The position numbers and the translations under genes are program-made. Positions 1 through 64,000 of a stretch of DNA of 64,000 nt are shown here, one piece after another. A model generated the notes under the pieces. The model saw only the letters and a program-made list of their open reading frames with translations. It was not told the origin of the DNA and searched no databases. Each line of letters starts with the position of its first letter. Positions within the stretch are counted from its first letter, which is position 1. This DNA is from a virus: positions 1 through 64,000 of the IMG/VR virus record IMGVR_UViG_3300003267_000287, one strand, 5' to 3'.

Positions 1-110
1 CGGGCCTGCTCGACGCCTCGATCAATGCGTCGAACACCGACGCGATCAAGACCTCGGGCAACTTCCGCGCCTCGGGTAACTGGACCGTCTTCTCGAACGG
101 GTCGCTCTAA
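1..110 (+). CDS. C-terminal fragment, probable major tail (tube) protein
   Basis: Frame from nt 3 reads GLLDASINASNTDAIKTSGNFRASGNWTVFSNGSL-stop; upstream of chaperone and tape measure genes. Confidence 0.55.
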   Translation, partial: GLLDASINASNTDAIKTSGNFRASGNWTVFSNGSL

Positions 111-124
111 GCCCATCCCGTTCT

Positions 125-157
125 GGGGGACTCCGGTGACCCTCCCCGGGGTCCCCC
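125..157 (+). terminator. GC-rich hairpin after tail tube gene
   Basis: GGGGGACTCCGG-9 nt-CCGGGGTCCCCC 12-bp stem; no U-tract. Confidence 0.55.
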
Positions 158-186
158 GCCACCTTGCCTCCGTCTAGGAGAAGGAT

Positions 187-525
187 GTGCCAAGCATCTT
201 CAAGCGAATCGAAGGCCGCCACGGAGACGTGGCGGTCCCGTCCATCGGTCTCAAGATCGGGACGATGGAGTACTGGTCACTGACGCGGCGCGAAGACACC
301 CCCTCGGGAGTCGAGGAGTGGGATCTTCGCGCCGTGTTTTCGTTCATCAACGCCTTCTCGTTCGAACGACGGGCAGCGGACCGCGTCGTCCGCCTGTGGC
401 TCGGTGACCCGAAACGAGGAGGAACACAGTTCAGGCTCACCACGGCGAACGGGAGAACGGTCCTCGATGGCCGGAGCCTTCTGATGGAAAGGACAACTCT
501 GTGGCCGCTCGACAAACCGCACTGA
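187..525 (+). CDS. hypothetical tail-module protein
   Basis: 112 aa, AGGAGAAGGA upstream of GTG. Confidence 0.7.
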   Translation: MPSIFKRIEGRHGDVAVPSIGLKIGTMEYWSLTRREDTPSGVEEWDLRAVFSFINAFSFERRAADRVVRLWLGDPKRGGTQFRLTTANGRTVLDGRSLLMERTTLWPLDKPH

Positions 526-857
526 CCACGCTCTTCCAGGAAGAGTCCATCACCCTCCGCGGGATCGACTTCAAGTTCCGCGAGATCACCGGCACCCAGT
601 ACGAGGAGTGCATCCGTGAGGCCGAGGGGCCAGACGGATCGGCCGATCTGTCGACCGTGTTGCGGTTGATGATCCCGCTCTCGCTCCTCGAGCCCAAGTG
701 GGATGTTGAGAAGATCTACGAGCTCCCACTCCCGATGGTGACCGCCATCCAGGGTGTCGTGAACCGCCTCCACTTCAAGAACGAGCCGACCAAGTCGGCC
801 GATCCTGAGAAGGAGTCGGACGAGGCAAAAAACGACTCGGAGCCGCAGACCTCCTAG
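501..857 (+). CDS. tail assembly chaperone (gpG-like)
   Basis: Upstream of tape measure gene; slippery A_AAA_AAC at 827-833. Confidence 0.75.
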   Translation: MAARQTALTTLFQEESITLRGIDFKFREITGTQYEECIREAEGPDGSADLSTVLRLMIPLSLLEPKWDVEKIYELPLPMVTAIQGVVNRLHFKNEPTKSADPEKESDEAKNDSEPQTS

Positions 858-1096
858 TTCTGGAGATTTGTCGGCTCTTCCCGGCCTACAAGCCGCATGA
901 GGTCGCGGCGCTCCCGAAGCACTACTTCGATGCGCTGCGCGACTACTACTTCATGGTCCACCCGCCCAAGGAGCAGGACGAACTGAGCGAGATCGGCCAG
1001 GGTCGAGACATCGATTTCGACAAGCTGACCGCCGCCCAGCGTTCGCACTTCGGGGAAAAGTGGAGCCGAACCACCGAGAAAGGTGAGTCGGTCTGA
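827..1096 (+). CDS. -1 frameshift extension of tail chaperone (gpGT-like)
   Basis: -1 frame open from the slippery site (KRLGAADLLVLEICRLFPAYKPHEV...) to TGA 1094-1096, 9 nt before the TMP ATG. Confidence 0.75.
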   Translation, partial: KKRLGAADLLVLEICRLFPAYKPHEVAALPKHYFDALRDYYFMVHPPKEQDELSEIGQGRDIDFDKLTAAQRSHFGEKWSRTTEKGESV

Positions 1097-1105
1097 GGAC
1101 TTCCG

Positions 1106-4100
1106 ATGGCAGCTGAAGATCTCGGAACGCTTCAGATTGGTCTACGAGCGGATCTGTCCGGCCTCGACAGCGATCTCAAGATCGCTGAGCAGAAGGTCCG
1201 TGGCTTCAAGATCCCGGAGCGGGAGATCCCAATCCGGGTTCGGATCAGCACGCCCACCGAAGACGCCATCAAGAAGGCCCAGCAGAAGATCGACCAGGCC
1301 CTCACCAAGGCCCAGAAGTTGGGGGTCGAGCTCACCCCGACGCTCACCGTCAAGAACGTCAAGATCGGCGAGTTCCGCAACGCCGTCCAGTCGCAGCTTG
1401 ACAAGCAGGATCCGGTCAAGGTCCCGGTCTCAGCCGACGTCGATGGACGTGCCCTCCGTGACCAGATCCTGGGTGAACTCGGGGTCGTCGACATCCCCCT
1501 GACCTGGCACTGGCAGGGTGAGCCACCGCCTGGCGGTGGTCCGTTCAGCGTCGGGATCGTCCCGCCTGGTGGCGAAGGTGGGGGTGGCGTTGGGCCCACG
1601 GCTCCCCCACGCCCATCAACAGGCGGCACCGGTGGCACCAAGGCCACGCCCCGCAAGCAGGATACCGGTCCGATCGCCGGAGTGGCGGCGACCCCTGCGA
1701 AGTCCGAACCGAAGCGCGCCAAGGCCCGTGAGGCCGCGGTCGTCGCCCGTCCAGGCGCCGAGGTCCGCAGCTCCGACACCTACGAGACCGAGGAGCCGCC
1801 GACCGTCGCCGCAGCCCCCGTCAGCGCGGTCGGGGCCAAGATCAATCCGCCCAAGGTCCGCGGCGCCGAGACACGATCTTCCGATACCTACGAGGTTCAG
1901 GAGGAGCCACCGAGTCCCAAGCCCACGGTCGTCGCTGCGCCGACGCCTGCCGCTGGTGGCGCCCGGATCAACGTCCCGAAGGTCATCACCCGCACGCCAG
2001 CGGGTGAGGCGGCGCCTGGCGCGACCGAAGAGGAGCGCGTCCAGAACCGGGTGAGCCAGGCGGTCGTCCAGGCCCAGCGCGGTCGCTTCGCAGGCATTCA
2101 GGACCTGATCAAGATGGGCCTGAACCTGGGGATCGGCGGGACGGGCGACGTCAGTGTCAAGAAGAAGAGCGTCCTGGCCAAGCACCTCGAGGGCAAGCCG
2201 CCCGAGGTGCTCGATGCGATCCAGGCCGCCGTCCGGCTGTATCGCTCGAACCCTGAGTACGACGAGAGCCGCCCGGCCTTCACTGGCCGTGATCTCCGGC
2301 TGGCTGGTGAGCTGCCCAACCCGCAGAGCCCGCAGGCCGTCCGCCGCATCCGCGAGCAGATCCAGACCGAGCTGCGCGAGCGCCAGGTCGAGTTCCGCAA
2401 GCGCCCCGACGTCAAGGCGCTCCGCGCGGCACTCAAGGAGCAGGGTCTCGACGCGCTCCTCCAGAACACGACCCAGAACGAGGACGAGCGCCAGCGGTTC
2501 CTGGGCTTCTCCGACATTCAGGAGCTGATCAAGACCAATCCGGTCCAGGCCCGCGAGGAGACGGTCAAGCTGCTGACCGGTCTGTTCGCGCAGTACCCGA
2601 AGATCGCGCCGGTCCTATTCCCCTCGAAGAAGCGTCGGATCAAGACGATCGAGCCGACGATCCGGAACGAGGCGGGCGAAGAGGTCCCGAACCCGAAGTA
2701 CGACCCGGGCATCGAGGCGACGGCTGCGGCCCTCCACTCGATCTTCGGCGAGCTCTCCCGGGTTGGTCTGCCGATCCGCGACAAGCAGGAGAAGGAGAAC
2801 CGACGCCAGGATCTGGCGGCGCGCTCCGAGCGCCCACAGGAGGCGCCACCGAAGGGTGCGGCGGAGGCCGCGGCAGAGAAGAACGCCCGTGAGCAGACCG
2901 CGTTCGATCTCACCCGCAAGGGCCTCTCTCGCGCGCGCGTGCCAGAGGAGCTCGCTCCGAAGCCGATCGACTTCTCGGCGGCCGACGCCGCTCGTGACGC
3001 AGAGATCGAGGCCATCCGCCGTGAGACGGTTGAGCGCTTCAATCCGATCACGAAGACGACGGAGACGGTCCGCCCGTTCGCGTCGCTCGAGCTGGCGGCT
3101 CCGGAGTACCAGCGCCGCTACCCGTCGTCGCCGATCAATACCGTCAATCAGGATCTTCAGGCAGAGCTCCTGCGCAAGCGCACCCCGGCGCCGCAGCCGA
3201 CAGTCTTCCCGAAGATCCGCTACATCCCGAACTCGAAGTTCGGTGGCCCGCCGCTGGGCCTCACCGATCTGACGAAGCGCGCCTCGGGCGGCCAGGTCGA
3301 GGGCGAAGGACGTCGGTTCCACCCGGGCGCGATGCGCCTGCCGACCGGACTCGCGCCGTTGACGTTCCGCCCTGCCGAGAAGGGCCTGGAAAAGGGCAAG
3401 GTCCGGATCGGGACGGACATGACGAGCCCGTTCTGGCATCACGATGCCCAGACCGGTGCGGACCTCGAGCTGCACGACCGGATCACGAGCCCAGCGGCTC
3501 GGTACGACTTCGAGCTCGAGATGGGCCTCCGCCACGGTCGGTCCATCCCGTGGGGCGACCAGGACGCGGACGCTGTCGTTGCTCGCGAGATGAAGGCCAG
3601 TGACATCCTGCCGTTCTCGAGGCGCGCCGCTGGCGGACCGGTCCCCGGCGGCCTCATGGACCGGATTGCCAAGGCGAAGCTGAAGGACCCAGTCCTCGTC
3701 GGTGAGGTCCGACCCGAGACGTACATCAGCCACAGCGGCCACGTCGAGATCGTCGGTCGCGAAGGGCCCGAGGTTCGTCAGTTCCCAGAGGCCGGGAAGA
3801 TCCTGCCGAACGTCCCCGAGTGGGTCCGGCGGATGGACAAGAACGCCAAGGACATGACCCGCCGGGCGCCCGGCGGTCCAGTCCGTGGCTTCGGTGGTAA
3901 GGCGTTCCGCTCGTTCGTTCCCGGTGAGAAGGAAGCGATCGAGAAGGGCGTCCTGACGGCCGCTACGTCTCCGAACGTTCAGCGTGTCTTTGTTGTCAAC
4001 TGGCCGACCACACTGGGCGCTCGCTCGGTGGCCCAGGCGCCGACGGTGGCGACCGCGGCCCAGCCAGTGACCATGCCGTTCGCTCCTGGACAGGCGCCGC

Positions 4101-6979
4101 CACCCCCGGCGCCTGTCCAGGCCCAGGCGACGCCGACGAAACAGACGAAGACGACCCGTGGTACGCCCACCGAGTCATTGACTCCGGCCGAGCGGTTCAC
4201 GGCCGAGCTCGACCTCATCAATCGTCAGACAATCCGACGTTTCGACATCAAGACCCTCGAGGCGCAGCGCAGCTCGACGCTGGCCACGCTGCCGACTCGT
4301 GGTATTCAGACCGGCCTCGGCGAGATCGCCGCGACCACGCTCGGTGGTCGCGCAGGTGTCATTCAGCGAGCTCGTATCGCGCAGGGTGCGACCGAGGCCG
4401 CAGCAGCGGTTGAGCGGAAGCTGACCAAGGAGGAGGGCAAGCTCTTCGATCTCACCGCGAAGCGCGATGCCCTGCTGAAGGCGAACGCCCCCGCCAAGGA
4501 GATCGACCGCCAGAACAAGAAGATCGCGCTCCAGGCCGAGGGCGTGAAGGTCATTGCGGATCGCCTCGGTGAGCTGAAGAAGACCGCAGCTGAGTACACC
4601 AGTCAGATCGCCTCGGGCGCTGACAAGCTGCGCGTCTTCGGCACGAACACCGCGGGCATCATCGGCGGCACCGTGCTGTTCAGCGCGGCGCTCGGTGCGG
4701 CCCAGGTGGGCATCACCGGGATCGAGCACATCCTCGCACCGACGATCGAGCGCATGGGTGGCTTCGCCAACGTCGCAGCGCAGGTCACCGACGAGCTGTC
4801 GAACCAGAGTCAGGGCGCGGGCGGCGACTCCAAGTCGATCCTTGCGTTGGCTGAGGCCCAGCGTGGGCTGTCCTCGGGCATTGCCGCCACGATCAGCCCG
4901 CTCCTCGAGCAGCGGACGTCGACCGAGGAGGGCAACAAGAACCTCGCGTCCGCGATCGACCTGCTCCACACGTTCGAGGATGCCCGGCGTCGAGGTGGCC
5001 AGCAGGGCCTGTTCTCGACGACTGGTGGTCTGTTCGGAACGTTCCTCGGTGGCACCGCGTCGACCCAGGAGCTGATCAAGAACGAACTGAACGCGACCGA
5101 TGCCACCCTCGGTCAGCCGCAGTCCCAGCGTCGCCAGAAGGCGCTCGCGGCCCAGGCTGCCGGGCAGACGACGTTCGAGGACATCGCGATCACCGGGGGC
5201 GTCCGGAATATCCCGGTCAAGCGCACCTTCAACGTCGCCGATGTCCTCTCTCAGACGGCTGACGAGGTCGATGTCCTCGGCGATCGCCTCCAGTTCTTCA
5301 ATGAGGCGATTAAGAAGGGCGGCGAGAACGTCCAGTTCCTGGCGCACGCAAGCAAGGAGACCTCGGACGCCTTCGCCTCTGCCGCCGATAAGGCGGGTGT
5401 CACCGAGCTCGGGACGTTGGCCCGCGGCGCGAACAAGGTCATCCTGGTTGGCCCAGACGGCAAGACGCCGATCCTCGATGAGAAGAAGATCCGAGCGGCG
5501 GTCGAAGCGGTCAACGTCGGCGCTCAGACGCCGGATCCGGCGCTCCTTCTCAAGCAGCTTCAGAGCCGGATCATCCCGGCTCAGAACGCGGCGTTCGAGG
5601 CCGAAGCGAACCTCCAGCTCAACACCGTCCTGCCTGCCCAGCGGGCCCTGAACTTCCTGGGTGCGCCGCCGACCGCGTTCGGCGCGGGCATCGTTCAGGT
5701 CGGACAGGGAACGTCGGGTCAGCAGATCCCGACCGAGAACATCAACCTGCCCAACGGCGCAGGCGTCGACCCCGAGGCGATCCGCTCGTTCAACGAGTAC
5801 AAGTCGGTCGCGACGGCGTCGATCGATGCGGTCAAGGCGAAGGCCGAGCAGGGCAAGCAGGCGCTCGCCCAGCTGGGTGTGCCGCCGACGCTGATCGCCG
5901 AGCTGTCGGGCCTCGGTCAGCAGATCGAGAGCATTCAGACCGGCATCGCCAACCGGAACGCGTCGCTGGCGGCTGCTCAGTACAACCACCAGCTGTTCAT
6001 CCTGAACCGGAACCTCCAGGACGCCCTCGCCCTCGCGGGCAAGCGGGCGTCGAAGGAAGGTGAGCTGGGCAAGCTCCAGCGTGAGCAGTTCGAGCTCTCG
6101 AAGCAGCAGACGGCCCTCCAGCGTGAGAGCCAGGCCCTGTCGCTCAATCTGACCCAGCGCCAGATCAACTTCCAGCGTGCGGTCGCGGGCTTCGTCGCCC
6201 CAGGCACCACGCCCGAGGAGCGGGCGGCCCGGATCGAGGAAGCCAAGATCGAGGCCGACTACGCCCAAAAGCAGCTCGACATTCAGAAGAAGCTGTTCGG
6301 GCTGTCGGGTCGTGAGTTTACGATCAGCGTCAAGCTGTTCGACGAGAGCGCCAAGCGTCAGGTCCAGGACTTGCGCTACGCGATCGCCGACCTCACGACC
6401 AGCCACAAGGTCCAGCTCGAGAACGCCGCTGCCCTCGAGGCGATCGATGCGATCAAGGCCCATGAGGCCGAGGTCAGCGCTGAGATCGGCGTCGCGATCG
6501 ACAAGTCGGTCAAGAAGGCGTCGGCGGCGATCAGCACCGCGCTCGACATCACGACCAAGACCGGCGAGGCGTTCAACGACATCCTGCGCCAGACGGCCAC
6601 CGCCTGGGGCACATTCGTGTCACAGGGCGTCAGCGTTGCCAACGCGCTGGCTGGAGCTGGTCCAGCTGGTGGCGGGCGCTCGCGATCGATCCCCAACGCG
6701 AGTGGCGCCTACTTCAATACCACCAAGAAGCTGAACCTCACCGTTGGCGAGGCTGGAACCGAGACCGTTGCGATCCTGCGCAACCCGCGGTCACTCACCG
6801 TTCCCGTCCCGACCGCGAGCGGTGGCGGGTTCGGGGCGCCGCCCCAGATCACGATCATCGTGACCGGCAACAAGATCAGCGACCAGGCTGATGAGGCCGC
6901 CCTCGCGCAGCGGATCTCGGACAAGGTCGAGGAGACCTTCATGCGCAAGACATCCCTGTTCGGCCTGCGGAGGGCTTGA
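1106..6979 (+). CDS. tape measure protein
   Basis: 1957 aa, Ala/Gln-rich helical; N-term LGTLQIGLRADL; C-term VGEAGTE and ITIIVTGN motifs; synteny. Confidence 0.85.
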   Translation: MAAEDLGTLQIGLRADLSGLDSDLKIAEQKVRGFKIPEREIPIRVRISTPTEDAIKKAQQKIDQALTKAQKLGVELTPTLTVKNVKIGEFRNAVQSQLDKQDPVKVPVSADVDGRALRDQILGELGVVDIPLTWHWQGEPPPGGGPFSVGIVPPGGEGGGGVGPTAPPRPSTGGTGGTKATPRKQDTGPIAGVAATPAKSEPKRAKAREAAVVARPGAEVRSSDTYETEEPPTVAAAPVSAVGAKINPPKVRGAETRSSDTYEVQEEPPSPKPTVVAAPTPAAGGARINVPKVITRTPAGEAAPGATEEERVQNRVSQAVVQAQRGRFAGIQDLIKMGLNLGIGGTGDVSVKKKSVLAKHLEGKPPEVLDAIQAAVRLYRSNPEYDESRPAFTGRDLRLAGELPNPQSPQAVRRIREQIQTELRERQVEFRKRPDVKALRAALKEQGLDALLQNTTQNEDERQRFLGFSDIQELIKTNPVQAREETVKLLTGLFAQYPKIAPVLFPSKKRRIKTIEPTIRNEAGEEVPNPKYDPGIEATAAALHSIFGELSRVGLPIRDKQEKENRRQDLAARSERPQEAPPKGAAEAAAEKNAREQTAFDLTRKGLSRARVPEELAPKPIDFSAADAARDAEIEAIRRETVERFNPITKTTETVRPFASLELAAPEYQRRYPSSPINTVNQDLQAELLRKRTPAPQPTVFPKIRYIPNSKFGGPPLGLTDLTKRASGGQVEGEGRRFHPGAMRLPTGLAPLTFRPAEKGLEKGKVRIGTDMTSPFWHHDAQTGADLELHDRITSPAARYDFELEMGLRHGRSIPWGDQDADAVVAREMKASDILPFSRRAAGGPVPGGLMDRIAKAKLKDPVLVGEVRPETYISHSGHVEIVGREGPEVRQFPEAGKILPNVPEWVRRMDKNAKDMTRRAPGGPVRGFGGKAFRSFVPGEKEAIEKGVLTAATSPNVQRVFVVNWPTTLGARSVAQAPTVATAAQPVTMPFAPGQAPPPPAPVQAQATPTKQTKTTRGTPTESLTPAERFTAELDLINRQTIRRFDIKTLEAQRSSTLATLPTRGIQTGLGEIAATTLGGRAGVIQRARIAQGATEAAAAVERKLTKEEGKLFDLTAKRDALLKANAPAKEIDRQNKKIALQAEGVKVIADRLGELKKTAAEYTSQIASGADKLRVFGTNTAGIIGGTVLFSAALGAAQVGITGIEHILAPTIERMGGFANVAAQVTDELSNQSQGAGGDSKSILALAEAQRGLSSGIAATISPLLEQRTSTEEGNKNLASAIDLLHTFEDARRRGGQQGLFSTTGGLFGTFLGGTASTQELIKNELNATDATLGQPQSQRRQKALAAQAAGQTTFEDIAITGGVRNIPVKRTFNVADVLSQTADEVDVLGDRLQFFNEAIKKGGENVQFLAHASKETSDAFASAADKAGVTELGTLARGANKVILVGPDGKTPILDEKKIRAAVEAVNVGAQTPDPALLLKQLQSRIIPAQNAAFEAEANLQLNTVLPAQRALNFLGAPPTAFGAGIVQVGQGTSGQQIPTENINLPNGAGVDPEAIRSFNEYKSVATASIDAVKAKAEQGKQALAQLGVPPTLIAELSGLGQQIESIQTGIANRNASLAAAQYNHQLFILNRNLQDALALAGKRASKEGELGKLQREQFELSKQQTALQRESQALSLNLTQRQINFQRAVAGFVAPGTTPEERAARIEEAKIEADYAQKQLDIQKKLFGLSGREFTISVKLFDESAKRQVQDLRYAIADLTTSHKVQLENAAALEAIDAIKAHEAEVSAEIGVAIDKSVKKASAAISTALDITTKTGEAFNDILRQTATAWGTFVSQGVSVANALAGAGPAGGGRSRSIPNASGAYFNTTKKLNLTVGEAGTETVAILRNPRSLTVPVPTASGGGFGAPPQITIIVTGNKISDQADEAALAQRISDKVEETFMRKTSLFGLRRA

Positions 6980-9153
6980 TGACCTCGATTACTCACGCCC
7001 ACGTCGCCACTGGGACCGATGCCGGGACCGGCGAGGTTCACAAGGCCGAGTGGAACGCCGATCACACGATCACTGGCTCGCTGCTTGGCACCGGTGGGCT
7101 AGTGCTCCTCGAACAGCACACCGCGTCCAGCTCGGCGACGCTCGACTTCGCCTCGTTCATCTCGTCCGACTACGACGACTACCTCATCGAAATGGTGAAC
7201 ATGCTCCCGGCCACCGACAACGTGACCCCGCAGCTCCGGGTCGGGACGGGTGGCGGGCCGACCTACGACTCGGGCGCGAACTACACCTGGATGATCGTCA
7301 ACCGCCCTGCTGGAGCGGTGGGCGGTAACGGATCGAGCGGCCAAACCTCGATCGCGCTGTTCGACTCGGGCGTCTCGAACTCCGAGCCCTCGTCGTGGAG
7401 CCTGCGCCTGTTCAACCCGCAGTCGACGACCGCGAACAAGCAGTTCAGTGGGACGGGCCTCGTGAACTACTTCAGCGGCCCAACGCCATTCGTGAGCCTC
7501 AACGGCGGGGTATACGTCAGCCACACCGCGGTCACGGCCCTGCGCTTCCTGTACAGCAGCGGCAACATCGCGTCGGGAACGATCCGGATCTACGGTGTCG
7601 CGAAGACGGGCGGGGTCGGGGCCTTTGGCGGCCAGGACCTCGATGTCTCGCCGAACCCGACATCCGACGATCACGAGTTCAAGAGCACCCTCTCGGGCTG
7701 GACGACGATCGGGACGCTGAACACGTCGAACGCGAACGCGACCGGCTACAAGAGCCACCTGCACATCGCGAACACCGCGACCGGAACCTTCCAGCTCCAC
7801 GGTCTGGTCCGGACGATGCCGTCGATGCCGTACACGGTGACGGCCAAGTTCAGCGATTACCACGTCAACGCGAACTACCAGCACTACGGCCTGTGCCTCT
7901 CGGACGGCACGAAGTTCATGACGTTCGGACCGCTCTGGCAGAGCTCGAACGGCATCCCCGAGATGTTCGCCTCGAACTGGTCGACCCGGACTTCGCGGTC
8001 GTCGTTCACCGAGTACGGCGAGATCAACCGGCGGGTGAAGAAGTACATCCGGATGACGGTGAACTCGTCGACCAGCGTCGACCTGTACTTCTCGCAGGAC
8101 GGGCTGATCTGGACGCAAGTCGCGAGTGGCTGGAACCCGAGCATGACCCCGACCCAGTTCGGCGTGATCATGACCGGCAACGACAACAGCGTCTCGGTCG
8201 ACCTGGCCGTCGACTGGATCAGGTTCGGCTCCGACGTCATCCAGCCCGAGTCGCTCCTCTGGCAGAACGTCGGCGGCCCGACGTCGACGATGTCCGTGCG
8301 CCTGAACTACGGCAACTCGTCGACCCCGTCCGACGTCTCCGCTGGGGCCATCACGGCGAATACGTGGCTCGACCTGTGCTCGAACCAGTCGTTCTCGATC
8401 ACCGACTCGTCCTCGATCGTCGAGCTCGCGCTCGAATCGATGATGCAGATCAAGCACAACACCGGCGGTGACAAGACGTACGAGGCACGCCTGCTCGTCG
8501 ACGGCTCGCTCGATTACCACTTCGGTGGTGACGTCCGTCAGGACACGTCCCAGTACCACGGGTTCGAGCCGAGCGGCTCGGTCAAGCTCACCGGGCTGTC
8601 GGCCGGAACGCACACCGTCAAGGCCCAGATCAAGCTGAGCTCCGCGGGCGACTACTACCTGCGCCCGTCGGCGTCTGGCGGCTTCGAATACCTGCGCATC
8701 CAGGTCACCGAGTACGCCCCGGTGGCGACTCCCCTGACGCTCGCGTCGGCCAAGTCGATGGTCTCAGCAGGGGATTACTCGATCTCGTCGACGACGTTCG
8801 CGAACGTCGACAACACGAACCTGTCCCACACCATCACGACCGGAGGGCACCGGGTCCTCGTGACCTTCACCGGCATGGTGACTCCGCCTGGGGCCAATGA
8901 CGGCCTCGCCCTCGACGTCTCGGTCGACGGTGTCCGTCAGGCATCCGCGGCGACGTTCGGGATCGTCTACGTGTACGCGGCGCTGGGTGCGATCTCCAGC
9001 AACATTAGCTTCACGTACATGACCGATGTTCTCTCTCCTGGGTCGCACACGATCGCCCTGATGGCGCGTTCGATCGCAGGTGGGGCAAACATCCTGCGTG
9101 CCAGCACCGGGCAGACGGTCGCAGCCTTCTCGGTCGCCGAGCTCGCGACCTAG
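6976..9153 (+). CDS. minor tail / receptor-binding protein, multi beta-sandwich
   Basis: 725 aa Ser/Thr/Gly-rich; lectin-like segment (YFSQDGLIWTQV...VDWIRF). Confidence 0.7.
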   Translation: MMTSITHAHVATGTDAGTGEVHKAEWNADHTITGSLLGTGGLVLLEQHTASSSATLDFASFISSDYDDYLIEMVNMLPATDNVTPQLRVGTGGGPTYDSGANYTWMIVNRPAGAVGGNGSSGQTSIALFDSGVSNSEPSSWSLRLFNPQSTTANKQFSGTGLVNYFSGPTPFVSLNGGVYVSHTAVTALRFLYSSGNIASGTIRIYGVAKTGGVGAFGGQDLDVSPNPTSDDHEFKSTLSGWTTIGTLNTSNANATGYKSHLHIANTATGTFQLHGLVRTMPSMPYTVTAKFSDYHVNANYQHYGLCLSDGTKFMTFGPLWQSSNGIPEMFASNWSTRTSRSSFTEYGEINRRVKKYIRMTVNSSTSVDLYFSQDGLIWTQVASGWNPSMTPTQFGVIMTGNDNSVSVDLAVDWIRFGSDVIQPESLLWQNVGGPTSTMSVRLNYGNSSTPSDVSAGAITANTWLDLCSNQSFSITDSSSIVELALESMMQIKHNTGGDKTYEARLLVDGSLDYHFGGDVRQDTSQYHGFEPSGSVKLTGLSAGTHTVKAQIKLSSAGDYYLRPSASGGFEYLRIQVTEYAPVATPLTLASAKSMVSAGDYSISSTTFANVDNTNLSHTITTGGHRVLVTFTGMVTPPGANDGLALDVSVDGVRQASAATFGIVYVYAALGAISSNISFTYMTDVLSPGSHTIALMARSIAGGANILRASTGQTVAAFSVAELAT

Positions 9154-9156
9154 CCC

Positions 9157-12100
9157 ATGCCCGGGATCTTCGACCCGGGGATCTTCGATAGCGGAATCTT
9201 CGACACCGAGGGTGGCGGTGGCGGAAGCGGCACCTACACGCTCGATGCTGTCCTCCGTCGGACGTCGTCGGCGAGCTTCACGCTCGATGCCATCCGCCGG
9301 ACAGGGACGTCGGCGAGCTTCACGTTCGACGCGATCACCATTCTCAATACGACGCCAGGGATCGCCCAGTACGCGACGGGCAACGTCGGCATCACGATGG
9401 CCGGGGCGATCACCCAAGGGCACGGGCTGGGTCTGTTCCTGGGCGCCCGCGCCAGCGGCTCGATCGGTCCGTACACGGGTTGGACGCAGAGCCCGGACGG
9501 GGACGTCACGAACCCGTCCAACGGCGAGCACACGAACTACCACTACAAGACCGCTGGGGCGAGCGAGTCGACGACCGCGCCGTTCTCATCGTTCGACGCC
9601 GGTGGTGCATTCGTCGAATTCGACCAGGCGGTCCAGCTCGACGCCCACAACTTTGCGACGGGCACAAGCAGCACCCCGTCGGTCACGATCACGGCCTCCC
9701 GCAACGCGATCGTCTTTGCGGTCGTCGCCGAGGGCACCGACGGCGGCTGGGGCCCACAGACCTTCACGCCACCTGCGGGCTGGACCGAGATCTTCGATCA
9801 GCGGGTGGCTGGTGACCATCCGAGTGTGTGGGTCGGCTATCGGTCCCTGCCAAATGGCGGATCGATCACGGCCAACCCGGTCTGTTCTGGCTCGGGGTTC
9901 TACTCGATCCAGATCGTCTCGTTCATCGCGGTCACCCAGACCAAGTTCTACGCGCTCGACGCGATGCTCCGGCGGAGCACGAGCACCTCGTTCAGCCTCA
10001 ACGCGATCCTCAAGAAGACGGTCAGCGCGAGCTTCACGCTCAACGCCGTCATCCTGCGGCCGAACAGCCTGGCCCTCGACTCGATCTTCAAGCGCCTGCC
10101 AAGCGCGACGTTCACGTTCAACGCGGTCCTCGGACGGGGTGGCAGCTTCACGCTCAACTCGGTCCTCTACCGAGGCGGGACGGCGACCTTCACGCTCAAC
10201 GCGTTCTTCGTCTCGTTCCGGGGCAGCTTCACCCTCAACGCCCTGCTGTTCGGGACGACGACGAACGTCTTCTACATGCGGGCCGTCATCTACAACCCAG
10301 CCGAGGTCGGCCCGAACCCGGACGGCTCGGCCAAGGTCTTCATCCGGGTCAACGGCGTCGACATCACCGACGACGTCGTCTTCTCCGACGCGAAGTTCAC
10401 GACGCTGGTCAACGGCCAGGTCGGCGACTTCACCTGCCGGGTCCGGGACACGACCCGGACCAGGAACTTCACCACCGGCGCCGAGATCACGGTCGACATC
10501 AACGGGATCCGCCGGTTCGGCGGGTTCCTGACCCAGCCCAAGCGGATGTACGCCTTCCCGGCGCCGGATACCTCGAACATCAGTCGGGTCGATCGGTTCA
10601 TCGTTCTGCGTGGCACCGACTACAACATCCTCTTCCAGAAGCGGATCGTCTACGACAAGGCGAACCCGAAGAACGTCCGACTCCGCTCGTGGGATCCCGA
10701 TAGTCGCGACGACGTCGTCATCAAGTACGTCTTCGATCACTACACCGATCTCAACGCCGACGGAGTGACCTACGACGGGGTCACCCACGTCGACACCCCG
10801 AACCCAGACCGACGCGGCGTCATCGCCTCGGGCGGCCTGACGTTCGGGGACGCGATGCGCGAGATCAACCGGCTGATCAACGGCGTCTGGTACATCAACC
10901 CGTACAAGGAGCTGTGCTTCGTCGACGTCGACACGCCGACCGCGTCGAAGTCGATGTCGGACCGACCGGTCGGACCGAGTGAGGTCGGCTATCGCGACTT
11001 CACGATGACCGAGAACGCGGCCAACATGGTCAACGACGCGCTGATCTGGGGCGCCGGGACGGGCTCCACTCGAGTCGCGTTTGGCCGAGCGACCGACGAC
11101 GACTCGATCGCCGAGCACGGCCTGTGGCAGTTCGGCGAGTTCACCTCGGCGCTCTTCCGCCAGGCGTCGGTCAACAAGCGAGCGAACTCGATCGTCTACG
11201 GCTCGCCCGCGTCGAAGCGCGGCGGCAAGGATGATCAGGACAGCTGGATCGTGACGACGTATGACCAGTCGTTCAACGTCGGCGACAAAGTCACGATTGA
11301 GTCCGAGGTCTTCGGGACGAGCGACGTCGTGCCGATCCGGCGGATGACCGTGAGCTTCCCGACGAAGACGGACCCACGGTTCGATCTGGTACTCAGTCAC
11401 GAGATCGACCAGCCGTGGAACATGTTCGAGTTCTGGTTCCCGGAGTTCAACGTGCCGCCGATCGACGACATCGTCGTGGACCCCATCCCGGGTTGCGGAC
11501 CAACCGACGATTGCATCGCAGAGCCCGCAGAGTGCCCCGAGGTCGAGATCTCACACGACCTATTCACTCGGACGACGACGCCGTTCCGATCATCCAGCTT
11601 GCCCGGCTGGGGATCGCCTGGCGACACCGGGAACACGCTCGGGATGTACTGGCGGCACGTCGGCGGGAAGGAATACTGCGACGGGGCACGGGCTGTGATG
11701 TCCGTCTTGGACGTGTCCGAGACGAGCCCTGAGACCTGCAACGAGTACCTCGCGACCGCGTCGTTCACGCCGCACTACATCGCGAACATCGGCTCAGGGG
11801 ACGTGTTCCATTGGCGGATCGAAGACCTCCAGTTGACTGATGTCCAGGGTGGGCAGAACAGCGGGAACTCCATCTTCGACAGCGGCGGGTGGTGGTGGTT
11901 CGTCGGATACGCCAGCCCGACGTCGAATGGCGACGCCTACTACATCCGAGTCCGAAGCAACGACATCTGGGAGCTCTTCCTGATCCCGTCCGGCGATGGG
12001 CTCGGCGAGAACTACTCGACGAACCTGATCACGAGCGGCACCCGCGCTGGGGCTGACTTCGAGGTCGAGATCACCAACTCCGGCAATACGATGCGGATCG

Positions 12101-13227
12101 ACGGTTCGACCGTCACACTGGCCGTGCCGATCGCCGAGGGCCGAGTCGACTTCTCGCTGGTGCCGTACAACGTCACTTTCAACGGGCCCGCGCTCGATGT
12201 CGAAATGAGCATGGCCGCGATCTATCGGCTGGAGGCCGCGAGCTTCGACTGCGGGAGCAGCACCGGCTGTCTCGATCTCGAAGGTCTTCTCGTGCCATGG
12301 GGGGACGGCGATGCTCCCGAAGGCTTCTGCACGATCCCAGACTCGGGTCCCGGTGCCAATTCGTTCTGTGGCAGCGCGGACTCGATCCGGCTGTACAACG
12401 CCTGCACCTATCGCATCGAGTACCGGGTCTACTACCCGGGCACCGAGTGGTACTTCATCGCCGGAATGCCGGTCGGCGGCATGGGCACGCTGGTTATGGG
12501 TGGCACCCAGAACAACGAGGGCCTGCCGCCGGTCTACTACGCCTCGTTCCTGGTGACGACGGGTGGTGGAGCTGGCGGCTTCGGTGAGACGAATGTCGGG
12601 CTGTTCGCCCAGCCGCGCAGCCCGGGCTTCAGTGGTGCCTTCGGCGAGATCTTCGCCCGGGTCTACTACGTCGATGGGCCGGATCCCCGGTTCGACGGCG
12701 TTGCGCTGCCGAGCCCCGACAGCTGCCAGACGATCAACGACACCGGCGTGGTCGCCGCCGGGTATGGCAACACGGTCTTCCGAACGACGTACCCGTATGA
12801 GCCGGGCACGCTCCGTGTGTTCATCACGACGAATGGGGTCGAAGCGGAGATCTTCTTCTTCACCGAGACCGACCCTGCGAACGGGATCTTCACGATCACG
12901 GTCGGGCTGAACAACAACCAGACGATCCGGGTGACCTACCTCGCGGCGGGGTCGTCCCCAACGGCCAACGTGGTCAACACCGGCTGGGTTCGCGAGACCC
13001 TGACGAGCGGGCTCACGCGGATCGACTCGACCCACATCCGAACCTCAAGCGCCATCGTCCCAGGCACCTCGATCGTGTTCGTGAATGGCGAGTTCCAGCG
13101 TCCTGGGATCGCTCGGGAATACACCGAGTCGACCGCCCTCCAGGGGATTCTCCAGTTCAGCGACGTGGTGGCCGTCGGCGCCGAGGTCGTTGTCTTCTAC
13201 CAGGCGGACGGCCCCAGAGAGGACTAG
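9157..13227 (+). CDS. minor tail protein with 14-aa repeats and hub-like domain
   Basis: 1356 aa; GIFDPGIFDSGIFD N-term, FTL(D/N)AVL repeats, central domain paralogous to the next gene. Confidence 0.75.
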   Translation: MPGIFDPGIFDSGIFDTEGGGGGSGTYTLDAVLRRTSSASFTLDAIRRTGTSASFTFDAITILNTTPGIAQYATGNVGITMAGAITQGHGLGLFLGARASGSIGPYTGWTQSPDGDVTNPSNGEHTNYHYKTAGASESTTAPFSSFDAGGAFVEFDQAVQLDAHNFATGTSSTPSVTITASRNAIVFAVVAEGTDGGWGPQTFTPPAGWTEIFDQRVAGDHPSVWVGYRSLPNGGSITANPVCSGSGFYSIQIVSFIAVTQTKFYALDAMLRRSTSTSFSLNAILKKTVSASFTLNAVILRPNSLALDSIFKRLPSATFTFNAVLGRGGSFTLNSVLYRGGTATFTLNAFFVSFRGSFTLNALLFGTTTNVFYMRAVIYNPAEVGPNPDGSAKVFIRVNGVDITDDVVFSDAKFTTLVNGQVGDFTCRVRDTTRTRNFTTGAEITVDINGIRRFGGFLTQPKRMYAFPAPDTSNISRVDRFIVLRGTDYNILFQKRIVYDKANPKNVRLRSWDPDSRDDVVIKYVFDHYTDLNADGVTYDGVTHVDTPNPDRRGVIASGGLTFGDAMREINRLINGVWYINPYKELCFVDVDTPTASKSMSDRPVGPSEVGYRDFTMTENAANMVNDALIWGAGTGSTRVAFGRATDDDSIAEHGLWQFGEFTSALFRQASVNKRANSIVYGSPASKRGGKDDQDSWIVTTYDQSFNVGDKVTIESEVFGTSDVVPIRRMTVSFPTKTDPRFDLVLSHEIDQPWNMFEFWFPEFNVPPIDDIVVDPIPGCGPTDDCIAEPAECPEVEISHDLFTRTTTPFRSSSLPGWGSPGDTGNTLGMYWRHVGGKEYCDGARAVMSVLDVSETSPETCNEYLATASFTPHYIANIGSGDVFHWRIEDLQLTDVQGGQNSGNSIFDSGGWWWFVGYASPTSNGDAYYIRVRSNDIWELFLIPSGDGLGENYSTNLITSGTRAGADFEVEITNSGNTMRIDGSTVTLAVPIAEGRVDFSLVPYNVTFNGPALDVEMSMAAIYRLEAASFDCGSSTGCLDLEGLLVPWGDGDAPEGFCTIPDSGPGANSFCGSADSIRLYNACTYRIEYRVYYPGTEWYFIAGMPVGGMGTLVMGGTQNNEGLPPVYYASFLVTTGGGAGGFGETNVGLFAQPRSPGFSGAFGEIFARVYYVDGPDPRFDGVALPSPDSCQTINDTGVVAAGYGNTVFRTTYPYEPGTLRVFITTNGVEAEIFFFTETDPANGIFTITVGLNNNQTIRVTYLAAGSSPTANVVNTGWVRETLTSGLTRIDSTHIRTSSAIVPGTSIVFVNGEFQRPGIAREYTESTALQGILQFSDVVAVGAEVVVFYQADGPRED

Positions 13228-13230
13228 CGC

Positions 13231-14826
13231 GTGCCCTTCATTCCGGCCTCTTCCATCACGATTACGGTCGGCGGAACGGACGTCACGCGCTTCGTCCTCT
13301 TCTCATCTGCCCGGTTCGAGTCGCAGCTCGGCGCGGTCCCAGGGACGGCCGAAATGCTTCTCAAGGACGTCGATCAGGATCTCGACTTCACCACCGGCGA
13401 CGAATGGACGGTCGACGTCGACGGCATCCGGCTGTGGGGCGGGTACGTCCTCAATGCCGGTCGGACCTTCGCCTTCCCGGCAGTCGACACGACGGTCCCG
13501 GGCGATGTGACCGCCCGCCAGTGGCGGCTGGTCGGGGTCGACTACAACATCCTGTTCGACAAGCGGGTCATCCACAACCCAGCCAACCACACTGCCCACT
13601 TCCCGTACTTCGCGCTCAACCTGACGATGGGCGAGCTGCTTCGGGACCAGCTCTTCGCCGACTACCTCGACATCAGCGGTGACGGACTCGACACGACGAC
13701 CTACGTCGACGACGGGTTCGCACCGCGCTTCGACGCCGACGGCAACCCAGATCCCGACGGGACGAAGCAGGGCTCGTGGCCTCAGCAGGGCTCGTACTGG
13801 CGGGTCGCGATGGAGGACTTCGCCCAGTTCGGCTTCGTCTACTACATCGACGCCAGCAAGAACGTTCACTTCCACGAGGCTGAGGAGACGCTCGCGTCGT
13901 GGGGCTTCAGCGATGTCCCCAACGAACTGCCGCTGCCGACGTCGGGCGCGACGTACGGGATGCGCGAGTTCGAGGAGATCGACGACGCCTCGGCGATGTC
14001 CAACGACGCGTTCGTGTGGGGTGGCTCCGAGTGGGCAGGGACCGCAGGCGGAACGGTCTTCGCCCGCAAGCAGAACGCGAGCTCGATCTCAGCTCACCGG
14101 CGCTGGCAGTACGCCGAGACGCGCTTTGGTGATCTGAAGAGCCAGGGTGAGGTGACCGCCCGAGCGAACGTCATCGTGTCGGGCAACACGACGGGTGCGG
14201 TCGGTGGCGACACGGCCCGTGGCCTTGCCGTCGACCAGCGTCAGATCCGCTGCGCCTGGTTCGCCCACGACGTCCCGACCCTGTCGGGCAACAAGGTCCA
14301 TCTCCATCCGGGCGACGTCGTGACCTTCACGATGTACGTCCTGACGACCGACGGGATCAACCCGCTCGTCGTGATCCTGCCGCTCCGGAGCGTGTCGATC
14401 ACGTTCCCGACCCTGCCGTCCGACGGCGCCTCGCCTGAAGAGCCGAAGACCTACATCCGGTTCGATGGGTTCTTCGGGGTCCAGCTGTCGGACCCGTGGT
14501 GGCTCTGGAAGCTCCTTCGCGACACGGCCAAGAAGACCAGCCCGACGGTCTTCGCGGCGGCCGATGGCACGACGACCTCGGTTGTGTACGGGACGTTCGC
14601 CTCGCTCCCGTTCAACGAGTCGCCCGACGGCTCGCGGGTGAACTTCTCGATCAACTTCGCCTACATCTCGGGCACGACCGCGGTCTACAAGAACAAGCTC
14701 CTCCAGTCGCCGGGGGTCCACTACACCGAGTCGGACTCGGGGAACGGCGTCATCACGTTCATCACGGCTCCGTCGGGGGGCGATGAGCTGTGGATCACGT
14801 GCCGTCTTGCGGGCGGCATTGAGTAG
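13231..14826 (+). CDS. minor tail (hub-like) protein
   Basis: 531 aa; shares GIRxxGG, AFPAxDT, DYNILFxKR, NDAxxWG with the upstream gene. Confidence 0.7.
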   Translation: MPFIPASSITITVGGTDVTRFVLFSSARFESQLGAVPGTAEMLLKDVDQDLDFTTGDEWTVDVDGIRLWGGYVLNAGRTFAFPAVDTTVPGDVTARQWRLVGVDYNILFDKRVIHNPANHTAHFPYFALNLTMGELLRDQLFADYLDISGDGLDTTTYVDDGFAPRFDADGNPDPDGTKQGSWPQQGSYWRVAMEDFAQFGFVYYIDASKNVHFHEAEETLASWGFSDVPNELPLPTSGATYGMREFEEIDDASAMSNDAFVWGGSEWAGTAGGTVFARKQNASSISAHRRWQYAETRFGDLKSQGEVTARANVIVSGNTTGAVGGDTARGLAVDQRQIRCAWFAHDVPTLSGNKVHLHPGDVVTFTMYVLTTDGINPLVVILPLRSVSITFPTLPSDGASPEEPKTYIRFDGFFGVQLSDPWWLWKLLRDTAKKTSPTVFAAADGTTTSVVYGTFASLPFNESPDGSRVNFSINFAYISGTTAVYKNKLLQSPGVHYTESDSGNGVITFITAPSGGDELWITCRLAGGIE

Positions 14827-14845
14827 CTCGTAGAGGGAGAAGGGA

Positions 14846-15412
14846 ATGGCCTACCGACCCACGTTCCGGAAGCAGGCCGATGGGAGCCGCTGCCAGTGGT
14901 ACAACTGCAACCCGACCTCGCACGCGATGGCGGCTGACCGCCATCAGCGCGGGATCGATCCGCCGGGCACCGCGCTCTGGAAGCCGACCGGCGCCTACAT
15001 CCGCTCGTTCATCCCGGGCGGCTGTGGTGGAACCACCCTGAACGAGAACGAGACGGTGCTGATCAACAAGTACCGGATCGACATGCTCGTTCGGTACAAC
15101 ATCCCGTGGGACACGTTCCGCTCGATGATCATCGCCGGTCGAGGGGCCGTGGTGAACATCCGCTACAGCGTGATCGCGCCCACCCGGTTCGACGCCTCCC
15201 CGGGTTTCACCGGTGGTCATGCCATCTACGTCAACGAGCGCCGCTCGAGCGACGGGGCCTTCCTCGTCTACGACCCGCTTGCTGACGGACGCCGAACGGG
15301 GATCCCGAAGGGCCCACAGTGGTGGCCCGGCGCGCTCCTCAAGGCAGCTGCCGGTTCCTGGACGGGAACCGGCTTGGTCGACGCATCCCTCACCCGCGAC
15401 ACGGAGGCGTAA
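14846..15412 (+). CDS. papain-fold (C39-like) peptidase, probable endolysin
   Basis: Q..NC, GHAIYV, LVYDPL pattern; follows tail genes and precedes membrane ORFs. Confidence 0.65.
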   Translation: MAYRPTFRKQADGSRCQWYNCNPTSHAMAADRHQRGIDPPGTALWKPTGAYIRSFIPGGCGGTTLNENETVLINKYRIDMLVRYNIPWDTFRSMIIAGRGAVVNIRYSVIAPTRFDASPGFTGGHAIYVNERRSSDGAFLVYDPLADGRRTGIPKGPQWWPGALLKAAAGSWTGTGLVDASLTRDTEA

Positions 15413-15414
15413 TC

Positions 15415-15576
15415 ATGCCCGCCCCCAAGGCGAATGCCCCAATCAACGAGCACCGCAAGCACGTCGAAGAGTTCCTCAAGCTCAAGGATGACAAGCATCT
15501 GAAGGAGCCGAAGGACCGCTACGTGAAGACCGATCGTCCACCCGAGGACGACAACTACAAGCCCAAGGAGTGGTAG
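15415..15576 (+). CDS. small hypothetical protein
   Basis: ATG with GGAGG SD; MPAPKANAP... Confidence 0.6.
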   Translation: MPAPKANAPINEHRKHVEEFLKLKDDKHLKEPKDRYVKTDRPPEDDNYKPKEW

Positions 15577-15580
15577 AGCT

Positions 15581-15817
15581 ATGGCCGTCACCGATACGCT
15601 CACCGACGGGACTGGAGTCAGCGCGATCACCAGCAGCAAGCTGGTCAAGGACATCGTCCTCGACTTCCTGCTGGCGCTCCCACCGGCCCTCCTCGCCGTC
15701 AATGTCACCGACCTGAGCACCGCCGTCGCCTCGACGGGCGTGGTGATCTTCGCGGTCGGCGACGTGTTCTTCCGGGTTGGCTACCGGGCCGCGCTGCGCT
15801 GGGCGCAGTCGGCCTGA
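15581..15817 (+). CDS. holin-like membrane protein
   Basis: 78 aa, two hydrophobic segments, lysis position. Confidence 0.55.
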   Translation: MAVTDTLTDGTGVSAITSSKLVKDIVLDFLLALPPALLAVNVTDLSTAVASTGVVIFAVGDVFFRVGYRAALRWAQSA

Positions 15818-15999
15818 TGGCCGCAGAGGGGCGTCTCTGGGTCGACCGTCCCGTGCGGAAGGCTGAAAACTACGGGGCGCCCCTCAAGTGCCCGAAGTGT
15901 CCGCCCAAGCACTACTACGGGATGCTCTGGCTCCCGAACGTGAAGTCTCATCCCTGTCCGAACTGTGACACGCGGCTCGTGTCAGTGAAGAGACGATGA
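15817..15999 (+). CDS. small zinc-ribbon protein
   Basis: CPKC...CPNC. Confidence 0.6.
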   Translation: MAAEGRLWVDRPVRKAENYGAPLKCPKCPPKHYYGMLWLPNVKSHPCPNCDTRLVSVKRR

Positions 16000-16000
16000 C

Positions 16001-16258
16001 ATGCCCAACGACCCGCTCTCGCTCGTCATCACCGGCGGTGCGGCCGGGGCTCTGTTCTATGTCCTCCGCTTGCTTATCGAGGGTAAACTTCATACGAACA
16101 GCGAAGTCGACGGCCTCCGGGCCGACATCGCTGATCTAAAGAAGATCAACGCCTCGCAGGCGGAGGCACTCAAAGCGTCCAATGAGCAGCAGAACCAGGT
16201 GCTTCGCATCCTTCGATCTCTGCCGATTGCTGTCTTCGACCGGCAGGTCGACGAGTGA
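16001..16258 (+). CDS. membrane-anchored coiled-coil protein
   Basis: N-terminal TM then heptad-like stretch. Confidence 0.65.
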   Translation: MPNDPLSLVITGGAAGALFYVLRLLIEGKLHTNSEVDGLRADIADLKKINASQAEALKASNEQQNQVLRILRSLPIAVFDRQVDE

Positions 16259-16449
16259 ACGCCGGGTTCCCCCAGTGGCTGCGAAGGGGACTGCGGATGT
16301 TGCGTCACCCGGTCAAAAGGGATCCTGAAGTCCTTCAGCAGAAGCGGGATGCCGCCAAGGCCCTCCGCCAGCATGGACGTCTACTAAAAGAAATCGCCGC
16401 GATCCAGCGTGAGCTGGAACGGTATGGAGGGACCGCGAAAGGGAATTAG
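16255..16449 (+). CDS. hypothetical protein
   Basis: GTGA coupling to upstream ORF. Confidence 0.55.
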   Translation: MNAGFPQWLRRGLRMLRHPVKRDPEVLQQKRDAAKALRQHGRLLKEIAAIQRELERYGGTAKGN

Positions 16450-16452
16450 GAA

Positions 16453-16770
16453 GTGAGCGATCCACTCGCCCACCTCCTCGTCGCCGCTGCCCTCATCCTC
16501 ACAGGCGTTCAGACCATCTCGCTCATCTGGACCTCGCGGATCGCCAGCGATCTCGCCGGTCTCGAGGGTGGGGACTTGGCCAAGCTCCTGCGGACGATGG
16601 CCCGAGCGGTCTTCGTGGCCCAGATCCTTTCCCTCGCTCGAGCGATCCTCATCGACACCGCTCCGGACGACACGCTCGAGCTCCGGGTCGTCCTGTTCAT
16701 CCTCGAAGAGATCGTGGTCGTCACGGCCTCGATCGTGGTGATGCTGCGGGCCCGGCGGCTTACCAGCTGA
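16453..16770 (+). CDS. three-TM membrane protein
   Basis: three hydrophobic segments. Confidence 0.65.
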   Translation: MSDPLAHLLVAAALILTGVQTISLIWTSRIASDLAGLEGGDLAKLLRTMARAVFVAQILSLARAILIDTAPDDTLELRVVLFILEEIVVVTASIVVMLRARRLTS

Positions 16771-17503
16771 TCCTGATCTTGTTGCTGGGCAGTCGCGAGT
16801 AGGCATCCCAGTAGAGGTCGATCAGCTTCTCGTAGGATCGCCCCTTGTAGCACTGGCACCAATCGATTAGCTTGATGCGAAGGGTGACCGAGCCCGACCG
16901 CACCGTCACCGTCTTGCCGCGCCAGTGGGCGCCCAAGGCGGCGCGGAGTCTCGGCCCAGCCGCCCCGTAGAGGTCCACGCCGGGCCCATCTGGGTACCGA
17001 TAGTGGCAGACGCTTCGGCCAGCTCGGCAATACCAGCTGGCCAAGCCAGAGAGGGAGTGGCGTAGTGGTTGCGCTGACGGTCGGACAGTTCCAGTTGATC
17101 CTGGGGCTGGCTGTGCTACTGGGGGTCGGACTGGCGCTGATCGGCGTGGGCCTGCTGCTCGATCTTCGGGCGGCACGTACAGCTGCGCGGGACGAGCTGC
17201 TGAAGCCCGAGGTCGTTCGCGTTCGCCTGGAACAGACGGCACGGGACTAAACGGAAGATCTAGTACGAGCGGCTCGCTGATCGGAGTCGCTGAGCTGAGT
17301 CCAGTCAGGCTGAAGATCGCCCCCACCGCCAGGAGCAATCCGACGCGGTGGGGGTGTCTTCGTGTTACCCCCCGTTCGCGGTTCGACTGGTCCAGCTGAA
17401 CCAGGTCGCGATCTTGTCCACTCCGCAGATCAGGAGCATCAGCGCGTCGTCGGTGGTGTAGCGGTCGGCGTGGCCGTTCCGGATCGATCGGTCGTTGAGC
17501 CAT
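16760..17503 (-). CDS. RlpA-like double-psi beta-barrel protein (true start probably near 17340)
   Basis: GLASWY, YGAAGP, KTVTV, IKLIDWCQC, LIDLYWDAY; signal-like segment and Pro-rich linker. Confidence 0.7.
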   Translation of the reverse strand: MAQRPIDPERPRRPLHHRRRADAPDLRSGQDRDLVQLDQSNRERGVTRRHPHRVGLLLAVGAIFSLTGLSSATPISEPLVLDLPFSPVPSVPGERERPRASAARPAQLYVPPEDRAAGPRRSAPVRPPVAQPAPGSTGTVRPSAQPLRHSLSGLASWYCRAGRSVCHYRYPDGPGVDLYGAAGPRLRAALGAHWRGKTVTVRSGSVTLRIKLIDWCQCYKGRSYEKLIDLYWDAYSRLPSNKIRISW

Positions 17504-17826
17504 TGGACTGTCTCCTCGAAGGGGATCTTGAGGATGGCCGTCCGGTAGACGACTTCGTACTCACGGGGGCTCCGCTGCCGTAGCTTGCGGAACGCCCGGG
17601 TGGATTTCACCCGGGGCTCAGGGTTCTCCGCCCACTTCCGATCGTCGAACTGATCGACGCGTCCGCTGATCCAGCGGTAGAAGTCCCGTCCCCATTCGGG
17701 AGTCCCACCTTCACTCACGTCGCGAGAGTGGATCTTCGTGGGCAGCTCGTCCTCCCAATACGAGGCGAGTTCCCACATCGTGCGAAACGTGTCGCGGAGA
17801 ACGTCTTGCGGGATCGTGACGGTCAC
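17365..17826 (-). CDS. hypothetical protein
   Basis: 153 aa, protein-like composition, GGGAGAAGGGG upstream. Confidence 0.7.
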   Translation of the reverse strand: MTVTIPQDVLRDTFRTMWELASYWEDELPTKIHSRDVSEGGTPEWGRDFYRWISGRVDQFDDRKWAENPEPRVKSTRAFRKLRQRSPREYEVVYRTAILKIPFEETVQWLNDRSIRNGHADRYTTDDALMLLICGVDKIATWFSWTSRTANGG

Positions 17827-17862
17827 TTGACTCTGCCCCTTCTCCCGCAGGCAGGCTGAGTA

Positions 17863-18369
17863 TCACATAGTGTCAAGCTCTCCGACTCGTCGTTTTCGAC
17901 CAGCGTCGTCGAACGACCACGCCTCGACCGGGATGTTCCGAGCGAGCGCCGCCTCGACGACGTGGCCGGTCCCGCCTTCCATCACATGATCTTCCGAAAA
18001 GTAGGCGATGACTCGATCAGCAGCGGAGACGAGCTCGAAGTCCCGGCGGTAGGTCTGATCGCGACCACCTGGTTCTGGCTCGAACCAGATCGCCGACAGC
18101 CCGCGCTCCTGGAAGGCGGGCCAGTCGAGCATCCCCGCAATCACCCCATCGTGGAGCGATGCCGGGCCGAGCCGTGGTCGCCGGAGCAGGACGAACGAGT
18201 CGAGGGGCAGCTCGTTCAGCGTCGCCGCGATGTCGCTGTAGAGGCGGAGGGTGGTGATGAGGTGGGAGGCGACGACGGCAAGGTGAACGGGTCGTCCGGC
18301 ACCGAGCTGATCTCGATCTCCACCCTCGGGTTCGGCTCCAGGGTCGAGACGCTCTTGGACATCACGCAT
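17863..18369 (-). CDS. SLOG-superfamily protein (start uncertain)
   Basis: RDFELVSAADRVIAYF...GGTGHVVEAALARNIPV. Confidence 0.65.
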   Translation of the reverse strand: MRDVQERLDPGAEPEGGDRDQLGAGRPVHLAVVASHLITTLRLYSDIAATLNELPLDSFVLLRRPRLGPASLHDGVIAGMLDWPAFQERGLSAIWFEPEPGGRDQTYRRDFELVSAADRVIAYFSEDHVMEGGTGHVVEAALARNIPVEAWSFDDAGRKRRVGELDTM

Positions 18370-18692
18370 GGCAGGAAGCGCTCATCGTTCACGCCGATCG
18401 CGATCGCGATGGCGTCGTTCAGGGCCTTCAGGGCGTTGTCGCAGTCGATCGATCGCCGCAAGAAGAAGCGATAGCGTAGTCGGATCCACGTGCCGCTCGG
18501 TTGCCAGCGCGATGGCTTCGCGACGCGCGCGATCCCAACGACGGCGGTCTGATAGTCCGCGACGGCGGTCTGTTTGGCGATCCCAATCCGACGGACGATG
18601 TTCCCGTCGGTCCCCCGCTTCTTGATCATCACCGGCTTGTAGGAATGGTTGACTGACGGTGGTTGTCCCGGGATGGTGACGGTCCATGTCAT
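18216..18692 (-). CDS. rusA: RusA-family Holliday junction resolvase
   Basis: IPGQPPSVNHSY; DCDNALKALNDA; PRVEIEI. Confidence 0.85.
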   Translation of the reverse strand: MTWTVTIPGQPPSVNHSYKPVMIKKRGTDGNIVRRIGIAKQTAVADYQTAVVGIARVAKPSRWQPSGTWIRLRYRFFLRRSIDCDNALKALNDAIAIAIGVNDERFLPCVMSKSVSTLEPNPRVEIEISSVPDDPFTLPSSPPTSSPPSASTATSRRR

Positions 18693-19132
18693 TGAGCACC
18701 CTGTTCGGCCCGGTGCCATCGGAGGAGCGCTGAACAGCGGCGCGAACAGACCCGGGCCCGTCCGTTCTCGTACTCCGCCCAGCGAGGCTTGAACTGGTTC
18801 CCGCAGCCCGGACGAGCGCAGGTGACCAGCCGATCCCGATGCTCGGCGAGCTGCTCGGGACTCTTGGTGAACTTCTCGCGGTTGCAGGTCAGGCAGCAGC
18901 GGACGATGTTCGAGGCGACGTTGCGACCGCCCCGGTCGAGCGGGATGACGTGGTCGAACGTCCCCTGGCCGCGCTCGAGGTGGATCCCGCAGTACACGCA
19001 GGTCAGGCTCGCGGTTTCGATCCAGGCCAGCTCGATGGCCTGCACCGTGCCGCGGATGCCGAGGCGGCGGGCCTTGGTGTTGTAGGCCGAGGCGATCCGG
19101 ACAAGCCGCCGCTGTTCAGCGGTCTGCGTCAC
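18689..19132 (-). CDS. HNH endonuclease
   Basis: CVYCG...DHVIPLDRGGRN...NIVRCCLTCNREK plus C-terminal zinc finger. Confidence 0.9.
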   Translation of the reverse strand: MTQTAEQRRLVRIASAYNTKARRLGIRGTVQAIELAWIETASLTCVYCGIHLERGQGTFDHVIPLDRGGRNVASNIVRCCLTCNREKFTKSPEQLAEHRDRLVTCARPGCGNQFKPRWAEYENGRARVCSRRCSALLRWHRAEQGAQ

Positions 19133-19231
19133 GCCGACGTCCGAAGTCGCAGTTGAATCGGGAGCGGAACGTCCCGGTCGAGAACCACGTCTCGATGACC
19201 TTCTCGCGCGACAGGCCAGTCGCAGTCATCA

Positions 19232-19594
19232 TCAGCTGGACGAGTCGCTCAGACTCCGGAGATACCACCGGAGTAGTGGCCGGTTTGCGGTGTTCCATTG
19301 GAAACCTCCTCTCATCCCGTCCTCGGTGTGGCCCTGACACAGGCTCACCAGATGGTCGGGATCACTCGGTGCCCTCACCCCCATCCTTGGATCGTCCTTG
19401 ATGTGGTCCAAGGTCAATTTGCCCCAGCAGGGTCCCGATGTGTTCGGGGCGAGCGGCACGGCCATGCACCCGATGATCGACGCGATCATCCCGCGCCGAC
19501 CCTGGAAGATCGGCTGGCGTGCCTGCCAGTTCTTGATGTCCCGTGTCAGGACCTGGACCCGGAGTTCCGGGGTGACGGGGTCCTTGTGCGGCAT
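19232..19594 (-). CDS. HNH-like protein
   Basis: ELRVQVLTRD...C...C...LTLDHIK...HLVSLCQGH. Confidence 0.65.
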   Translation of the reverse strand: MPHKDPVTPELRVQVLTRDIKNWQARQPIFQGRRGMIASIIGCMAVPLAPNTSGPCWGKLTLDHIKDDPRMGVRAPSDPDHLVSLCQGHTEDGMRGGFQWNTANRPLLRWYLRSLSDSSS

Positions 19595-19952
19595 CTGCGC
19601 GATCCCGAGCCAACGGCTTGTCATCGGCCCGATCCAGCGCCATCGACTTCGCCGCTGTCCAGAAGTATCCCATGGGGTTGCGTCGCGAGGAAGAGGCAGC
19701 GGTCTGGGCACAGCTGAAGTAGGCGAGGGCACAGTCCTCGGGCGAGTAGGCGCAGTCCTCAGACGCATACGGGTTCAGCGTGGCGCAATGACGCTGCCTC
19801 CAGATCTTCCGAAGATCGCCGAACTTCGGGTGGAAGCCGCGCGACTCCCACTCCTGCTGGATCCGGGGATCGATCTGTTCGCTGACGAACGCGCTCGCGA
19901 CGATGCACGGATGGCGTGCAGGACGTCGTCGACGGGTGGTAGATTCCGACAT
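19362..19952 (-). CDS. hypothetical protein
   Basis: ATG start downstream of a predicted promoter; 3' part overlaps the HNH-like ORF. Confidence 0.55.
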   Translation of the reverse strand: MSESTTRRRRPARHPCIVASAFVSEQIDPRIQQEWESRGFHPKFGDLRKIWRQRHCATLNPYASEDCAYSPEDCALAYFSCAQTAASSSRRNPMGYFWTAAKSMALDRADDKPLARDRADAAQGPRHPGTPGPGPDTGHQELAGTPADLPGSARDDRVDHRVHGRAARPEHIGTLLGQIDLGPHQGRSKDGGEGTE

Positions 19953-20039
19953 CTCGTCACCGAAGAGGGGAAGAGGCCGGGCCCCCAGACCCGGCCTCCA
20001 ACCGACGAACCAGTACTCGCCCTACCGGTCCGGACATAG

Positions 20040-20069
20040 AAGGTACCACACTTGTCCACAGGTGTGCAA
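20040..20069 (-). promoter_or_regulatory. sigma70-type promoter
   Basis: TTGCAC-18-TACCTT with TG extension; overlapped by ACAGGTGT repeats. Confidence 0.55.
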
Positions 20070-20330
20070 CAGGTGTGGAGAAGCCGCAAGACCCAGGCTA
20101 GGGCGGACAGCCCGAAGTGGCGCATCCGGGGGCGGACGGAGCCAGCGAAGTCCGAGGGGTTGGGCAGGGCTGGACTACCCGACCTAGAGAAACCCGTCAG
20201 GGGCTGGTGAAGCCCGGGCGCGGATGACCAGACCGTTACTGCTGACCGGGGCGGTGTCATCCGAAGCGTGTCCCGACCGTCGACGGTCCACACAACACGC
20301 ACGCCTTCCGGCAACGGGGGCGTGTGCCCC

Positions 20331-20525
20331 TCACGTCTCTGGTCCTCCAACAGATGAAGCGACCATGAGGACGAGGGCAGCCAGGATGATGGCCGCGAGC
20401 ACGAAGGCGATCAGATCGATCCACCAGGCTGGAGTCCGGGAAGAGGACCGATGATCCGCCCGGGCTTGGATCGCGTACTCGTCGATCAGCAGGATCTCGT
20501 CGAGGCCGAGGTTGGGGTCAAACAT
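20331..20525 (-). CDS. small membrane protein
   Basis: C-terminal TM segment. Confidence 0.55.
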   Translation of the reverse strand: MFDPNLGLDEILLIDEYAIQARADHRSSSRTPAWWIDLIAFVLAAIILAALVLMVASSVGGPET

Positions 20526-20529
20526 GGGA

Positions 20530-20606
20530 TGGAGGCGACGGCGGGATTCGAACCCGCGAGTAGAGGTTTTGCAGACCTCCGTGTTGAACCGCTTCACCAC
20601 GTCGCC
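20530..20606 (-). tRNA. tRNA-Cys(GCA)
   Basis: GGCGACG/CGTCGCC acceptor, loop CTGCAAA, TTCGAAT, encoded CCA. Confidence 0.93.
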
Positions 20607-20611
20607 TTGGA

Positions 20612-21166
20612 TCAGGCACGTCGCTCCTTCCGAGAAGCTGTGGGCCCCGTCTGTCCTTGGTACTTGGAACCGAGTTCATCCTCCCCATACAACCGCCGCG
20701 CCGCGCTCGTCATCCGGTAGAAGCTGATCTGGGCGATCCGCATCCCGGCGTACAGCCGGAGCTTGACCGGGCCGATGTTGCTCAACTCGAGGGTCAGCTG
20801 GCCTTCGAAGCCGGGATCGACGTAGCCCGCGGTCGAGTGGATCATCAGGCCCACCCGGCCGAGCGAGCTCCGGCCCTCCAGCCGCGCGACCATCCCAGCG
20901 CCAATCGAGACGCGCTCGCTGGTCGTGGCAAGGGCGAACTCCCCGGCATCGAGGAAGAGCTCGTTGTTCTCGTGGTCGACGACCATCAGGTCATCGGGTG
21001 GGTCGGTCGGGTCGATGATCCAGTGGCGGTACTTCAGGCGGAACCGGGCGAACCCGAGCCCGAGGTGGAGATCGACCGACGAGGGCTGTACATCTTCCGG
21101 TGAGAACGGATCGATCGAGATCTGGCCCTCCTCGATCGCGGCGAGGATGTCCTGGTCACTGAGCAC
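20612..21166 (-). CDS. dcd: dCTP deaminase
   Basis: LSDQDI, VQPSSVDL, EGRSSLGRVGL, AGYVDPGFEGQLTLE, KYQGQ. Confidence 0.95.
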   Translation of the reverse strand: MLSDQDILAAIEEGQISIDPFSPEDVQPSSVDLHLGLGFARFRLKYRHWIIDPTDPPDDLMVVDHENNELFLDAGEFALATTSERVSIGAGMVARLEGRSSLGRVGLMIHSTAGYVDPGFEGQLTLELSNIGPVKLRLYAGMRIAQISFYRMTSAARRLYGEDELGSKYQGQTGPTASRKERRA

Positions 21167-21437
21167 GGCGAACCTCTCGGCGGCATTCGGGGCACGTCCA
21201 TTCGGGATGATCGATCCGATCGAGCGACGCATTGAAACGGCCGAAGTGACCTCTCAGGTACTCGACCCACATGTAGGCGTCGGCGTAGTCCTTGAACGAG
21301 CTGTGGAGGTGACGACTCCCGCGCTGTCGTTCGTCCGGGAAGTCGACGGTCACGACGATCACAACATCCCCTCTGGCATCGTGATCGGGATCGCCCCGCG
21401 GTTCGGGACGATCCCCCAACCGTTGCAGCCGATGCAC
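21156..21437 (-). CDS. small hypothetical protein (start likely near 21365)
   Basis: fills operon gap; CPEC. Confidence 0.5.
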   Translation of the reverse strand: MHRLQRLGDRPEPRGDPDHDARGDVVIVVTVDFPDERQRGSRHLHSSFKDYADAYMWVEYLRGHFGRFNASLDRIDHPEWTCPECRREVRRAQ

Positions 21438-21859
21438 GGCTGCTTCTTGAGAAACGGATCCTTGTGGCGCAGCTCCTCGAGACCCTCGTAGAAGTACTTC
21501 CGGGTCTTCGCTCGACAGCGGCCGCAGACCGCCACGTTCCCGAACACGATCGGTGACGGCAGGGTCGTGAACTTCAGGTCCTGTGGGACGTCGACCGGGG
21601 CCTCTTCGGTCAGATCACGAAGCGGACTGACCCGCGGGCCCATCGCGTAGCGGTACTGCCAGATGTCCCGACGGGGGTCGGGGTGACGGCGTTCTTCGAT
21701 CTTGTAGCCGGATGCGCGCAGCTCGCGCAGGCGGCGAAGTCCCTCAGACCCCCCGACCTCTTCGGTCGCGAGCTTGCTCCCATCCACCCAGTTCCCTCTG
21801 GCTTGGATCAGGGCGTCCAGGATCTGCTGCTTGCGGGTCCTCTCGCTCAGGTTGGGCAT
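21359..21859 (-). CDS. winged-HTH-like plus zinc-finger protein
   Basis: RRLRELRASGYKIE; CGRC...CIGCNG. Confidence 0.6.
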   Translation of the reverse strand: MPNLSERTRKQQILDALIQARGNWVDGSKLATEEVGGSEGLRRLRELRASGYKIEERRHPDPRRDIWQYRYAMGPRVSPLRDLTEEAPVDVPQDLKFTTLPSPIVFGNVAVCGRCRAKTRKYFYEGLEELRHKDPFLKKQPCIGCNGWGIVPNRGAIPITMPEGML

Positions 21860-22076
21860 ACAGCTCCCATCCCTTCTCGTCAGCGAGGCGCTGAAGCTCC
21901 TCCCTCGTGGCGTCGATCAGGGCCATGGCCCGGTTGAACCCATGGGTGGCGTCGGCCTGGCCCTTCCAGCGGAACCGCTCGCGAGATACCCGGGCTCGCT
22001 CCTCCCAGAGCAATCGGAAGAGGAGCTTCGCCTGATCTTCGCGGACGCGGATCCGCCCGTATGGCCAATCAGCCAT
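21744..22076 (-). CDS. hypothetical protein
   Basis: coupled to the ERF stop. Confidence 0.55.
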   Translation of the reverse strand: MADWPYGRIRVREDQAKLLFRLLWEERARVSRERFRWKGQADATHGFNRAMALIDATREELQRLADEKGWELYAQPEREDPQAADPGRPDPSQRELGGWEQARDRRGRGV

Positions 22077-22968
22077 ATGGATACCCAGCGGCTTCGGCCT
22101 CGTCGCGCCACCGGTCGTTCTTATCGGCGACGTCCTGGAGATCCTCTGCGCTATTCCGATCCGTTTGTGGGATCAGGGCAGCCAGAAGCCGACCAGCATC
22201 TTCCGATGACAGGTTCTTCACGATCTCGAGAACCGCCTTGCTCCGCTCCGCCTCATCGTCGGGGAGAACGAACGGCTGGACCTCGAGCGTCGTCTCGATC
22301 AGCTTCACGAACTCGGTCCGGTCCAGGCCAGCGGCCTTCTGGGCCTCGCTGATCCGCCGGATCTGGATCGGTGATGCCAGGGTGGTGTGTCCGCCTCGCT
22401 GGACTCCAGCTCGACTGCCGCTCGTGACGCGGGTGGGACGAGCTGGGCGATCTTGGGCAGCCACGCGCTCATCAACCCGGGTGTCCGACTCGGGGTCGTC
22501 GCCGGTGTCGATCTTGAAGAGCTTCATCAACGCGTACTTCTGGGAGCCGGTGATCGCCTTGTACACGCCCTTGTCGCCACGGTCGGCGCCGTAGCCCGGC
22601 ATCCGGAAGCTGAACGACTCCTTGCCGTCGGTGACCTTGTACTCGATCTCGATCGTCGTCAGCTCCCCCTCACGGGACACGCTGTAGGCGTCGGGGATGA
22701 TGATGATCCCAGCCGCAGCAAGGTACTGACGGACGGCCGAGACGAGGTCGCTCTCGGTCACGTAGTGGTACTTGTGGAAGGCGTTGTAGCCGCGCTTCTG
22801 GACCCCGCCGATCATCCCCGTGATCTTGGCGATCTTCTGGAACAGGTTCAGGTTGTCGAAGTCGGGCTCGAAGACATGGATCGCGGCGTCGACGAGATCG
22901 GTCTGGGTCCCGTCAGCGGGCGGGTCATCCGTCGATGGGTTCGGTGGGGTCGTCCGACGACCGGGCAT
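22069..22968 (-). CDS. ERF-family single-strand annealing protein
   Basis: KRGYNAFHKYHY; GDKGVYKAITGSQKYALMKLFKIDTGDDPE. Confidence 0.85.
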   Translation of the reverse strand: MPGRRTTPPNPSTDDPPADGTQTDLVDAAIHVFEPDFDNLNLFQKIAKITGMIGGVQKRGYNAFHKYHYVTESDLVSAVRQYLAAAGIIIIPDAYSVSREGELTTIEIEYKVTDGKESFSFRMPGYGADRGDKGVYKAITGSQKYALMKLFKIDTGDDPESDTRVDERVAAQDRPARPTRVTSGSRAGVQRGGHTTLASPIQIRRISEAQKAAGLDRTEFVKLIETTLEVQPFVLPDDEAERSKAVLEIVKNLSSEDAGRLLAALIPQTDRNSAEDLQDVADKNDRWRDEAEAAGYPYG

Positions 22969-23015
22969 GGTCCTCCTCCTCTACCTGGGCTTTCGGGAAC
23001 ACCTCATCGAAGCGC

Positions 23016-23249
23016 TCACGAAACGATCGGAGCTCCTCCTGGAGCTTCAGGAGCATCGTCAAGATTGCCTGCTCCGTCATCCTCCTCCTCGTAGAGATCG
23101 TGGTCGTGTGGGTGCCGGTGGAGGCCGACGGGTTCGCCGCCAACCTCCACCGGGTGCCGGTGTGGCCGTCCCCACTGATGGGCTTCGGGATGGCTGTGCT
23201 CGATCGTTCGAGGTCCGCCCTCCCAGTTATGCCGGTGGCGGTGCGTCAC
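23016..23249 (-). CDS. small His-rich protein
   Basis: HRHRH, HSH, HRH, HRHPHDH; GTGA coupling. Confidence 0.55.
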   Translation of the reverse strand: MTHRHRHNWEGGPRTIEHSHPEAHQWGRPHRHPVEVGGEPVGLHRHPHDHDLYEEEDDGAGNLDDAPEAPGGAPIVS

Positions 23250-24031
23250 CGCGCGTCAGCGTAGGCGTCACAGATGTCCCGGTAGCCGCACCAGCCACAG
23301 GCGTGGTTCTGGAGCCCGGTCGGAAGGAAGATTCCCTCCAGGATCGCCCGGTTGACCATCTCGAGGACGCCTGCGAAGGCGTCGATCGCTCGATCGGGCA
23401 CGGGGCCGTCAGAAGCGACCGGCCAGTGGTACGGGTTCTGTGTGCGAACCATGTAGTCAAGGACGACATCGGCCTCCTTCTCCCCCGTCTCGTGACGGTA
23501 GCCGACGGCGTATCCAATCATCGCCAGTCGGTAGTCGCCCGATCCCTGCGGACGACGCTTGGTGTACTTGTGGTCCCGGACGCGCCCCGTCGTGTCGACG
23601 AGGTCGATCGTGTAGCTGTACGGGATGTCGTTGACGTGGACGAGCCCCTCGTGCTCGACCCACAACGGCTCGATCTCGGGCGCGACCTTCTCGTGGTAGA
23701 CGGTCAGCGTCTTGACGCCGGAGTCCTTGGCCTGCCCGCGGGTCTCGGGGCCCTCCTCCAGATCCTCTTGAGCCTCCCCGACCCCGGCATCGAAGGCGGT
23801 GCTGAAGATGTCGAGAACATCGTCGGTCGGAAGATCCTCGTGGGTCTCGATCTTCTGCTTGTAGTTGACCTCCTCGGCAGCGTGGGCCGAGTTCCCGAGA
23901 ACCATCCGGAGCGAGGGCGGCCGCTTGAACTCGTAGACGTAGGCGTACTCCCACTGCTTGGCGCAGCGCATGAACGTCGCGATCGACGACGCGCTGAACG
24001 GCTGGAGGAGCTCAGCCTCGTCGGCTGCCAT
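23246..24031 (-). CDS. PD-(D/E)XK nuclease (RecB/AddB-like)
   Basis: SASSIATFMRC, GNSAH, IDLVD, DHKYT, CGWCGYRDIC. Confidence 0.9.
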   Translation of the reverse strand: MAADEAELLQPFSASSIATFMRCAKQWEYAYVYEFKRPPSLRMVLGNSAHAAEEVNYKQKIETHEDLPTDDVLDIFSTAFDAGVGEAQEDLEEGPETRGQAKDSGVKTLTVYHEKVAPEIEPLWVEHEGLVHVNDIPYSYTIDLVDTTGRVRDHKYTKRRPQGSGDYRLAMIGYAVGYRHETGEKEADVVLDYMVRTQNPYHWPVASDGPVPDRAIDAFAGVLEMVNRAILEGIFLPTGLQNHACGWCGYRDICDAYADAR

Positions 24032-24653
24032 GGCCCATCACCATCTCGTCCCAGTAGCCCATCGGGAAGATCACCCGCTCCCAGATCTGGAAGTTGTTGT
24101 CGTGGAACCAGTTGGCCCAGTCGGTCTTCGTGTAGCTCCAGACGTGGCCCGGCTCGTACGGGGGATCGGGTTCGTTCAGGGGGTGGCCGATCAGGGCCCA
24201 GTCGGCATGGGGCATCCAGCGCCTCGTGAGCGTGATCGGGTCGTGGACGTGCTCCAAGAACTCAGTCATCACGAGCAGGTCGCAGTCGATCGGCTCGAGC
24301 TCTTCCACCGGGCTGATGATCGTCTTCATGTTTGGGTAGCGCTTGGCGATCTTCTCAGCCGCGATCGGAACGACATCGACCCCGATCACTTCGATCCGGC
24401 TGGTGTTGATCAGACCGCGGGGTGTGACGTACGTCTCGCCGTCGCTGTACGGGCCGCTGACGTCACCGGCGCCACAGCCGAGCTCGACGATCCTGACGTT
24501 CTTGGCGTGGAGGTCCTTGATCAGGATCTTCTCGATGAACATCCGGGCCAGATCGACCCGGCCGGGCTGGCCGACATCGAACTCGGGGGCGTCGTTGCGG
24601 TTCGTGTGGTAGCCGAGCTGCTGCTCGAGCGTGCGGTTCCCGCGCCGTTCCAT
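24012..24653 (-). CDS. class I SAM-dependent methyltransferase
   Basis: IVELGCGAG, IGVDV, TEFLEHV. Confidence 0.85.
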   Translation of the reverse strand: MERRGNRTLEQQLGYHTNRNDAPEFDVGQPGRVDLARMFIEKILIKDLHAKNVRIVELGCGAGDVSGPYSDGETYVTPRGLINTSRIEVIGVDVVPIAAEKIAKRYPNMKTIISPVEELEPIDCDLLVMTEFLEHVHDPITLTRRWMPHADWALIGHPLNEPDPPYEPGHVWSYTKTDWANWFHDNNFQIWERVIFPMGYWDEMVMGHGSRRG

Positions 24654-24993
24654 CTAGCCCTCCAGGTCGTGACGAAGGCCCGGATGCCGCGACGAGCGAC
24701 GAGTTCCTCGCGGCGAATTGGAAATGGACCCTACGCGCGCGCGCATCGCTGCACGCACGGTAGGGTCCGCAGGTTCGACGAGCGCAAGAAGTTGCGCAAG
24801 CCGTCGTCGTCCAATGTTGTGGACGACCTTGGTGGACCAGAGCGACCGCGGATTGTCGGCCGCGAGACGCTCGACCAAGCGCCGACTGACGTACGGACCG
24901 TCCAGCAGGAGCCTGACCAAGAGGACAAGCTCCCGCTGGCTGTGCGCGTCAAGTCGGGCACGGGTCACATGGGTGATGGTACCACGCTGAGGA

Positions 24994-25413
24994 TCACCTG
25001 AGCCCCAGTTCTCGGGTGACCGTGTCGTACTTGTCGGTGGTGTGGAGGACGTTGTCCTCGTCCTTGGTGAGGTACTCCGCTGAGAGGAACGTCTGGATCC
25101 GCTCTCGGCCGATCTGGAGACGACCGGCGTCGATCGGATCGTAGGCGTTCGACCTCTTGTACCCCCGCGGCCGCAAGGCAACCGGGTTGTTCTCCCTGTA
25201 CAGCGCTCGCTGGCTTTCCCGGCGCCGCTCCGTTCGTCGGATGGCGGCTCCCGGTGGGACCCGCCGTCCGAGCTCCGTCTTCAGCTCCAGATACGAGATG
25301 GACGAGCGACCGTGCAGGATCTCGACAAGCGTCGGGAGATGCCTCGAGCGTGGGGCGAATCCATCAGGGATCCGTCGGCCTCGGCGATCGACCCTCTCGG
25401 TCGTCGTGGTCAT
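24994..25413 (-). CDS. hypothetical, possibly DNA-binding protein
   Basis: 139 aa basic; ATGA coupling. Confidence 0.6.
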   Translation of the reverse strand: MTTTTERVDRRGRRIPDGFAPRSRHLPTLVEILHGRSSISYLELKTELGRRVPPGAAIRRTERRRESQRALYRENNPVALRPRGYKRSNAYDPIDAGRLQIGRERIQTFLSAEYLTKDEDNVLHTTDKYDTVTRELGLR

Positions 25414-26357
25414 GCCAGCGCCGCCTCCATCGCCTCCAGCCGAGACTTGGCAGCCCGGAGCCGATCGAGCAGCGCCGTGCGCTCGTCGTCACCGAACAGC
25501 GTGCGGTCGACGTCGGCCGGATCGAGTGACTCGGCGTAGGCGATCGCTCGGTTCAGTCGGAGCATCGAACGAGGCACCGATCGACCCCCGACCGTCAGCT
25601 TGATCCGGGCAGCGTAGCGCTCCCGGGCCTCGTCGACGAGGGCCATCTGGGCCGACTCGCTCGGCGCGTCGTTGATCTTGGTGATCAGATCCGACAGGTC
25701 ACCCTGCGAGATCTTCGCCAGGATCGTCAGCTCAGCGAGCGCCTTGAACACGACGTCGCTGCGGACGTTGTCGAGGCGCGACCGGTTCGTCCGGTTGAGC
25801 TCCGTTCGGCGCTCGACCTCGAGGAGGGCGAGGCGTCGATCGGTTCGGGCGATCGAGAGCTCGTAGCGGAGCTCCTGCCGGGGCACGTTGAGCATCCGGG
25901 CCGCGTCGTTCTGGCTGACACCGGCGGTGTCAACGAGATAGACGGCGTGCGCCTTGCGCTCTTCGGGCGTGGTCGGCATCCCGTGGCGGGTGTTCGCGTC
26001 GAACGTGAGGATGCTCAGCTGACGGTCCGACGCGCCCTTGACGACGTATGCCGAGATCGTTTCCTTCCCGGCGACCCGGGAGGCAGCGTAACGGTGGTTT
26101 CCATCGAGGATGAGGAACCCACCGGGGCCCTTGGCGACGACGATCGGCGGGAACTTCGCCCCGCCCTGCATGGCCTCGGCGTAGGTGCCGACGAGATGCT
26201 CGTCGAGCGCCTGGAAGCGGGCCTGATTGCGGAGCGAGCGAGCCTCGTTGATGTCAGCGAGGTCGATCGTCTGGAGCTCGAACTCGGCGCCGTGGCTGGA
26301 CAGCCACGCCTCGGTCTCGGCGCTCGTCGTGTTGGGCTTGGTGGCAGTAGCGGTCAT
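25410..26357 (-). CDS. ParB N-terminal domain protein
   Basis: FPPIVV...ILDGNHRYAA...ANTRHG, followed by HTH-like segment. Confidence 0.85.
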   Translation of the reverse strand: MTATATKPNTTSAETEAWLSSHGAEFELQTIDLADINEARSLRNQARFQALDEHLVGTYAEAMQGGAKFPPIVVAKGPGGFLILDGNHRYAASRVAGKETISAYVVKGASDRQLSILTFDANTRHGMPTTPEERKAHAVYLVDTAGVSQNDAARMLNVPRQELRYELSIARTDRRLALLEVERRTELNRTNRSRLDNVRSDVVFKALAELTILAKISQGDLSDLITKINDAPSESAQMALVDEARERYAARIKLTVGGRSVPRSMLRLNRAIAYAESLDPADVDRTLFGDDERTALLDRLRAAKSRLEAMEAALA

Positions 26358-26965
26358 AGTGACTCTCCGTGCGGGGCTGACTTCGCTCGGTACTCGAGGA
26401 AGTCGATGAGTGGAAGGACGGCGACAACGCCGACCAGATCCGGCCGATCGGCCGGAATGTCGATCTCGGACTCGAACGCGTCGAGCGCCTTGTGCGGATC
26501 GAACTTGATGCCGAGACCATCGGCGATCTCGCGCAGCTTCTCGAGCCGCTCGCCCATCGCCGCCCGGTCGGGACCGAGCGCTCGTGCCTCAGCGACGAGC
26601 TTGCGTGCTCGCTCGATCTCTGGCGTCCCATCGACGACACGCTTGGTCTTCGGCTCGTACTGTGGGAGGGCGCGGGTCGTCAGGTAGTCCAGGGTCCGCC
26701 GTAGCGCCTCGTCGTGCGGGACCAGCAGCGTCCAGAGACTCCGTCGTCCGAACCTCCCATTTGGGTCGAACAGGACGATGGTGCGGCTCAGGACACCGAT
26801 GGACTCCCACAGTCGGGCGAGTCGAGTTGAGGTGGAGTTCGGGACCGGCAGCGTCTCTGCATTGAACGAGAACTCCTCTCCGACCTGGTGCTCGGAGTAC
26901 AGAAACGCTAGCGCCTTGGTCGCGTGCTCCTTGTTCTTGTTGAAGTTATCTTGGGTGACTGCCAT
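26354..26965 (-). CDS. hypothetical protein
   Basis: 203 aa; AGGAG SD. Confidence 0.7.
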   Translation of the reverse strand: MAVTQDNFNKNKEHATKALAFLYSEHQVGEEFSFNAETLPVPNSTSTRLARLWESIGVLSRTIVLFDPNGRFGRRSLWTLLVPHDEALRRTLDYLTTRALPQYEPKTKRVVDGTPEIERARKLVAEARALGPDRAAMGERLEKLREIADGLGIKFDPHKALDAFESEIDIPADRPDLVGVVAVLPLIDFLEYRAKSAPHGESL

Positions 26966-26971
26966 ATAGTT

Positions 26972-27457
26972 TCAGCTCCTGCTTGCCCAGCGCCTCGCGG
27001 GTGGTGTGACCTCATCCCCATGTGAAATCAGCCAGCGCGCAACGAGTCTGGACTCCAGCGTCATCTTTCGGGTAAACCGGACGTGAAAGATCTCTAGGGC
27101 CGTCCGCGAAGCCCAGCTGTTCTCGGCGTAGATCTGCATGGCTCGACTCAGTGAGTCGAAATGGAGGATCCGGTCTCGAGCGACGAGTCGCAGGAAGTTC
27201 CGGAGTCCGTGACGAGTCACGCGCCGGGGTGTCCAGTGGACGGTGCCCCGAGCGACGACTCCCTTCTCGTGCTCCTCAATCCCGTAGCCGCAACCCTCCT
27301 CGGGGCCCGGGCAGAACCGGGCCCCAATGGCGGCGGCAACGTCGGCGTAGGACCGCACGTAGCCTCCATGGATGAGCCAGTACTGACGGATCTGTGTCAG
27401 CCAGTCCTGACGGTGATCAACGAGACGGAGTCCGGGTGAACGGAGCATGTCCGACAC
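26972..27457 (-). CDS. hypothetical protein
   Basis: 161 aa in operon. Confidence 0.6.
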   Translation of the reverse strand: MSDMLRSPGLRLVDHRQDWLTQIRQYWLIHGGYVRSYADVAAAIGARFCPGPEEGCGYGIEEHEKGVVARGTVHWTPRRVTRHGLRNFLRLVARDRILHFDSLSRAMQIYAENSWASRTALEIFHVRFTRKMTLESRLVARWLISHGDEVTPPARRWASRS

Positions 27458-27923
27458 TCGTCGCCATCTCAGTCAGTTCCTTGGACGGGACAATCAGCCC
27501 GTTCTGTAGGAACGAATAGGTAGTAGCCCCCTCGGCCACGATCAGGCTGTCCTCGAAGAACAGTCCGGCGGCGTTCGCCGCGTCCATGACCTTGTGGACC
27601 ATGTCCACGTCGTACATCGTTGGCTGGGCATCACCCGACGGGTGGTTGTGGGCGATCTGGAAACGATCAGCTCCTGACAACAGGACCGCAGTCAACAGCG
27701 CAGGGATCGGAACCGCTACCTCGTGGTAGCCACCGACGGCGACCTCGGTCACCGTTCGGATTTGCTCGATCCCGTCATAGGCAACGGCCCACAGCCGTTC
27801 CTGGTTGGAGTCGGTCAGGCCCCACTCTCGGAAGAGACAGTCAAGATCCGCAGCAGTGGGCATCTCCTTCTCGATGCGCAATTGCACGCTGGCAAAGCGA
27901 TCGACGTTCATCGCAATCTCCAT
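27417..27923 (-). CDS. RadC-like JAB domain protein
   Basis: QERLW; IAHNHPSGDAQPTMYD; FEDSLIV. Confidence 0.85.
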   Translation of the reverse strand: MEIAMNVDRFASVQLRIEKEMPTAADLDCLFREWGLTDSNQERLWAVAYDGIEQIRTVTEVAVGGYHEVAVPIPALLTAVLLSGADRFQIAHNHPSGDAQPTMYDVDMVHKVMDAANAAGLFFEDSLIVAEGATTYSFLQNGLIVPSKELTEMATSVGHAPFTRTPSR

Positions 27924-27974
27924 TTGGTACGTGTCGCCTCACCCACGGTCGTCACCCGTGGGTCCTCAGCGATC

Positions 27975-28352
27975 TCAGAATGAGAGGTCGGCGAGATCCG
28001 TTACGTCCGCCGGAGCCTCGGGTTGGGTCACTAGATCTTCCGGTCGACGATCGAGGAACTCGACCGATCGACACTTAACGATCGTCTTGGAACGCTTGGC
28101 GCCGGTCTTCTTGTCGTCCCACTTCTCGGTGGCGAGCGATCCCGTCACGAGGACCTTGCGGCCCTTACGGGTGTACTCAGCGACCAGCTCGGCGAGCTTC
28201 TCCCATGCGACGCAGTCCAGGTACTCGGTCGTGCGCCGCTCCCCGCTCCCCTCGTTGATGGCGATGGAGAACTGAGTCACGGCCTTCCCGGAGTTCGTGT
28301 ACCGCATCTCGGGATCTCGGGTGAGGTTGCCCGTCGCGATCACAAGGTTCAC
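27975..28352 (-). CDS. ssb: single-stranded DNA-binding protein
   Basis: GNLTRDPEMRYT; KGRKVLVTGSL; acidic tail ending DLSF. Confidence 0.95.
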   Translation of the reverse strand: MNLVIATGNLTRDPEMRYTNSGKAVTQFSIAINEGSGERRTTEYLDCVAWEKLAELVAEYTRKGRKVLVTGSLATEKWDDKKTGAKRSKTIVKCRSVEFLDRRPEDLVTQPEAPADVTDLADLSF

Positions 28353-28387
28353 AGGACGCAGGCTCCTGATATGGGTGAGGAGCCACT

Positions 28388-28417
28388 AGTATACACGGGT
28401 TGTCAACACGTGGTCAA
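28388..28417 (-). promoter_or_regulatory. sigma70-type promoter for ssb operon
   Basis: TTGACC-18-TATACT; adjacent ACACCTGTG-gat-CACAGGTGT palindrome. Confidence 0.7.
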
Positions 28418-28427
28418 CACCTGTGGA

Positions 28428-30328
28428 TCACAGGTGTCGGTCAAGCCGGACGAGGCGTCCATCGCTGTGCTGGAGAACGCCGCCGGGATGGGGGTCTTCG
28501 GCCGGGCAGAACAGGACGCCGCCGATGTCGATCATGGTTCCGAAGCAGAAGGGACACTCGCCGGGCTTGGCGATCCGATCGCTCGGAGGGAGACGATCCA
28601 GCTTCTCGATCGTGATCGGAGCGCCCGCCTTGCGCGCCATCAGAAGCACACATCGCACGAACAGTGCGGGTGCTTCCCTGACTCGCACCGGTCGGACGCG
28701 AAGTGAGGTGGCGCCATCTGACCTTGGTACTCGTGGCATAACGAGCACTCGTCGATCTCGGCCTTGCGGAACTCCGCCTTCAGGTGATCGACGTACTCGT
28801 AGAAGCCGTCGATCTTCACGCCGCACGCACAGGTGCGGACAGCCAGGTCTTCATACCCCCAGCCCGGCGGATACTCACGACTGAGCACGTCGTCAGCCAT
28901 GTAGGCGGCGTCCTCGTCGGTCAGCGATGGGATGTGAGCGTCGATGATCTCGAACGGGTTCATCGGCGTGATCCGTTCAGCTTGCGGTGCTGGTCCCACT
29001 CCGGGATCGTCCCGGCCCAGGCACAGATGCAGACGACTCGATTCTCACTGAACTTGATCGAGTCGATCAGGTGCGGCTTGCTCAGGCCCCGCTTCGGTGG
29101 GTACGTGGGGCGGCTGACAGGCATTGCGATGCCCTCCTTTCATTGAGTCCAGTCGACCTCCGTCTTCTGGGATGATGTGCGAAGTGCCTCGGGCCAACGC
29201 TCGAGGTTGGCCCGGACGTTCGGGGTGATGTCCTTGGCCGGGGCAGCTTCGAGCCGGAACCACAGGATCTGGCCGGTGTTGAGCGCCCGAGTCATCGTCT
29301 CCGAGAGCGCGAACGAGCCCGAGTAAGGGGCCTTCGCGAACACTCTGACGAGCTTGTTGTTGATCGCCGAGCGGTACGTGATTCGGAAGATCCTCGGCGC
29401 GAACCGTTCAGCCACCCGCTTCCTCTAGGGCTTGACGGACAGCGGCGCAGGGCCAATCACCGCCGTCGGTCATGCAGTACCGACCACCGAGTTGAGGGTG
29501 TCCCGGCAGGACCACTACCTCCGACGGCTGGTGGCCGACCCACGTCAGCACTTCGTACCCGTTCCCAACGGGCCGCAGTGATGGACGATCAGCGGTCCGG
29601 GTGGCTTCGATCCCCGGACACGGGCCGTGCATGTCGCACGCGGGACAGTGCAGCGGCTCGTTCATCGTGGTCCCTCGGAGCCAGTGGACTCGGAGAGACG
29701 GGCGAGGAAGCGGCGACCCCTCGCGACTGCTGTCTCCCACGATGTGTTCGCCTCGACCTTCCCGGCCTCGATCCAAGCGTCGTAGATCACCTGATCGTCG
29801 ATCGAGCTCCTGCCCGCGTTGTCAGGGGTGGCGACGCCGTAGAACGGGCCGGTGAAACCGGTCGGCACGATGATGTCCGGGTGCGCCGCCTTGATCCCGG
29901 CCATCGAGTTCTCGTGCGCTCCGTCGAGGCACCCACAGGCGAGGTACAGCGGTTCGGCTTCCTTGGAGGAAGGAGTGGCGGAGCGGGCGAGCGAGGCGAG
30001 GGCGTTGTCGATGTACTCACGGAGCGGCGTGCCGACCCATTCTCGGATGCGCCGCAGATGGTCCTCCGCCGTCAGCGGTTCACTCCGCAGGTCTACGGGT
30101 TCGTCAGCCACTGGTCACCTCCTCGGATGGAGCGAGACGGGCGTAGTCCTTGGCTTGCTGGATGCGCTGGATCAGGTGATCGCCGTTCTCGGCGACCTCC
30201 TCGGGGGTCGTGCCCAGAAAGAGCTCGACCGAGTGGGCCGCGTTCTCGGTGAGGCGAACGCCTCGACCACGCGGGAGCACCTCGATCCGAGTGTCGTCCC
30301 AGACGTGGACCGATACGGTGATGAACAT
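28428..30328 (-). other. run of about seven small hypothetical ORFs (28428-28640, 28640-28963, 28960-29124, 29140-29415, 29408-29665, 29662-30111, 30104-30328), several Cys-rich
   Basis: tightly coupled starts/stops and SD sites. Confidence 0.6.
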
Positions 30329-30349
30329 CGGTGTTCCTCCAGTGTTGCG

Positions 30350-30378
30350 ATGGTACCAGATGAGGGAAGGGTGTGGAA
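30350..30378 (-). promoter_or_regulatory. putative promoter
   Basis: TTCCAC-17-TACCAT, same hexamers as 48591-48619. Confidence 0.5.
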
Positions 30379-30467
30379 CCTTCTCCTGCCCCTTTATGCG
30401 TTCCACAGGACCTGCTTCCGACCTCCGAAGAGGCTGACGAGTTTCTCAGGGGCACAGGCCCGACGGA

Positions 30468-31112
30468 TCAGAAGTGCCCGTGTCTCGGGCAGTACGACCC
30501 AGCGGCGTGGAAGACCCCGCCGAACTGCTCGGTGCCCGAGCACTTGTTGCGCTCGGCCTCCTCGCGCTCCTCCTCGGCCTGGCGGGCGAGGCGCTCCCGC
30601 GTCTCGACGAGTGCGTTGTCCCGAGTCGACGGAAGATCCCGCAACTCCTGCTCCATCCTGTCGGGGTCGAACACCCAGCCGTAGCTGTCTTCGTCCCTCG
30701 ACCAGTTGGCCGCGCGGGTGATCTGGATCAACCGCTTGAGGTTGTGCTCGACGACGTCGAACGCTTCGCGGACCTCCTCCTCCTCAGAGTCGGCGTAGTC
30801 GCCGAGGAGGTCGTCGAGATCTTCCACCCCGGTGAACGGCGAGTAGAAGTAGCGGTCCTGCGACTGGGCCGACGTCAGTCGGAGGCCCAGTGCCTCGACG
30901 TCCTCCTTGTTGTCGAGTCGGAACTCGACGATCTCGCCGACCTTTCCGACGTGCTCGCCGTCAGCGTCGATCAGGACGAAGGTGTCCGGCAGCGGTGGTG
31001 CTGCGCTCACGAGCATCGACTCACCGGCTGTCGCCGTGCTGGGTGTGCTTTGGGCGAACAGCGCGTTGATGTCCGCGCTGGTGATCGTGTTGGTGTACTG
31101 ATCGTCACCCAC
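30468..31112 (-). CDS. acidic hypothetical protein with C-terminal C/H cluster
   Basis: GTG with GAGGAGG SD; ends C..H..CPRHGHF. Confidence 0.65.
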   Translation of the reverse strand: MGDDQYTNTITSADINALFAQSTPSTATAGESMLVSAAPPLPDTFVLIDADGEHVGKVGEIVEFRLDNKEDVEALGLRLTSAQSQDRYFYSPFTGVEDLDDLLGDYADSEEEEVREAFDVVEHNLKRLIQITRAANWSRDEDSYGWVFDPDRMEQELRDLPSTRDNALVETRERLARQAEEEREEAERNKCSGTEQFGGVFHAAGSYCPRHGHF

Positions 31113-31419
31113 GAGCGGCCTCCTCGACCTCGAACTCGTAGGCCCAGATCTCGTCCTGGAGATCGTCGATGAAGATCTCCAGCTCCTGCTTGTCATCACC
31201 CGGCGGCAGCTGGGCGTTGATCGCGTTGAGATCGACGAGGATCTTCTGGGCGAGTTCGTAGTTGTCCGTGTCGACGTAGTCCGGGACCTCGATCTCCTCG
31301 ATCGGCTGACCGACCGCGAGATGCAGGTCCCCGAACCAGCCTCCACTCACGCGCACGAACCGGGGCGCAACCGGGGCGGCGGTCGTCTCAGCGACCGCCG
31401 CCGTATCAACAGCGACCAT
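31105..31419 (-). CDS. acidic hypothetical protein
   Basis: 104 aa, AGGAGG SD. Confidence 0.7.
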   Translation of the reverse strand: MVAVDTAAVAETTAAPVAPRFVRVSGGWFGDLHLAVGQPIEEIEVPDYVDTDNYELAQKILVDLNAINAQLPPGDDKQELEIFIDDLQDEIWAYEFEVEEAARG

Positions 31420-31436
31420 GTGGTCCTCCTAGAGGC

Positions 31437-32573
31437 TCAGTCGAGCCACTTGATGTCAGGGACGTCGAACGCGTCGGGCACGACCGGACGCGCCTCGGGC
31501 AGCTCGTCGTCGGCGGGCATGTTCTCGAGTTCGGCGATCGCCTCGTCACCGACGAACAGCGAGCCGATGTCGACCGGCGTGTCCTCGGCGTCGGCATCGA
31601 CGACCCCGCCGTGCTGGGCGGCGAACGCCTTGCTGAGCGCCTCCATCGCTGCGTCGAGGCTGCCGTCACCGGAGCCGGACACGATGAAGCCGCCCGCTCG
31701 CTCGTCGGTGCCGGGCATCGCCTCGATCTCGACGTCGTCGACCAGGCTGCGGATCGACCGCATCAGCTCCTGGATCTCGGGCGGGACTGAGTCCAGCATC
31801 TCCTCGAGATCCTGCTTCCTGCGCTCGGCGTCCATCCGATCGAGGATCGTGTCGAGCTCACGCTTGACGGCAATCGCTCGTCGGGTGAGTTCGAGGCCCG
31901 CCCCGAGCTCGTCGGGATTCGTCGGATCGAACTCGTTGCGCTGACGGATCAGCTCGATGTACTCCGCCCGCAGCTCGTGGGCTCGGGCGCCATCCTCGGT
32001 GTCCGTCGGGACGCGCAGTCGGATCCACGCCCGCTCCTCCGCGGCCTCCAGGATCTCCGGGTGACCGTGGATCGGAACGGCCATCCGATCGTCGTCGTCG
32101 ACCGGCTGACTGGCGTGGCGGTTGACCGCGGCGAATCCGCCGAACCGGCGGTTGTCGTCGAGCGGGTCGCCTTCCCACGTCGCGAAGTCGATCTCGGCGA
32201 GCATCCGGGCGACCATGTGGTCCTTCTCGCTGGCCTGCCAGAAGCCCTCGGGATGCTTGTGCATCACGAGATAGGCGTCGGCGCCGTGCTCATCGAGTCG
32301 CAGGCCGAGCATCGCGAGCTGGTAGATGTACTCGGTGCCGATCTCGGAGACGCCGTCGAGGAAGATCTCCTGGCCGACCCGGGCGACGGCATAGTCGACG
32401 ACTCGCAGCGTCCAGCCGCCATCCTCGTCGTGTGCGACGTCTTTGACCCAGATGACGACGTCGACCTCCTCGTCCTCGGGGAACTCGTCGAACACCTCCT
32501 CGTAGAGGGCGTCGATCAACTCCTTGGGATGGTTGGTCCTCATGTCGACCTCCATCCCGATCAAGCTGCCCAT
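31437..32573 (-). CDS. JAB/MPN+ (JAMM) motif protein with acidic helical C-terminus
   Basis: HKHPEGFWQASEKD = H-x-H-x7-S-x2-D after hydrophobic strand AYLVM. Confidence 0.65.
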   Translation of the reverse strand: MGSLIGMEVDMRTNHPKELIDALYEEVFDEFPEDEEVDVVIWVKDVAHDEDGGWTLRVVDYAVARVGQEIFLDGVSEIGTEYIYQLAMLGLRLDEHGADAYLVMHKHPEGFWQASEKDHMVARMLAEIDFATWEGDPLDDNRRFGGFAAVNRHASQPVDDDDRMAVPIHGHPEILEAAEERAWIRLRVPTDTEDGARAHELRAEYIELIRQRNEFDPTNPDELGAGLELTRRAIAVKRELDTILDRMDAERRKQDLEEMLDSVPPEIQELMRSIRSLVDDVEIEAMPGTDERAGGFIVSGSGDGSLDAAMEALSKAFAAQHGGVVDADAEDTPVDIGSLFVGDEAIAELENMPADDELPEARPVVPDAFDVPDIKWLD

Positions 32574-32595
32574 GTGTGGGCCTCCTTTCTGTCCG

Positions 32596-32913
32596 CTACC
32601 AGCGGACCTGCAAGTCTCCGATCGTGATCGATCCGTCGTCTTCGGTCGTGACCGGGACGCTGTAGACGTCGCCCGCGGCGCCCTGAAGTTCTTCGAGCTC
32701 GGCGGGCCTCATCAGCACGAGCTGCCCGTTTGCGATCAGCGTGGTGAGGCAGTCACCACAGATCCATGACTCGCTGCCTTTGTAGTCGGGGTGGTTGAGG
32801 CCAACTCCGTTCGTGGAGTCGTCGCCAAGCCAGCGGAGGACGCTGGCTGGAGCCGTCTTGCAGCGATAGCAAGTCGCCTCGCCTCTCCGGTACCGACGGT
32901 CCGGTTTCTTCAC
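32596..32913 (-). CDS. zinc-finger paralog D
   Basis: CYRC...WICGDCLTTLIANG...DDGSITIGDLQVRW. Confidence 0.75.
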   Translation of the reverse strand: MKKPDRRYRRGEATCYRCKTAPASVLRWLGDDSTNGVGLNHPDYKGSESWICGDCLTTLIANGQLVLMRPAELEELQGAAGDVYSVPVTTEDDGSITIGDLQVRW

Positions 32914-32923
32914 TGTGTTCTCC

Positions 32924-33298
32924 TTAGTGCCAGACGACCTGCGTCTCGCCGATCGTCATTGATCCGTCGTCGTCAACCTCGACGACATCGCCGAGGAGGC
33001 CAGAGGGCAGCGTGGCCGCGAACTCCTCCATCGTGGCTCGCGGCACGAGCACCAGCGTGCCGTCGACGATCAGGTCGGCGATGCAAGTCGCGCAGATGTA
33101 GACATCTTCCTCCGGGTACTCGTTGTTCAGGAACACGAGATCGGGGTGCTCGCCTGCGTAGAACTGGAGAACCGGAGGGGGCGATTCGAACAATCGGTTC
33201 CCGCCCCGGCAGTGGTAACAGCGCCACCCCGGGTCGTTCTCCGGCGTCGGGCGCTTGGCGTACTTGTCGAGTTCGTTGACACGCTCAGTGCCAGACAA
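32924..33298 (-). CDS. zinc-finger paralog C
   Basis: CYHC...YICATCIADLIVDG...DDGSMTIGETQVVWH. Confidence 0.75.
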   Translation of the reverse strand: MSGTERVNELDKYAKRPTPENDPGWRCYHCRGGNRLFESPPPVLQFYAGEHPDLVFLNNEYPEEDVYICATCIADLIVDGTLVLVPRATMEEFAATLPSGLLGDVVEVDDDGSMTIGETQVVWH

Positions 33299-33674
33299 TC
33301 TCCATGTCTCCCATCGTCATCGATCCGTCGTCGTCAACCTCGACGGCGGCGAGACCGGGCGTCTCGTACCAGAGTTCGTTCGCGCACTCCCGGCAGTACA
33401 CGGGTTCCTCGTCCGTGCCGCACTCGTCGCACGCGTTCGGCTGCTCACCCGCCTGCTCCTCGGCGCAGTGCTCGCAGATCTCCGCCGTGCAGTCGCAGTA
33501 CTGGCACGACGAGTACTGGTGGTCGTAGCAGACCTGTGCCTGCTCACCACATGAGTCGCACTCACCACCGAAGCTCAGATAGCCGTCGCTGACGCGAGCG
33601 AACAGGCACGATGCACAGAGGTAGCCCTCCGGCGTGTAGACCGTGCTCCTGTCCCCGCACCGAACGCAGCTCAA
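33285..33674 (-). CDS. multi-Cys zinc-finger paralog B
   Basis: CVRC...YLCASCLFARVSDG, further CxxC pairs, DDGSMTMGDMEIVWH. Confidence 0.75.
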   Translation of the reverse strand: MSCVRCGDRSTVYTPEGYLCASCLFARVSDGYLSFGGECDSCGEQAQVCYDHQYSSCQYCDCTAEICEHCAEEQAGEQPNACDECGTDEEPVYCRECANELWYETPGLAAVEVDDDGSMTMGDMEIVWH

Positions 33675-33883
33675 TGGATGATCCCCTTGGGCGTCGGGGA
33701 GATCCGGGCCGACTCGACGTGCTTGACGACGTGCTTGTTGTGGCTGCGGGCCCGGATGTTCTTGCGGACGGCGCTGATCGCGGCGTCCCGGGTTTCGGCT
33801 GGCAGGTGATAGACGAACGGGATCAATCCCGGCTTCCCGTCACTCACCAGCACCTTGACCATGTAGATCTTCTGATTGGCCAA
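33671..33883 (-). CDS. small basic protein
   Basis: TTG with AAGGAGG SD. Confidence 0.6.
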   Translation of the reverse strand: MANQKIYMVKVLVSDGKPGLIPFVYHLPAETRDAAISAVRKNIRARSHNKHVVKHVESARISPTPKGIIH

Positions 33884-33956
33884 CGATGGCCCTCCTTGTT
33901 GGCTGCGTCGCGTCGGAGCGGCAAACGTGGTGCCGCTCCGCGCGCACGCGCAGCCC

Positions 33957-34538
33957 TCAGTCGATAACGATCCTTGCGGGCATGACCAGCGCCAGCGTGA
34001 TCGCGACTTCCTTGCCGGACAGCGCCACGCGCACGTCTTCGGGCAGGTCGTCGACGGTCTGCTGACCGCTCACGACCACCGGCTCACCAGCCGCCGCCAT
34101 CGCAGGCGCCGACTCGGCCGGGGTCATCAGGTTGACGAGGCCCTCGCCGACCAGCGCATCGGCGATGTCCCGGGCACCGGCGATGAAGCCTCGGAACCAC
34201 GCCTCGTCGGCCTCGTCGGCCAACGACTCGACCGTCCGCTGGAGCAGGTCGATCTGCTCGGCGTCGATCTCCGCCTGGTGGCGGGTGTCGGCGAGCCGGT
34301 CGATGTCGGCGTCGGTCAGGCCCTGCTTGCGCAGGTCGTCGAGCGTGAGCTCACGCTTCACGATCAAGCGAGCCTGCTCGAGGCAGTCGTCCAGATCCTC
34401 GCCCTTGACGGCGTGGGCCGTGCCGGTGGCACGAAGGGTGAAGACGAGTTCAGTGAACTCATCCTCCTCGGTGATGTCGTCGACGTCGGCGTAGCCGAAC
34501 AAGCCCTCGACGCTGAGCGTTCCTGCGGTGTGGACCAA
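33957..34538 (-). CDS. acidic hypothetical protein
   Basis: TTG with AAAGGAGG SD. Confidence 0.65.
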   Translation of the reverse strand: MVHTAGTLSVEGLFGYADVDDITEEDEFTELVFTLRATGTAHAVKGEDLDDCLEQARLIVKRELTLDDLRKQGLTDADIDRLADTRHQAEIDAEQIDLLQRTVESLADEADEAWFRGFIAGARDIADALVGEGLVNLMTPAESAPAMAAAGEPVVVSGQQTVDDLPEDVRVALSGKEVAITLALVMPARIVID

Positions 34539-34558
34539 GGGAGGCCCTCCTTTCGTGA

Positions 34559-34951
34559 TCAGCCAGCCCAGGCGAACGAGATGCCGCCCGCCCGGACGCT
34601 GCCATCTCCGAGCAGCTCGGTGTTCGTGTCCTCGATGTTGCCGAGGACGTTGTCGATGTAGACCTGGGTCGGGATCGGGACGATCCGACCATCGCGGATC
34701 AGATCCGCGAGGCAGTTGACGCAGACCCACGGCTTGCCGGGCAGCATCGTCAGCCGGAAGCCACGAGCTGCGGGCAGGAGGTCCTCACGGTGGATCTGGC
34801 AGCCGTTCTCGATCTCGAACTCCTCGTTGACGCTGCGACGTGACGCCGCGTCGCTGTCGTTCTCGTCCCAGAGCGGGAGGAGATCGAGGTCGTGGTCCTC
34901 GAAGCCCGCCCGAGACGCGAGGTCCTTGTCGTAGCGCACACGCTGTGCCAT
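34559..34951 (-). CDS. zinc-finger paralog A
   Basis: CQIH...WVCVNCLADLIRDG...DGSVRAGGISFAW; GGAGG SD. Confidence 0.7.
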   Translation of the reverse strand: MAQRVRYDKDLASRAGFEDHDLDLLPLWDENDSDAASRRSVNEEFEIENGCQIHREDLLPAARGFRLTMLPGKPWVCVNCLADLIRDGRIVPIPTQVYIDNVLGNIEDTNTELLGDGSVRAGGISFAWAG

Positions 34952-35097
34952 CAGAACTTGTTCCTCCAGTAAGGGAAGGTGTGCCAGCGTTCTGGGTACG
35001 GATGCACGAACCCGCAGGGCACGCATTCGCGTGCCCCACGGGCGTGCTTCCACCACCAGAAGCGCAGGTCACGCCGGATCCGGCGCAGCCTGCGCAT
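34951..35097 (-). CDS. 48-aa Trp/Arg-rich CxxC peptide (not in ORF track)
   Basis: MRRLRRIRRDLRFWWWKHARGARECVPCGFVHPYPERWHTFPYWRNKF; TGATG coupling to next gene. Confidence 0.5.
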   Translation of the reverse strand: MRRLRRIRRDLRFWWWKHARGARECVPCGFVHPYPERWHTFPYWRNKF

Positions 35098-35100
35098 GGG

Positions 35101-36711
35101 TCAGTCGAGCTTGGCCTGCGACTGACTGTCCTCCCGGCCACGCCGGGACTTCTCGTTGCCGCTGGTCGACGGGAGATCGGCGGCACCGGTCTCGGCCAGT
35201 GCCTGGCTGTTCCACGCGACGCTGTCCGGATTGTGCGGGCTGGGCTGGTAGGCCGCGGGCTGGATCGGGAACGCAGCCACGGTCGGGACCGCGCCCAGCT
35301 CGGCCGCCTTGACGATCGCGGTGCTGATCGTGTCGGCCGCCTTGACCGTCTCGGACCGCCGATCCTCGGGCTTCGGGGTCAGAAGGGCAACGTGGTCCTC
35401 CATCTCCTGGACCGTGGCCAGCAGGGCGTCGTCGGTCACCTCCAGCTGCCCCTCGGGCGGGGTCATGCTGATGGCGTACAGCTTGGACCGCTCGACGATC
35501 TCCCGGATCACGGCCGGGATCTTCCCGGCGAGGTGCTCCTTCGACTTCGTGAGCGGGTTGTCGGCAGCGATCAGGCCCCGACCGTACTGGCGGGCGAGGA
35601 TCGCGGCCGCCTCGGCATCGGGCGGCGGGATGTGGATGATCGCGTCGAGACGACCGGGCCGCAGCAGGGCGGTCGTGATCTTCTCGAGCTCGTTCGTCGT
35701 GAGCACGATCATCAGCGCCGTGCCCTTCGACTCCACGCCGTCGATGACGTTCAGGACGTCGTCGATCTCGGTCGTCCGGTTGTCACCCCGCATGATCCGG
35801 TCGATGTCCTCGCAGAAGAGGACGACGCCGTGGTTGCGGTCGCCGTACTGGCGAGCCAGCCGGACGACCTCGGCGAGCTCGGTGATGTCCTTCGCCTCGA
35901 CGTACGTCCAGCCGTGGCGGACGGCGAGGTTCGCCGTCTTGGTGGCGATCATCGTCTTGCCGGTGCCGAACGGACCGGCGAGGAGGACGCCGCGCTTGAG
36001 CGGGATGCCGTGGGCGACGACCCGATCGGTCTGCTCGATCGGGGTGAAGATGTTGGTCTGGACCGAGACGGCGGTGCGCTCGGGCAACACCAGCTCGTTG
36101 ACCACCGACGGATCGAGATCGAGGAACTCGGGCTCGGGCATCGGCAGCCGGTTGCCGTGGTTGTCGAAGAGCTTGACCCGGAACGCGGTGTTCCGGTAGA
36201 TCGAGCGCTCCCGGACGTGCTTCTTGACCAGCTCGACGATCTCGTTGACGACGGGCTCGTAGAGCCGCTTCACCTTGCCGGTGAGCTGGAACACGATCCG
36301 TCCGTCGTCCTTCTCGGTCACGCCGGACTGGAGGTAGCCGTCGCCGATGTTGGGCAGGGCGAACCGGCCCCACGGGACCTGCACGGTCTTGCCGAGGGCG
36401 ATCGGCACCGACAGCATCGCGGGCGGCTTCGGGCCGAAGAAGCCCGGCGTCGGGACGCTGTTCGCCCAGCCGTACTTCTCGGTCAGCACCTGGTTCAGGG
36501 CGTAGGCCGCCTCGAACACGAACGGCGCCTCGATCTCAGCGACCGGCACGAACTCCTGGTTCTCGTACTCGAGTCGCGCGTGGATGACCTTGTCGACCTG
36601 CTCGAGGTTCATGGTCTCGGGGATGATGATCGCTTCCCCGTGCTTGCGAACCTCGACGACGTCACGAATGGCCTTCTTGGCCTGACCCATCTGGTCGAGC
36701 GTCTGTCCCAT
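35101..36711 (-). CDS. classical-clade AAA ATPase
   Basis: RGVLLAGPFGTGKT, VLFCEDID, TTN...ALLRPGRLD. Confidence 0.92.
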   Translation of the reverse strand: MGQTLDQMGQAKKAIRDVVEVRKHGEAIIIPETMNLEQVDKVIHARLEYENQEFVPVAEIEAPFVFEAAYALNQVLTEKYGWANSVPTPGFFGPKPPAMLSVPIALGKTVQVPWGRFALPNIGDGYLQSGVTEKDDGRIVFQLTGKVKRLYEPVVNEIVELVKKHVRERSIYRNTAFRVKLFDNHGNRLPMPEPEFLDLDPSVVNELVLPERTAVSVQTNIFTPIEQTDRVVAHGIPLKRGVLLAGPFGTGKTMIATKTANLAVRHGWTYVEAKDITELAEVVRLARQYGDRNHGVVLFCEDIDRIMRGDNRTTEIDDVLNVIDGVESKGTALMIVLTTNELEKITTALLRPGRLDAIIHIPPPDAEAAAILARQYGRGLIAADNPLTKSKEHLAGKIPAVIREIVERSKLYAISMTPPEGQLEVTDDALLATVQEMEDHVALLTPKPEDRRSETVKAADTISTAIVKAAELGAVPTVAAFPIQPAAYQPSPHNPDSVAWNSQALAETGAADLPSTSGNEKSRRGREDSQSQAKLD

Positions 36712-36929
36712 TCAGAGGACCTCCTGTGTGGTGGTGGAGAGTTGACGGAGCGATCGCTGTTTGGGCTGGCCACAGGAACACCTGAGACCCCACCGGTGAT
36801 AGCCGGGATGGTCGCGATCTCTGAACCATCCCGGCTCATAACGGTGACGAACGTCGGAGCCGACGACTACGGTCGTCGGCGTGATGCCGTCGTACTCGAA
36901 CAGGTCCAGACGGACCGGTTCATGTCCGA

Positions 36930-37613
36930 CTAGTCGCGGTCCGGCCGGAACCCGACTGGGTTTCTGGGCTGGGACGACAAGCGCTCCGCTCGTGCGGTCA
37001 GCGCTGACCCGATCAGCACGCCGCTGGCGATGGCGATCAGCGCGAAGATCAGGACCAGCGCTGCGGGTGGCTGCGTTGCGCTGACGGTCTGCCCGGCGGT
37101 GTCGGTCGGGGGCGGCGTGGATGACCCGCGTCCCGGCACGGTGGGCGTGTTCGTGGGGGTGTTGCTCGGCTCGCCGCTTGGCGTGGCGGTGGCTGTGGGC
37201 GTGGGTGTGGGTTCCACGGAGCCCGACGGCGAGACGGTGGGAGTGGGAGTGGGTGTGAACGTGCATCCGTTGTCGTAGACCTCCCTGCCCGCATCGGTCC
37301 AGTTCAGTCCATCGAACGTGAAGTCGCCGTACGTGTAGGGCGGGATGATGTCGCCCCACTTGACGTGCTGGTCCTTCAGCGTCGGATCCCAGAGCGGACC
37401 CGTGTGATTGTTGTGACCCGCCTTCAGGAACCCCGAGGACGCGATGTCCACGGTGATCTGGACGTACGGATTCGTGTCCGAGTTCGTCCGGTGGCAGATC
37501 GTCACCTTGTGGTCCGGGTTCGGCTTCGTGGCCGAGACCGGTGGGGCGAAGGCGATCGCGATCAACGCCAACAGGGCGAAGATCAGGCCGATCCGAGTGC
37601 TGCGATGACCCAT
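36930..37613 (-). CDS. exported cell-surface protein
   Basis: signal peptide, KVTICHRT domain, PT linker, TPPPTDT, C-terminal TM. Confidence 0.8.
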   Translation of the reverse strand: MGHRSTRIGLIFALLALIAIAFAPPVSATKPNPDHKVTICHRTNSDTNPYVQITVDIASSGFLKAGHNNHTGPLWDPTLKDQHVKWGDIIPPYTYGDFTFDGLNWTDAGREVYDNGCTFTPTPTPTVSPSGSVEPTPTPTATATPSGEPSNTPTNTPTVPGRGSSTPPPTDTAGQTVSATQPPAALVLIFALIAIASGVLIGSALTARAERLSSQPRNPVGFRPDRD

Positions 37614-38308
37614 GTGGGCACCTCCTTGCTTCCGAGTGTCGACTTGACACTCACCGGTGCGCCGTTTGGCGCACTCGTGAGGATCAGTGTTCGTGTTTCA
37701 TGTACGCGCTGACATCGACCTTCTTGTTCGAGATCATCCACTGCAGCCGGAAGTTCCAGATACGCAGAACGAACGTCGCCCAATAGGTTGATGCCCAGAG
37801 TCGGAACCACCCACGGTCGATGATTAACGACGATCGCTCTGTGGGCGTTGTGCGCCGCGGCGGAGTGGCAATCGGCGCAGGCCGATTGGCCGTGCGCCGA
37901 ACCACCCGCGGCTCGAACCGTGCCATCAGCCGTCCGCAGGATCGGTGATGTCGAAGTTGCCGAGCAGGCCGTAGTTGATCTGGCCCTTCATCGAGAGCGG
38001 CTCGAGCGTGACCTCGGCGTGGGCGTCCTCGCCCAGCACGCTGTCCACGAACGCCTGGATCTCGGGCTCGAGGGCGCGCACGTTCGGCGCCTCGAAGAAC
38101 CGGCTGTACTCCCCGACCGCGTTCCCGATCTTCGAGAACTGCACAACAAACCGTCGCATGGCCATCTAGATCCACCGTCCTTTCCGGCGCAGGTGCGCCT
38201 GCATCCGCCGCTGTTGAGCGCGGCGCTTGTCCAGCTTGTGATTGATGGTTGGGACCGACAACGCTCCTCCGATGAACAACACCACGAGGATCAGGCCGAG
38301 CGGGTCCA

Positions 38309-38662
38309 TCACTCGTACCCGTAGACGTAGGTGGGATCCTCGCCCGGCTTGAGCACGAACGAGGTGGGGTGGAGGCGCTCATCCACACGCCCGTCGAAGT
38401 CCCGAATGAACTGACGGGCACCGGGTGTGTCCTGCCACCACAGATAGGTGCGACCATCGGCATCCTCGATGCGAGCGCCGATGCCCGCTGCGACCGTGAC
38501 CTCGGCGGGCTTGATCCCCATCACCCGCTCGATGGCGCGCTCGGTCGCTCGCGCGATGGGACAGTCACACGCGCTACCCGGCGTGCCCTCCCGAAGATCC
38601 CGCGCCGTGATGTGGATCCGCAGGGTCTTGGGGACGATCTTCGCCTTCTTGCGTTCGGACAC
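38309..38662 (-). CDS. VTxxDxxxG...CPxA family paralog 1
   Basis: IHITARDLREG...CPIARA...FIRDFD...PTSF. Confidence 0.7.
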   Translation of the reverse strand: MSERKKAKIVPKTLRIHITARDLREGTPGSACDCPIARATERAIERVMGIKPAEVTVAAGIGARIEDADGRTYLWWQDTPGARQFIRDFDGRVDERLHPTSFVLKPGEDPTYVYGYE

Positions 38663-39235
38663 GATGGATGCCCTCCAGGCGTGCGGTGATGGCCGTCTTG
38701 ATCTGGCGGTGCTCGAACCAGTGATCGATGTCGATCAGCGCCCAGAACCCCCAGAACAACACGAAGAAGAACCAGAACAACCAGAGCGCTGAGCCCTTGA
38801 CCCAGTCCTGGGCCGCGAACATCGCGTTCAGTACGAACAGGACCACGTCGATGGCGATCGCCAGTCGTGATCCGATCGGAGCAAAGAGCTTCATGTCATG
38901 GGTACCTCCCGAACCACGCCCTTGTCGACGAGCAACGCGAGCGCGATCAGGCGGTCCCGCTCGTCATCGGTGATCCGAGGCACGCGCCGAAACAGGCGCT
39001 TGCCCTTGTCGTTGACGGGGACCGCGTTCATCTTCACGGTGAGATCGGAGTCGAGCGAGTCCCAGACGGGGCCATTGTGTTTGCGCATGGCCATGATGTT
39101 CGGCAGGCTCAGCAGCCGTACACGCGTGTCGGTGAACGGTGGGTCAACGGGTGGCGTCGTCCAGCCCTGACCTTCCGGAGCGAAGGGCAACCCCTCCGGA
39201 TGGGTGTGTTGCTGGTCCAATCAGAGGACCTCCTT

Positions 39236-39568
39236 TCATGCTGGTCGCAAGCGGAACTCTCGGGGTGTCACCTCCCGTCCGGTGTCGATGCGCTCGATGT
39301 AGTCGCTGAGGCCGTCAGCGGTCCATTGCGCCACCGGCGTGCCGTAGTAGGGCAGCTCGTCGGCGCGTCGCTGGTAGACCGTGATGATCGAGACCCCCAC
39401 CAGGATGACGCGATCGCCTCGCTCGAACAGTCGGCGTGCCGCGAGGGCGACCGGGCACTCGCGACCGTGGAGCTTCTTGCCCTGCTCGAGATCCTGCTGG
39501 GTGACCTCGAGCAGCGGCGCGTCCTGCTCGCCTTTGATCAGGCCGAGCAGCTTCTGGATGACGTTCAC
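39236..39568 (-). CDS. VTxxDxxxG...CPxA family paralog 2
   Basis: LEVTQQDLEQG...CPVALA...YIERID...PREF. Confidence 0.7.
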   Translation of the reverse strand: MNVIQKLLGLIKGEQDAPLLEVTQQDLEQGKKLHGRECPVALAARRLFERGDRVILVGVSIITVYQRRADELPYYGTPVAQWTADGLSDYIERIDTGREVTPREFRLRPA

Positions 39569-41867
39569 GAGTGAACCTCCTTGAGCATCCGCTCCTGACG
39601 GATCTTCATCGCGACGTTCGCGAGATAGCTGTTGTCCGTGATCCGAAGCGGGATGTCCGGACGCCGAGTGATCTCACCCAGCGTCCGGACCAGCCGATCG
39701 GCATCGTCACGATCCAAGCGGACCGTGACGTTGCCGTTCTTGTGGGCCTGGACCTTCATGTTCGGGGCTGCGAATCGATCCCGATCTTCAGGCCCTTCGA
39801 ATCGAACCGAACCGACGCGACGTTGTACTCGACGCCAGCGATCTCGACCGTGGCGGGCAGCTGGTCGTAGTCGAAGTCGGCGTCGGTCATGTTCGAGCCG
39901 AGGTCGAGTTCGATCTCGGACGCCTTCGCGTCAACGAAGGCGTCCATCTGCTCATCGCTGACCTTCGCGAGCAGATCGGGATCGGCGACGATGTGGGCCG
40001 GGGCGCCCATCATCGCGGCGAGGACCTGCATGGCGTTCATGCGTGATCCCCCTGCTCCTGCTCGGGCTGCGCCTCGTTCGCGACCGGATCGGGAGCGGTC
40101 GGCTCGCGTCCGACACCGCGGAGGATGTCGGCGAGGACCTCGCTCATCGGGCGGCCACGCTCGAACGTGGCGATGTCGGTGATGACGCGCTGGACGTTGT
40201 CGTGGTCCTGCGGTCGCTCGCCCTTCTCGTTGAGCGTGCGCAGGGCGCGAGCGACGTCCCGGTACTCGGCCTGCCGAGCCTGGACCATGTCGGCCACGAG
40301 TGCGCCGACGCTCTCAGCCTCGACCATCCGGCGAGTCGCCTCGGCCGCGGCTTGGTGGAGCGGATCGGCGACTGCTGCTTCGATGATCGCGAGCTGTTCG
40401 TCAAGGCTGGCGTCCGGATCGGACGTTCGGAAGATCCGGTAGACCTCGTCCTGCTTCACCCCACCGATCGTGAGGCTGATGCTCACCTCGCAGCCGATGT
40501 CCTTGGCTGCGGCCACGAGCGCGGCGTACCGCTGTTCGATGTCCTGTTCGGCCACTGTGGCCCTCCTTTCAGATGGACGCGAACGTCTCGACCTTCGGAC
40601 GTCCGCCCACGATGTCGAGCAGGATGACCGTGCCTTCCTGCCCCTCGCTCACGAGTGCTTCCGCTTTCTCGAGTTGCTCCTCCTCCTTCATGTATGGACC
40701 GTGCAACTGAGACTCGACATCGCCCCAGTTGAAGATGACCCAGTAGACGGTGACCCCGATCACGGCTGCAACCCCATCTCCTTCAGCTTCTGGATGGCGA
40801 TGTCCCGCTCGTTCGGGGACTCGTTCTGGTTGGCCATCGCGCGCAATCCCCGAATGCGCGATGACTCAGGTTCTTCCGTCTGAAGCGGAGACAGCACGCC
40901 GTACCTCTCGCGGATCCACGTGAGGTACTCGAACGGATCCGATGGGTGGAACCCACCGCAGATCTCACACCACCTCATGGGCGACGCTCCCGACGCCAGA
41001 CGAGGTAGCCGTTGCTCAGGCCGATGATTGCCACGAGCACGATGATCCCGAGGCCGAACCAGCAGAACGGCGTCACGATGGATCTCGCTTCTGGGCTGAG
41101 ACCTTCGTGATCTCGGGGATGAAGTTGACCCCGTTCAGCGTGATCCGACTGTCGGTCGGATCGGTGAGGTACGTGCCGATGGAGCCGACCTCGCCGAACA
41201 TGCGGTGCGTGATCTGACGAGTTGCGTTGTCGATCGCGACCCCGATCGGGTCACGCACTCCATCGGGATTCGTGGAGTTGACGTTGATGGTGGCCCGTGC
41301 GATCACATGGATCGCGACCTCGACCTGATCGTGGCTCATATGTCGCCCTCCTTGTGCGACGACGAGTGCGTCGTAGGCGCCGTGCGCCGCGGCCAAGTGG
41401 CACGCGAACGTGCCACCGGTGCTATGCGAGTCGACCCGCAAGCCAGAGCAGCGTGTCCATCCACCCGAAGATGGACGACACGAACGACCCTGCCCACGTG
41501 CGCCGACCCTGCGGGCACTGTGCGGTGAGGTGTTCGTTCTCCGCTCCGCAGGACTCACACACCTGCTCGACCACGACGTACACGACGTCCTCCTTGTGTG
41601 TTTGTGCGACTGGTGCCGCACTCACCGACGGGGCCGACGCGGAGGAGGGAAACGTCAGCCCCGTCGGCGAGAGCGGCGACTCTCGCCTATTCGTAATCGG
41701 AAGATGCTGTGCTTACAGCTTCATGGCGCACCGTCCACGAGTGCGGGATGGACACAGCCGGGCTCTCACAGCGCCCGGTCTTACGGACCTCGAGGCATGG
41801 CCACCCACCACCACCTCCTCTCACATGGGTGGAGAGATCACGTGCGAATGCGCACGGATCTCAGAGA

Positions 41868-42143
41868 TCAGGTGATCACGCTCTCGGGCACGAGGAACGT
41901 GAAGGAGGTGGGCTCGACCGGCTCGCCCTTGTCGAACTTGCGGACGAAGTCGCCTGCCTTCTTCGTCATCTGGAAGATGACGGAGTGGTCGAAGACGAGC
42001 TCGCGGTAGACGCGCAGCCCGGTGACGATGATGTCGGCACCCAGGCGGCGCTGCATCGCGAGAGCCATCGCGCAAGCGGTGGACTTGCGCGGCTCACCAC
42101 GAGCGATGTCGTTCGCGGTGACCTCGATGACGAGCTTCTTCAT
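41868..42143 (-). CDS. VTxxDxxxG...CPxA family paralog 3
   Basis: IEVTANDIARG...CAMALA...FVRKFD...PTSFTF. Confidence 0.75.
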   Translation of the reverse strand: MKKLVIEVTANDIARGEPRKSTACAMALAMQRRLGADIIVTGLRVYRELVFDHSVIFQMTKKAGDFVRKFDKGEPVEPTSFTFLVPESVIT

Positions 42144-42418
42144 GTGAGCATCGCCTCGGGGACGAGGAACGTGAACGTGGTGGGCTTGACCGGCTTGTCG
42201 TTGTCGACCCGCTCGCGGAACGCCCTCGCCCTCTTGGTCATCGGGACCATGACGACGTACGGGTCCTCGTCGAGGTAGCGCGTGATCGTGGTGACGCCAA
42301 CCGACACCTCCGGACCGATCACCCGGACGATGGCCCGCGCGAGGGGGCAGCGGAACGAGTCCCTCGGGACACCGTCGGCGATGTCGTCGGTGGTGACCTC
42401 GACGACGATGCGCTTCAT
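42140..42418 (-). CDS. VTxxDxxxG...CPxA family paralog 4
   Basis: VEVTTDDIADG...CPLARA...FRERVD...PTTFTF. Confidence 0.75.
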   Translation of the reverse strand: MKRIVVEVTTDDIADGVPRDSFRCPLARAIVRVIGPEVSVGVTTITRYLDEDPYVVMVPMTKRARAFRERVDNDKPVKPTTFTFLVPEAMLT

Positions 42419-42687
42419 CGCTTGATGCGGTGGTGGCGCATCTTGGCATCCGCCTCCTCACGGTTCGGGCTGTCGACCCGAACGTGATCGGACGAGGTGG
42501 CCACGACGGGCCGAACGAAGGCGATCGGAAGATGTCCGATGCCCGAACCTGCGAGCGCGCTCAACCGCGTATCGGGAGCGACGGGGATGAAGTCGACACC
42601 ACGGTGCCGCTTCATCAGCTTCTCGACCGCGTCACTGTCCATGACGTCCCTCATCAGACGGGACAGGCGCTTCTTGCGACGAGCCAT
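42415..42687 (-). CDS. hypothetical protein
   Basis: ATG with AAGGAGG SD. Confidence 0.6.
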   Translation of the reverse strand: MARRKKRLSRLMRDVMDSDAVEKLMKRHRGVDFIPVAPDTRLSALAGSGIGHLPIAFVRPVVATSSDHVRVDSPNREEADAKMRHHRIKR

Positions 42688-42701
42688 AACGATGGCCTCC
42701 T

Positions 42702-42980
42702 TCAGATGTACTCGACGACGTCGTCGAACCGATCGACCGTGCGGTCGTAGAAGTACTGATCGAGCCGCCACGTCAGATGACGAACGGCCCACTGCATCCG
42801 CTCGAGCTCCGTGATGGAGAAGCGGACGATCCCCTGTGGAGCGGGTGGACACCCGTTCTCAAAGCACCAGATCGACCCACAGTGGACGATCGTGCCGGGG
42901 CGCTGACGACCGATGCACAAGTCACCGTTCATGTCCGCGCCGCTCGCAGCATCATCCCCATGGACGAGGACGGGCCGCAT
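42702..42980 (-). CDS. hypothetical protein
   Basis: GTGA-coupled start. Confidence 0.5.
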   Translation of the reverse strand: MRPVLVHGDDAASGADMNGDLCIGRQRPGTIVHCGSIWCFENGCPPAPQGIVRFSITELERMQWAVRHLTWRLDQYFYDRTVDRFDDVVEYI

Positions 42981-43249
42981 CACCGCACCGTCCACGGGGT
43001 GTGGATGATGACGATGGGCCCGAGGGCCAATCCCCACCAACGGCCCTGCCGCAGCCAGTCGAACCGACGACCGTGGTTGCGGAAGACGGTGAGGTGACGA
43101 AACACAGCGGTCCTCCTTCCGGGCGGCATGGACGACGAGTCCAAACACCGCCGATCACCGACGCATGGACGCACAAACGCCCCGACCGACGACGAGTCAG
43201 CCGGGGCGTTGTGCGCCGCAACGAATGGGCGCCGCGAGGCGCCCGTGGA

Positions 43250-43651
43250 CTAGCGGATCTTGCCGGGGCAGGACTCGCCCTTGGGCAGCCCGGCGACGCC
43301 GGGGCACGGCACGCCGGACTCCCGCGCGGTGGTGAACCCGTGCAGCGCCGACTCGACCGTCTCGCCGGTCGCGAGCGTCGCGGTGGTGTCCACCGTGCAC
43401 GTGAAGCCGGGCGTGCGCGAGATCGCGACGTGCACGCGCTGCGCGTGGCGATCCTGCGGGTAGAGCCGCTGCGCTTCGGTCGCGATCGTGGCCGGGCGCG
43501 CGGCAGTCGCGCGCGTGGCGGCGAACGGCGACGCGATGACCGCGACGGCCGGAGCGGACACCGCGGGCGCGGCCGCGGGCGTTGACGCGGGCGCCTGCGC
43601 CTGTGCGGCGAGCACGGCTGCGACGACCTGCGCGATCTCGGAAGCGTCCAT
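43250..43651 (-). CDS. Ala/Pro-rich first gene of leftward arm
   Basis: ATG with AGGAGG SD; C-terminal C/H residues. Confidence 0.7.
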   Translation of the reverse strand: MDASEIAQVVAAVLAAQAQAPASTPAAAPAVSAPAVAVIASPFAATRATAARPATIATEAQRLYPQDRHAQRVHVAISRTPGFTCTVDTTATLATGETVESALHGFTTARESGVPCPGVAGLPKGESCPGKIR

Positions 43652-43795
43652 CGTGGACCTCCTGCGGGTGGCCCCGTGCCCGCGTGTCTCGTGGGCATAG
43701 CGGTGGCCGGGATCAGCATCGGTCCCCCCCCGGTCGTTTGGTCCCAAAGTGGCCTGATGTGTGGTGAGCGGTGGAGCAAAAATCCCGGCGCACAA

Positions 43796-43824
43796 TTGAC
43801 ACCGTGTCACCATCGTGCTACACT
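43796..43824 (+). promoter_or_regulatory. near-consensus sigma70 promoter
   Basis: TTGACA-17-TACACT with TG extension. Confidence 0.8.
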
Positions 43825-43863
43825 CGGTACACGCTAGACGCACAAACGTACCACGAGGGATCC

Positions 43864-44067
43864 ATGCACGAACGACGTGAGCAGCTCACGCTCGAACCAC
43901 GGCCAGAACTGCCCCTGGGGGCCCAGCTCGCGATCGAACGAGACGTCCTCAAGCGGGTGCTTCAGATCGCAGAGGCCAGCGCCTATCACCGGGACTACCG
44001 GGGAGCGATGGTCGAGATCGTCCAGCTGGTGCTGAAGATCAAGGAGGACCACCGATGGAGCGAATGA
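43864..44067 (+). CDS. hypothetical protein
   Basis: GAGGGA SD, first ORF after promoter. Confidence 0.65.
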   Translation: MHERREQLTLEPRPELPLGAQLAIERDVLKRVLQIAEASAYHRDYRGAMVEIVQLVLKIKEDHRWSE

Positions 44068-44273
44068 ACGTGCGCGAGTTCCGCGCAGGCTTCTCGACGC
44101 TCACCGAGCCGGTCGAGGTGTTGAAGGGGACCCAGACGATCGGGTTCTTCTTCCCCGGTGACAAGGACCCCAGGATGGGCGTCCCCACGCCGCGGTTCCA
44201 GCCTGACCCAGGTGCTCAGGAGCGATTCAATACGAGGCCGTTCACTCCGGTCCCGAAGGGGAAGGCGAAGTGA
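44055..44273 (+). CDS. Phd/YefM-like protein
   Basis: MNVREFRAGFS...PVEVLK...IGFFFP pattern. Confidence 0.5.
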   Translation: MERMNVREFRAGFSTLTEPVEVLKGTQTIGFFFPGDKDPRMGVPTPRFQPDPGAQERFNTRPFTPVPKGKAK

Positions 44274-44403
44274 TGACCAAGAAGTGTCCCATCTGCCATC
44301 GGCCGCTCGCGCAGCGGTCGGAGCTCAACACGAAGCGCAAGAACGAGTGGCTCCACATCAGCTGTCTGGTGGACGAGGCCGCTGGTCTGCGGAGGAAGCG
44401 CAC

Positions 44404-44727
44404 ATGAAGATCCTGTCCGTCGAAGACACTGAGAAGTGGCTCGCCACCAAGTCCCATCCCCACGGCGCCATCTACAAGCGCTACACGTTCGTCGATGAGA
44501 TCGTCGCGCTCCAGGACGGCCGGGCCGTGTTCATCGAGACACCCGACATCCCCGCGAACAAGCGAATGACCCACGCCGGGCGCGTCCGAGCGCTCCGTCG
44601 GCGTCTCAAGCAGCTCGGCATCGAGCACACCACCCGATCGACCACGATGGATGGTGTTGGTGGTGTGGTTGTCATCCCGCTCCGTCTGGTTGGCGAACAC
44701 ACGTACATCCCGGAGAAGCTCCGGTGA
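44404..44727 (+). CDS. hypothetical protein
   Basis: GGAGG SD; ATGA coupling. Confidence 0.65.
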   Translation: MKILSVEDTEKWLATKSHPHGAIYKRYTFVDEIVALQDGRAVFIETPDIPANKRMTHAGRVRALRRRLKQLGIEHTTRSTTMDGVGGVVVIPLRLVGEHTYIPEKLR

Positions 44728-45212
44728 GAACCCGACTTTCCCAGCGGCCGCACGAGTTCGCCGGTGATCCGGGTGGCACATGCGCCTGGGTCACTCGCGA
44801 GTCGTGGGGTCCCGGCGATAAGCACGAGCAGGAGCACTGCGGGCTACTCGAGGACGATCCTGTCCATGCCGGTGACCCGCTGGCTGTCGCGCCGAACGAC
44901 TTCGCCTGTCGGTGCTCCGACAAGGGCAAGGAACGGATCGCCCGGATCCGAGCTTGGGCCGAGGAGCGGGAACGCGTGCCGGTGACGGACCCGTTGTTCC
45001 TGACCCGCCTGATCCACGACCTGAACTGGAACTACCGCGTCTCGATCGAGGGGATCCCGACCGACATGTGGTCGGCGATCATCGCGGAGGGCCCAGAGGA
45101 GTTCAAGACGTGGATGCAGTGCGACGAGATCCTCGACGGCCTGATCTTCGTCCTCCGAGCGGCGTATGATCAGTTCGGGGATAAATACAAAGAGGCCGAA
45201 GGGCTTGACTAA
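44724..45212 (+). CDS. hypothetical protein
   Basis: 162 aa, GTGA coupling. Confidence 0.65.
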   Translation: MRTRLSQRPHEFAGDPGGTCAWVTRESWGPGDKHEQEHCGLLEDDPVHAGDPLAVAPNDFACRCSDKGKERIARIRAWAEERERVPVTDPLFLTRLIHDLNWNYRVSIEGIPTDMWSAIIAEGPEEFKTWMQCDEILDGLIFVLRAAYDQFGDKYKEAEGLD

Positions 45213-45233
45213 CTTGCAAGATTGGGGTACAGT
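45205..45233 (+). promoter_or_regulatory. sigma70-type promoter
   Basis: TTGACT-17-TACAGT in AT-rich patch. Confidence 0.7.
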
Positions 45234-45261
45234 AAAGGAAACACGCAAGAGGAAGACTTCC

Positions 45262-45507
45262 ATGAAGTTTCGAGTTGTTCCGGCCGACATGCGGAACGAG
45301 GTCATCGCGCCCCCGCGCAGCACCCGTTCCCCGTGGGTCGCTGCCCTGATTGATGGGCAGACCATCGTCATCTCCAAGGAGGACCGCCGGAAGATCGGCG
45401 GCAACACCAAGACGCTCCGGAACCACGGGCTCCGTCTCCGTTCGGGCAGGATCTCGGAAAGCGAGGTCGTCGTCTGGGCTGAGCCTCTCGAGCCGGAGAG
45501 CAAGTGA
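45262..45507 (+). CDS. hypothetical protein
   Basis: AGAGG SD. Confidence 0.65.
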   Translation: MKFRVVPADMRNEVIAPPRSTRSPWVAALIDGQTIVISKEDRRKIGGNTKTLRNHGLRLRSGRISESEVVVWAEPLEPESK

Positions 45508-45962
45508 TGGCTGAGGAGCCGTACGAGTGGGGCGCCGAGATCGTCGGCAAGGGTCGCCCCACCGACGACGGCCCCAGCCAGATCGAACTGAGCCACGATC
45601 GCGTGGCCTGCGCCCGTCACAACGAACCCTTCCGCGATGACTGGCCCAACGGCTACGGGGTCTTCGCGACCGAGCTCGCCACCGAGGTCCTCAACGATGA
45701 GGAGTTCATCGAGGCCGTCGATGGCGAGGTCGAGCAGATCGAGGCGGCGCTCGACGAGAAGCCGCTCTGCGAGCGAGTCAGCAAGACAACGCTGATCTAC
45801 ATCTACACCAAGACCGAGATCGGCAGCCTTGACCGCTGCGCGATGTGTCGCGAGGTTCGCCTGGGCACGCCGTACACGATGCGGATCAGCCCGAGCGACA
45901 CCCGGCGCGTCCCGCATCTGTGCTTCACCTGCATCGTCTACAACCTCCGCGGCGCGAACTAA
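45504..45962 (+). CDS. Cys-containing hypothetical protein
   Basis: CARH, CAMC, CFTC. Confidence 0.7.
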   Translation: MMAEEPYEWGAEIVGKGRPTDDGPSQIELSHDRVACARHNEPFRDDWPNGYGVFATELATEVLNDEEFIEAVDGEVEQIEAALDEKPLCERVSKTTLIYIYTKTEIGSLDRCAMCREVRLGTPYTMRISPSDTRRVPHLCFTCIVYNLRGAN

Positions 45963-46045
45963 CCTTCGTGGGCCACTTGTGCCCTACGTGAGGACGTGTT
46001 ACGGTCGTCGAGTCTGACGCAGCTGGCCCCACCGGGGCGTTCGCC

Positions 46046-46405
46046 ATGAAGTACGTCTACTCCGAGGGGGTGATCGCCCGATCCAGGAGGAACCCCAAGG
46101 TCCAGAGCGGTGAACTGCCGCTCATCACCCCCACGATCACCAGGGAAGAGTGGATCCCCTGGCGATACTGGCTCTACCGAATCGCGAGAGCCTACTTCCA
46201 CACGGTCATGCGATGGGTACCACCGTTGCGTGGCTGGATCGACCGCCGTTGGTGTACCGGTCTCGAGATCGCCCTGTATCGGCCGAACGACCATACGACG
46301 ATCCCCATCGACCCCACGTTCATCCGCCCGGACCGCCGGGCTCGTTACGAGGAGTGGCTCCGTGACCGAGAAGCACGTTCTCCGGATCCTGGACCGAACG
46401 GGTGA
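46046..46405 (+). CDS. hypothetical protein
   Basis: 119 aa Trp/Arg-rich. Confidence 0.55.
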   Translation: MKYVYSEGVIARSRRNPKVQSGELPLITPTITREEWIPWRYWLYRIARAYFHTVMRWVPPLRGWIDRRWCTGLEIALYRPNDHTTIPIDPTFIRPDRRARYEEWLRDREARSPDPGPNG

Positions 46406-46595
46406 CACCGCTGTCGCCTGGACCCCCGGGACCAAGACCGAAGAGGACGAGGCTGAAAAGAAGTTCGACGAGATGGCGAAGCAGGGCTACCTGATGTTCG
46501 CCGTCGAAGCCCCGGGCAAGACCCCCGAGCAGGTCCGCAAGTTCGATCCGAAGGCATTCGAGATCGTCGCGGTCCCGCAGTTCCGTGGTGGCTGA
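46362..46595 (+). CDS. 77-aa putative ubiquitin-like (beta-grasp) protein ending RGG
   Basis: GAGGAG SD + GTG; ends EIVAVPQFRGG. Confidence 0.55.
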   Translation: MTEKHVLRILDRTGDTAVAWTPGTKTEEDEAEKKFDEMAKQGYLMFAVEAPGKTPEQVRKFDPKAFEIVAVPQFRGG

Positions 46596-47409
46596 TCGCC
46601 TCCGGAAGGCACTCGGGCTCAAGACCGTGGAGGAGAAGTTCGAAGAAGCTCTCCAGGAGACCCAGCGGCAGGTCGAAGCGCTGGAAACGGCGCTTCGAGA
46701 AGCCGAGCTGATCCTCGCCCGCGCCCTGGGAGAAACCACGGACGACCGCGAGGATTCCTTCTACGGAGCCGATCGCTGGGAGCGGGCCCGGCTCCGCGCT
46801 CGGACGAAGAAGAACGAGCTTGCCAATCTTCGGGCCGAGAAGCTGCTCCGTGATCACCTGACCGAGGGTCAGGTCGCGGAGTGGAACCGGAATCGGCGGA
46901 TCGCCGTGAAGGGCAAGACCATGCTCTACACGATCAAGGAGAACGGCCAGGTCTTCGCCAATCGGAAGTTCCTCTGCACCTACCCGACGGTCGCGATCCC
47001 TCCGGCCGACCAAGTCCTCGCCACCAAGCTCCTGATCGAAGGCAACGAAGAGGAGTTCCTCGAGAACGCCAACCCCGACAGCTCGTACAGCAAGCGATTG
47101 ACCGTCGACGGCGAGCTCGTGCGTCGTGAGTACAAATTCCGCGATTCCACCTTGCTGTTCAACCCCAACGGCTACTTCACCCCGGACATGTACCGCCAGT
47201 ACGCCAACGATCTGCGCCAGATCTATGGCGTGGGCACCGCCACCACCAACACCACCATCAACACCACCACGACCACCACCCCGGGGACTGGCACGCTCTT
47301 CGCCACCAACGCCCAGATGACGGGTCTCCGACCCTACCTAGCGCCGACCGTCCGGACCAACGCGACCACCACCGAGATCGAGTTCACTGCCCGATACGAA
47401 GAAACCTAG
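46585..47409 (+). CDS. hypothetical partner protein with single Cys
   Basis: 274 aa; FLCTYP...DQVLATKLLIEGNEEEFLENAN; Thr-rich tail. Confidence 0.7.
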   Translation: MVADRLRKALGLKTVEEKFEEALQETQRQVEALETALREAELILARALGETTDDREDSFYGADRWERARLRARTKKNELANLRAEKLLRDHLTEGQVAEWNRNRRIAVKGKTMLYTIKENGQVFANRKFLCTYPTVAIPPADQVLATKLLIEGNEEEFLENANPDSSYSKRLTVDGELVRREYKFRDSTLLFNPNGYFTPDMYRQYANDLRQIYGVGTATTNTTINTTTTTTPGTGTLFATNAQMTGLRPYLAPTVRTNATTTEIEFTARYEET

Positions 47410-47410
47410 C

Positions 47411-47438
47411 TTGACAGGTGTTCCACACCTGGTACCAT
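47411..47438 (+). promoter_or_regulatory. promoter of tRNA cluster
   Basis: TTGACA-16-TACCAT with CAGGTG..CACCTG palindrome. Confidence 0.7.
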
Positions 47439-47644
47439 CGGAGCGCGGCCGGTCGTAGTCGCGTTGGGAAGCACCCCCCGGGCCTCCCAGCGAGGGGCAC
47501 GCGCGCTCTCTTGGACTCCCGGCCGCACTTCCTAGAGGATCTTCCGATGAAGAAGGAGCAACAGATGTTCAAGCGATAGGACGGCCCGCACGACAGGCCG
47601 TCTGAAGATGACGGCCCGGAGCCGTCCCGCGAAGGGACATCTGA

Positions 47645-47803
47645 TTGGCGAAGAAGCCCCGCTCGCCGTACGTTGACGAGCTGCGGGACAAGAACAACAT
47701 CAGCATCGAAAACCACATCGAGATGACCAATCGGCTGGTCAAGGCCGGTCACCAGGGGATTCACAATCGCCCGGGCCCGCCGAAGCCGAAGAAGTCGGGG
47801 TAG
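47645..47803 (+). CDS. 52-aa basic ORF ending within tRNA-Val
   Basis: TTG start, MAKKPRSPYVDELRDKNNISIENHIEM... Confidence 0.4.
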   Translation: MAKKPRSPYVDELRDKNNISIENHIEMTNRLVKAGHQGIHNRPGPPKPKKSG

Positions 47804-47868
47804 CTCAGCGGAAGAGCATCTGGTCGACATCCAGAAGGTCCCAGGTTCAATCCCTGGTCCCGACACCA
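47794..47868 (+). tRNA. tRNA-Val(GAC)
   Basis: cloverleaf; anticodon loop TCGACAT; CCA. Confidence 0.85.
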
Positions 47869-47871
47869 TCT

Positions 47872-47947
47872 GCCGAAGTAGCTCAGCTGGTAGAGCATCG
47901 CTTTCGTAAAGCGGCGGTCGTCGGTTCGAGTCCGACCTTCGGCTCCA
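47872..47947 (+). tRNA. tRNA-Thr(CGT)
   Basis: loop TTCGTAA; CCA. Confidence 0.92.
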
Positions 47948-47949
47948 AG

Positions 47950-48023
47950 TGGGGAGTGGCCAAGAGGTACGGCGCCACGCTTTGGACGTGGGATCGAAGG
48001 TTCGAGTCCTTCCTCCCCAGCCA
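47950..48023 (+). tRNA. tRNA-Gln(TTG)
   Basis: loop CTTTGGA; U1-A72; CCA. Confidence 0.92.
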
Positions 48024-48133
48024 CATTAGAACCGGACGGACAAGGCTTTGGCAGGTGATCACCGAGTGGGACGTGACCATGAACACGGGCAGCTCGGGCC
48101 TAGTCCTGGTGGGTAGCGAGTGGTCCGGATCAT

Positions 48134-48212
48134 CGCAGCGTAGAGGAGTCTGGTTGTCCTCGTCGGGCTCATAACCCGAAGATCGCGGGTTCGAATCCCG
48201 CCGCTGCAACCA
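48134..48212 (+). tRNA. initiator tRNA-fMet(CAT)
   Basis: C1:A72 mismatch, GGG/CCC anticodon stem, loop CTCATAA. Confidence 0.92.
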
Positions 48213-48214
48213 AC

Positions 48215-48290
48215 CCGCCCGTGGCTCAGTGGATAGAGCATCGGGTTCCGGACCCGAAGATCGCAGGTTCGAGTCCTGTCGGGCGGGCCA
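48215..48290 (+). tRNA. tRNA-Arg(CCG)
   Basis: loop TTCCGGA; CCA. Confidence 0.92.
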
Positions 48291-48291
48291 A

Positions 48292-48366
48292 GGGCCGGTA
48301 GCTCAACGGTAGAGCAAGGGTCTCTTAAACCCTAGGTTGAGGGTTCGAGCCCCTCCCGGCTCACCA
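48292..48366 (+). tRNA. tRNA-Lys(CTT)
   Basis: loop CTCTTAA; CCA. Confidence 0.92.
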
Positions 48367-48446
48367 CATACCCTCCGCATCGGGCCTGATCGGAGGTACG
48401 AGACGGTGGTACTTCTTGCGAGGATGTGCCACCGTCTCGGCTCGTT

Positions 48447-48522
48447 CGGGGTGTAGCTCAGCTGGAAGAGCGTCTGCTTTGGGAGCAGAAGGTCGCCGGT
48501 TCGAACCCGGCTTCCCCGACCA
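48447..48522 (+). tRNA. tRNA-Pro(TGG)
   Basis: loop TTTGGGA; CCA. Confidence 0.9.
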
Positions 48523-48530
48523 ACATCTTC

Positions 48531-48579
48531 CGAAAAACCCCCTGTTGCGGACCCGGGAGGCCGCTTCAGGGGGTTTTCG
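48531..48579. terminator. terminator after tRNA cluster (possibly bidirectional)
   Basis: AAAAACCCCCTG...CAGGGGGTTTT. Confidence 0.75.
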
Positions 48580-48590
48580 CACGCTAGCAC

Positions 48591-48619
48591 TTCCACTGGT
48601 TGACTGCAAGTGGTACCAT
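48591..48619 (+). promoter_or_regulatory. putative promoter
   Basis: TTCCAC-17-TACCAT with TG extension. Confidence 0.5.
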
Positions 48620-48722
48620 GATGTTCGTCATGTGGCCGTCCCCCCGGGCGTGTGACATGGGGAGTTCGTCTGGAGGGTCCGGTTCAGGCAGGGGCCGGAC
48701 CCTTCAGTCTGTCAAGGAGAGA

Positions 48723-49662
48723 GATGGACAAGACCGCGAAGCCGCCGATCACCAACGTTGGCCCAGATCGTCAGGCCGATGCCAAGCAGCTCACTCGGGA
48801 GCACGCCGAGAAGACCGCCAAGTGGATCAAGGGAACGGTTCAGCCCACTGAGAAGAAGTAATGGGCGTTTCGCTGTTCTCCGCCCCGGTCTCGGGAACAG
48901 CGGACGATCTTCCGGTCTTGATCCTCGGGATCGAGAGCGGGGTCGATCAGAACGGCACCACATCGTCGTGGTTCTCGAACGCGCTCTGCGTGAACGACGA
49001 AGGGCGACTCAAGTTCGTCCGGATGACCCAGATCCAATTGGATTGGCGCTATGACTGGAGGACCCACAGCTGGATCGACACCGGAGACATGAATGGCGAC
49101 ACGCAAGACCCTTCCACTGATGGGAGTCCGGGTGTTCCGGGACTCCTTTCCCAATCTGACCGAGTCGGTCCGAGTGATCCGTTCGACCCGGAAGGGCGAG
49201 AAGCCCCAGGAGATCTTGGGGGTCTGGACACCCGAGAAGAAGGCCCAGGAGAAGACCGCTGATGTCTGAAGATGGCGAAGTCGTCGCGTCCTTCCTCGTT
49301 CGAGTCAACCTCCGCGCCCAGCCCGGCAAGTCGGTCAAGATCCCGACCAACGCCCGCCTCGAGGACCTGATCAAGCAGGCGGTCGAGGACGAGAGTCTCG
49401 AGGGCGGGATGGGCGACTACACGATCAGCGCCTCGGTCAGCTCGGAGCGCCTCGACAAGTGACCGATCGGAAGGTCGTCGTCGGCCGGATCGAGCAGCTC
49501 GAGGGCCGACGGGTTCTCATGCCACTCGACAAGAAGGTTGAGGTAACGAACTACCAGAAGAAGGTCGCTGCCCTGATTGCCGCGGCGTACGTGTACAAGG
49601 CCGAGCACACGGTGGCATCAATTGAGCGCCTGAAGCGGTGCGCCGAGGATCTTCCAGACTGA
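48723..49662 (+). other. four coupled small hypothetical ORFs (48723-48861, 48861-49262, 49262-49462, 49459-49662)
   Basis: overlapping stop/start codons, SD sites. Confidence 0.6.
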
Positions 49663-49669
49663 AATCCTC

Positions 49670-49697
49670 TTGAAACGCACAGTGTGCGTGTTATCGT
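49670..49697 (+). promoter_or_regulatory. putative promoter
   Basis: TTGAAA-16-TATCGT; ACGCAC-agt-GTGCGT palindrome. Confidence 0.5.
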
Positions 49698-49763
49698 TCG
49701 GCCGGAACTGAATACGCACCGCACAGTCGGTTTCCACCCGTAGGCCCGACCTGTGCAATCCCG

Positions 49764-49802
49764 AACGGACGGGACAGCTGAGGGGCTGTCTCGTCCGTTT
49801 TT
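49764..49802 (+). terminator. intrinsic terminator upstream of queD-like gene
   Basis: AACGGACGGGACAGC-loop-GCTGTCTCGTCCGTT ending in T5. Confidence 0.8.
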
Positions 49803-49823
49803 GGTGTGTCTGGAGGGTCTATC

Positions 49824-50186
49824 GTGCGACACGCCACCACAGTCCGGACGGCATTCGAGGCCGGACACTCGGTGGACGGACATTCGATGTGCGGGTGGGT
49901 GGGACATGGTCATCACTGGGAAGTCGAGGTCACCGTTGCGGGGGGCTTGGATCCCAAGAAGGTCTTGGTGGTGGACCACGGCGAGCTTGCCGAAGCGGTC
50001 CGCCGAATCGGTCAGGAACTTGATGGCCACAGCCTCAACGACATGCTCCCCGGAGTCGTCTCCACGCCCGAAGGCGTGGGACTCTATTTCAAGGAACGAC
50101 TAATCCTCGACTGGCCGCTCATCAGCGCGATCCGCGTCGCGATGACGCCGAACATCAACGTCACGATCACGATGGAGACCAGATGA
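49824..50186 (+). CDS. queD: QueD / PTPS-like protein
   Basis: FEAGH...C...HGHHWEVEVTV...LDGHSLND...TPE. Confidence 0.8.
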   Translation: MRHATTVRTAFEAGHSVDGHSMCGWVGHGHHWEVEVTVAGGLDPKKVLVVDHGELAEAVRRIGQELDGHSLNDMLPGVVSTPEGVGLYFKERLILDWPLISAIRVAMTPNINVTITMETR

Positions 50187-50398
50187 GCGTCGTCTTCACC
50201 TGTGAATGCGGTCGGCGGACCACCGAGCCGTACATCATCAGGAACGTGAAGATGTGCGTGATCTGTGCGGACGAGATCCGCCCGGAGGTTGTCGACAGCC
50301 GCGAGCGCTACTACCAGAAGCGCTACGGCACCCAGCTCAAGCACTCGCCGGGTTTCGAGGGAGCGAGCTTTGACCACGGCAAGCGCACTAGTCGTTGA
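50183..50398 (+). CDS. small zinc-finger protein
   Basis: CECG...CVIC. Confidence 0.6.
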   Translation: MSVVFTCECGRRTTEPYIIRNVKMCVICADEIRPEVVDSRERYYQKRYGTQLKHSPGFEGASFDHGKRTSR

Positions 50399-51017
50399 GC
50401 CGATCTGGCTGTCGCCAGCGGTCATCAGTCCGAACCCGTGGAACCCGAACGTCATGGATCCCGACATGCTCGAGTACGCCCGAGCGTCGATCCAGAAGTT
50501 TGGCTTCGTCGATCCGGTCACCTGCCGCCATCTGGGCGAGGACCTCTACCAGATCATCGACGGCGAACACCGCTGGCGGATCGCCCAGGAGATGGGGCTC
50601 GAGCTCATCCCGGTGATGAACCTCGGGCCGCTCGCCGACTCGATCGCACAGCAGCTGACCATCGTCCTCAACGAGACTCGAGGGCAGGCCAATCCGGAGA
50701 AGCTGGGCCGCCTTCTCCGGGATCTGATGGCCGTCGAGACCAAGGAGTCCTTGCTCTCGACCCTGCCGTACACGCGAGAGGCGCTCGACCGGCTGACGGG
50801 TCTTCCGTCCATGACGTGGGAGGGGTTGGACCGCCCCCAGCGACCCACTCTTCCGGCCGAGCGCCCCTCCGCGTGGGTCGAGCGGACCTACCGAATGCCA
50901 AAGGAGTCGGCCGCCGTGATTGATCAGGCAATCGCCAAGGTCCGCGATGAGGAGCCCCAGGACGTGTCGGACTGGCAGGCGCTCGAGCTCATCGCGGCGG
51001 ACTTCCTCGGAGGCTGA
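50370..51017 (+). CDS. ParB N-terminal domain protein
   Basis: PNPWNPN, SIQKFGFVDP, IIDGEHRW. Confidence 0.88.
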   Translation: MTTASALVVEPIWLSPAVISPNPWNPNVMDPDMLEYARASIQKFGFVDPVTCRHLGEDLYQIIDGEHRWRIAQEMGLELIPVMNLGPLADSIAQQLTIVLNETRGQANPEKLGRLLRDLMAVETKESLLSTLPYTREALDRLTGLPSMTWEGLDRPQRPTLPAERPSAWVERTYRMPKESAAVIDQAIAKVRDEEPQDVSDWQALELIAADFLGG

Positions 51018-51019
51018 CG

Positions 51020-51460
51020 TTGACCCGTTCGGAGTTCCAGCCGGGCCCTGCCCAGGATCACTATCACGACACGCTTGGAGTCAACGATTCGATCGGTGAT
51101 GACGGCCGTCCGCTCTCGGTTGTCGTGGACGACGACGGCATCACCCGCGTGTCCGTGACCTCCCCAGGAACGCCGGACGACTACCTCGCCTGGCAGAGCG
51201 GTGCGGCCCAGTTGTCGATCTACACGAAGGACTGGGACGATGAGGGGAGTGCGTTCTCGGTCGTCAGCTTCGTCGACACCGGGTCGCCCCACACGGTCGC
51301 CGAGATCAGTACCGGTGGGGAGTTTTTCGTCCGCCCGACCGGCGAACACGAGCGCCCGATCCTGGAGGTCCGGGATCACGACAACAACAAGGTCTTCACC
51401 GTCGACGCTGACGGCACGGTCCACATCAAGACCGGCACGAGCATCGTGGCGGATCTCTAG
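51020..51460 (+). CDS. hypothetical protein, MTRSEFQ paralog 1
   Basis: beta-rich; N-terminus shared with 53339 ORF. Confidence 0.7.
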   Translation: MTRSEFQPGPAQDHYHDTLGVNDSIGDDGRPLSVVVDDDGITRVSVTSPGTPDDYLAWQSGAAQLSIYTKDWDDEGSAFSVVSFVDTGSPHTVAEISTGGEFFVRPTGEHERPILEVRDHDNNKVFTVDADGTVHIKTGTSIVADL

Positions 51461-51475
51461 GAGTGTGTACCTGCC

Positions 51476-52015
51476 GTGACCGTCCGCAAGCACGACTACC
51501 GCAACCTGGAACGCGAGTACATCACGACCGATATCAGCATCCGGGCCCTCTGCCGCAAGCATGGAATCAAGGGCTACAGCTCGGTCGCCCAGTTCGCTCG
51601 GGAGAACGGCTGGGAGGAGAAGCGAGCCCGGATCCAGGGCCGCGCCCAGGACAAGCTGACGGAACGGGTCTCGGACCAGATCGCGGAGGCTGAAGCCTCG
51701 CTCATCGAGACCGTTCGCTCGGAGTGGATCACGGTCATCCGGGCCGCGACCTACAAGTTCGCCGAGGATCTGAAGGACCCGTCCTATCGGATCCGCGTCG
51801 ACGACCTCATCCGCCTGATCGAGAAGGGCCTGGTCCTCCTCGGTGAACCGAGCGATCGGACAGAGGAGCGCCATCTTGCACTCACCGGAACCCTCGAGGG
51901 ACTGGGACCCGACTTCTTCCGACGACTGGCTGAAAGCACTCGACCCGTCAAGTCTGTCGGACCAGGATCGGGAGATCCTCCACAGCTGGGCGCTGAGAAG
52001 CCTCGCCCGAACTGA
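51476..52015 (+). CDS. terminase small subunit (probable)
   Basis: N-terminal HTH (EYIT...SIRALCRKHG...W), directly upstream of TerL. Confidence 0.7.
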   Translation: MTVRKHDYRNLEREYITTDISIRALCRKHGIKGYSSVAQFARENGWEEKRARIQGRAQDKLTERVSDQIAEAEASLIETVRSEWITVIRAATYKFAEDLKDPSYRIRVDDLIRLIEKGLVLLGEPSDRTEERHLALTGTLEGLGPDFFRRLAESTRPVKSVGPGSGDPPQLGAEKPRPN

Positions 52016-53342
52016 CGTCTTCGCGTTCGGCGAGTACGTCTTCGGCTACGACGCCGCGGCCCACCATCGCGAGATGGTCGACGCGATCAACGCCGCCATC
52101 TCGACGCGGACCAACACGGTCATCCTCGAGCCCCGCGGTGGCGCGAAGACGACCTGGGGCAACACGATCAACCTCACCAAGCTGATCGCCGACAACCCCG
52201 ACATCCGGATCGGCCTGGTCTCGAACACCGCCAAGCAGGCCAACGACTTCAGCCGGGCGATCCGCTGGACGCTCGAGTCGAACCCGAAGATGCACGAGGT
52301 CTACGGCAACCTCGTGTCGACCTCGAAGTGGACCGACGTCGAGTGGCTCCGGGCTGAGAGCCGCTGGCACGGCTCCAAGGACGTCACGCTGTACGCGGCG
52401 GGCGCAGGCGGCGCGATCATCTCGAAGCGATTCGACGTGATCCTGTGCGACGACATTCTCGACGAGGAGAACTGCGCCAACATTGAGCAGCGCGAGAAGA
52501 TCGAGAACTGGTTCTTCAAGACGCTGATCCCGTGTCTCGTCCCAGATGGTGTGGTGATTGTTCTCGGCACCCGCTGGGCCGAAGAGGATCTGTACGAACG
52601 CCTGTCGACCCCGGTCGATCGCGGCGGCAAGGGCTGGCAGCTCCTGACCCGCAAGGCGCTCATCGAGCACCCCGACGGCGAGCTCGAGAGCTACTGGCCC
52701 GAGCACTGGCCGGTCGAGACGCTGCTCCAGAAGAAGATCGAGCTCGGGACGGCGCTCTTCTCGTGCGCCTACCAGAACGACATCTCGGGCCTGATGGCCG
52801 GGAACGTCTTCCGCAAGGAGTACTTCCAGTACTTCGACATGCTCGATCCGGACAAGAACTACACGATCCGGATGGGCGTCGACCTCGCCTCCTCAGAGAA
52901 GGAGCGGGCGGACTACACCGCGCGGGTCACGACGGCTGAGGACGACGAGGGCAACTTCTACGTCCTATCGGTCGCGCGCGACAAGCGCGAGACGCACCAC
53001 GCCGAGTTCGTGAACGACGGCTTCATGGCCTATCCGAACATGAACCTGGTGATCTGCGAGAGCCAGCAGTTCCAGTCGACCCTGATCCAGGAGGTCATGC
53101 GGGACTACCCGCGGATCCCGATCGAGGGCAAGAAGTCGGACGTCGACAAGGTGACCCGGGCCCGGGCCGTCGCCGCCAAGTTCGAGGGCCACAAGATCTT
53201 CCTCCGCCGAACCCTCAAGGACTCCGACTTCGAGCGGGAGCTGCTGAGCTTCCCCAAGGGCCACGACGACATGGTCGACGCCCTCGGCTTCTCGATGGAC
53301 CTTGGAGGCGGCGGCTTCATCTTCGGGAGCCTCCGCCGATGA
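51876..53342 (+). CDS. terL: terminase large subunit
   Basis: PRGGAKT, ILCDD, GTRW, GVDLA...DYTA, HDDMVDA; TTG start with GAGGAG SD. Confidence 0.93.
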   Translation: MHSPEPSRDWDPTSSDDWLKALDPSSLSDQDREILHSWALRSLARTDVFAFGEYVFGYDAAAHHREMVDAINAAISTRTNTVILEPRGGAKTTWGNTINLTKLIADNPDIRIGLVSNTAKQANDFSRAIRWTLESNPKMHEVYGNLVSTSKWTDVEWLRAESRWHGSKDVTLYAAGAGGAIISKRFDVILCDDILDEENCANIEQREKIENWFFKTLIPCLVPDGVVIVLGTRWAEEDLYERLSTPVDRGGKGWQLLTRKALIEHPDGELESYWPEHWPVETLLQKKIELGTALFSCAYQNDISGLMAGNVFRKEYFQYFDMLDPDKNYTIRMGVDLASSEKERADYTARVTTAEDDEGNFYVLSVARDKRETHHAEFVNDGFMAYPNMNLVICESQQFQSTLIQEVMRDYPRIPIEGKKSDVDKVTRARAVAAKFEGHKIFLRRTLKDSDFERELLSFPKGHDDMVDALGFSMDLGGGGFIFGSLRR

Positions 53343-53887
53343 CCAGATCCGAGTTCCAGCGGGGGCCCGCCCAGGATCATTACCACGACACGCTCGGCGT
53401 CGACGAGACGACGCCGTCTGGCGGCTTGCCGACGACGTGGGCCGTCGACGACAGGTCCATCAGCGTCGACGGTCGGGTTGACATCTACGGTTACGACGTC
53501 GAGTTTGACAACGGCCAACTGCTCTTCGGTGCTGACTCATACGCTGTCATCTCCGTTGGCGACACCCAGGTCGAGCTCACCCAGGACCGCCTGGCCTTCA
53601 CCGCTGGCGAGTCTGGATTCGACCTGAGCCAGGGTGGGGATCGCCAGACCACGCTGGTCATTTCGCCCGACGTCCCGACCGGACCGTCGAACGGTCGCCT
53701 CTGGCTCCAGATCAATCCCGGATCCGGGATCGGTCGGCTGTGGATTCATGGGGACGGCGCGTGGCACCGCCTCCTGACCGACAGCCCCGCCTACTGGGGC
53801 AACTTGCCCCAGACCGACCCAGCGGTGTTCGGCGAGCTCTGGGTTGATCCGAACGCCGACCACGTCGTCAAGGTGAGCCAGGGATGA
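53339..53887 (+). CDS. hypothetical protein, MTRSEFQ paralog 2
   Basis: ATGA coupling; C-term LPQTDPAVFGELW. Confidence 0.7.
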   Translation: MTRSEFQRGPAQDHYHDTLGVDETTPSGGLPTTWAVDDRSISVDGRVDIYGYDVEFDNGQLLFGADSYAVISVGDTQVELTQDRLAFTAGESGFDLSQGGDRQTTLVISPDVPTGPSNGRLWLQINPGSGIGRLWIHGDGAWHRLLTDSPAYWGNLPQTDPAVFGELWVDPNADHVVKVSQG

Positions 53888-54081
53888 GCGAGGTCGTCTT
53901 CCGCGACGGGAAGCGTGAGGTCCCGAACCATCTGGCTGCGTTGATGAGCGAGCTCGACACCTACAAGCTGACCTACGAGGAGGCGGTCGCCGCCGCCAAC
54001 AAGAAGCTCGTGTCGGATCACCTGGACAAGACGTTCGGGAAGATCGTCTCCCAGCACTTCGAGAACTGGCGGAGCCGATGA
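53884..54081 (+). CDS. small hypothetical protein
   Basis: ATGA coupling on both sides. Confidence 0.65.
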   Translation: MSEVVFRDGKREVPNHLAALMSELDTYKLTYEEAVAAANKKLVSDHLDKTFGKIVSQHFENWRSR

Positions 54082-55415
54082 GTTGGATTGGCGAAGTCTG
54101 GAAGGCGGCGACCCGTCAGTCCAGTCCGAAGAACGTCCCGGCCTCGTCCGCGCTCGTCATGCAGGAGCGTGGCCGGGTCGCCAAAGCGAACGTCCAGCTC
54201 TTCCGTCACTGGGCTGAGCATTCGGAGTGGATCCGAGCGGCGATCAACGTCCGCAAGAACCAGGTCAGCTCGGCCGAGTGGGACATTGTCCCGTTCGATC
54301 CCCAGAAGCCGTACAGCGAAACGCTCAAGAACCAGATCAAGCAGATCTTCGACCGTCCCAACCCGTCAGCCGACAGCTTCCGCTCGTTCGTCGAGCCGGT
54401 TCTCGAAGACGTCCTGGTGCTCGATGCGGGCGTGGTCGAGAAGGTCAAGACGCTCCGCGGACAGGTCGCCCAGCTGTGGCCGGTCGATGGCGGGAAGATC
54501 CGCGTCAACTCGCTCTGGGACGGCGGAGAGGAGCCCCGGTACTACTGGTATCCGGACGGCTTCCTCCGGGCGGCGTTCAAGAACGAGGACATGCTCTACG
54601 TGATGGCCAACCCGGCGACGTACCGGGTGGTTGGCCTCGCTCCGCTCGAGACCCTGAAGCTGACCGTTGACGCGGAGCTGTCGGGGCATTCATACAACCA
54701 CCGTCAGGTCGTGAACGCGGCCCCGGATGGAATGCTCGATCTCGGCGAGGGGGCTCGTCCGGAGCAGGTCGAGCAGTTCAAGTCCTATTGGTTCAACGAG
54801 GTCGCAGGCAAAGGCGCGATGGCCTTTGTCGGCGGAACGAAGAACGCCAAGTTCATCCCGTTCCGCAGCTCGAACCGGGACATGCAGTTCCTCGAGTGGC
54901 AGCAGTACCTCGTTCGCAAGATCTGCGCGGTGTTCGGTCTCTCCCCCCAGGACCTCGGTCTGAGCTTTGATGTCAACCGAGCCAACGGCGAGGTTCTCCA
55001 GGAGAACACCGACGACCGCGGTATCCGACCCCTGATGGGCCTCCTCCAGGACTATTTCACGCGGGAAATCGTCTGGGACGAGGGCTTCGGCGGATCGGAC
55101 AACAACCTTGCCTTCCGGTTCACGCGCCTCAACCTGCGCGACTCGTTGGCTCAAGCCCAGGTCCAGAAGATCCAGCTCGCGGGTCTTCCGACACGCTCGA
55201 TCAACGAAGTCCGCAAGGAGCAGGGCCTCGAGCCGTGGGGTCCCGAGTTCGACATCCCGATGGTCGTGACCCCGACCGGCGCCGTCCGGCTCGACAAGGT
55301 TCCGACCGCGCAGGACGTCGTTGATGCAAAGCAGAAGCCGCCCGCCGGTTCGACAGGAGCGCCCGCTGAGGGACGAGCTTCCTCCGGGTCGAGCAGCAAG
55401 GGCATCGAGGAGTAA
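54078..55415 (+). CDS. portal protein (HK97 family)
   Basis: GLAPLE, DMQFLE...ICAVFGLSPQDLG, SINEVRKEQGLEP. Confidence 0.93.
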   Translation: MSWIGEVWKAATRQSSPKNVPASSALVMQERGRVAKANVQLFRHWAEHSEWIRAAINVRKNQVSSAEWDIVPFDPQKPYSETLKNQIKQIFDRPNPSADSFRSFVEPVLEDVLVLDAGVVEKVKTLRGQVAQLWPVDGGKIRVNSLWDGGEEPRYYWYPDGFLRAAFKNEDMLYVMANPATYRVVGLAPLETLKLTVDAELSGHSYNHRQVVNAAPDGMLDLGEGARPEQVEQFKSYWFNEVAGKGAMAFVGGTKNAKFIPFRSSNRDMQFLEWQQYLVRKICAVFGLSPQDLGLSFDVNRANGEVLQENTDDRGIRPLMGLLQDYFTREIVWDEGFGGSDNNLAFRFTRLNLRDSLAQAQVQKIQLAGLPTRSINEVRKEQGLEPWGPEFDIPMVVTPTGAVRLDKVPTAQDVVDAKQKPPAGSTGAPAEGRASSGSSSKGIEE

Positions 55416-55418
55416 CCA

Positions 55419-55904
55419 ATGGCTGCGTCTCTCTCCCTCCGGGTGTACACGAGCACCGGCCCGACCGAGTCGAGCTCGGTCTCGGGCGCCGACCTGATCA
55501 GCGCGGACAACGCGACCAACTCGCTGGCCAACCGCCAGGCGAACCCGATCACGGTCGGCACGAACAGCTACGAGAAGTGGCTCAAGCTCAAGATCGACAC
55601 CGCCCCCGCCAACGCCGTCACCAACTTCAAGATCTGGGGCGACGGCGCGGTGCAGACCTCGACCACGCTCGTCTTCACCGCCGCGTACGTGACCTATCAG
55701 CAGGGCACGACCGCGAGCTCGACGATCGCGAACACCACGTTCACGAACTTCACGTCGGGCAACAAGGCGACCTGGGACAGCGCGTCCTACAGCGCGACGA
55801 ACGCCACGACCAAGTTCGTCGTCTTCCAGCTCCAGGTCGACGCGACCGCTCCGGCGGGCAACTGGACCCAGGAGACCGTCAACTACAGCTACGACGAGAC
55901 GTAG
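55419..55904 (+). CDS. Thr/Ser-rich putative virion protein
   Basis: 161 aa; NSYEKWL; ends YSYDET. Confidence 0.7.
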   Translation: MAASLSLRVYTSTGPTESSSVSGADLISADNATNSLANRQANPITVGTNSYEKWLKLKIDTAPANAVTNFKIWGDGAVQTSTTLVFTAAYVTYQQGTTASSTIANTTFTNFTSGNKATWDSASYSATNATTKFVVFQLQVDATAPAGNWTQETVNYSYDET

Positions 55905-55906
55905 AA

Positions 55907-55996
55907 ATGGACTGGCGATGGCTGGCCGTTCTGTTGCTCGTTCTGATCGTGCTGGTGTTGATCGGCGCGGTCCATTTCAGCTTCTCGGTCGGATAA
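55907..55996 (+). CDS. single-TM peptide
   Basis: MDWRWLAVLLLVLIVLVLIGAVHFSFSVG. Confidence 0.5.
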   Translation: MDWRWLAVLLLVLIVLVLIGAVHFSFSVG

Positions 55997-56016
55997 GCCG
56001 CTGGCGAGGAGGGAAT

Positions 56017-56697
56017 GTGTCGCTCGCCGTGCTCTGCCCCTCACGGGGTAGACCGGACAAAGCGGTCGAGTGCTATCGGTCGTTCCTCGATACGAAGCAC
56101 TCGGCCGACACCGAAATGCTGTTCGTCCTCGATGCCGACGACGACTTCGATTCGTATGCTGGGCTTCCATCGATCGTCGTGATGCCGACCGGTCGTCGCG
56201 GGATGACCGATCCGGTGAACACCGCCATCCGGAGCCTGTGGGATCGCTATGACATCGTCGGGTTCGTGGGAGACGACCATCGATTTCGGACCTCCGGCTG
56301 GGACCGCGTCTTCGTGGACCAGCTCGGACGGGCCGGTGGGGGCCTCGTTTACGGTAACGACAAGAACTGGCGGGACGGAGAGATCCCAACCCAGATCTTC
56401 GGTTCGGCCGCCATCTGGCGAGCCCTCGGCTGGATGGCGCTTCCAGCTTGTCAGCACCTCTATCTCGACAACGCCTGGCGTCACATCGGGGAGTCCCTGG
56501 AGCGGCTCTATTACTTCCCGGACGTGATCATCGAGCACATGCACCCGGCCTACGCGAAAGCGGAGTGGGACGAAGGCTATCGAGCTGTGAACAGCTCGGA
56601 GATGTACAACCACGATCGCGCGGCGTTCGAAGACTGGGTCGCTGGCTCCGCCTCGGAGGATCTCGACCGTGTCCGACGCGCCCTCGATCTCGCCTGA
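56017..56697 (+). CDS. GT-A fold glycosyltransferase
   Basis: VLCPSRGRP, FVLDADD, GDDH, YLDN, IIEHMHP. Confidence 0.8.
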   Translation: MSLAVLCPSRGRPDKAVECYRSFLDTKHSADTEMLFVLDADDDFDSYAGLPSIVVMPTGRRGMTDPVNTAIRSLWDRYDIVGFVGDDHRFRTSGWDRVFVDQLGRAGGGLVYGNDKNWRDGEIPTQIFGSAAIWRALGWMALPACQHLYLDNAWRHIGESLERLYYFPDVIIEHMHPAYAKAEWDEGYRAVNSSEMYNHDRAAFEDWVAGSASEDLDRVRRALDLA

Positions 56698-57466
56698 TCT
56701 GGCGATCATCACCGAGCAATCAGGGATCCCCGTTCCCAACCCCACGCCGTACAGCACGATCACCGTCGCGCTCGTGGCCTGGAACGAGGAAGCGCGCCTC
56801 GAGCCGCTCCTGATCTATCTCCGACCGTGGTTCGAGAAGATCGCGGTCGGCGTCCAGGCCAGCACCGATCGGACAGCGGAGATCGCGTCGGAGTACGCCG
56901 ACATCCTGGTCTTCGATGATCACCGGGGCTTTGGCGATGCGACCTTCGGGCCGCGGCTCCTGCCCCAGGTCCGATCAGAGTGGACCCTCAAGGTGGACTG
57001 CGATGAGATCCCCAGTGCTGATCTTCTGGACTCGCTCGGATCTGCGATCTGGCGAGCCGATCAGATCGGGCTCGACGGCTTCTGGATCCCCTTCCGGAGC
57101 GCCGTCGACGGCCAGGAGTACGAGGAGCAGCACAGCCATCTCCGCCTCTTTCGAACGCGAATTGGCTGGCCTGGAACGCTCCATTCGCGGCCGATGACCC
57201 AGAACACCGAGCTCTGGAACGTCGGGTATTTCCGCCACGATCGGACGCTCGACGAAATGATGCAGGACTACCTGCGGTACTGGCATGTCGGGCGGGGACA
57301 CTCGAGCTGGGAAGCTCACAACGCCGCGATGATGTTTCACGCCTGTCGCGGCACCGCCGAAGCCAAGGGCTGGGACTACGTTCAGTCGTTCAGCTGGTGG
57401 CCCGAGGTGGAGTCCATCGCCTTCACCTCAGAGAAGCCGTGGCTCACGGCAGAAGGAGTTCACTAA
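56669..57466 (+). CDS. family 2-like glycosyltransferase
   Basis: VAWNEE, STDRT, WTLKVDCDE, RLFR. Confidence 0.8.
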   Translation: MSDAPSISPDLAIITEQSGIPVPNPTPYSTITVALVAWNEEARLEPLLIYLRPWFEKIAVGVQASTDRTAEIASEYADILVFDDHRGFGDATFGPRLLPQVRSEWTLKVDCDEIPSADLLDSLGSAIWRADQIGLDGFWIPFRSAVDGQEYEEQHSHLRLFRTRIGWPGTLHSRPMTQNTELWNVGYFRHDRTLDEMMQDYLRYWHVGRGHSSWEAHNAAMMFHACRGTAEAKGWDYVQSFSWWPEVESIAFTSEKPWLTAEGVH

Positions 57467-57792
57467 TGGCAGCTTCGATCGACATCGTCCCGGCGTCGGG
57501 CAGCGTTGTCTCGACGTCCTCGGCGTGCCGCGTGGAAGTGACCGGCGCTGATCAGAACGACGACAGCGCCTACACGACGGCGGTCTATCCCCAGAGCCCC
57601 GAGATGCGCTACTACCTGACGTTCGAGAAGTCCTCGACGATCCTCGGCAAGAGCTACGTCTTCGGGGTCAACGAGGACGGTGACCACACCTTCAACAACT
57701 ACATCTTCCCATCCAGCGGGTCGTGGACCATCCGGCTCAACGACGCGTCGGATGACTCGTCGGTCGCGACGAAGTCCGTCACCGTTTCCTGA
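57466..57792 (+). CDS. beta-rich putative virion protein
   Basis: 108 aa; AAGGAG SD. Confidence 0.65.
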   Translation: MAASIDIVPASGSVVSTSSACRVEVTGADQNDDSAYTTAVYPQSPEMRYYLTFEKSSTILGKSYVFGVNEDGDHTFNNYIFPSSGSWTIRLNDASDDSSVATKSVTVS

Positions 57793-57797
57793 CTCGC

Positions 57798-57830
57798 GGG
57801 CCCGCTGGGTTCCTCCTGCTCAGCGGGCCC
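57798..57830 (+). terminator. GC hairpin
   Basis: GGGCCCGCTGGG-loop-CTCAGCGGGCCC. Confidence 0.5.
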
Positions 57831-57884
57831 ACTTGATAGGAGGACGGGAGGTCGGCCGATGAGGGAGGCCGGATGGACGGTCCG

Positions 57885-58841
57885 ATGAGCAACGTCCTGG
57901 TGACAGGCGCCGCCGGGTTTCTTGGGCGTTGGTTTGTTCGAGCGCACCTGAAGCGCGGCGACTTCGTCATTGGCGTCGATGATCTGTCGAACCCGCACTC
58001 CTATTGGCCAGACGAGCTTGATCCACTTCGCCGCTACCAACTCGATGCAGCGACCTGGTTCGGGCGTGGGATCGGCCTCGCTCCCCAGGACCAGATCGGG
58101 CTGGTCAAGTGGGACATCGTCTACCACTTCGCGGCCCCTGTCGGCGGCCGCCTGAAGATCGAGTACGACCCGCTGTTCAACGCGAACAGCCTGGCCCTCG
58201 ACTCACTGTTCTTCCGCTGGGCGGTCGAGCGAGCCGCGATCGCGGTCTATCCGTCATCGTCGGCGGTCTACGGAGTGGCCCTTCAGGAGGGGTCGGGCCA
58301 GCTTCTCCGCGAGGGCGACTTCAACCCAGAGGACGCCAGCTGGATGGCGCCTGACGAGATCTACGGTCTGACCAAGCTGGTCGGCGAATATCTCGCCTGG
58401 AAATCCGCGAAGTACGGCCTGAATACGCTGTGTATTCGCCCGTTCAGTGGATATGGACCGGAGCAATCGCTCGAATATCCGATCCCGTCCATCCTGAAGC
58501 GCGCCAAGAACCGCGAGGACCCCCTCGTTGTCTGGGGAACCGGTGAACAGCGGCGCGACTTCATCTACGTCGAGGACCTGGTCAACGCCACGCTCGCTCG
58601 ACTCGATGCCGGAGTCCGGGGCTACCGGGCGATGAACATCGGCACCGGCAAGGGCGTCTCGTTCCGCCAGATCGCGCAAGCCGCGGCCAAGATCGCGGGC
58701 TACAGCCCGCAGATCCAGGTCGACCTGTCGAAACCGGCTGGGGTCAGTAGCCGATATGGCTCACCGGCCCTCATGCACCGCTTCTACACTCCATCTGTTT
58801 CCCTGGAAGAGGGCTTGGCCAGGGTGATGGAGGGGCTGTAA
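57885..58841 (+). CDS. NAD-dependent nucleotide-sugar epimerase/dehydratase
   Basis: VLVTGAAGFLG, SSSAVYG, YGLTK, GEQRRDFIYVED. Confidence 0.93.
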   Translation: MSNVLVTGAAGFLGRWFVRAHLKRGDFVIGVDDLSNPHSYWPDELDPLRRYQLDAATWFGRGIGLAPQDQIGLVKWDIVYHFAAPVGGRLKIEYDPLFNANSLALDSLFFRWAVERAAIAVYPSSSAVYGVALQEGSGQLLREGDFNPEDASWMAPDEIYGLTKLVGEYLAWKSAKYGLNTLCIRPFSGYGPEQSLEYPIPSILKRAKNREDPLVVWGTGEQRRDFIYVEDLVNATLARLDAGVRGYRAMNIGTGKGVSFRQIAQAAAKIAGYSPQIQVDLSKPAGVSSRYGSPALMHRFYTPSVSLEEGLARVMEGL

Positions 58842-59689
58842 TGCCACAGGTTGTCCGTCTCGAGTCGTCTCCGGGCGGGGATCTTCAGATCCTGACGGGC
58901 CGTCGGCCCGGTGAGGCGATCGGAACCATCGCGATCCCGACCCGGGATCACGTCTCGGCGCCGCTGTTCATCAGCTTGATGAACACCGACTGGTCGTTCC
59001 TCGGCCCGAACGAGTGCGTCAACTGGTCGATCGTCCAGGGCTCGATGTTGCCGACGCAACGAAACGAGCTCGTCCAGCGGATGATCGGTGACTGGATCCT
59101 GTTCATCGACTCCGACATGGTCTTCGGGGTCGACGCCATCAAGCGGATCGTCGCCGTCCGAGACGAGCACGATCTCGACATGGTCGGCGGGCTGTGCTTC
59201 CAGCGGGTTGAGCCCCACCAGCCGACGCTGTACATGCGCGAGCAGCCCACCGAGGGCGGCTACAGCTTCCTCGAACGCTGGGACAGCGATCTCGTCGAGG
59301 TCGACGGGACCGGGATGGCGTTCATGCTCATCCACAAGCGGGTGTTCGAGCGGATCGTGCGGGTGTTCGACGAGCGCCCCTCGTTCGTCTGGCCACCCCA
59401 CGAGGAGCGGATCCGGACCAGGCCACCGGAGTTCTTCCGCTGGATCGGGAATGTCGGAGAGGATCTTCGGTTCTGCCAGGACGCCAAGGCGTCGGGCAGT
59501 CGGATTTTCGTCGACACCCGCATCGAAATTGGCCACGTCGGAACGGAGACGATCAACCGAACCACCTTCCTTCGGAGTCTCGCGACCCGAAATCGCGAGG
59601 CCGAGCGCGCTCGACAGCAACTCAACGATCGGCTGGGATTGCCGACGATGACAGCGGACGAGGCGCGAGGAGCACTCGGCCTTGAGTGA
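58841..59689 (+). CDS. GT-A fold glycosyltransferase
   Basis: RNELV, ILFIDSDM, GMAFMLI, GEDLRFC, IGHVG. Confidence 0.85.
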   Translation: MPQVVRLESSPGGDLQILTGRRPGEAIGTIAIPTRDHVSAPLFISLMNTDWSFLGPNECVNWSIVQGSMLPTQRNELVQRMIGDWILFIDSDMVFGVDAIKRIVAVRDEHDLDMVGGLCFQRVEPHQPTLYMREQPTEGGYSFLERWDSDLVEVDGTGMAFMLIHKRVFERIVRVFDERPSFVWPPHEERIRTRPPEFFRWIGNVGEDLRFCQDAKASGSRIFVDTRIEIGHVGTETINRTTFLRSLATRNREAERARQQLNDRLGLPTMTADEARGALGLE

Positions 59690-60077
59690 GATGGTGTTTC
59701 TGGGAACGACGCCGTACTTCCTAGTCCTGAGCGCCGAAGACGACGGGATCCACATCGACCTCGACGAGCCCCAGTGGGCGACGACGTACGCCGAGTGGAT
59801 GCGTCGTCCGTGCGTCTGGTTCCTCGTCCACAAGGAGACCCAGCAGCCGCTGCTCGCGGTCTGGGTCCATGAGGGCGACCAGCCCTACTACACCGCCCGC
59901 CACGTCGGGATTACGAGCTCGGCCGGTGGCAACGAGATCACCGCGTACGGGATCGGCAAGAAGCGGCCGGACGGCTCGATGGTCCGGCTGTGGGCCATGC
60001 CCAACGGCACGATCTGCGGAGGGGATGACGTCGACGATCTCGGCGTCCGGATGGTGAAAGCCCTCGGACCCAGATAG
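59682..60077 (+). CDS. hypothetical protein
   Basis: 131 aa coupled ORF. Confidence 0.65.
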   Translation: MSEMVFLGTTPYFLVLSAEDDGIHIDLDEPQWATTYAEWMRRPCVWFLVHKETQQPLLAVWVHEGDQPYYTARHVGITSSAGGNEITAYGIGKKRPDGSMVRLWAMPNGTICGGDDVDDLGVRMVKALGPR

Positions 60078-60088
60078 GAGGTGTCGCC

Positions 60089-60937
60089 ATGAGGCGACTC
60101 ACCGCCGCCCTAAGTGCCGCGATCATCCTCGCGGCACTTTCGATTCAGACGGCATTTGCTGCCGACCCTCCGGCCCCGACCACGGGGACGCCGTATGCGG
60201 GGCCCTGTCAGCAGGCCGAGTCCCAGGGCTGGTGGCGCAAGGACGGGATCACGATCCCCTCCGCCGTCGGCGAGCACATCCACGTCGCGACCTGCATCCC
60301 CACGACCAAGGTCGATGGGACGATCACCCTCGCGGTCAAGGTCACCCAGCACAACGGGACGGGCGCGATCAAGTGGCTTCGGGCTTGTCGCGAGTCCGAC
60401 TACTGCCAGCGCTGGAGCACGAACTTCCCAGCCTGCGCTGACTGCTCTCAGACCTACTACCTGCCGATCAAGGTCGGAGCCTGGCCGACCGGCGTCGGCG
60501 AGCTCCGATTGACCGCCAACGTGACTCTCAACGGCGAGGGCAAGCGGCAGTTCCAGAGCACGGGCTGGCCGATCCCGGTCCGCTCCACCACCTGCTCCAC
60601 CCGCTGCAACATCTTCTGGGAAGCGCGCGGCTGGTACGAGGGACACGGCTACCAGAACGCCCGACTGACCTCGGGGCCCGCGAACATCCGCTCCGGCGGT
60701 TCGATCAGCGTCCGACTCGACAAGGGGGCGGACGGGCTCACGACCAAGCTGGCTGGCGTCTACATCGATCCCGACTTCCATCACGGTTCGGCCGGGATCG
60801 TGGTGCACCAATGGGCCGCGGGCTACACGGGCTCGGTCACGCTCCCGACGCTCGCTCCAGGGCCACACAAGCTTGTCCTGATCGCGAGCGACGGACAGGA
60901 CGCTGGGGTGCTCGCCATCCCGTTCCTCGTCCCATGA
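60089..60937 (+). CDS. exported protein
   Basis: signal peptide ending AFA, several Cys; AGGAGGT SD. Confidence 0.75.
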   Translation: MRRLTAALSAAIILAALSIQTAFAADPPAPTTGTPYAGPCQQAESQGWWRKDGITIPSAVGEHIHVATCIPTTKVDGTITLAVKVTQHNGTGAIKWLRACRESDYCQRWSTNFPACADCSQTYYLPIKVGAWPTGVGELRLTANVTLNGEGKRQFQSTGWPIPVRSTTCSTRCNIFWEARGWYEGHGYQNARLTSGPANIRSGGSISVRLDKGADGLTTKLAGVYIDPDFHHGSAGIVVHQWAAGYTGSVTLPTLAPGPHKLVLIASDGQDAGVLAIPFLVP

Positions 60938-61254
60938 AGCGCCTGGTGATGGCGGTCGTCCTGGCCGCCACGCTGCTTGCCGCCAAGGCCCCAGCTCCAG
61001 CCTGCTCGATCACCCCGACGGCTGATCCAGCGGTCTGGACGTTGACGGCCTGGAACCTTCCGACGAACGACGAGCTCGGGTTCTCGCCGGACCTCTATCC
61101 GATCATGGGCGTCTCTGCGCCGACCGGAACGCTCACCCGGGACTGGTGGTACCCACAGGTCTACGTCTGGGAACGCGGCGGTGGCAAGAGCCTGATCAAG
61201 CCCGGACCGGGCCTGAACGACTACCACGTCATCGCGTTCTGCTCAGCGACATAG
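60934..61254 (+). CDS. small exported protein
   Basis: MKRLVMAVVLAATLLAA signal; two Cys. Confidence 0.65.
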   Translation: MKRLVMAVVLAATLLAAKAPAPACSITPTADPAVWTLTAWNLPTNDELGFSPDLYPIMGVSAPTGTLTRDWWYPQVYVWERGGGKSLIKPGPGLNDYHVIAFCSAT

Positions 61255-61337
61255 CATGACCGTTCGCCGCAATCCAATGCGGCAGACATCTGAGGCAATC
61301 CCATGCCGACCATGACCTCTCAGCTGAACAGCGTCCA

Positions 61338-61364
61338 CGCCCCGGGTGACCCCCGGGGCGTTTT
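61338..61364 (+). terminator. intrinsic terminator-like hairpin
   Basis: CGCCCCGGG-loop-CCCGGGGCG followed by TTTT. Confidence 0.7.
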
Positions 61365-61384
61365 CGTGTGCCCGGTGAACTGAC

Positions 61385-64000
61385 ATGGCCGTCGCGCTTG
61401 TTGGGACCATCGGAACCGCGACCCAGGGCACGTCCGGGAACTCAGTTTCCCCGACCTTCGGTGCGTCGGAAAACCGGACCGCGGGCAACCTGCTGGTGTG
61501 CTTCGTCACGGTCACTGGCACCGCGACGCTCCCAGCGACGCCAGCCGGTTGGGCGGTGGCCGTCCAGCGCGCGGGTACTTCGTGTAGCACCACGATCTTC
61601 ATTCGAACGGCCGAGGGATCGGACGCTGCACCGACGATCGGCGGCGTCACCAGCGGCATCATCGCGGCCCAGCTCGCGGAATACAGCGGCGCCCTGACGA
61701 CGGTCAATCAGTCAGGCAACAACGTCGGCACCGCGAGCCCGGTGACCGCCACCAACGGTGGGGCCGACACGGCCACGGCCTCGTTGATCGTGATGGCGTC
61801 GGCCGACCGCCGCAGCACAGGTCGCGCCCCGAGCGATACGTGGACGTCGAACCACGTCACGACCGTCACCCAGGCCGGAAACAACAACGCCGCCTCGAGT
61901 ACCGACCATTACTCGTTCGGCTACGGCACGACGAACAGCAACACCGGCGCCGACACCGTCACGATCACGCTGTCGAACACCCAGAACATCACAGGCATCG
62001 CCGTTGTCGATGCGGTCTTTCGACCTGGCAATACGGTCCTTTCAACGAAGACCCTCGACGCGATCCTCAAGGCCACGCCATCGGCGACGTTCGCCCTTGA
62101 CGCCGTCCTCAAGAAGACCCAGAGCGCGACCTTCACGCTCAACGCGGTCATCCTCAAGACTCAGTCGACGTCACTCGCTCTCGACGCGGTGGTTTTCAAG
62201 ACCACTGCGGCGACGTTCGCCCTTGATGCCGACATCTTCAAGACGACGAGCGCCACCTTCACGCTCAACGCGGTCCTCAAGAAGACCCAGAGCGCGACGC
62301 TCACCCTCGACGCCGTCCTGTTCAAGACCACGTCCGCGACCTTCACGCTCAACGCGATCAAGCGCACGACGACGTCCTCGTCGTTCACGTTCAACGCCTG
62401 CATCGCAAAGCTCCTGTGGAGCGACGACTGGAACCGAACGACGTCGACCGGCTACCTCGGCGGCACCTGGGTCCCGTTCAACGCCTCGGTCATCGACTAC
62501 AACCTGCCCGACTTCCTGCCCGATGTCTCGGTCAACGGCTCGGTGCTGCGCTTCACCCACAACGAACAGATCGAATGGCGCGGTGGACCGAAGATCAACA
62601 GCGGCCGGTTCCGGTTCGACCTCCGGACGCCTGACACCGATCCGCCGCATTCAGGCAGCGCGATCGTCGTGGCGAACGTCGTCCTGAAGTGGCTCCAGTT
62701 CCAGGTGATTTGGCGCCACGACGCGGTCAACTCGTTCACCCTCGGGTCGGACGTTGCTGACCTGACGATGCCGTCGTTCACGGCAGGGACCTGGTACACG
62801 TTCGAGGCTGGCTTCGCCCAGTCGAGTGCGGGCAATGGCTACCGCGAAACGCTGCGGATCTGGGAGCGGGGCAACACCGCGACCACGATCGAGCTCCAAA
62901 CCACGATCAACGCGTCCAATCCGACTCCGTACTCGGATACGTCGGTTGGCAACCTGACTCTCGACGGGTTCAGCAACGGGGTTGAATTCCAGCTCGACAA
63001 CTTCGAGTTGTACAGCTCCGTGACATCGCTGACCGAGTTCAGCGGTCTCGTTCTCAACTCGATCCTACGGACGATCAACAGCGCCAGCTTCACGTTCGAC
63101 GCTGTTGTTCTGCGGACAGCCGCGGCCACATTCGCGCTGGACTCGGTGTTGTTCAAGACCCAGTCCGCGACGTTCGCCCTCGACGCCGTCGTCGCAGGTG
63201 GCGCCGCCACCCAGACGGGTAGCTACGCGCTCGACGCTGTCCTGTTCAAGACCCAGGCCGCGTCGTTTGTCCTCGACTCGGTCCTGCTCAAGACGCAGTC
63301 GGCAACGTTCGCGCTCGATGCGATTCGGCTCCGCACGACGAGCGCAACGTTCGCTCTCGATGCCGTCCTCTTCCGAACGACCAGCGCCAGCACCACGCTG
63401 GACGCCATCCTGTTCAAGACCCAGGTCGCGACGTTCAGCCTGGACGCCGTTCTCAAGCGGACCGCGTCGGCCACGTTCGCTCTCGACGCCATCGTCTTCC
63501 GAACAACGACGAGCTCGTTCGCGCTCGACGCGGTCCTGTTCAAGACCGCATCGGCGAGCTTCACGCTGGACGCGATCCGCCTCCGGACGACCAGCGCCAC
63601 GTTCACCTTCGACGCCTGGCTGCTGCGTGTCGAAACCCGGACGGCGACGCTCGATGCCGTCCTGTTCAAGACGCAGAGCGCGACCTTCTCGCTGAACGCG
63701 GTGATCATGCCGCGGGCGACGCTCGACGCGATCGTCCGGCGGATCGAGACGCGCAGCTACACGATCGACGCGATCGTCATGCCACGGGCGACGCTGGACG
63801 CCGTCCTGCGCCGCACAGAGTCGTCAACGTTCACCCTGAGTGCCTTTATCGCTGGGGTCGGGACGTTCGCGACCAGCCTCGACGCGGTCATTCTCCGGAC
63901 CCAGTCCGCCACGCGCACGCTGGATGCGGTTCTGCTCCGCACAGAAACACGGTCGTTCGCGCTCGACTCGGTGATTTCCCGCACACAAACCGGGTCATTC
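61385..64000 (+). CDS. large fibre-like virion protein with 14-aa repeats (truncated; absent from ORF track)
   Basis: ATG 61385 (MAVALVGTIG...) open to window end; about 9 + 23 ATFxL(D/N)AVLxKTxS repeats around a lectin-like domain. Confidence 0.85.
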   Translation, partial: MAVALVGTIGTATQGTSGNSVSPTFGASENRTAGNLLVCFVTVTGTATLPATPAGWAVAVQRAGTSCSTTIFIRTAEGSDAAPTIGGVTSGIIAAQLAEYSGALTTVNQSGNNVGTASPVTATNGGADTATASLIVMASADRRSTGRAPSDTWTSNHVTTVTQAGNNNAASSTDHYSFGYGTTNSNTGADTVTITLSNTQNITGIAVVDAVFRPGNTVLSTKTLDAILKATPSATFALDAVLKKTQSATFTLNAVILKTQSTSLALDAVVFKTTAATFALDADIFKTTSATFTLNAVLKKTQSATLTLDAVLFKTTSATFTLNAIKRTTTSSSFTFNACIAKLLWSDDWNRTTSTGYLGGTWVPFNASVIDYNLPDFLPDVSVNGSVLRFTHNEQIEWRGGPKINSGRFRFDLRTPDTDPPHSGSAIVVANVVLKWLQFQVIWRHDAVNSFTLGSDVADLTMPSFTAGTWYTFEAGFAQSSAGNGYRETLRIWERGNTATTIELQTTINASNPTPYSDTSVGNLTLDGFSNGVEFQLDNFELYSSVTSLTEFSGLVLNSILRTINSASFTFDAVVLRTAAATFALDSVLFKTQSATFALDAVVAGGAATQTGSYALDAVLFKTQAASFVLDSVLLKTQSATFALDAIRLRTTSATFALDAVLFRTTSASTTLDAILFKTQVATFSLDAVLKRTASATFALDAIVFRTTTSSFALDAVLFKTASASFTLDAIRLRTTSATFTFDAWLLRVETRTATLDAVLFKTQSATFSLNAVIMPRATLDAIVRRIETRSYTIDAIVMPRATLDAVLRRTESSTFTLSAFIAGVGTFATSLDAVILRTQSATRTLDAVLLRTETRSFALDSVISRTQTGSF

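Follow-up and report, generated by a model that had tools for sequence, protein, structure and literature searches.

Can a phage genome encode, in two overlapping genes, a ubiquitin-like protein (Ubl) together with the protein that accepts it, and leave the activating enzyme to its host? This question is raised by a locus in the virus record IMGVR_UViG_3300003267_000287, whose first 64,000 nucleotides constitute the window analysed here and in which a ubiquitin-sized protein ending in Gly-Gly (ORF A) is encoded next to a protein with a single cysteine (ORF B, the partner; Table 1). To our knowledge, ubiquitin-like conjugation in bacteria has been shown only recently, in type II CBASS, Bil and Bub, each time as a host defence operon that encodes an E1 too. 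A pair of tag and carrier borne by a phage and lacking an E1 would give bacterial Ubl conjugation a viral side, and could reveal either the borrowing of a host adenylating enzyme by a virus or a new non-covalent use of the ubiquitin and E2 folds. The pair is abundant, with 5796 cluster representatives of the approximately 100-aa partner module at E<=1e-10 in a profile search and 183 clusters of the tag (at 90% identity, from a word-limited search), yet Pfam, PHROGs, NCBIfam and PADLOC have no model for it, and full-text searches of main article texts yielded no description of it.

Table 1. Features of the ORF A/ORF B cassette and of the distant JAB and AAA genes, in window coordinates
Feature	Position	Strand	Remarks
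Shine-Dalgarno-like GAGGAG	46349-46354	+	7 nt 5' of the ORF A GTG; seen in the sequence
ORF A	46362-46595	+	77 aa; GTG start; ubiquitin-sized; predicted beta-grasp-like; C-terminus PQFRGG followed by the stop
ORF B	46585-47409	+	274 aa; putative GTG start at 46585, the earliest start in the ORF
Terminal Gly-Gly codons of ORF A, GGT GGC	46587-46592	+	Lie under the first ORF B codons
N-terminal coiled coil of ORF B			About aa 1-75
Conserved partner module of ORF B	46804-47091	+	aa 74-169; alignments A3/A4, profile search, model
Cys131 codon, TGC	46975-46977	+	Sole Cys of ORF B, in FLCTYP; the family's conserved Cys
Thr-rich C-terminal extension of ORF B	47092-47406	+	aa 170-274, e.g. TATTNTTINTTTTTTPGTGT
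RadC-like JAB	27420-27923	Other strand than cassette	Recombination/replication block
ORF with JAMM-like motif	31440-32573	Other strand than cassette	No Pfam match; recombination/replication block
AAA ATPase	35104-36711	Other strand than cassette	Recombination/replication block

ORF A has the composition typical of coding sequence in a window of 64.6% GC (GC by codon position 0.65/0.41/0.83), and its homologues share its start residue (MTE-KHVLRIL). In its AlphaFold2 model, with a mean pLDDT of 87.3, strands at residues 5-11, 14-20, 43-48, 56-58 and 67-72 together with one helix spanning 25-40 give the order b-b-a-b-b-b, which is the same strand-strand-helix-strand-strand-strand arrangement that an earlier note, made from the letters alone, had guessed for this 77-aa ORF with its FRGG end. 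Nearly all structural matches listed for the model are beta-grasp domains, comprising RA/RBD, PB1, UBX, NEDD8, ubiquitin, SUMO, protein L/G, MoaD and BubA types, and all of them are weak, with Foldseek E values of at least 0.013 at TM 0.30-0.47 and a best VIA Z of 5.0 (rmsd 3.7, 62 aligned), where by the VIA guide a Z below 8 may mean merely a common arrangement. At sequence level, neither ORF A nor its relatives gave a relevant match in Pfam, PHROGs, NCBIfam or PADLOC, nor any to the ThiS/MoaD or ubiquitin models of Pfam. ORF A models as a beta-grasp-like protein of ubiquitin size, with fold matches that are weak throughout.

The most telling feature of the ORF A family is its C-terminus. Homologues numbered 26 at first and rose to the 183 clusters with a wider profile. 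A C-terminal GG is found in all 26 close homologues (alignment A1) and in 11/11 distant viral loci that span 33-45% identity and a GC content of 0.39-0.68, and just three residues never vary across 31 diverse members (alignment A6), namely G14, F35 and the last Gly. The penultimate residue of the family is G or A: among the 120 tails listed out of 183 matches, 45 end in GG, 68 in AG and 7 in GG followed by 1-10 further residues, these short extensions being reminiscent, by analogy, of Ubl precursors. The conservation that the earlier note had expected of the GG is hence seen as an invariant last Gly preceded by G or A.

The same note had cautioned that the GG codons overlap the next start, and they do lie within the 11-nt overlap between ORF A and ORF B. 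At several other loci GGAGG-like GG codons stand 5-8 nt before the partner start, as they would if GG were a by-product at the nucleotide level of a Shine-Dalgarno sequence or start overlap, the pair then being two unrelated genes under ordinary translational coupling. Such an origin is extremely improbable, since each of the two GG positions uses every one of the four Gly codons (30 loci), and since GG persists in L010/L011, which have the genes in reverse order and in which it cannot serve as the ribosome-binding site of a downstream gene because the partner lies upstream and a convergent gene comes next. It is kept as well inside the in-frame Ubl-GG-partner fusion of L029/L033, both jumbo-phage contigs, and ahead of the 1-10-residue extensions. 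Codon usage, reversed order, fusion and extensions together largely refute GG as a mere ribosome-binding site, and none of three lines of evidence described below (gene linkage, conservation of the Cys, the model of the complex) depends on any constraint on the GG codons. Judged by this sequence comparison, the terminal glycine of the ORF A family is under selection at the protein level.

Linkage of the two genes is as persistent as the glycine. Wherever a search begun from the Ubl gene gave readable flanks, the partner adjoins it, L008 being a locus that ends too early, and when the search began from the partner, the Ubl gene was found directly upstream in 26/28 viral and 31/34 MAG loci, those without it being mostly truncated contigs. 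The adjacency recurs in dozens of unrelated contigs, the partner preceding the Ubl gene in one lineage and being joined to it in frame in the two jumbo-phage contigs, and no other conserved neighbour was present in 57 locus groups. Given these homologues and this recurrent adjacency, the pair is, on comparative grounds, more than a chance juxtaposition, and the linkage on which the earlier note had staked its proposal is borne out. In the window, the cassette is surrounded by small ORFs without a Pfam match, followed by a tRNA cluster, QueD, ParB, terminase and portal genes. Deposited phages gave no match to positions 45000-49000 by megablast and none to the canonical partner module by tblastn, and tblastn with the Ubl retrieved one metagenome-derived virus only (KX853510). 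A BFVD search returned as leads two unnamed viral proteins and a protein of Agrobacterium phage Atu_ph07 (TM 0.63, E 0.037), of which the Atu_ph07 lead was left unconfirmed, as HMMs of both families match nothing in its genome. Joining of A to B by a programmed frameshift or readthrough was rejected, as the frame relation between the A stop and the B start varies among loci. As a separate observation, in one clade the AG tail co-varies with an Asp-to-Ala exchange in the partner (5/5); this is not general, because the AG-tailed L014/L021, L024 and L028 keep the Asp, and one event in one lineage is its probable cause.

Queried as a single sequence, ORF B matched itself alone, because the window copy is divergent, and the family emerged only via alignment A3. 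The window protein reads C-T-Y-P and has lost the Arg and Gln conserved in its clade, and its Thr-rich region is C-terminal, whereas its typical relatives have an N-terminal Thr/Ser-rich region with W-x-x-W repeats. Cys131, which the earlier note had singled out as the only Cys of the overlapping 274-aa ORF, turned out to be the conserved one: a Cys is present in 150/150 best profile matches and in the aligned column of 56/58 distinct locus sequences, the other two having a Y-C a few residues upstream. A His after this Cys is likewise found in 150/150 best matches, which belong to one clade, and is missing in many other clades. This Cys is found where predicted strand 4 ends and precedes [H/Y]-P by two residues, forming a Cys-x-[H/Y]-P loop, with the [H/Y]-P-x4-P loop following that strand.

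The model of the partner module (pLDDT 89.9; H2-29, H33-42, E44-48, E53-57, E62-64, E67-70, H79-100) shows the order helix, four-strand meander, loop and long helix. Its top four VIA matches are the RWD domain 2daw (Z 5.3, rmsd 5.0, 98 aligned), Ubc9 4y1l_C (Z 4.6, rmsd 3.0, 75 aligned), the GCN2 RWD 2yz0 (Z 4.2) and the RWD domain 2dax (Z 4.2), and 11/50 rows are RWD or E2 by title, every Z being below 8 and hence weak. Foldseek of the model against the PDB gave nothing below E 0.8. Pfam models of UQ_con, RWD, UEV and Prok-E2 matched none of 36 members of alignment A4 and none of 7 members of A2 (E<=5 or E<=1), E2/RWD-type models matched 0/10 of the best partner profile matches, a PDB sequence profile search with A4 yielded chance rows alone, e.g. 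troponin I, and no Pfam, PHROG, NCBIfam or PADLOC model covers the partner family. In classical E2 enzymes the catalytic Cys follows HPN by about 8 residues; in the partner family a Cys after HPN is absent, and no conserved Asn and no downstream Cys were seen. The module resembles RWD/E2 domains weakly, and this resemblance is one between models and structures.

Modelling further predicts that A and B bind each other, the sheet of A packing with its face against the long helix of B, and the tail of A following the Cys loop. The complex scored 0.82 in model confidence, which is no measurement of binding, against 0.00 for the best control, a mark reached by 58/80 solved complexes and by 2/110 mismatched pairs; at least 93% of contacts recur between runs, and pLDDT in the partner chain is at least 87. 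On the partner side the interface consists of residues 69-78, i.e. the Cys loop, with the Cys as model residue 70, and of helix 81-103, and on the side of ORF A of residues 8, 10-15, 44-48 and 69 and the tail 71-77. In the model the Gly tail of A runs along the partner Cys loop, a contact which is not a covalent bond.

A complex of this kind would also be formed if the pair worked non-covalently, B being an inert Ubl-binding domain of the RWD/UEV kind with a buried, structural Cys and a narrow groove that fits the Gly tail, and the pair serving, e.g. for the Thr/Ser/Trp-rich region of B, as adaptor, chaperone or regulator. The complex model passes its controls, the best structural matches of B are RWD domains, which are inactive E2-fold domains, the His beside the Cys is not universal, and the L029/L033 fusion would work as a two-domain protein; the lack of an E1 in this phage and most of its relatives suits such a role too. 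Precedent is offered by bacterial RWD-like domains that, according to Iyer et al. (PMC1779556), "probably bind the Ub moieties". What a purely non-covalent role leaves unaccounted for is the signature of C-terminal chemistry formed by an exposed terminal Gly in more than 100 diverged members and by the GG extensions, as well as the retention of the Cys in all sequences examined, in just the loop predicted to bind the tail, and the presence of a MoeB-type E1 in the same operon at two loci. This alternative is unlikely, but it has to be given real weight.

The activating enzyme is the component that the locus does not supply. The earlier note had remarked on the lack of a ThiF/E1 in the window, and this holds for the entire 72,154-bp virus record, rated complete by CheckV, in which ThiF (PF00899) has 0 matches and a mini-E1 HMM finds nothing; ThiF is also without a match in 8/10 other phage genomes carrying the pair. 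An E1 lies nearby in 3/57 locus groups, leaving 54 without: in L085 a MoeB-type E1 is directly upstream of the Ubl gene, giving an E1-Ubl-partner operon, in L063 a MoeB/ThiF-type E1 is one gene downstream of the partner, and in L022 a second copy of the partner has an E1-JAB-Ubl cluster about 1 kb away. Outside the operons of L085 and L063, E1 adjacency could be chance. The mini-E1/JAB/Ubl triad of jumbo phages was rejected as a general activating system, as a partner occurs within 8 kb in 2/20 of the mini-E1 loci. A link of the pair to two JAB genes and the AAA ATPase, also suggested in the earlier note, had to be given up, as these genes and the ORF with the JAMM-like motif among them are 10-19 kb from the cassette (the RadC-like JAB 19 kb) on the opposite strand, JAB and AAA genes are not among the conserved neighbours in the 57 locus groups, and the genome contains no Prok-JAB (PF14464).

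The MoeB/ThiF type of the operon E1s in L085 and L063 recalls sulfur transfer, in which ORF A would be a carrier like ThiS or MoaD, adenylated at its terminal Gly and thiocarboxylated by host enzymes of the MoeB/ThiF type, and the Cys of B would relay the sulfur for thio-modification of, e.g., a nucleic acid or cofactor. MoaD chains are indeed among the ORF A structural matches (2q5w_D with Z 3.7, 1fm0_D with Z 3.5, both in the weak range), the ESM Atlas places ThiS closest among named families (0.76, a weak lead), and the phage encodes tRNAs, 8 in the window, together with PTPS/QueD. Complexes with the carrier tail in a pocket, as in MoaD-MoaE and ThiS-ThiG, are moreover the rule among such proteins. 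However, the partner is unlike MoaE, ThiG, TtuA or rhodanese and matches RWD/E2 domains instead, conservation of a sulfurtransferase or desulfurase next to the pair is not seen in the 57 locus groups, and the AG tails, 68 of the 120 listed, are atypical of ThiS and MoaD, which end in GG. Nor would a role as enzyme explain why the partner has large and variable regions of low complexity, and a sulfur-carrier function is on the whole improbable.

A different use of a host enzyme would be a trap for counter-defence, ORF A mimicking the Gly-ended substrate of Bil, Bub or the Cap2 of type II CBASS and being loaded by the defence E1, after which the Cys of B would drain or divert the activated tag and so weaken immunity. 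As a proposal on biological role, this is compatible with a ubiquitin-style relay. The cassette lacks its own E1 and occurs autonomously in unrelated genome contexts, as accessory and anti-defence genes do, and BubA (9eav_C, Z 4.1) and a chain of a bacterial E1-E2-Ubl complex (8tyz_B, Z 3.3) are among the ORF A matches by VIA, again below Z 8. Host systems that act against phages by conjugating Gly-ended proteins do exist (PMC11601603, PMC10097602). Nevertheless, neither protein is matched by a PADLOC model, the family is very large compared with the sparse distribution described for Bil, Bub and type II CBASS (PMC11601603), and a MoeB-type E1, superfluous for a pure trap, is encoded by some of the cassettes themselves, so that this role appears quite improbable.

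The reading favoured here, tentatively and at a probability a little short of even, is that ORF A and ORF B are a pair of Ubl and E2-like protein working as a ubiquitin-style relay with the E1 provided in trans. It comprises the proposals that function of the ORF A family needs a free C-terminal glycine, and that the two genes form a self-contained phage cassette. From the conservation, gene linkage, fold likeness and predicted complex established computationally above, we infer three steps. The terminal Gly of A would be adenylated by a MoeB/ThiF-type E1, which would come from the host, since the phage encodes none, although a few relatives carry their own in the operon. The Cys of B would next take over A in thioester linkage, the module of B being, on this reading, of the UBC/RWD kind with an invariant Cys. 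Finally, A would be moved to a target, possibly the variable Thr/Ser/Trp-rich region of B or a host or phage protein, and in the few members with GG extensions or fusion a trimming step would be needed.

The interpretation of the earlier note, a putative conjugation pair or decoy against host Ubl-based defences, is partly supported. Neither a non-beta-grasp fold (the fold matches being weak) nor an unconserved GG nor a loss of partner Cys and linkage was found, and the tie to the JAB and AAA genes is the part that gained no support. The RWD/E2 likeness of the partner module and the modelled complex are additions to what the note had proposed. A wider and more doubtful proposition, somewhat unlikely as a whole, is that such pairs represent a very large, unnamed class of phage cassettes: a minimal tagging system of a tag with a reactive Gly and a miniature E2-like carrier with a non-classical Cys, which would be charged by hijacked host MoeB/ThiF and would tag host or viral targets independently of Bil, Bub and CBASS.

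Among known systems, RWD and E2 domains give the partner model its best, though weak, structural matches, the predicted order being helix, four-strand meander, loop and long helix. RWD domains carry a YPxxxP loop and E2s an HPN loop, both of which the [H/Y]-P-x4-P loop of the partner recalls, and the predicted Ubl contact through the long helix and the Cys loop resembles the "closed" E2~Ub arrangement. In contrast to these domains, the partner shows no relation at sequence level (0/36), lacks the Asn of HPN, has its Cys at another position, stays below a Z of 8, and is fused to a coiled coil and to low-complexity Thr/Ser/Trp regions. With ThiS/MoaD and their MoeB/ThiF enzymes ORF A has in common its size of about 77 aa, a beta-grasp-like model, a terminal Gly-Gly and, in L085 and L063, a MoeB-type E1, but it has no Pfam match, AG tails are common in its family, its partner is not a known sulfur-using synthase, and it is phage-borne and usually without an E1.

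Iyer et al. 2006 (PMC1779556) describe E2-like domains of prokaryotes in which the Cys or His is displaced, as well as versions resembling RWD, and Ubl-E2 fusions (BubAB) are on record (PMC11601603). Bil (BilABCD) and Bub, with operon classes 6c/6d of Iyer et al. 2006, combine a small beta-grasp Ubl having a reactive C-terminal Gly with a Cys-bearing E2-fold protein, as is proposed here, and the BubAB fusion of Bub has its counterpart in L029/L033. Those systems always contain an E1, usually a JAB or other peptidase, and serve host defence, whereas the cassette here has two genes, is phage-borne, lacks an E1 in 54/57 locus groups and has no linked JAB. Unlike the operons of Bil, Bub and type II CBASS, the genome has neither ThiF nor Prok-JAB, neither ORF A nor ORF B matches the Pfam and PADLOC models of Bil and Bub, and the partner Cys precedes [H/Y]-P by two residues instead of following an HPN-type motif. 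TAPI of lambda and T1 is also a beta-grasp, Ubl-like phage protein with a conserved C-terminal Gly (PMC1779556). TAPI, however, is encoded in the tail-assembly block beside a JAB/NlpC peptidase (TAPK: JAB + NlpC/P60) and TAPJ, whereas ORF A has no adjacent JAB/NlpC gene, in this phage as in its relatives, lies here outside the tail module, and keeps as its only conserved neighbour the cysteine-bearing partner.

The core idea of the earlier note, that a ubiquitin-sized protein ending in GG is coupled to an overlapping partner with a single Cys, survives its tests. The two overlapping reading frames, ORF A (the ubiquitin-like protein, Ubl) and ORF B (the partner), are real, and ORF A shows a GC content by codon position (0.65/0.41/0.83) as in a real gene; the virus record of 72,154 bp, whose first 64 kb make up the window (GC 64.6%), is complete by CheckV. 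A word-indexed search retrieved 26 homologues of ORF A of 73-118 aa, all 26 with the exact GG terminus, and a pattern scan of viral contigs added 11 more distant viral loci at 33-45% identity, on contigs of GC 0.39-0.68, with GG-stop in 11/11. When 31 diverse members are aligned, invariance is confined to G14, F35 and the final Gly; of the terminal GG, the last position is thus invariant and the penultimate residue is G or A. Among the 120 listed of the 183 proteins matched by the ORF A profile, 45 end in GG, 68 in AG, with a large clade ending PPIRAG, and 7 in GG followed by 1-10 extra residues (GGSR, GGW, GGMR, GGVR, GGSC, GGCAE, GGRCASDVRTRL), similar to Ubl precursors. All four Gly codons are in use at both terminal positions (30 loci). 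At L010/L011, two loci with reversed gene order, the partner module lies in the gene immediately upstream of the Ubl, and the retained GG-stop is followed by a convergent terminase-like gene; selection on the Gly end thus acts at the protein level and not on a ribosome-binding site. In one clade (L065, L067, L072, L075, L077) the AG tail is accompanied by replacement of Asp by Ala in the partner motif P-x-x-D-x-M-L (5/5). Since partners of other AG-tailed members retain this Asp, the co-change is probably a single lineage event, and it could mark a contact with the tail.

The AlphaFold2 model of ORF A (pLDDT 87.3) has the strand-strand-helix-strand-strand-strand order that had been guessed from the sequence; the structural matches to the proposed beta-grasp fold are weak. 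Nearly all Foldseek matches are beta-grasp domains (best E 0.013, TM 0.30-0.47), and among 48,161 chains compared by VIA-align the best is protein L (Z 5.0), followed by PB1, UBL, GB1, BubA (9eav_C, Z 4.1) and MoaD (Z 3.7-3.3), with ISG15 and a chain from a bacterial E1-E2-Ubl complex further on. ORF A is read from its model as beta-grasp-like, short of proof. The lambda TAPI/TAPK tail-assembly Ubl was rejected as its identity. MoaD-like matches would suit a sulfur-carrier role for the pair, one of the two main rivals to a conjugation-type mechanism and a quite improbable one.

ORF B matches only itself when searched alone. A module of ~100 residues is, however, common to its residues 74-169, including the Cys, and the Ubl-adjacent gene of L001, L002, L003, L004, L005/6, L007 and L009. 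A profile built from seven modules matched, among 1.84 billion cluster representatives, 9491 proteins at E<=0.001, of which 5796 reach E<=1e-10, typically of ~200 aa with the module C-terminal; the family has no match among the models of Pfam, PHROG, NCBIfam or PADLOC. Five residues never vary in the best 150 of the 9491: the Cys, a His two positions on, an Asn, an Asp and a Gln. Across 58 distinct locus sequences the Cys is kept, as the earlier note had expected (shifted in the alignment in two), and the His is limited to one clade. ORF B is divergent, with C-T-Y-P and loss of the clade's Arg and Gln. In most partners the N-terminus is Thr/Ser/Asn/Gly-rich and nearly Lys-free (K 0.6%), with 2-4 copies of [VTI]-W-x-x-W-N spaced 16-29 residues apart (at least one copy in 119 and at least two in 105 of 150 partner proteins, of which 60 start with Met-Pro). 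This stretch may be disordered and sticky, or it may be where the tag is attached; it is absent from ORF B, whose Thr-rich region is instead a C-terminal tail.

In partner-first searches, a Ubl-family ORF lies directly upstream in 26/28 viral loci, the exceptions being a cut-off contig (L015) and a second partner copy in a 436-kb contig (L022), and in 31/34 loci of metagenome-assembled bacterial genomes, mostly labelled Burkholderiales, the three exceptions having <330 nt of upstream sequence each. In two jumbo-phage contigs (L029, 435 kb; L033, 231 kb) both proteins form one reading frame (...PPMQGG-LMVM...partner); the fused partner reads C-I-Y-P, akin to ORF B. An all-against-all comparison of flanks from 57 distinct locus groups revealed no conserved neighbour besides the pair, which is therefore an autonomous two-gene cassette. 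Hence the suggested link to two JAB genes and the AAA ATPase falls, these genes belonging to a minus-strand recombination/replication block. The sole deposited record with the pair is metagenome-derived (KX853510.1, Virus Rctr197k, 197 kb), with a transposase-like gene and a repeat region annotated as CRISPR 1-3 kb upstream. Within the window, the QueD gene hints at a 7-deazaguanine pathway.

Features of the window and of compared loci
Feature	Position	Strand	Details
ORF A	46362-46595	+	GTG start, GAGGAG 7 nt upstream, 77 residues, C-terminus PQFRGG
ORF B	46585-47409	+	274 aa, 11-nt overlap with ORF A, sole Cys = Cys131 in FLCTYP
Recombination/replication block		-	ERF, PD-(D/E)XK nuclease, methyltransferase, RadC-like JAB, AAA ATPase, ParB-like genes
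tRNA gene (Cys), eighth	20530-20606	-	
RadC-like JAB	27420-27923	-	PF04002, E 3e-17
378-aa ORF	31440-32573	-	H-x-H...S-x-x-D motif, no Pfam match
AAA ATPase	35104-36711	-	PF00004
Plus-strand block	from ~43.8 kb	+	small ORFs without Pfam match, ORF A/B, tRNA cluster, PTPS/QueD, ParB-like, terminase, portal
Strong sigma-70-like site	47411-47438		TTGACA, 16 nt, TACCAT with TG; 2 nt past ORF B stop, before tRNA cluster
tRNA cluster	47794-48522		7 genes (Val, Thr, Gln, Met, Arg, Lys, Pro), plus-strand block
PTPS/QueD-like gene	49806-50186		6-pyruvoyl-tetrahydropterin synthase family, plus-strand block
ParB N-terminal domain protein	50265-51017		plus-strand block
Terminase large subunit	51843-53342		plus-strand block
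Portal	54078-55415		plus-strand block
L040 (KX853510.1)	3324-3578 and 4815-7986		one Ubl, two partner paralogues, all annotated hypothetical
L029/L033 fusion	469-3282		stop-to-stop ORF
Partner N-terminal region	L001 5422-5670; L063 348-700		also partner proteins P0028-P0177
L085 operon	4458-6387		E1-Ubl-partner
L063	348-2109		partner, 104-aa ORF, E1
Triad examples	L041 216-2094; L042 1318-2580		also L043-L062

In its model (pLDDT 89.9) the partner module starts with one long and one short helix, followed by four strands and a second long helix, with the Cys at the end of strand 4. Foldseek gave no significant match for it; its weak rows (E about 1) include the dwarf Ndc80 complex, the Mad1 C-terminal domain and MIND, kinetochore proteins with RWD-type folds. 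VIA-align ranks RWD 2daw (Z 5.3), Ubc9 (Z 4.6, rmsd 3.0 over 75 residues), GCN2 RWD (Z 4.2) and RWD 2dax (Z 4.2) at the top, every Z below the caution line of 8; 11 of the 50 listed rows are RWD or E2 by title, and FANCL rows occur too. The third-best BFVD structural match is A0A2L0UZL2 (uncharacterised, 397 aa, TM 0.63, E 0.037) from the cultivated jumbo Agrobacterium phage Atu_ph07 (MF403008, L097), whose homology is unconfirmed because the HMMs of neither family match that genome. The complex model of ORF A with ORF B scored 0.82 (best control 0.00), a value reached by 58/80 solved complexes and 2/110 mismatched pairs, with at least 93% of contacts common to the runs and partner-chain pLDDT of at least 87. 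To the predicted interface the modelled partner contributes its Cys loop (69-78) and the long helix at 81-103, and the Ubl its loop 8-15, strand 44-48 and tail 71-77 as well as residue 69. The model supports binding of ORF A to ORF B with the Gly tail placed by the Cys, no bond being shown. Such an interface and the RWD likeness would also suit the other main rival, a purely non-covalent Ubl/RWD complex, which is unlikely beside the kept Cys and last Gly.

The likeliest, though tentative, mechanism is a thioester relay, in which an E1, usually in trans, would activate the Ubl and pass it via the E2-like Cys of the partner. The absence of ThiF (PF00899) from the window, pointed out earlier, extends to the whole record, and ThiF was likewise not found in 8 of 10 other phage genomes with the pair. 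The two positive genomes carry a conserved triad of large phages: a JAMM/JAB protein, a second Ubl of 89 aa whose end reads ...PKTPFG(K), and a mini ThiF-type E1 of 190 aa. This triad, found on 20 viral contigs (28-536 kb) and usually not beside the pair, is a separate system, because a partner lies within 8 kb in just 2/20 triad loci. An E1 HMM run across all pair loci identified a MoeB-type E1 whose gene overlaps by 4 nt the start of the gene for a 99-aa Ubl, itself bearing an insertion (L085), an E1 separated from the upstream partner by one gene (L063, a 5.9-kb contig on which a Ubl was not seen), and the L022 case; the enzymes of L085 and L063, both MAG contigs, are MoeB-type with C-terminal CxxC motifs. 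An E1 thus belongs to the cassette in a small minority, 3/57 locus groups, which agrees with a mechanism that needs an E1 but usually receives it in trans.

Searches of article main texts found no description of the pair. Most similar among known systems are the operons for Ubl conjugation in bacteria that Iyer et al. 2006 grouped as classes 6c/6d and that are today called Bil and Bub; for these, PMC1779556 and PMC11601603 describe Ubl-E2 fusions, E2-like domains in which the Cys/His placement is unusual, and inactive versions that are RWD-like. In contrast to these operons, the pair is phage-borne, consists of two genes, is usually without E1 and always without a linked JAB, comprises two families lacking existing models, and bears its partner Cys at a non-classical position.
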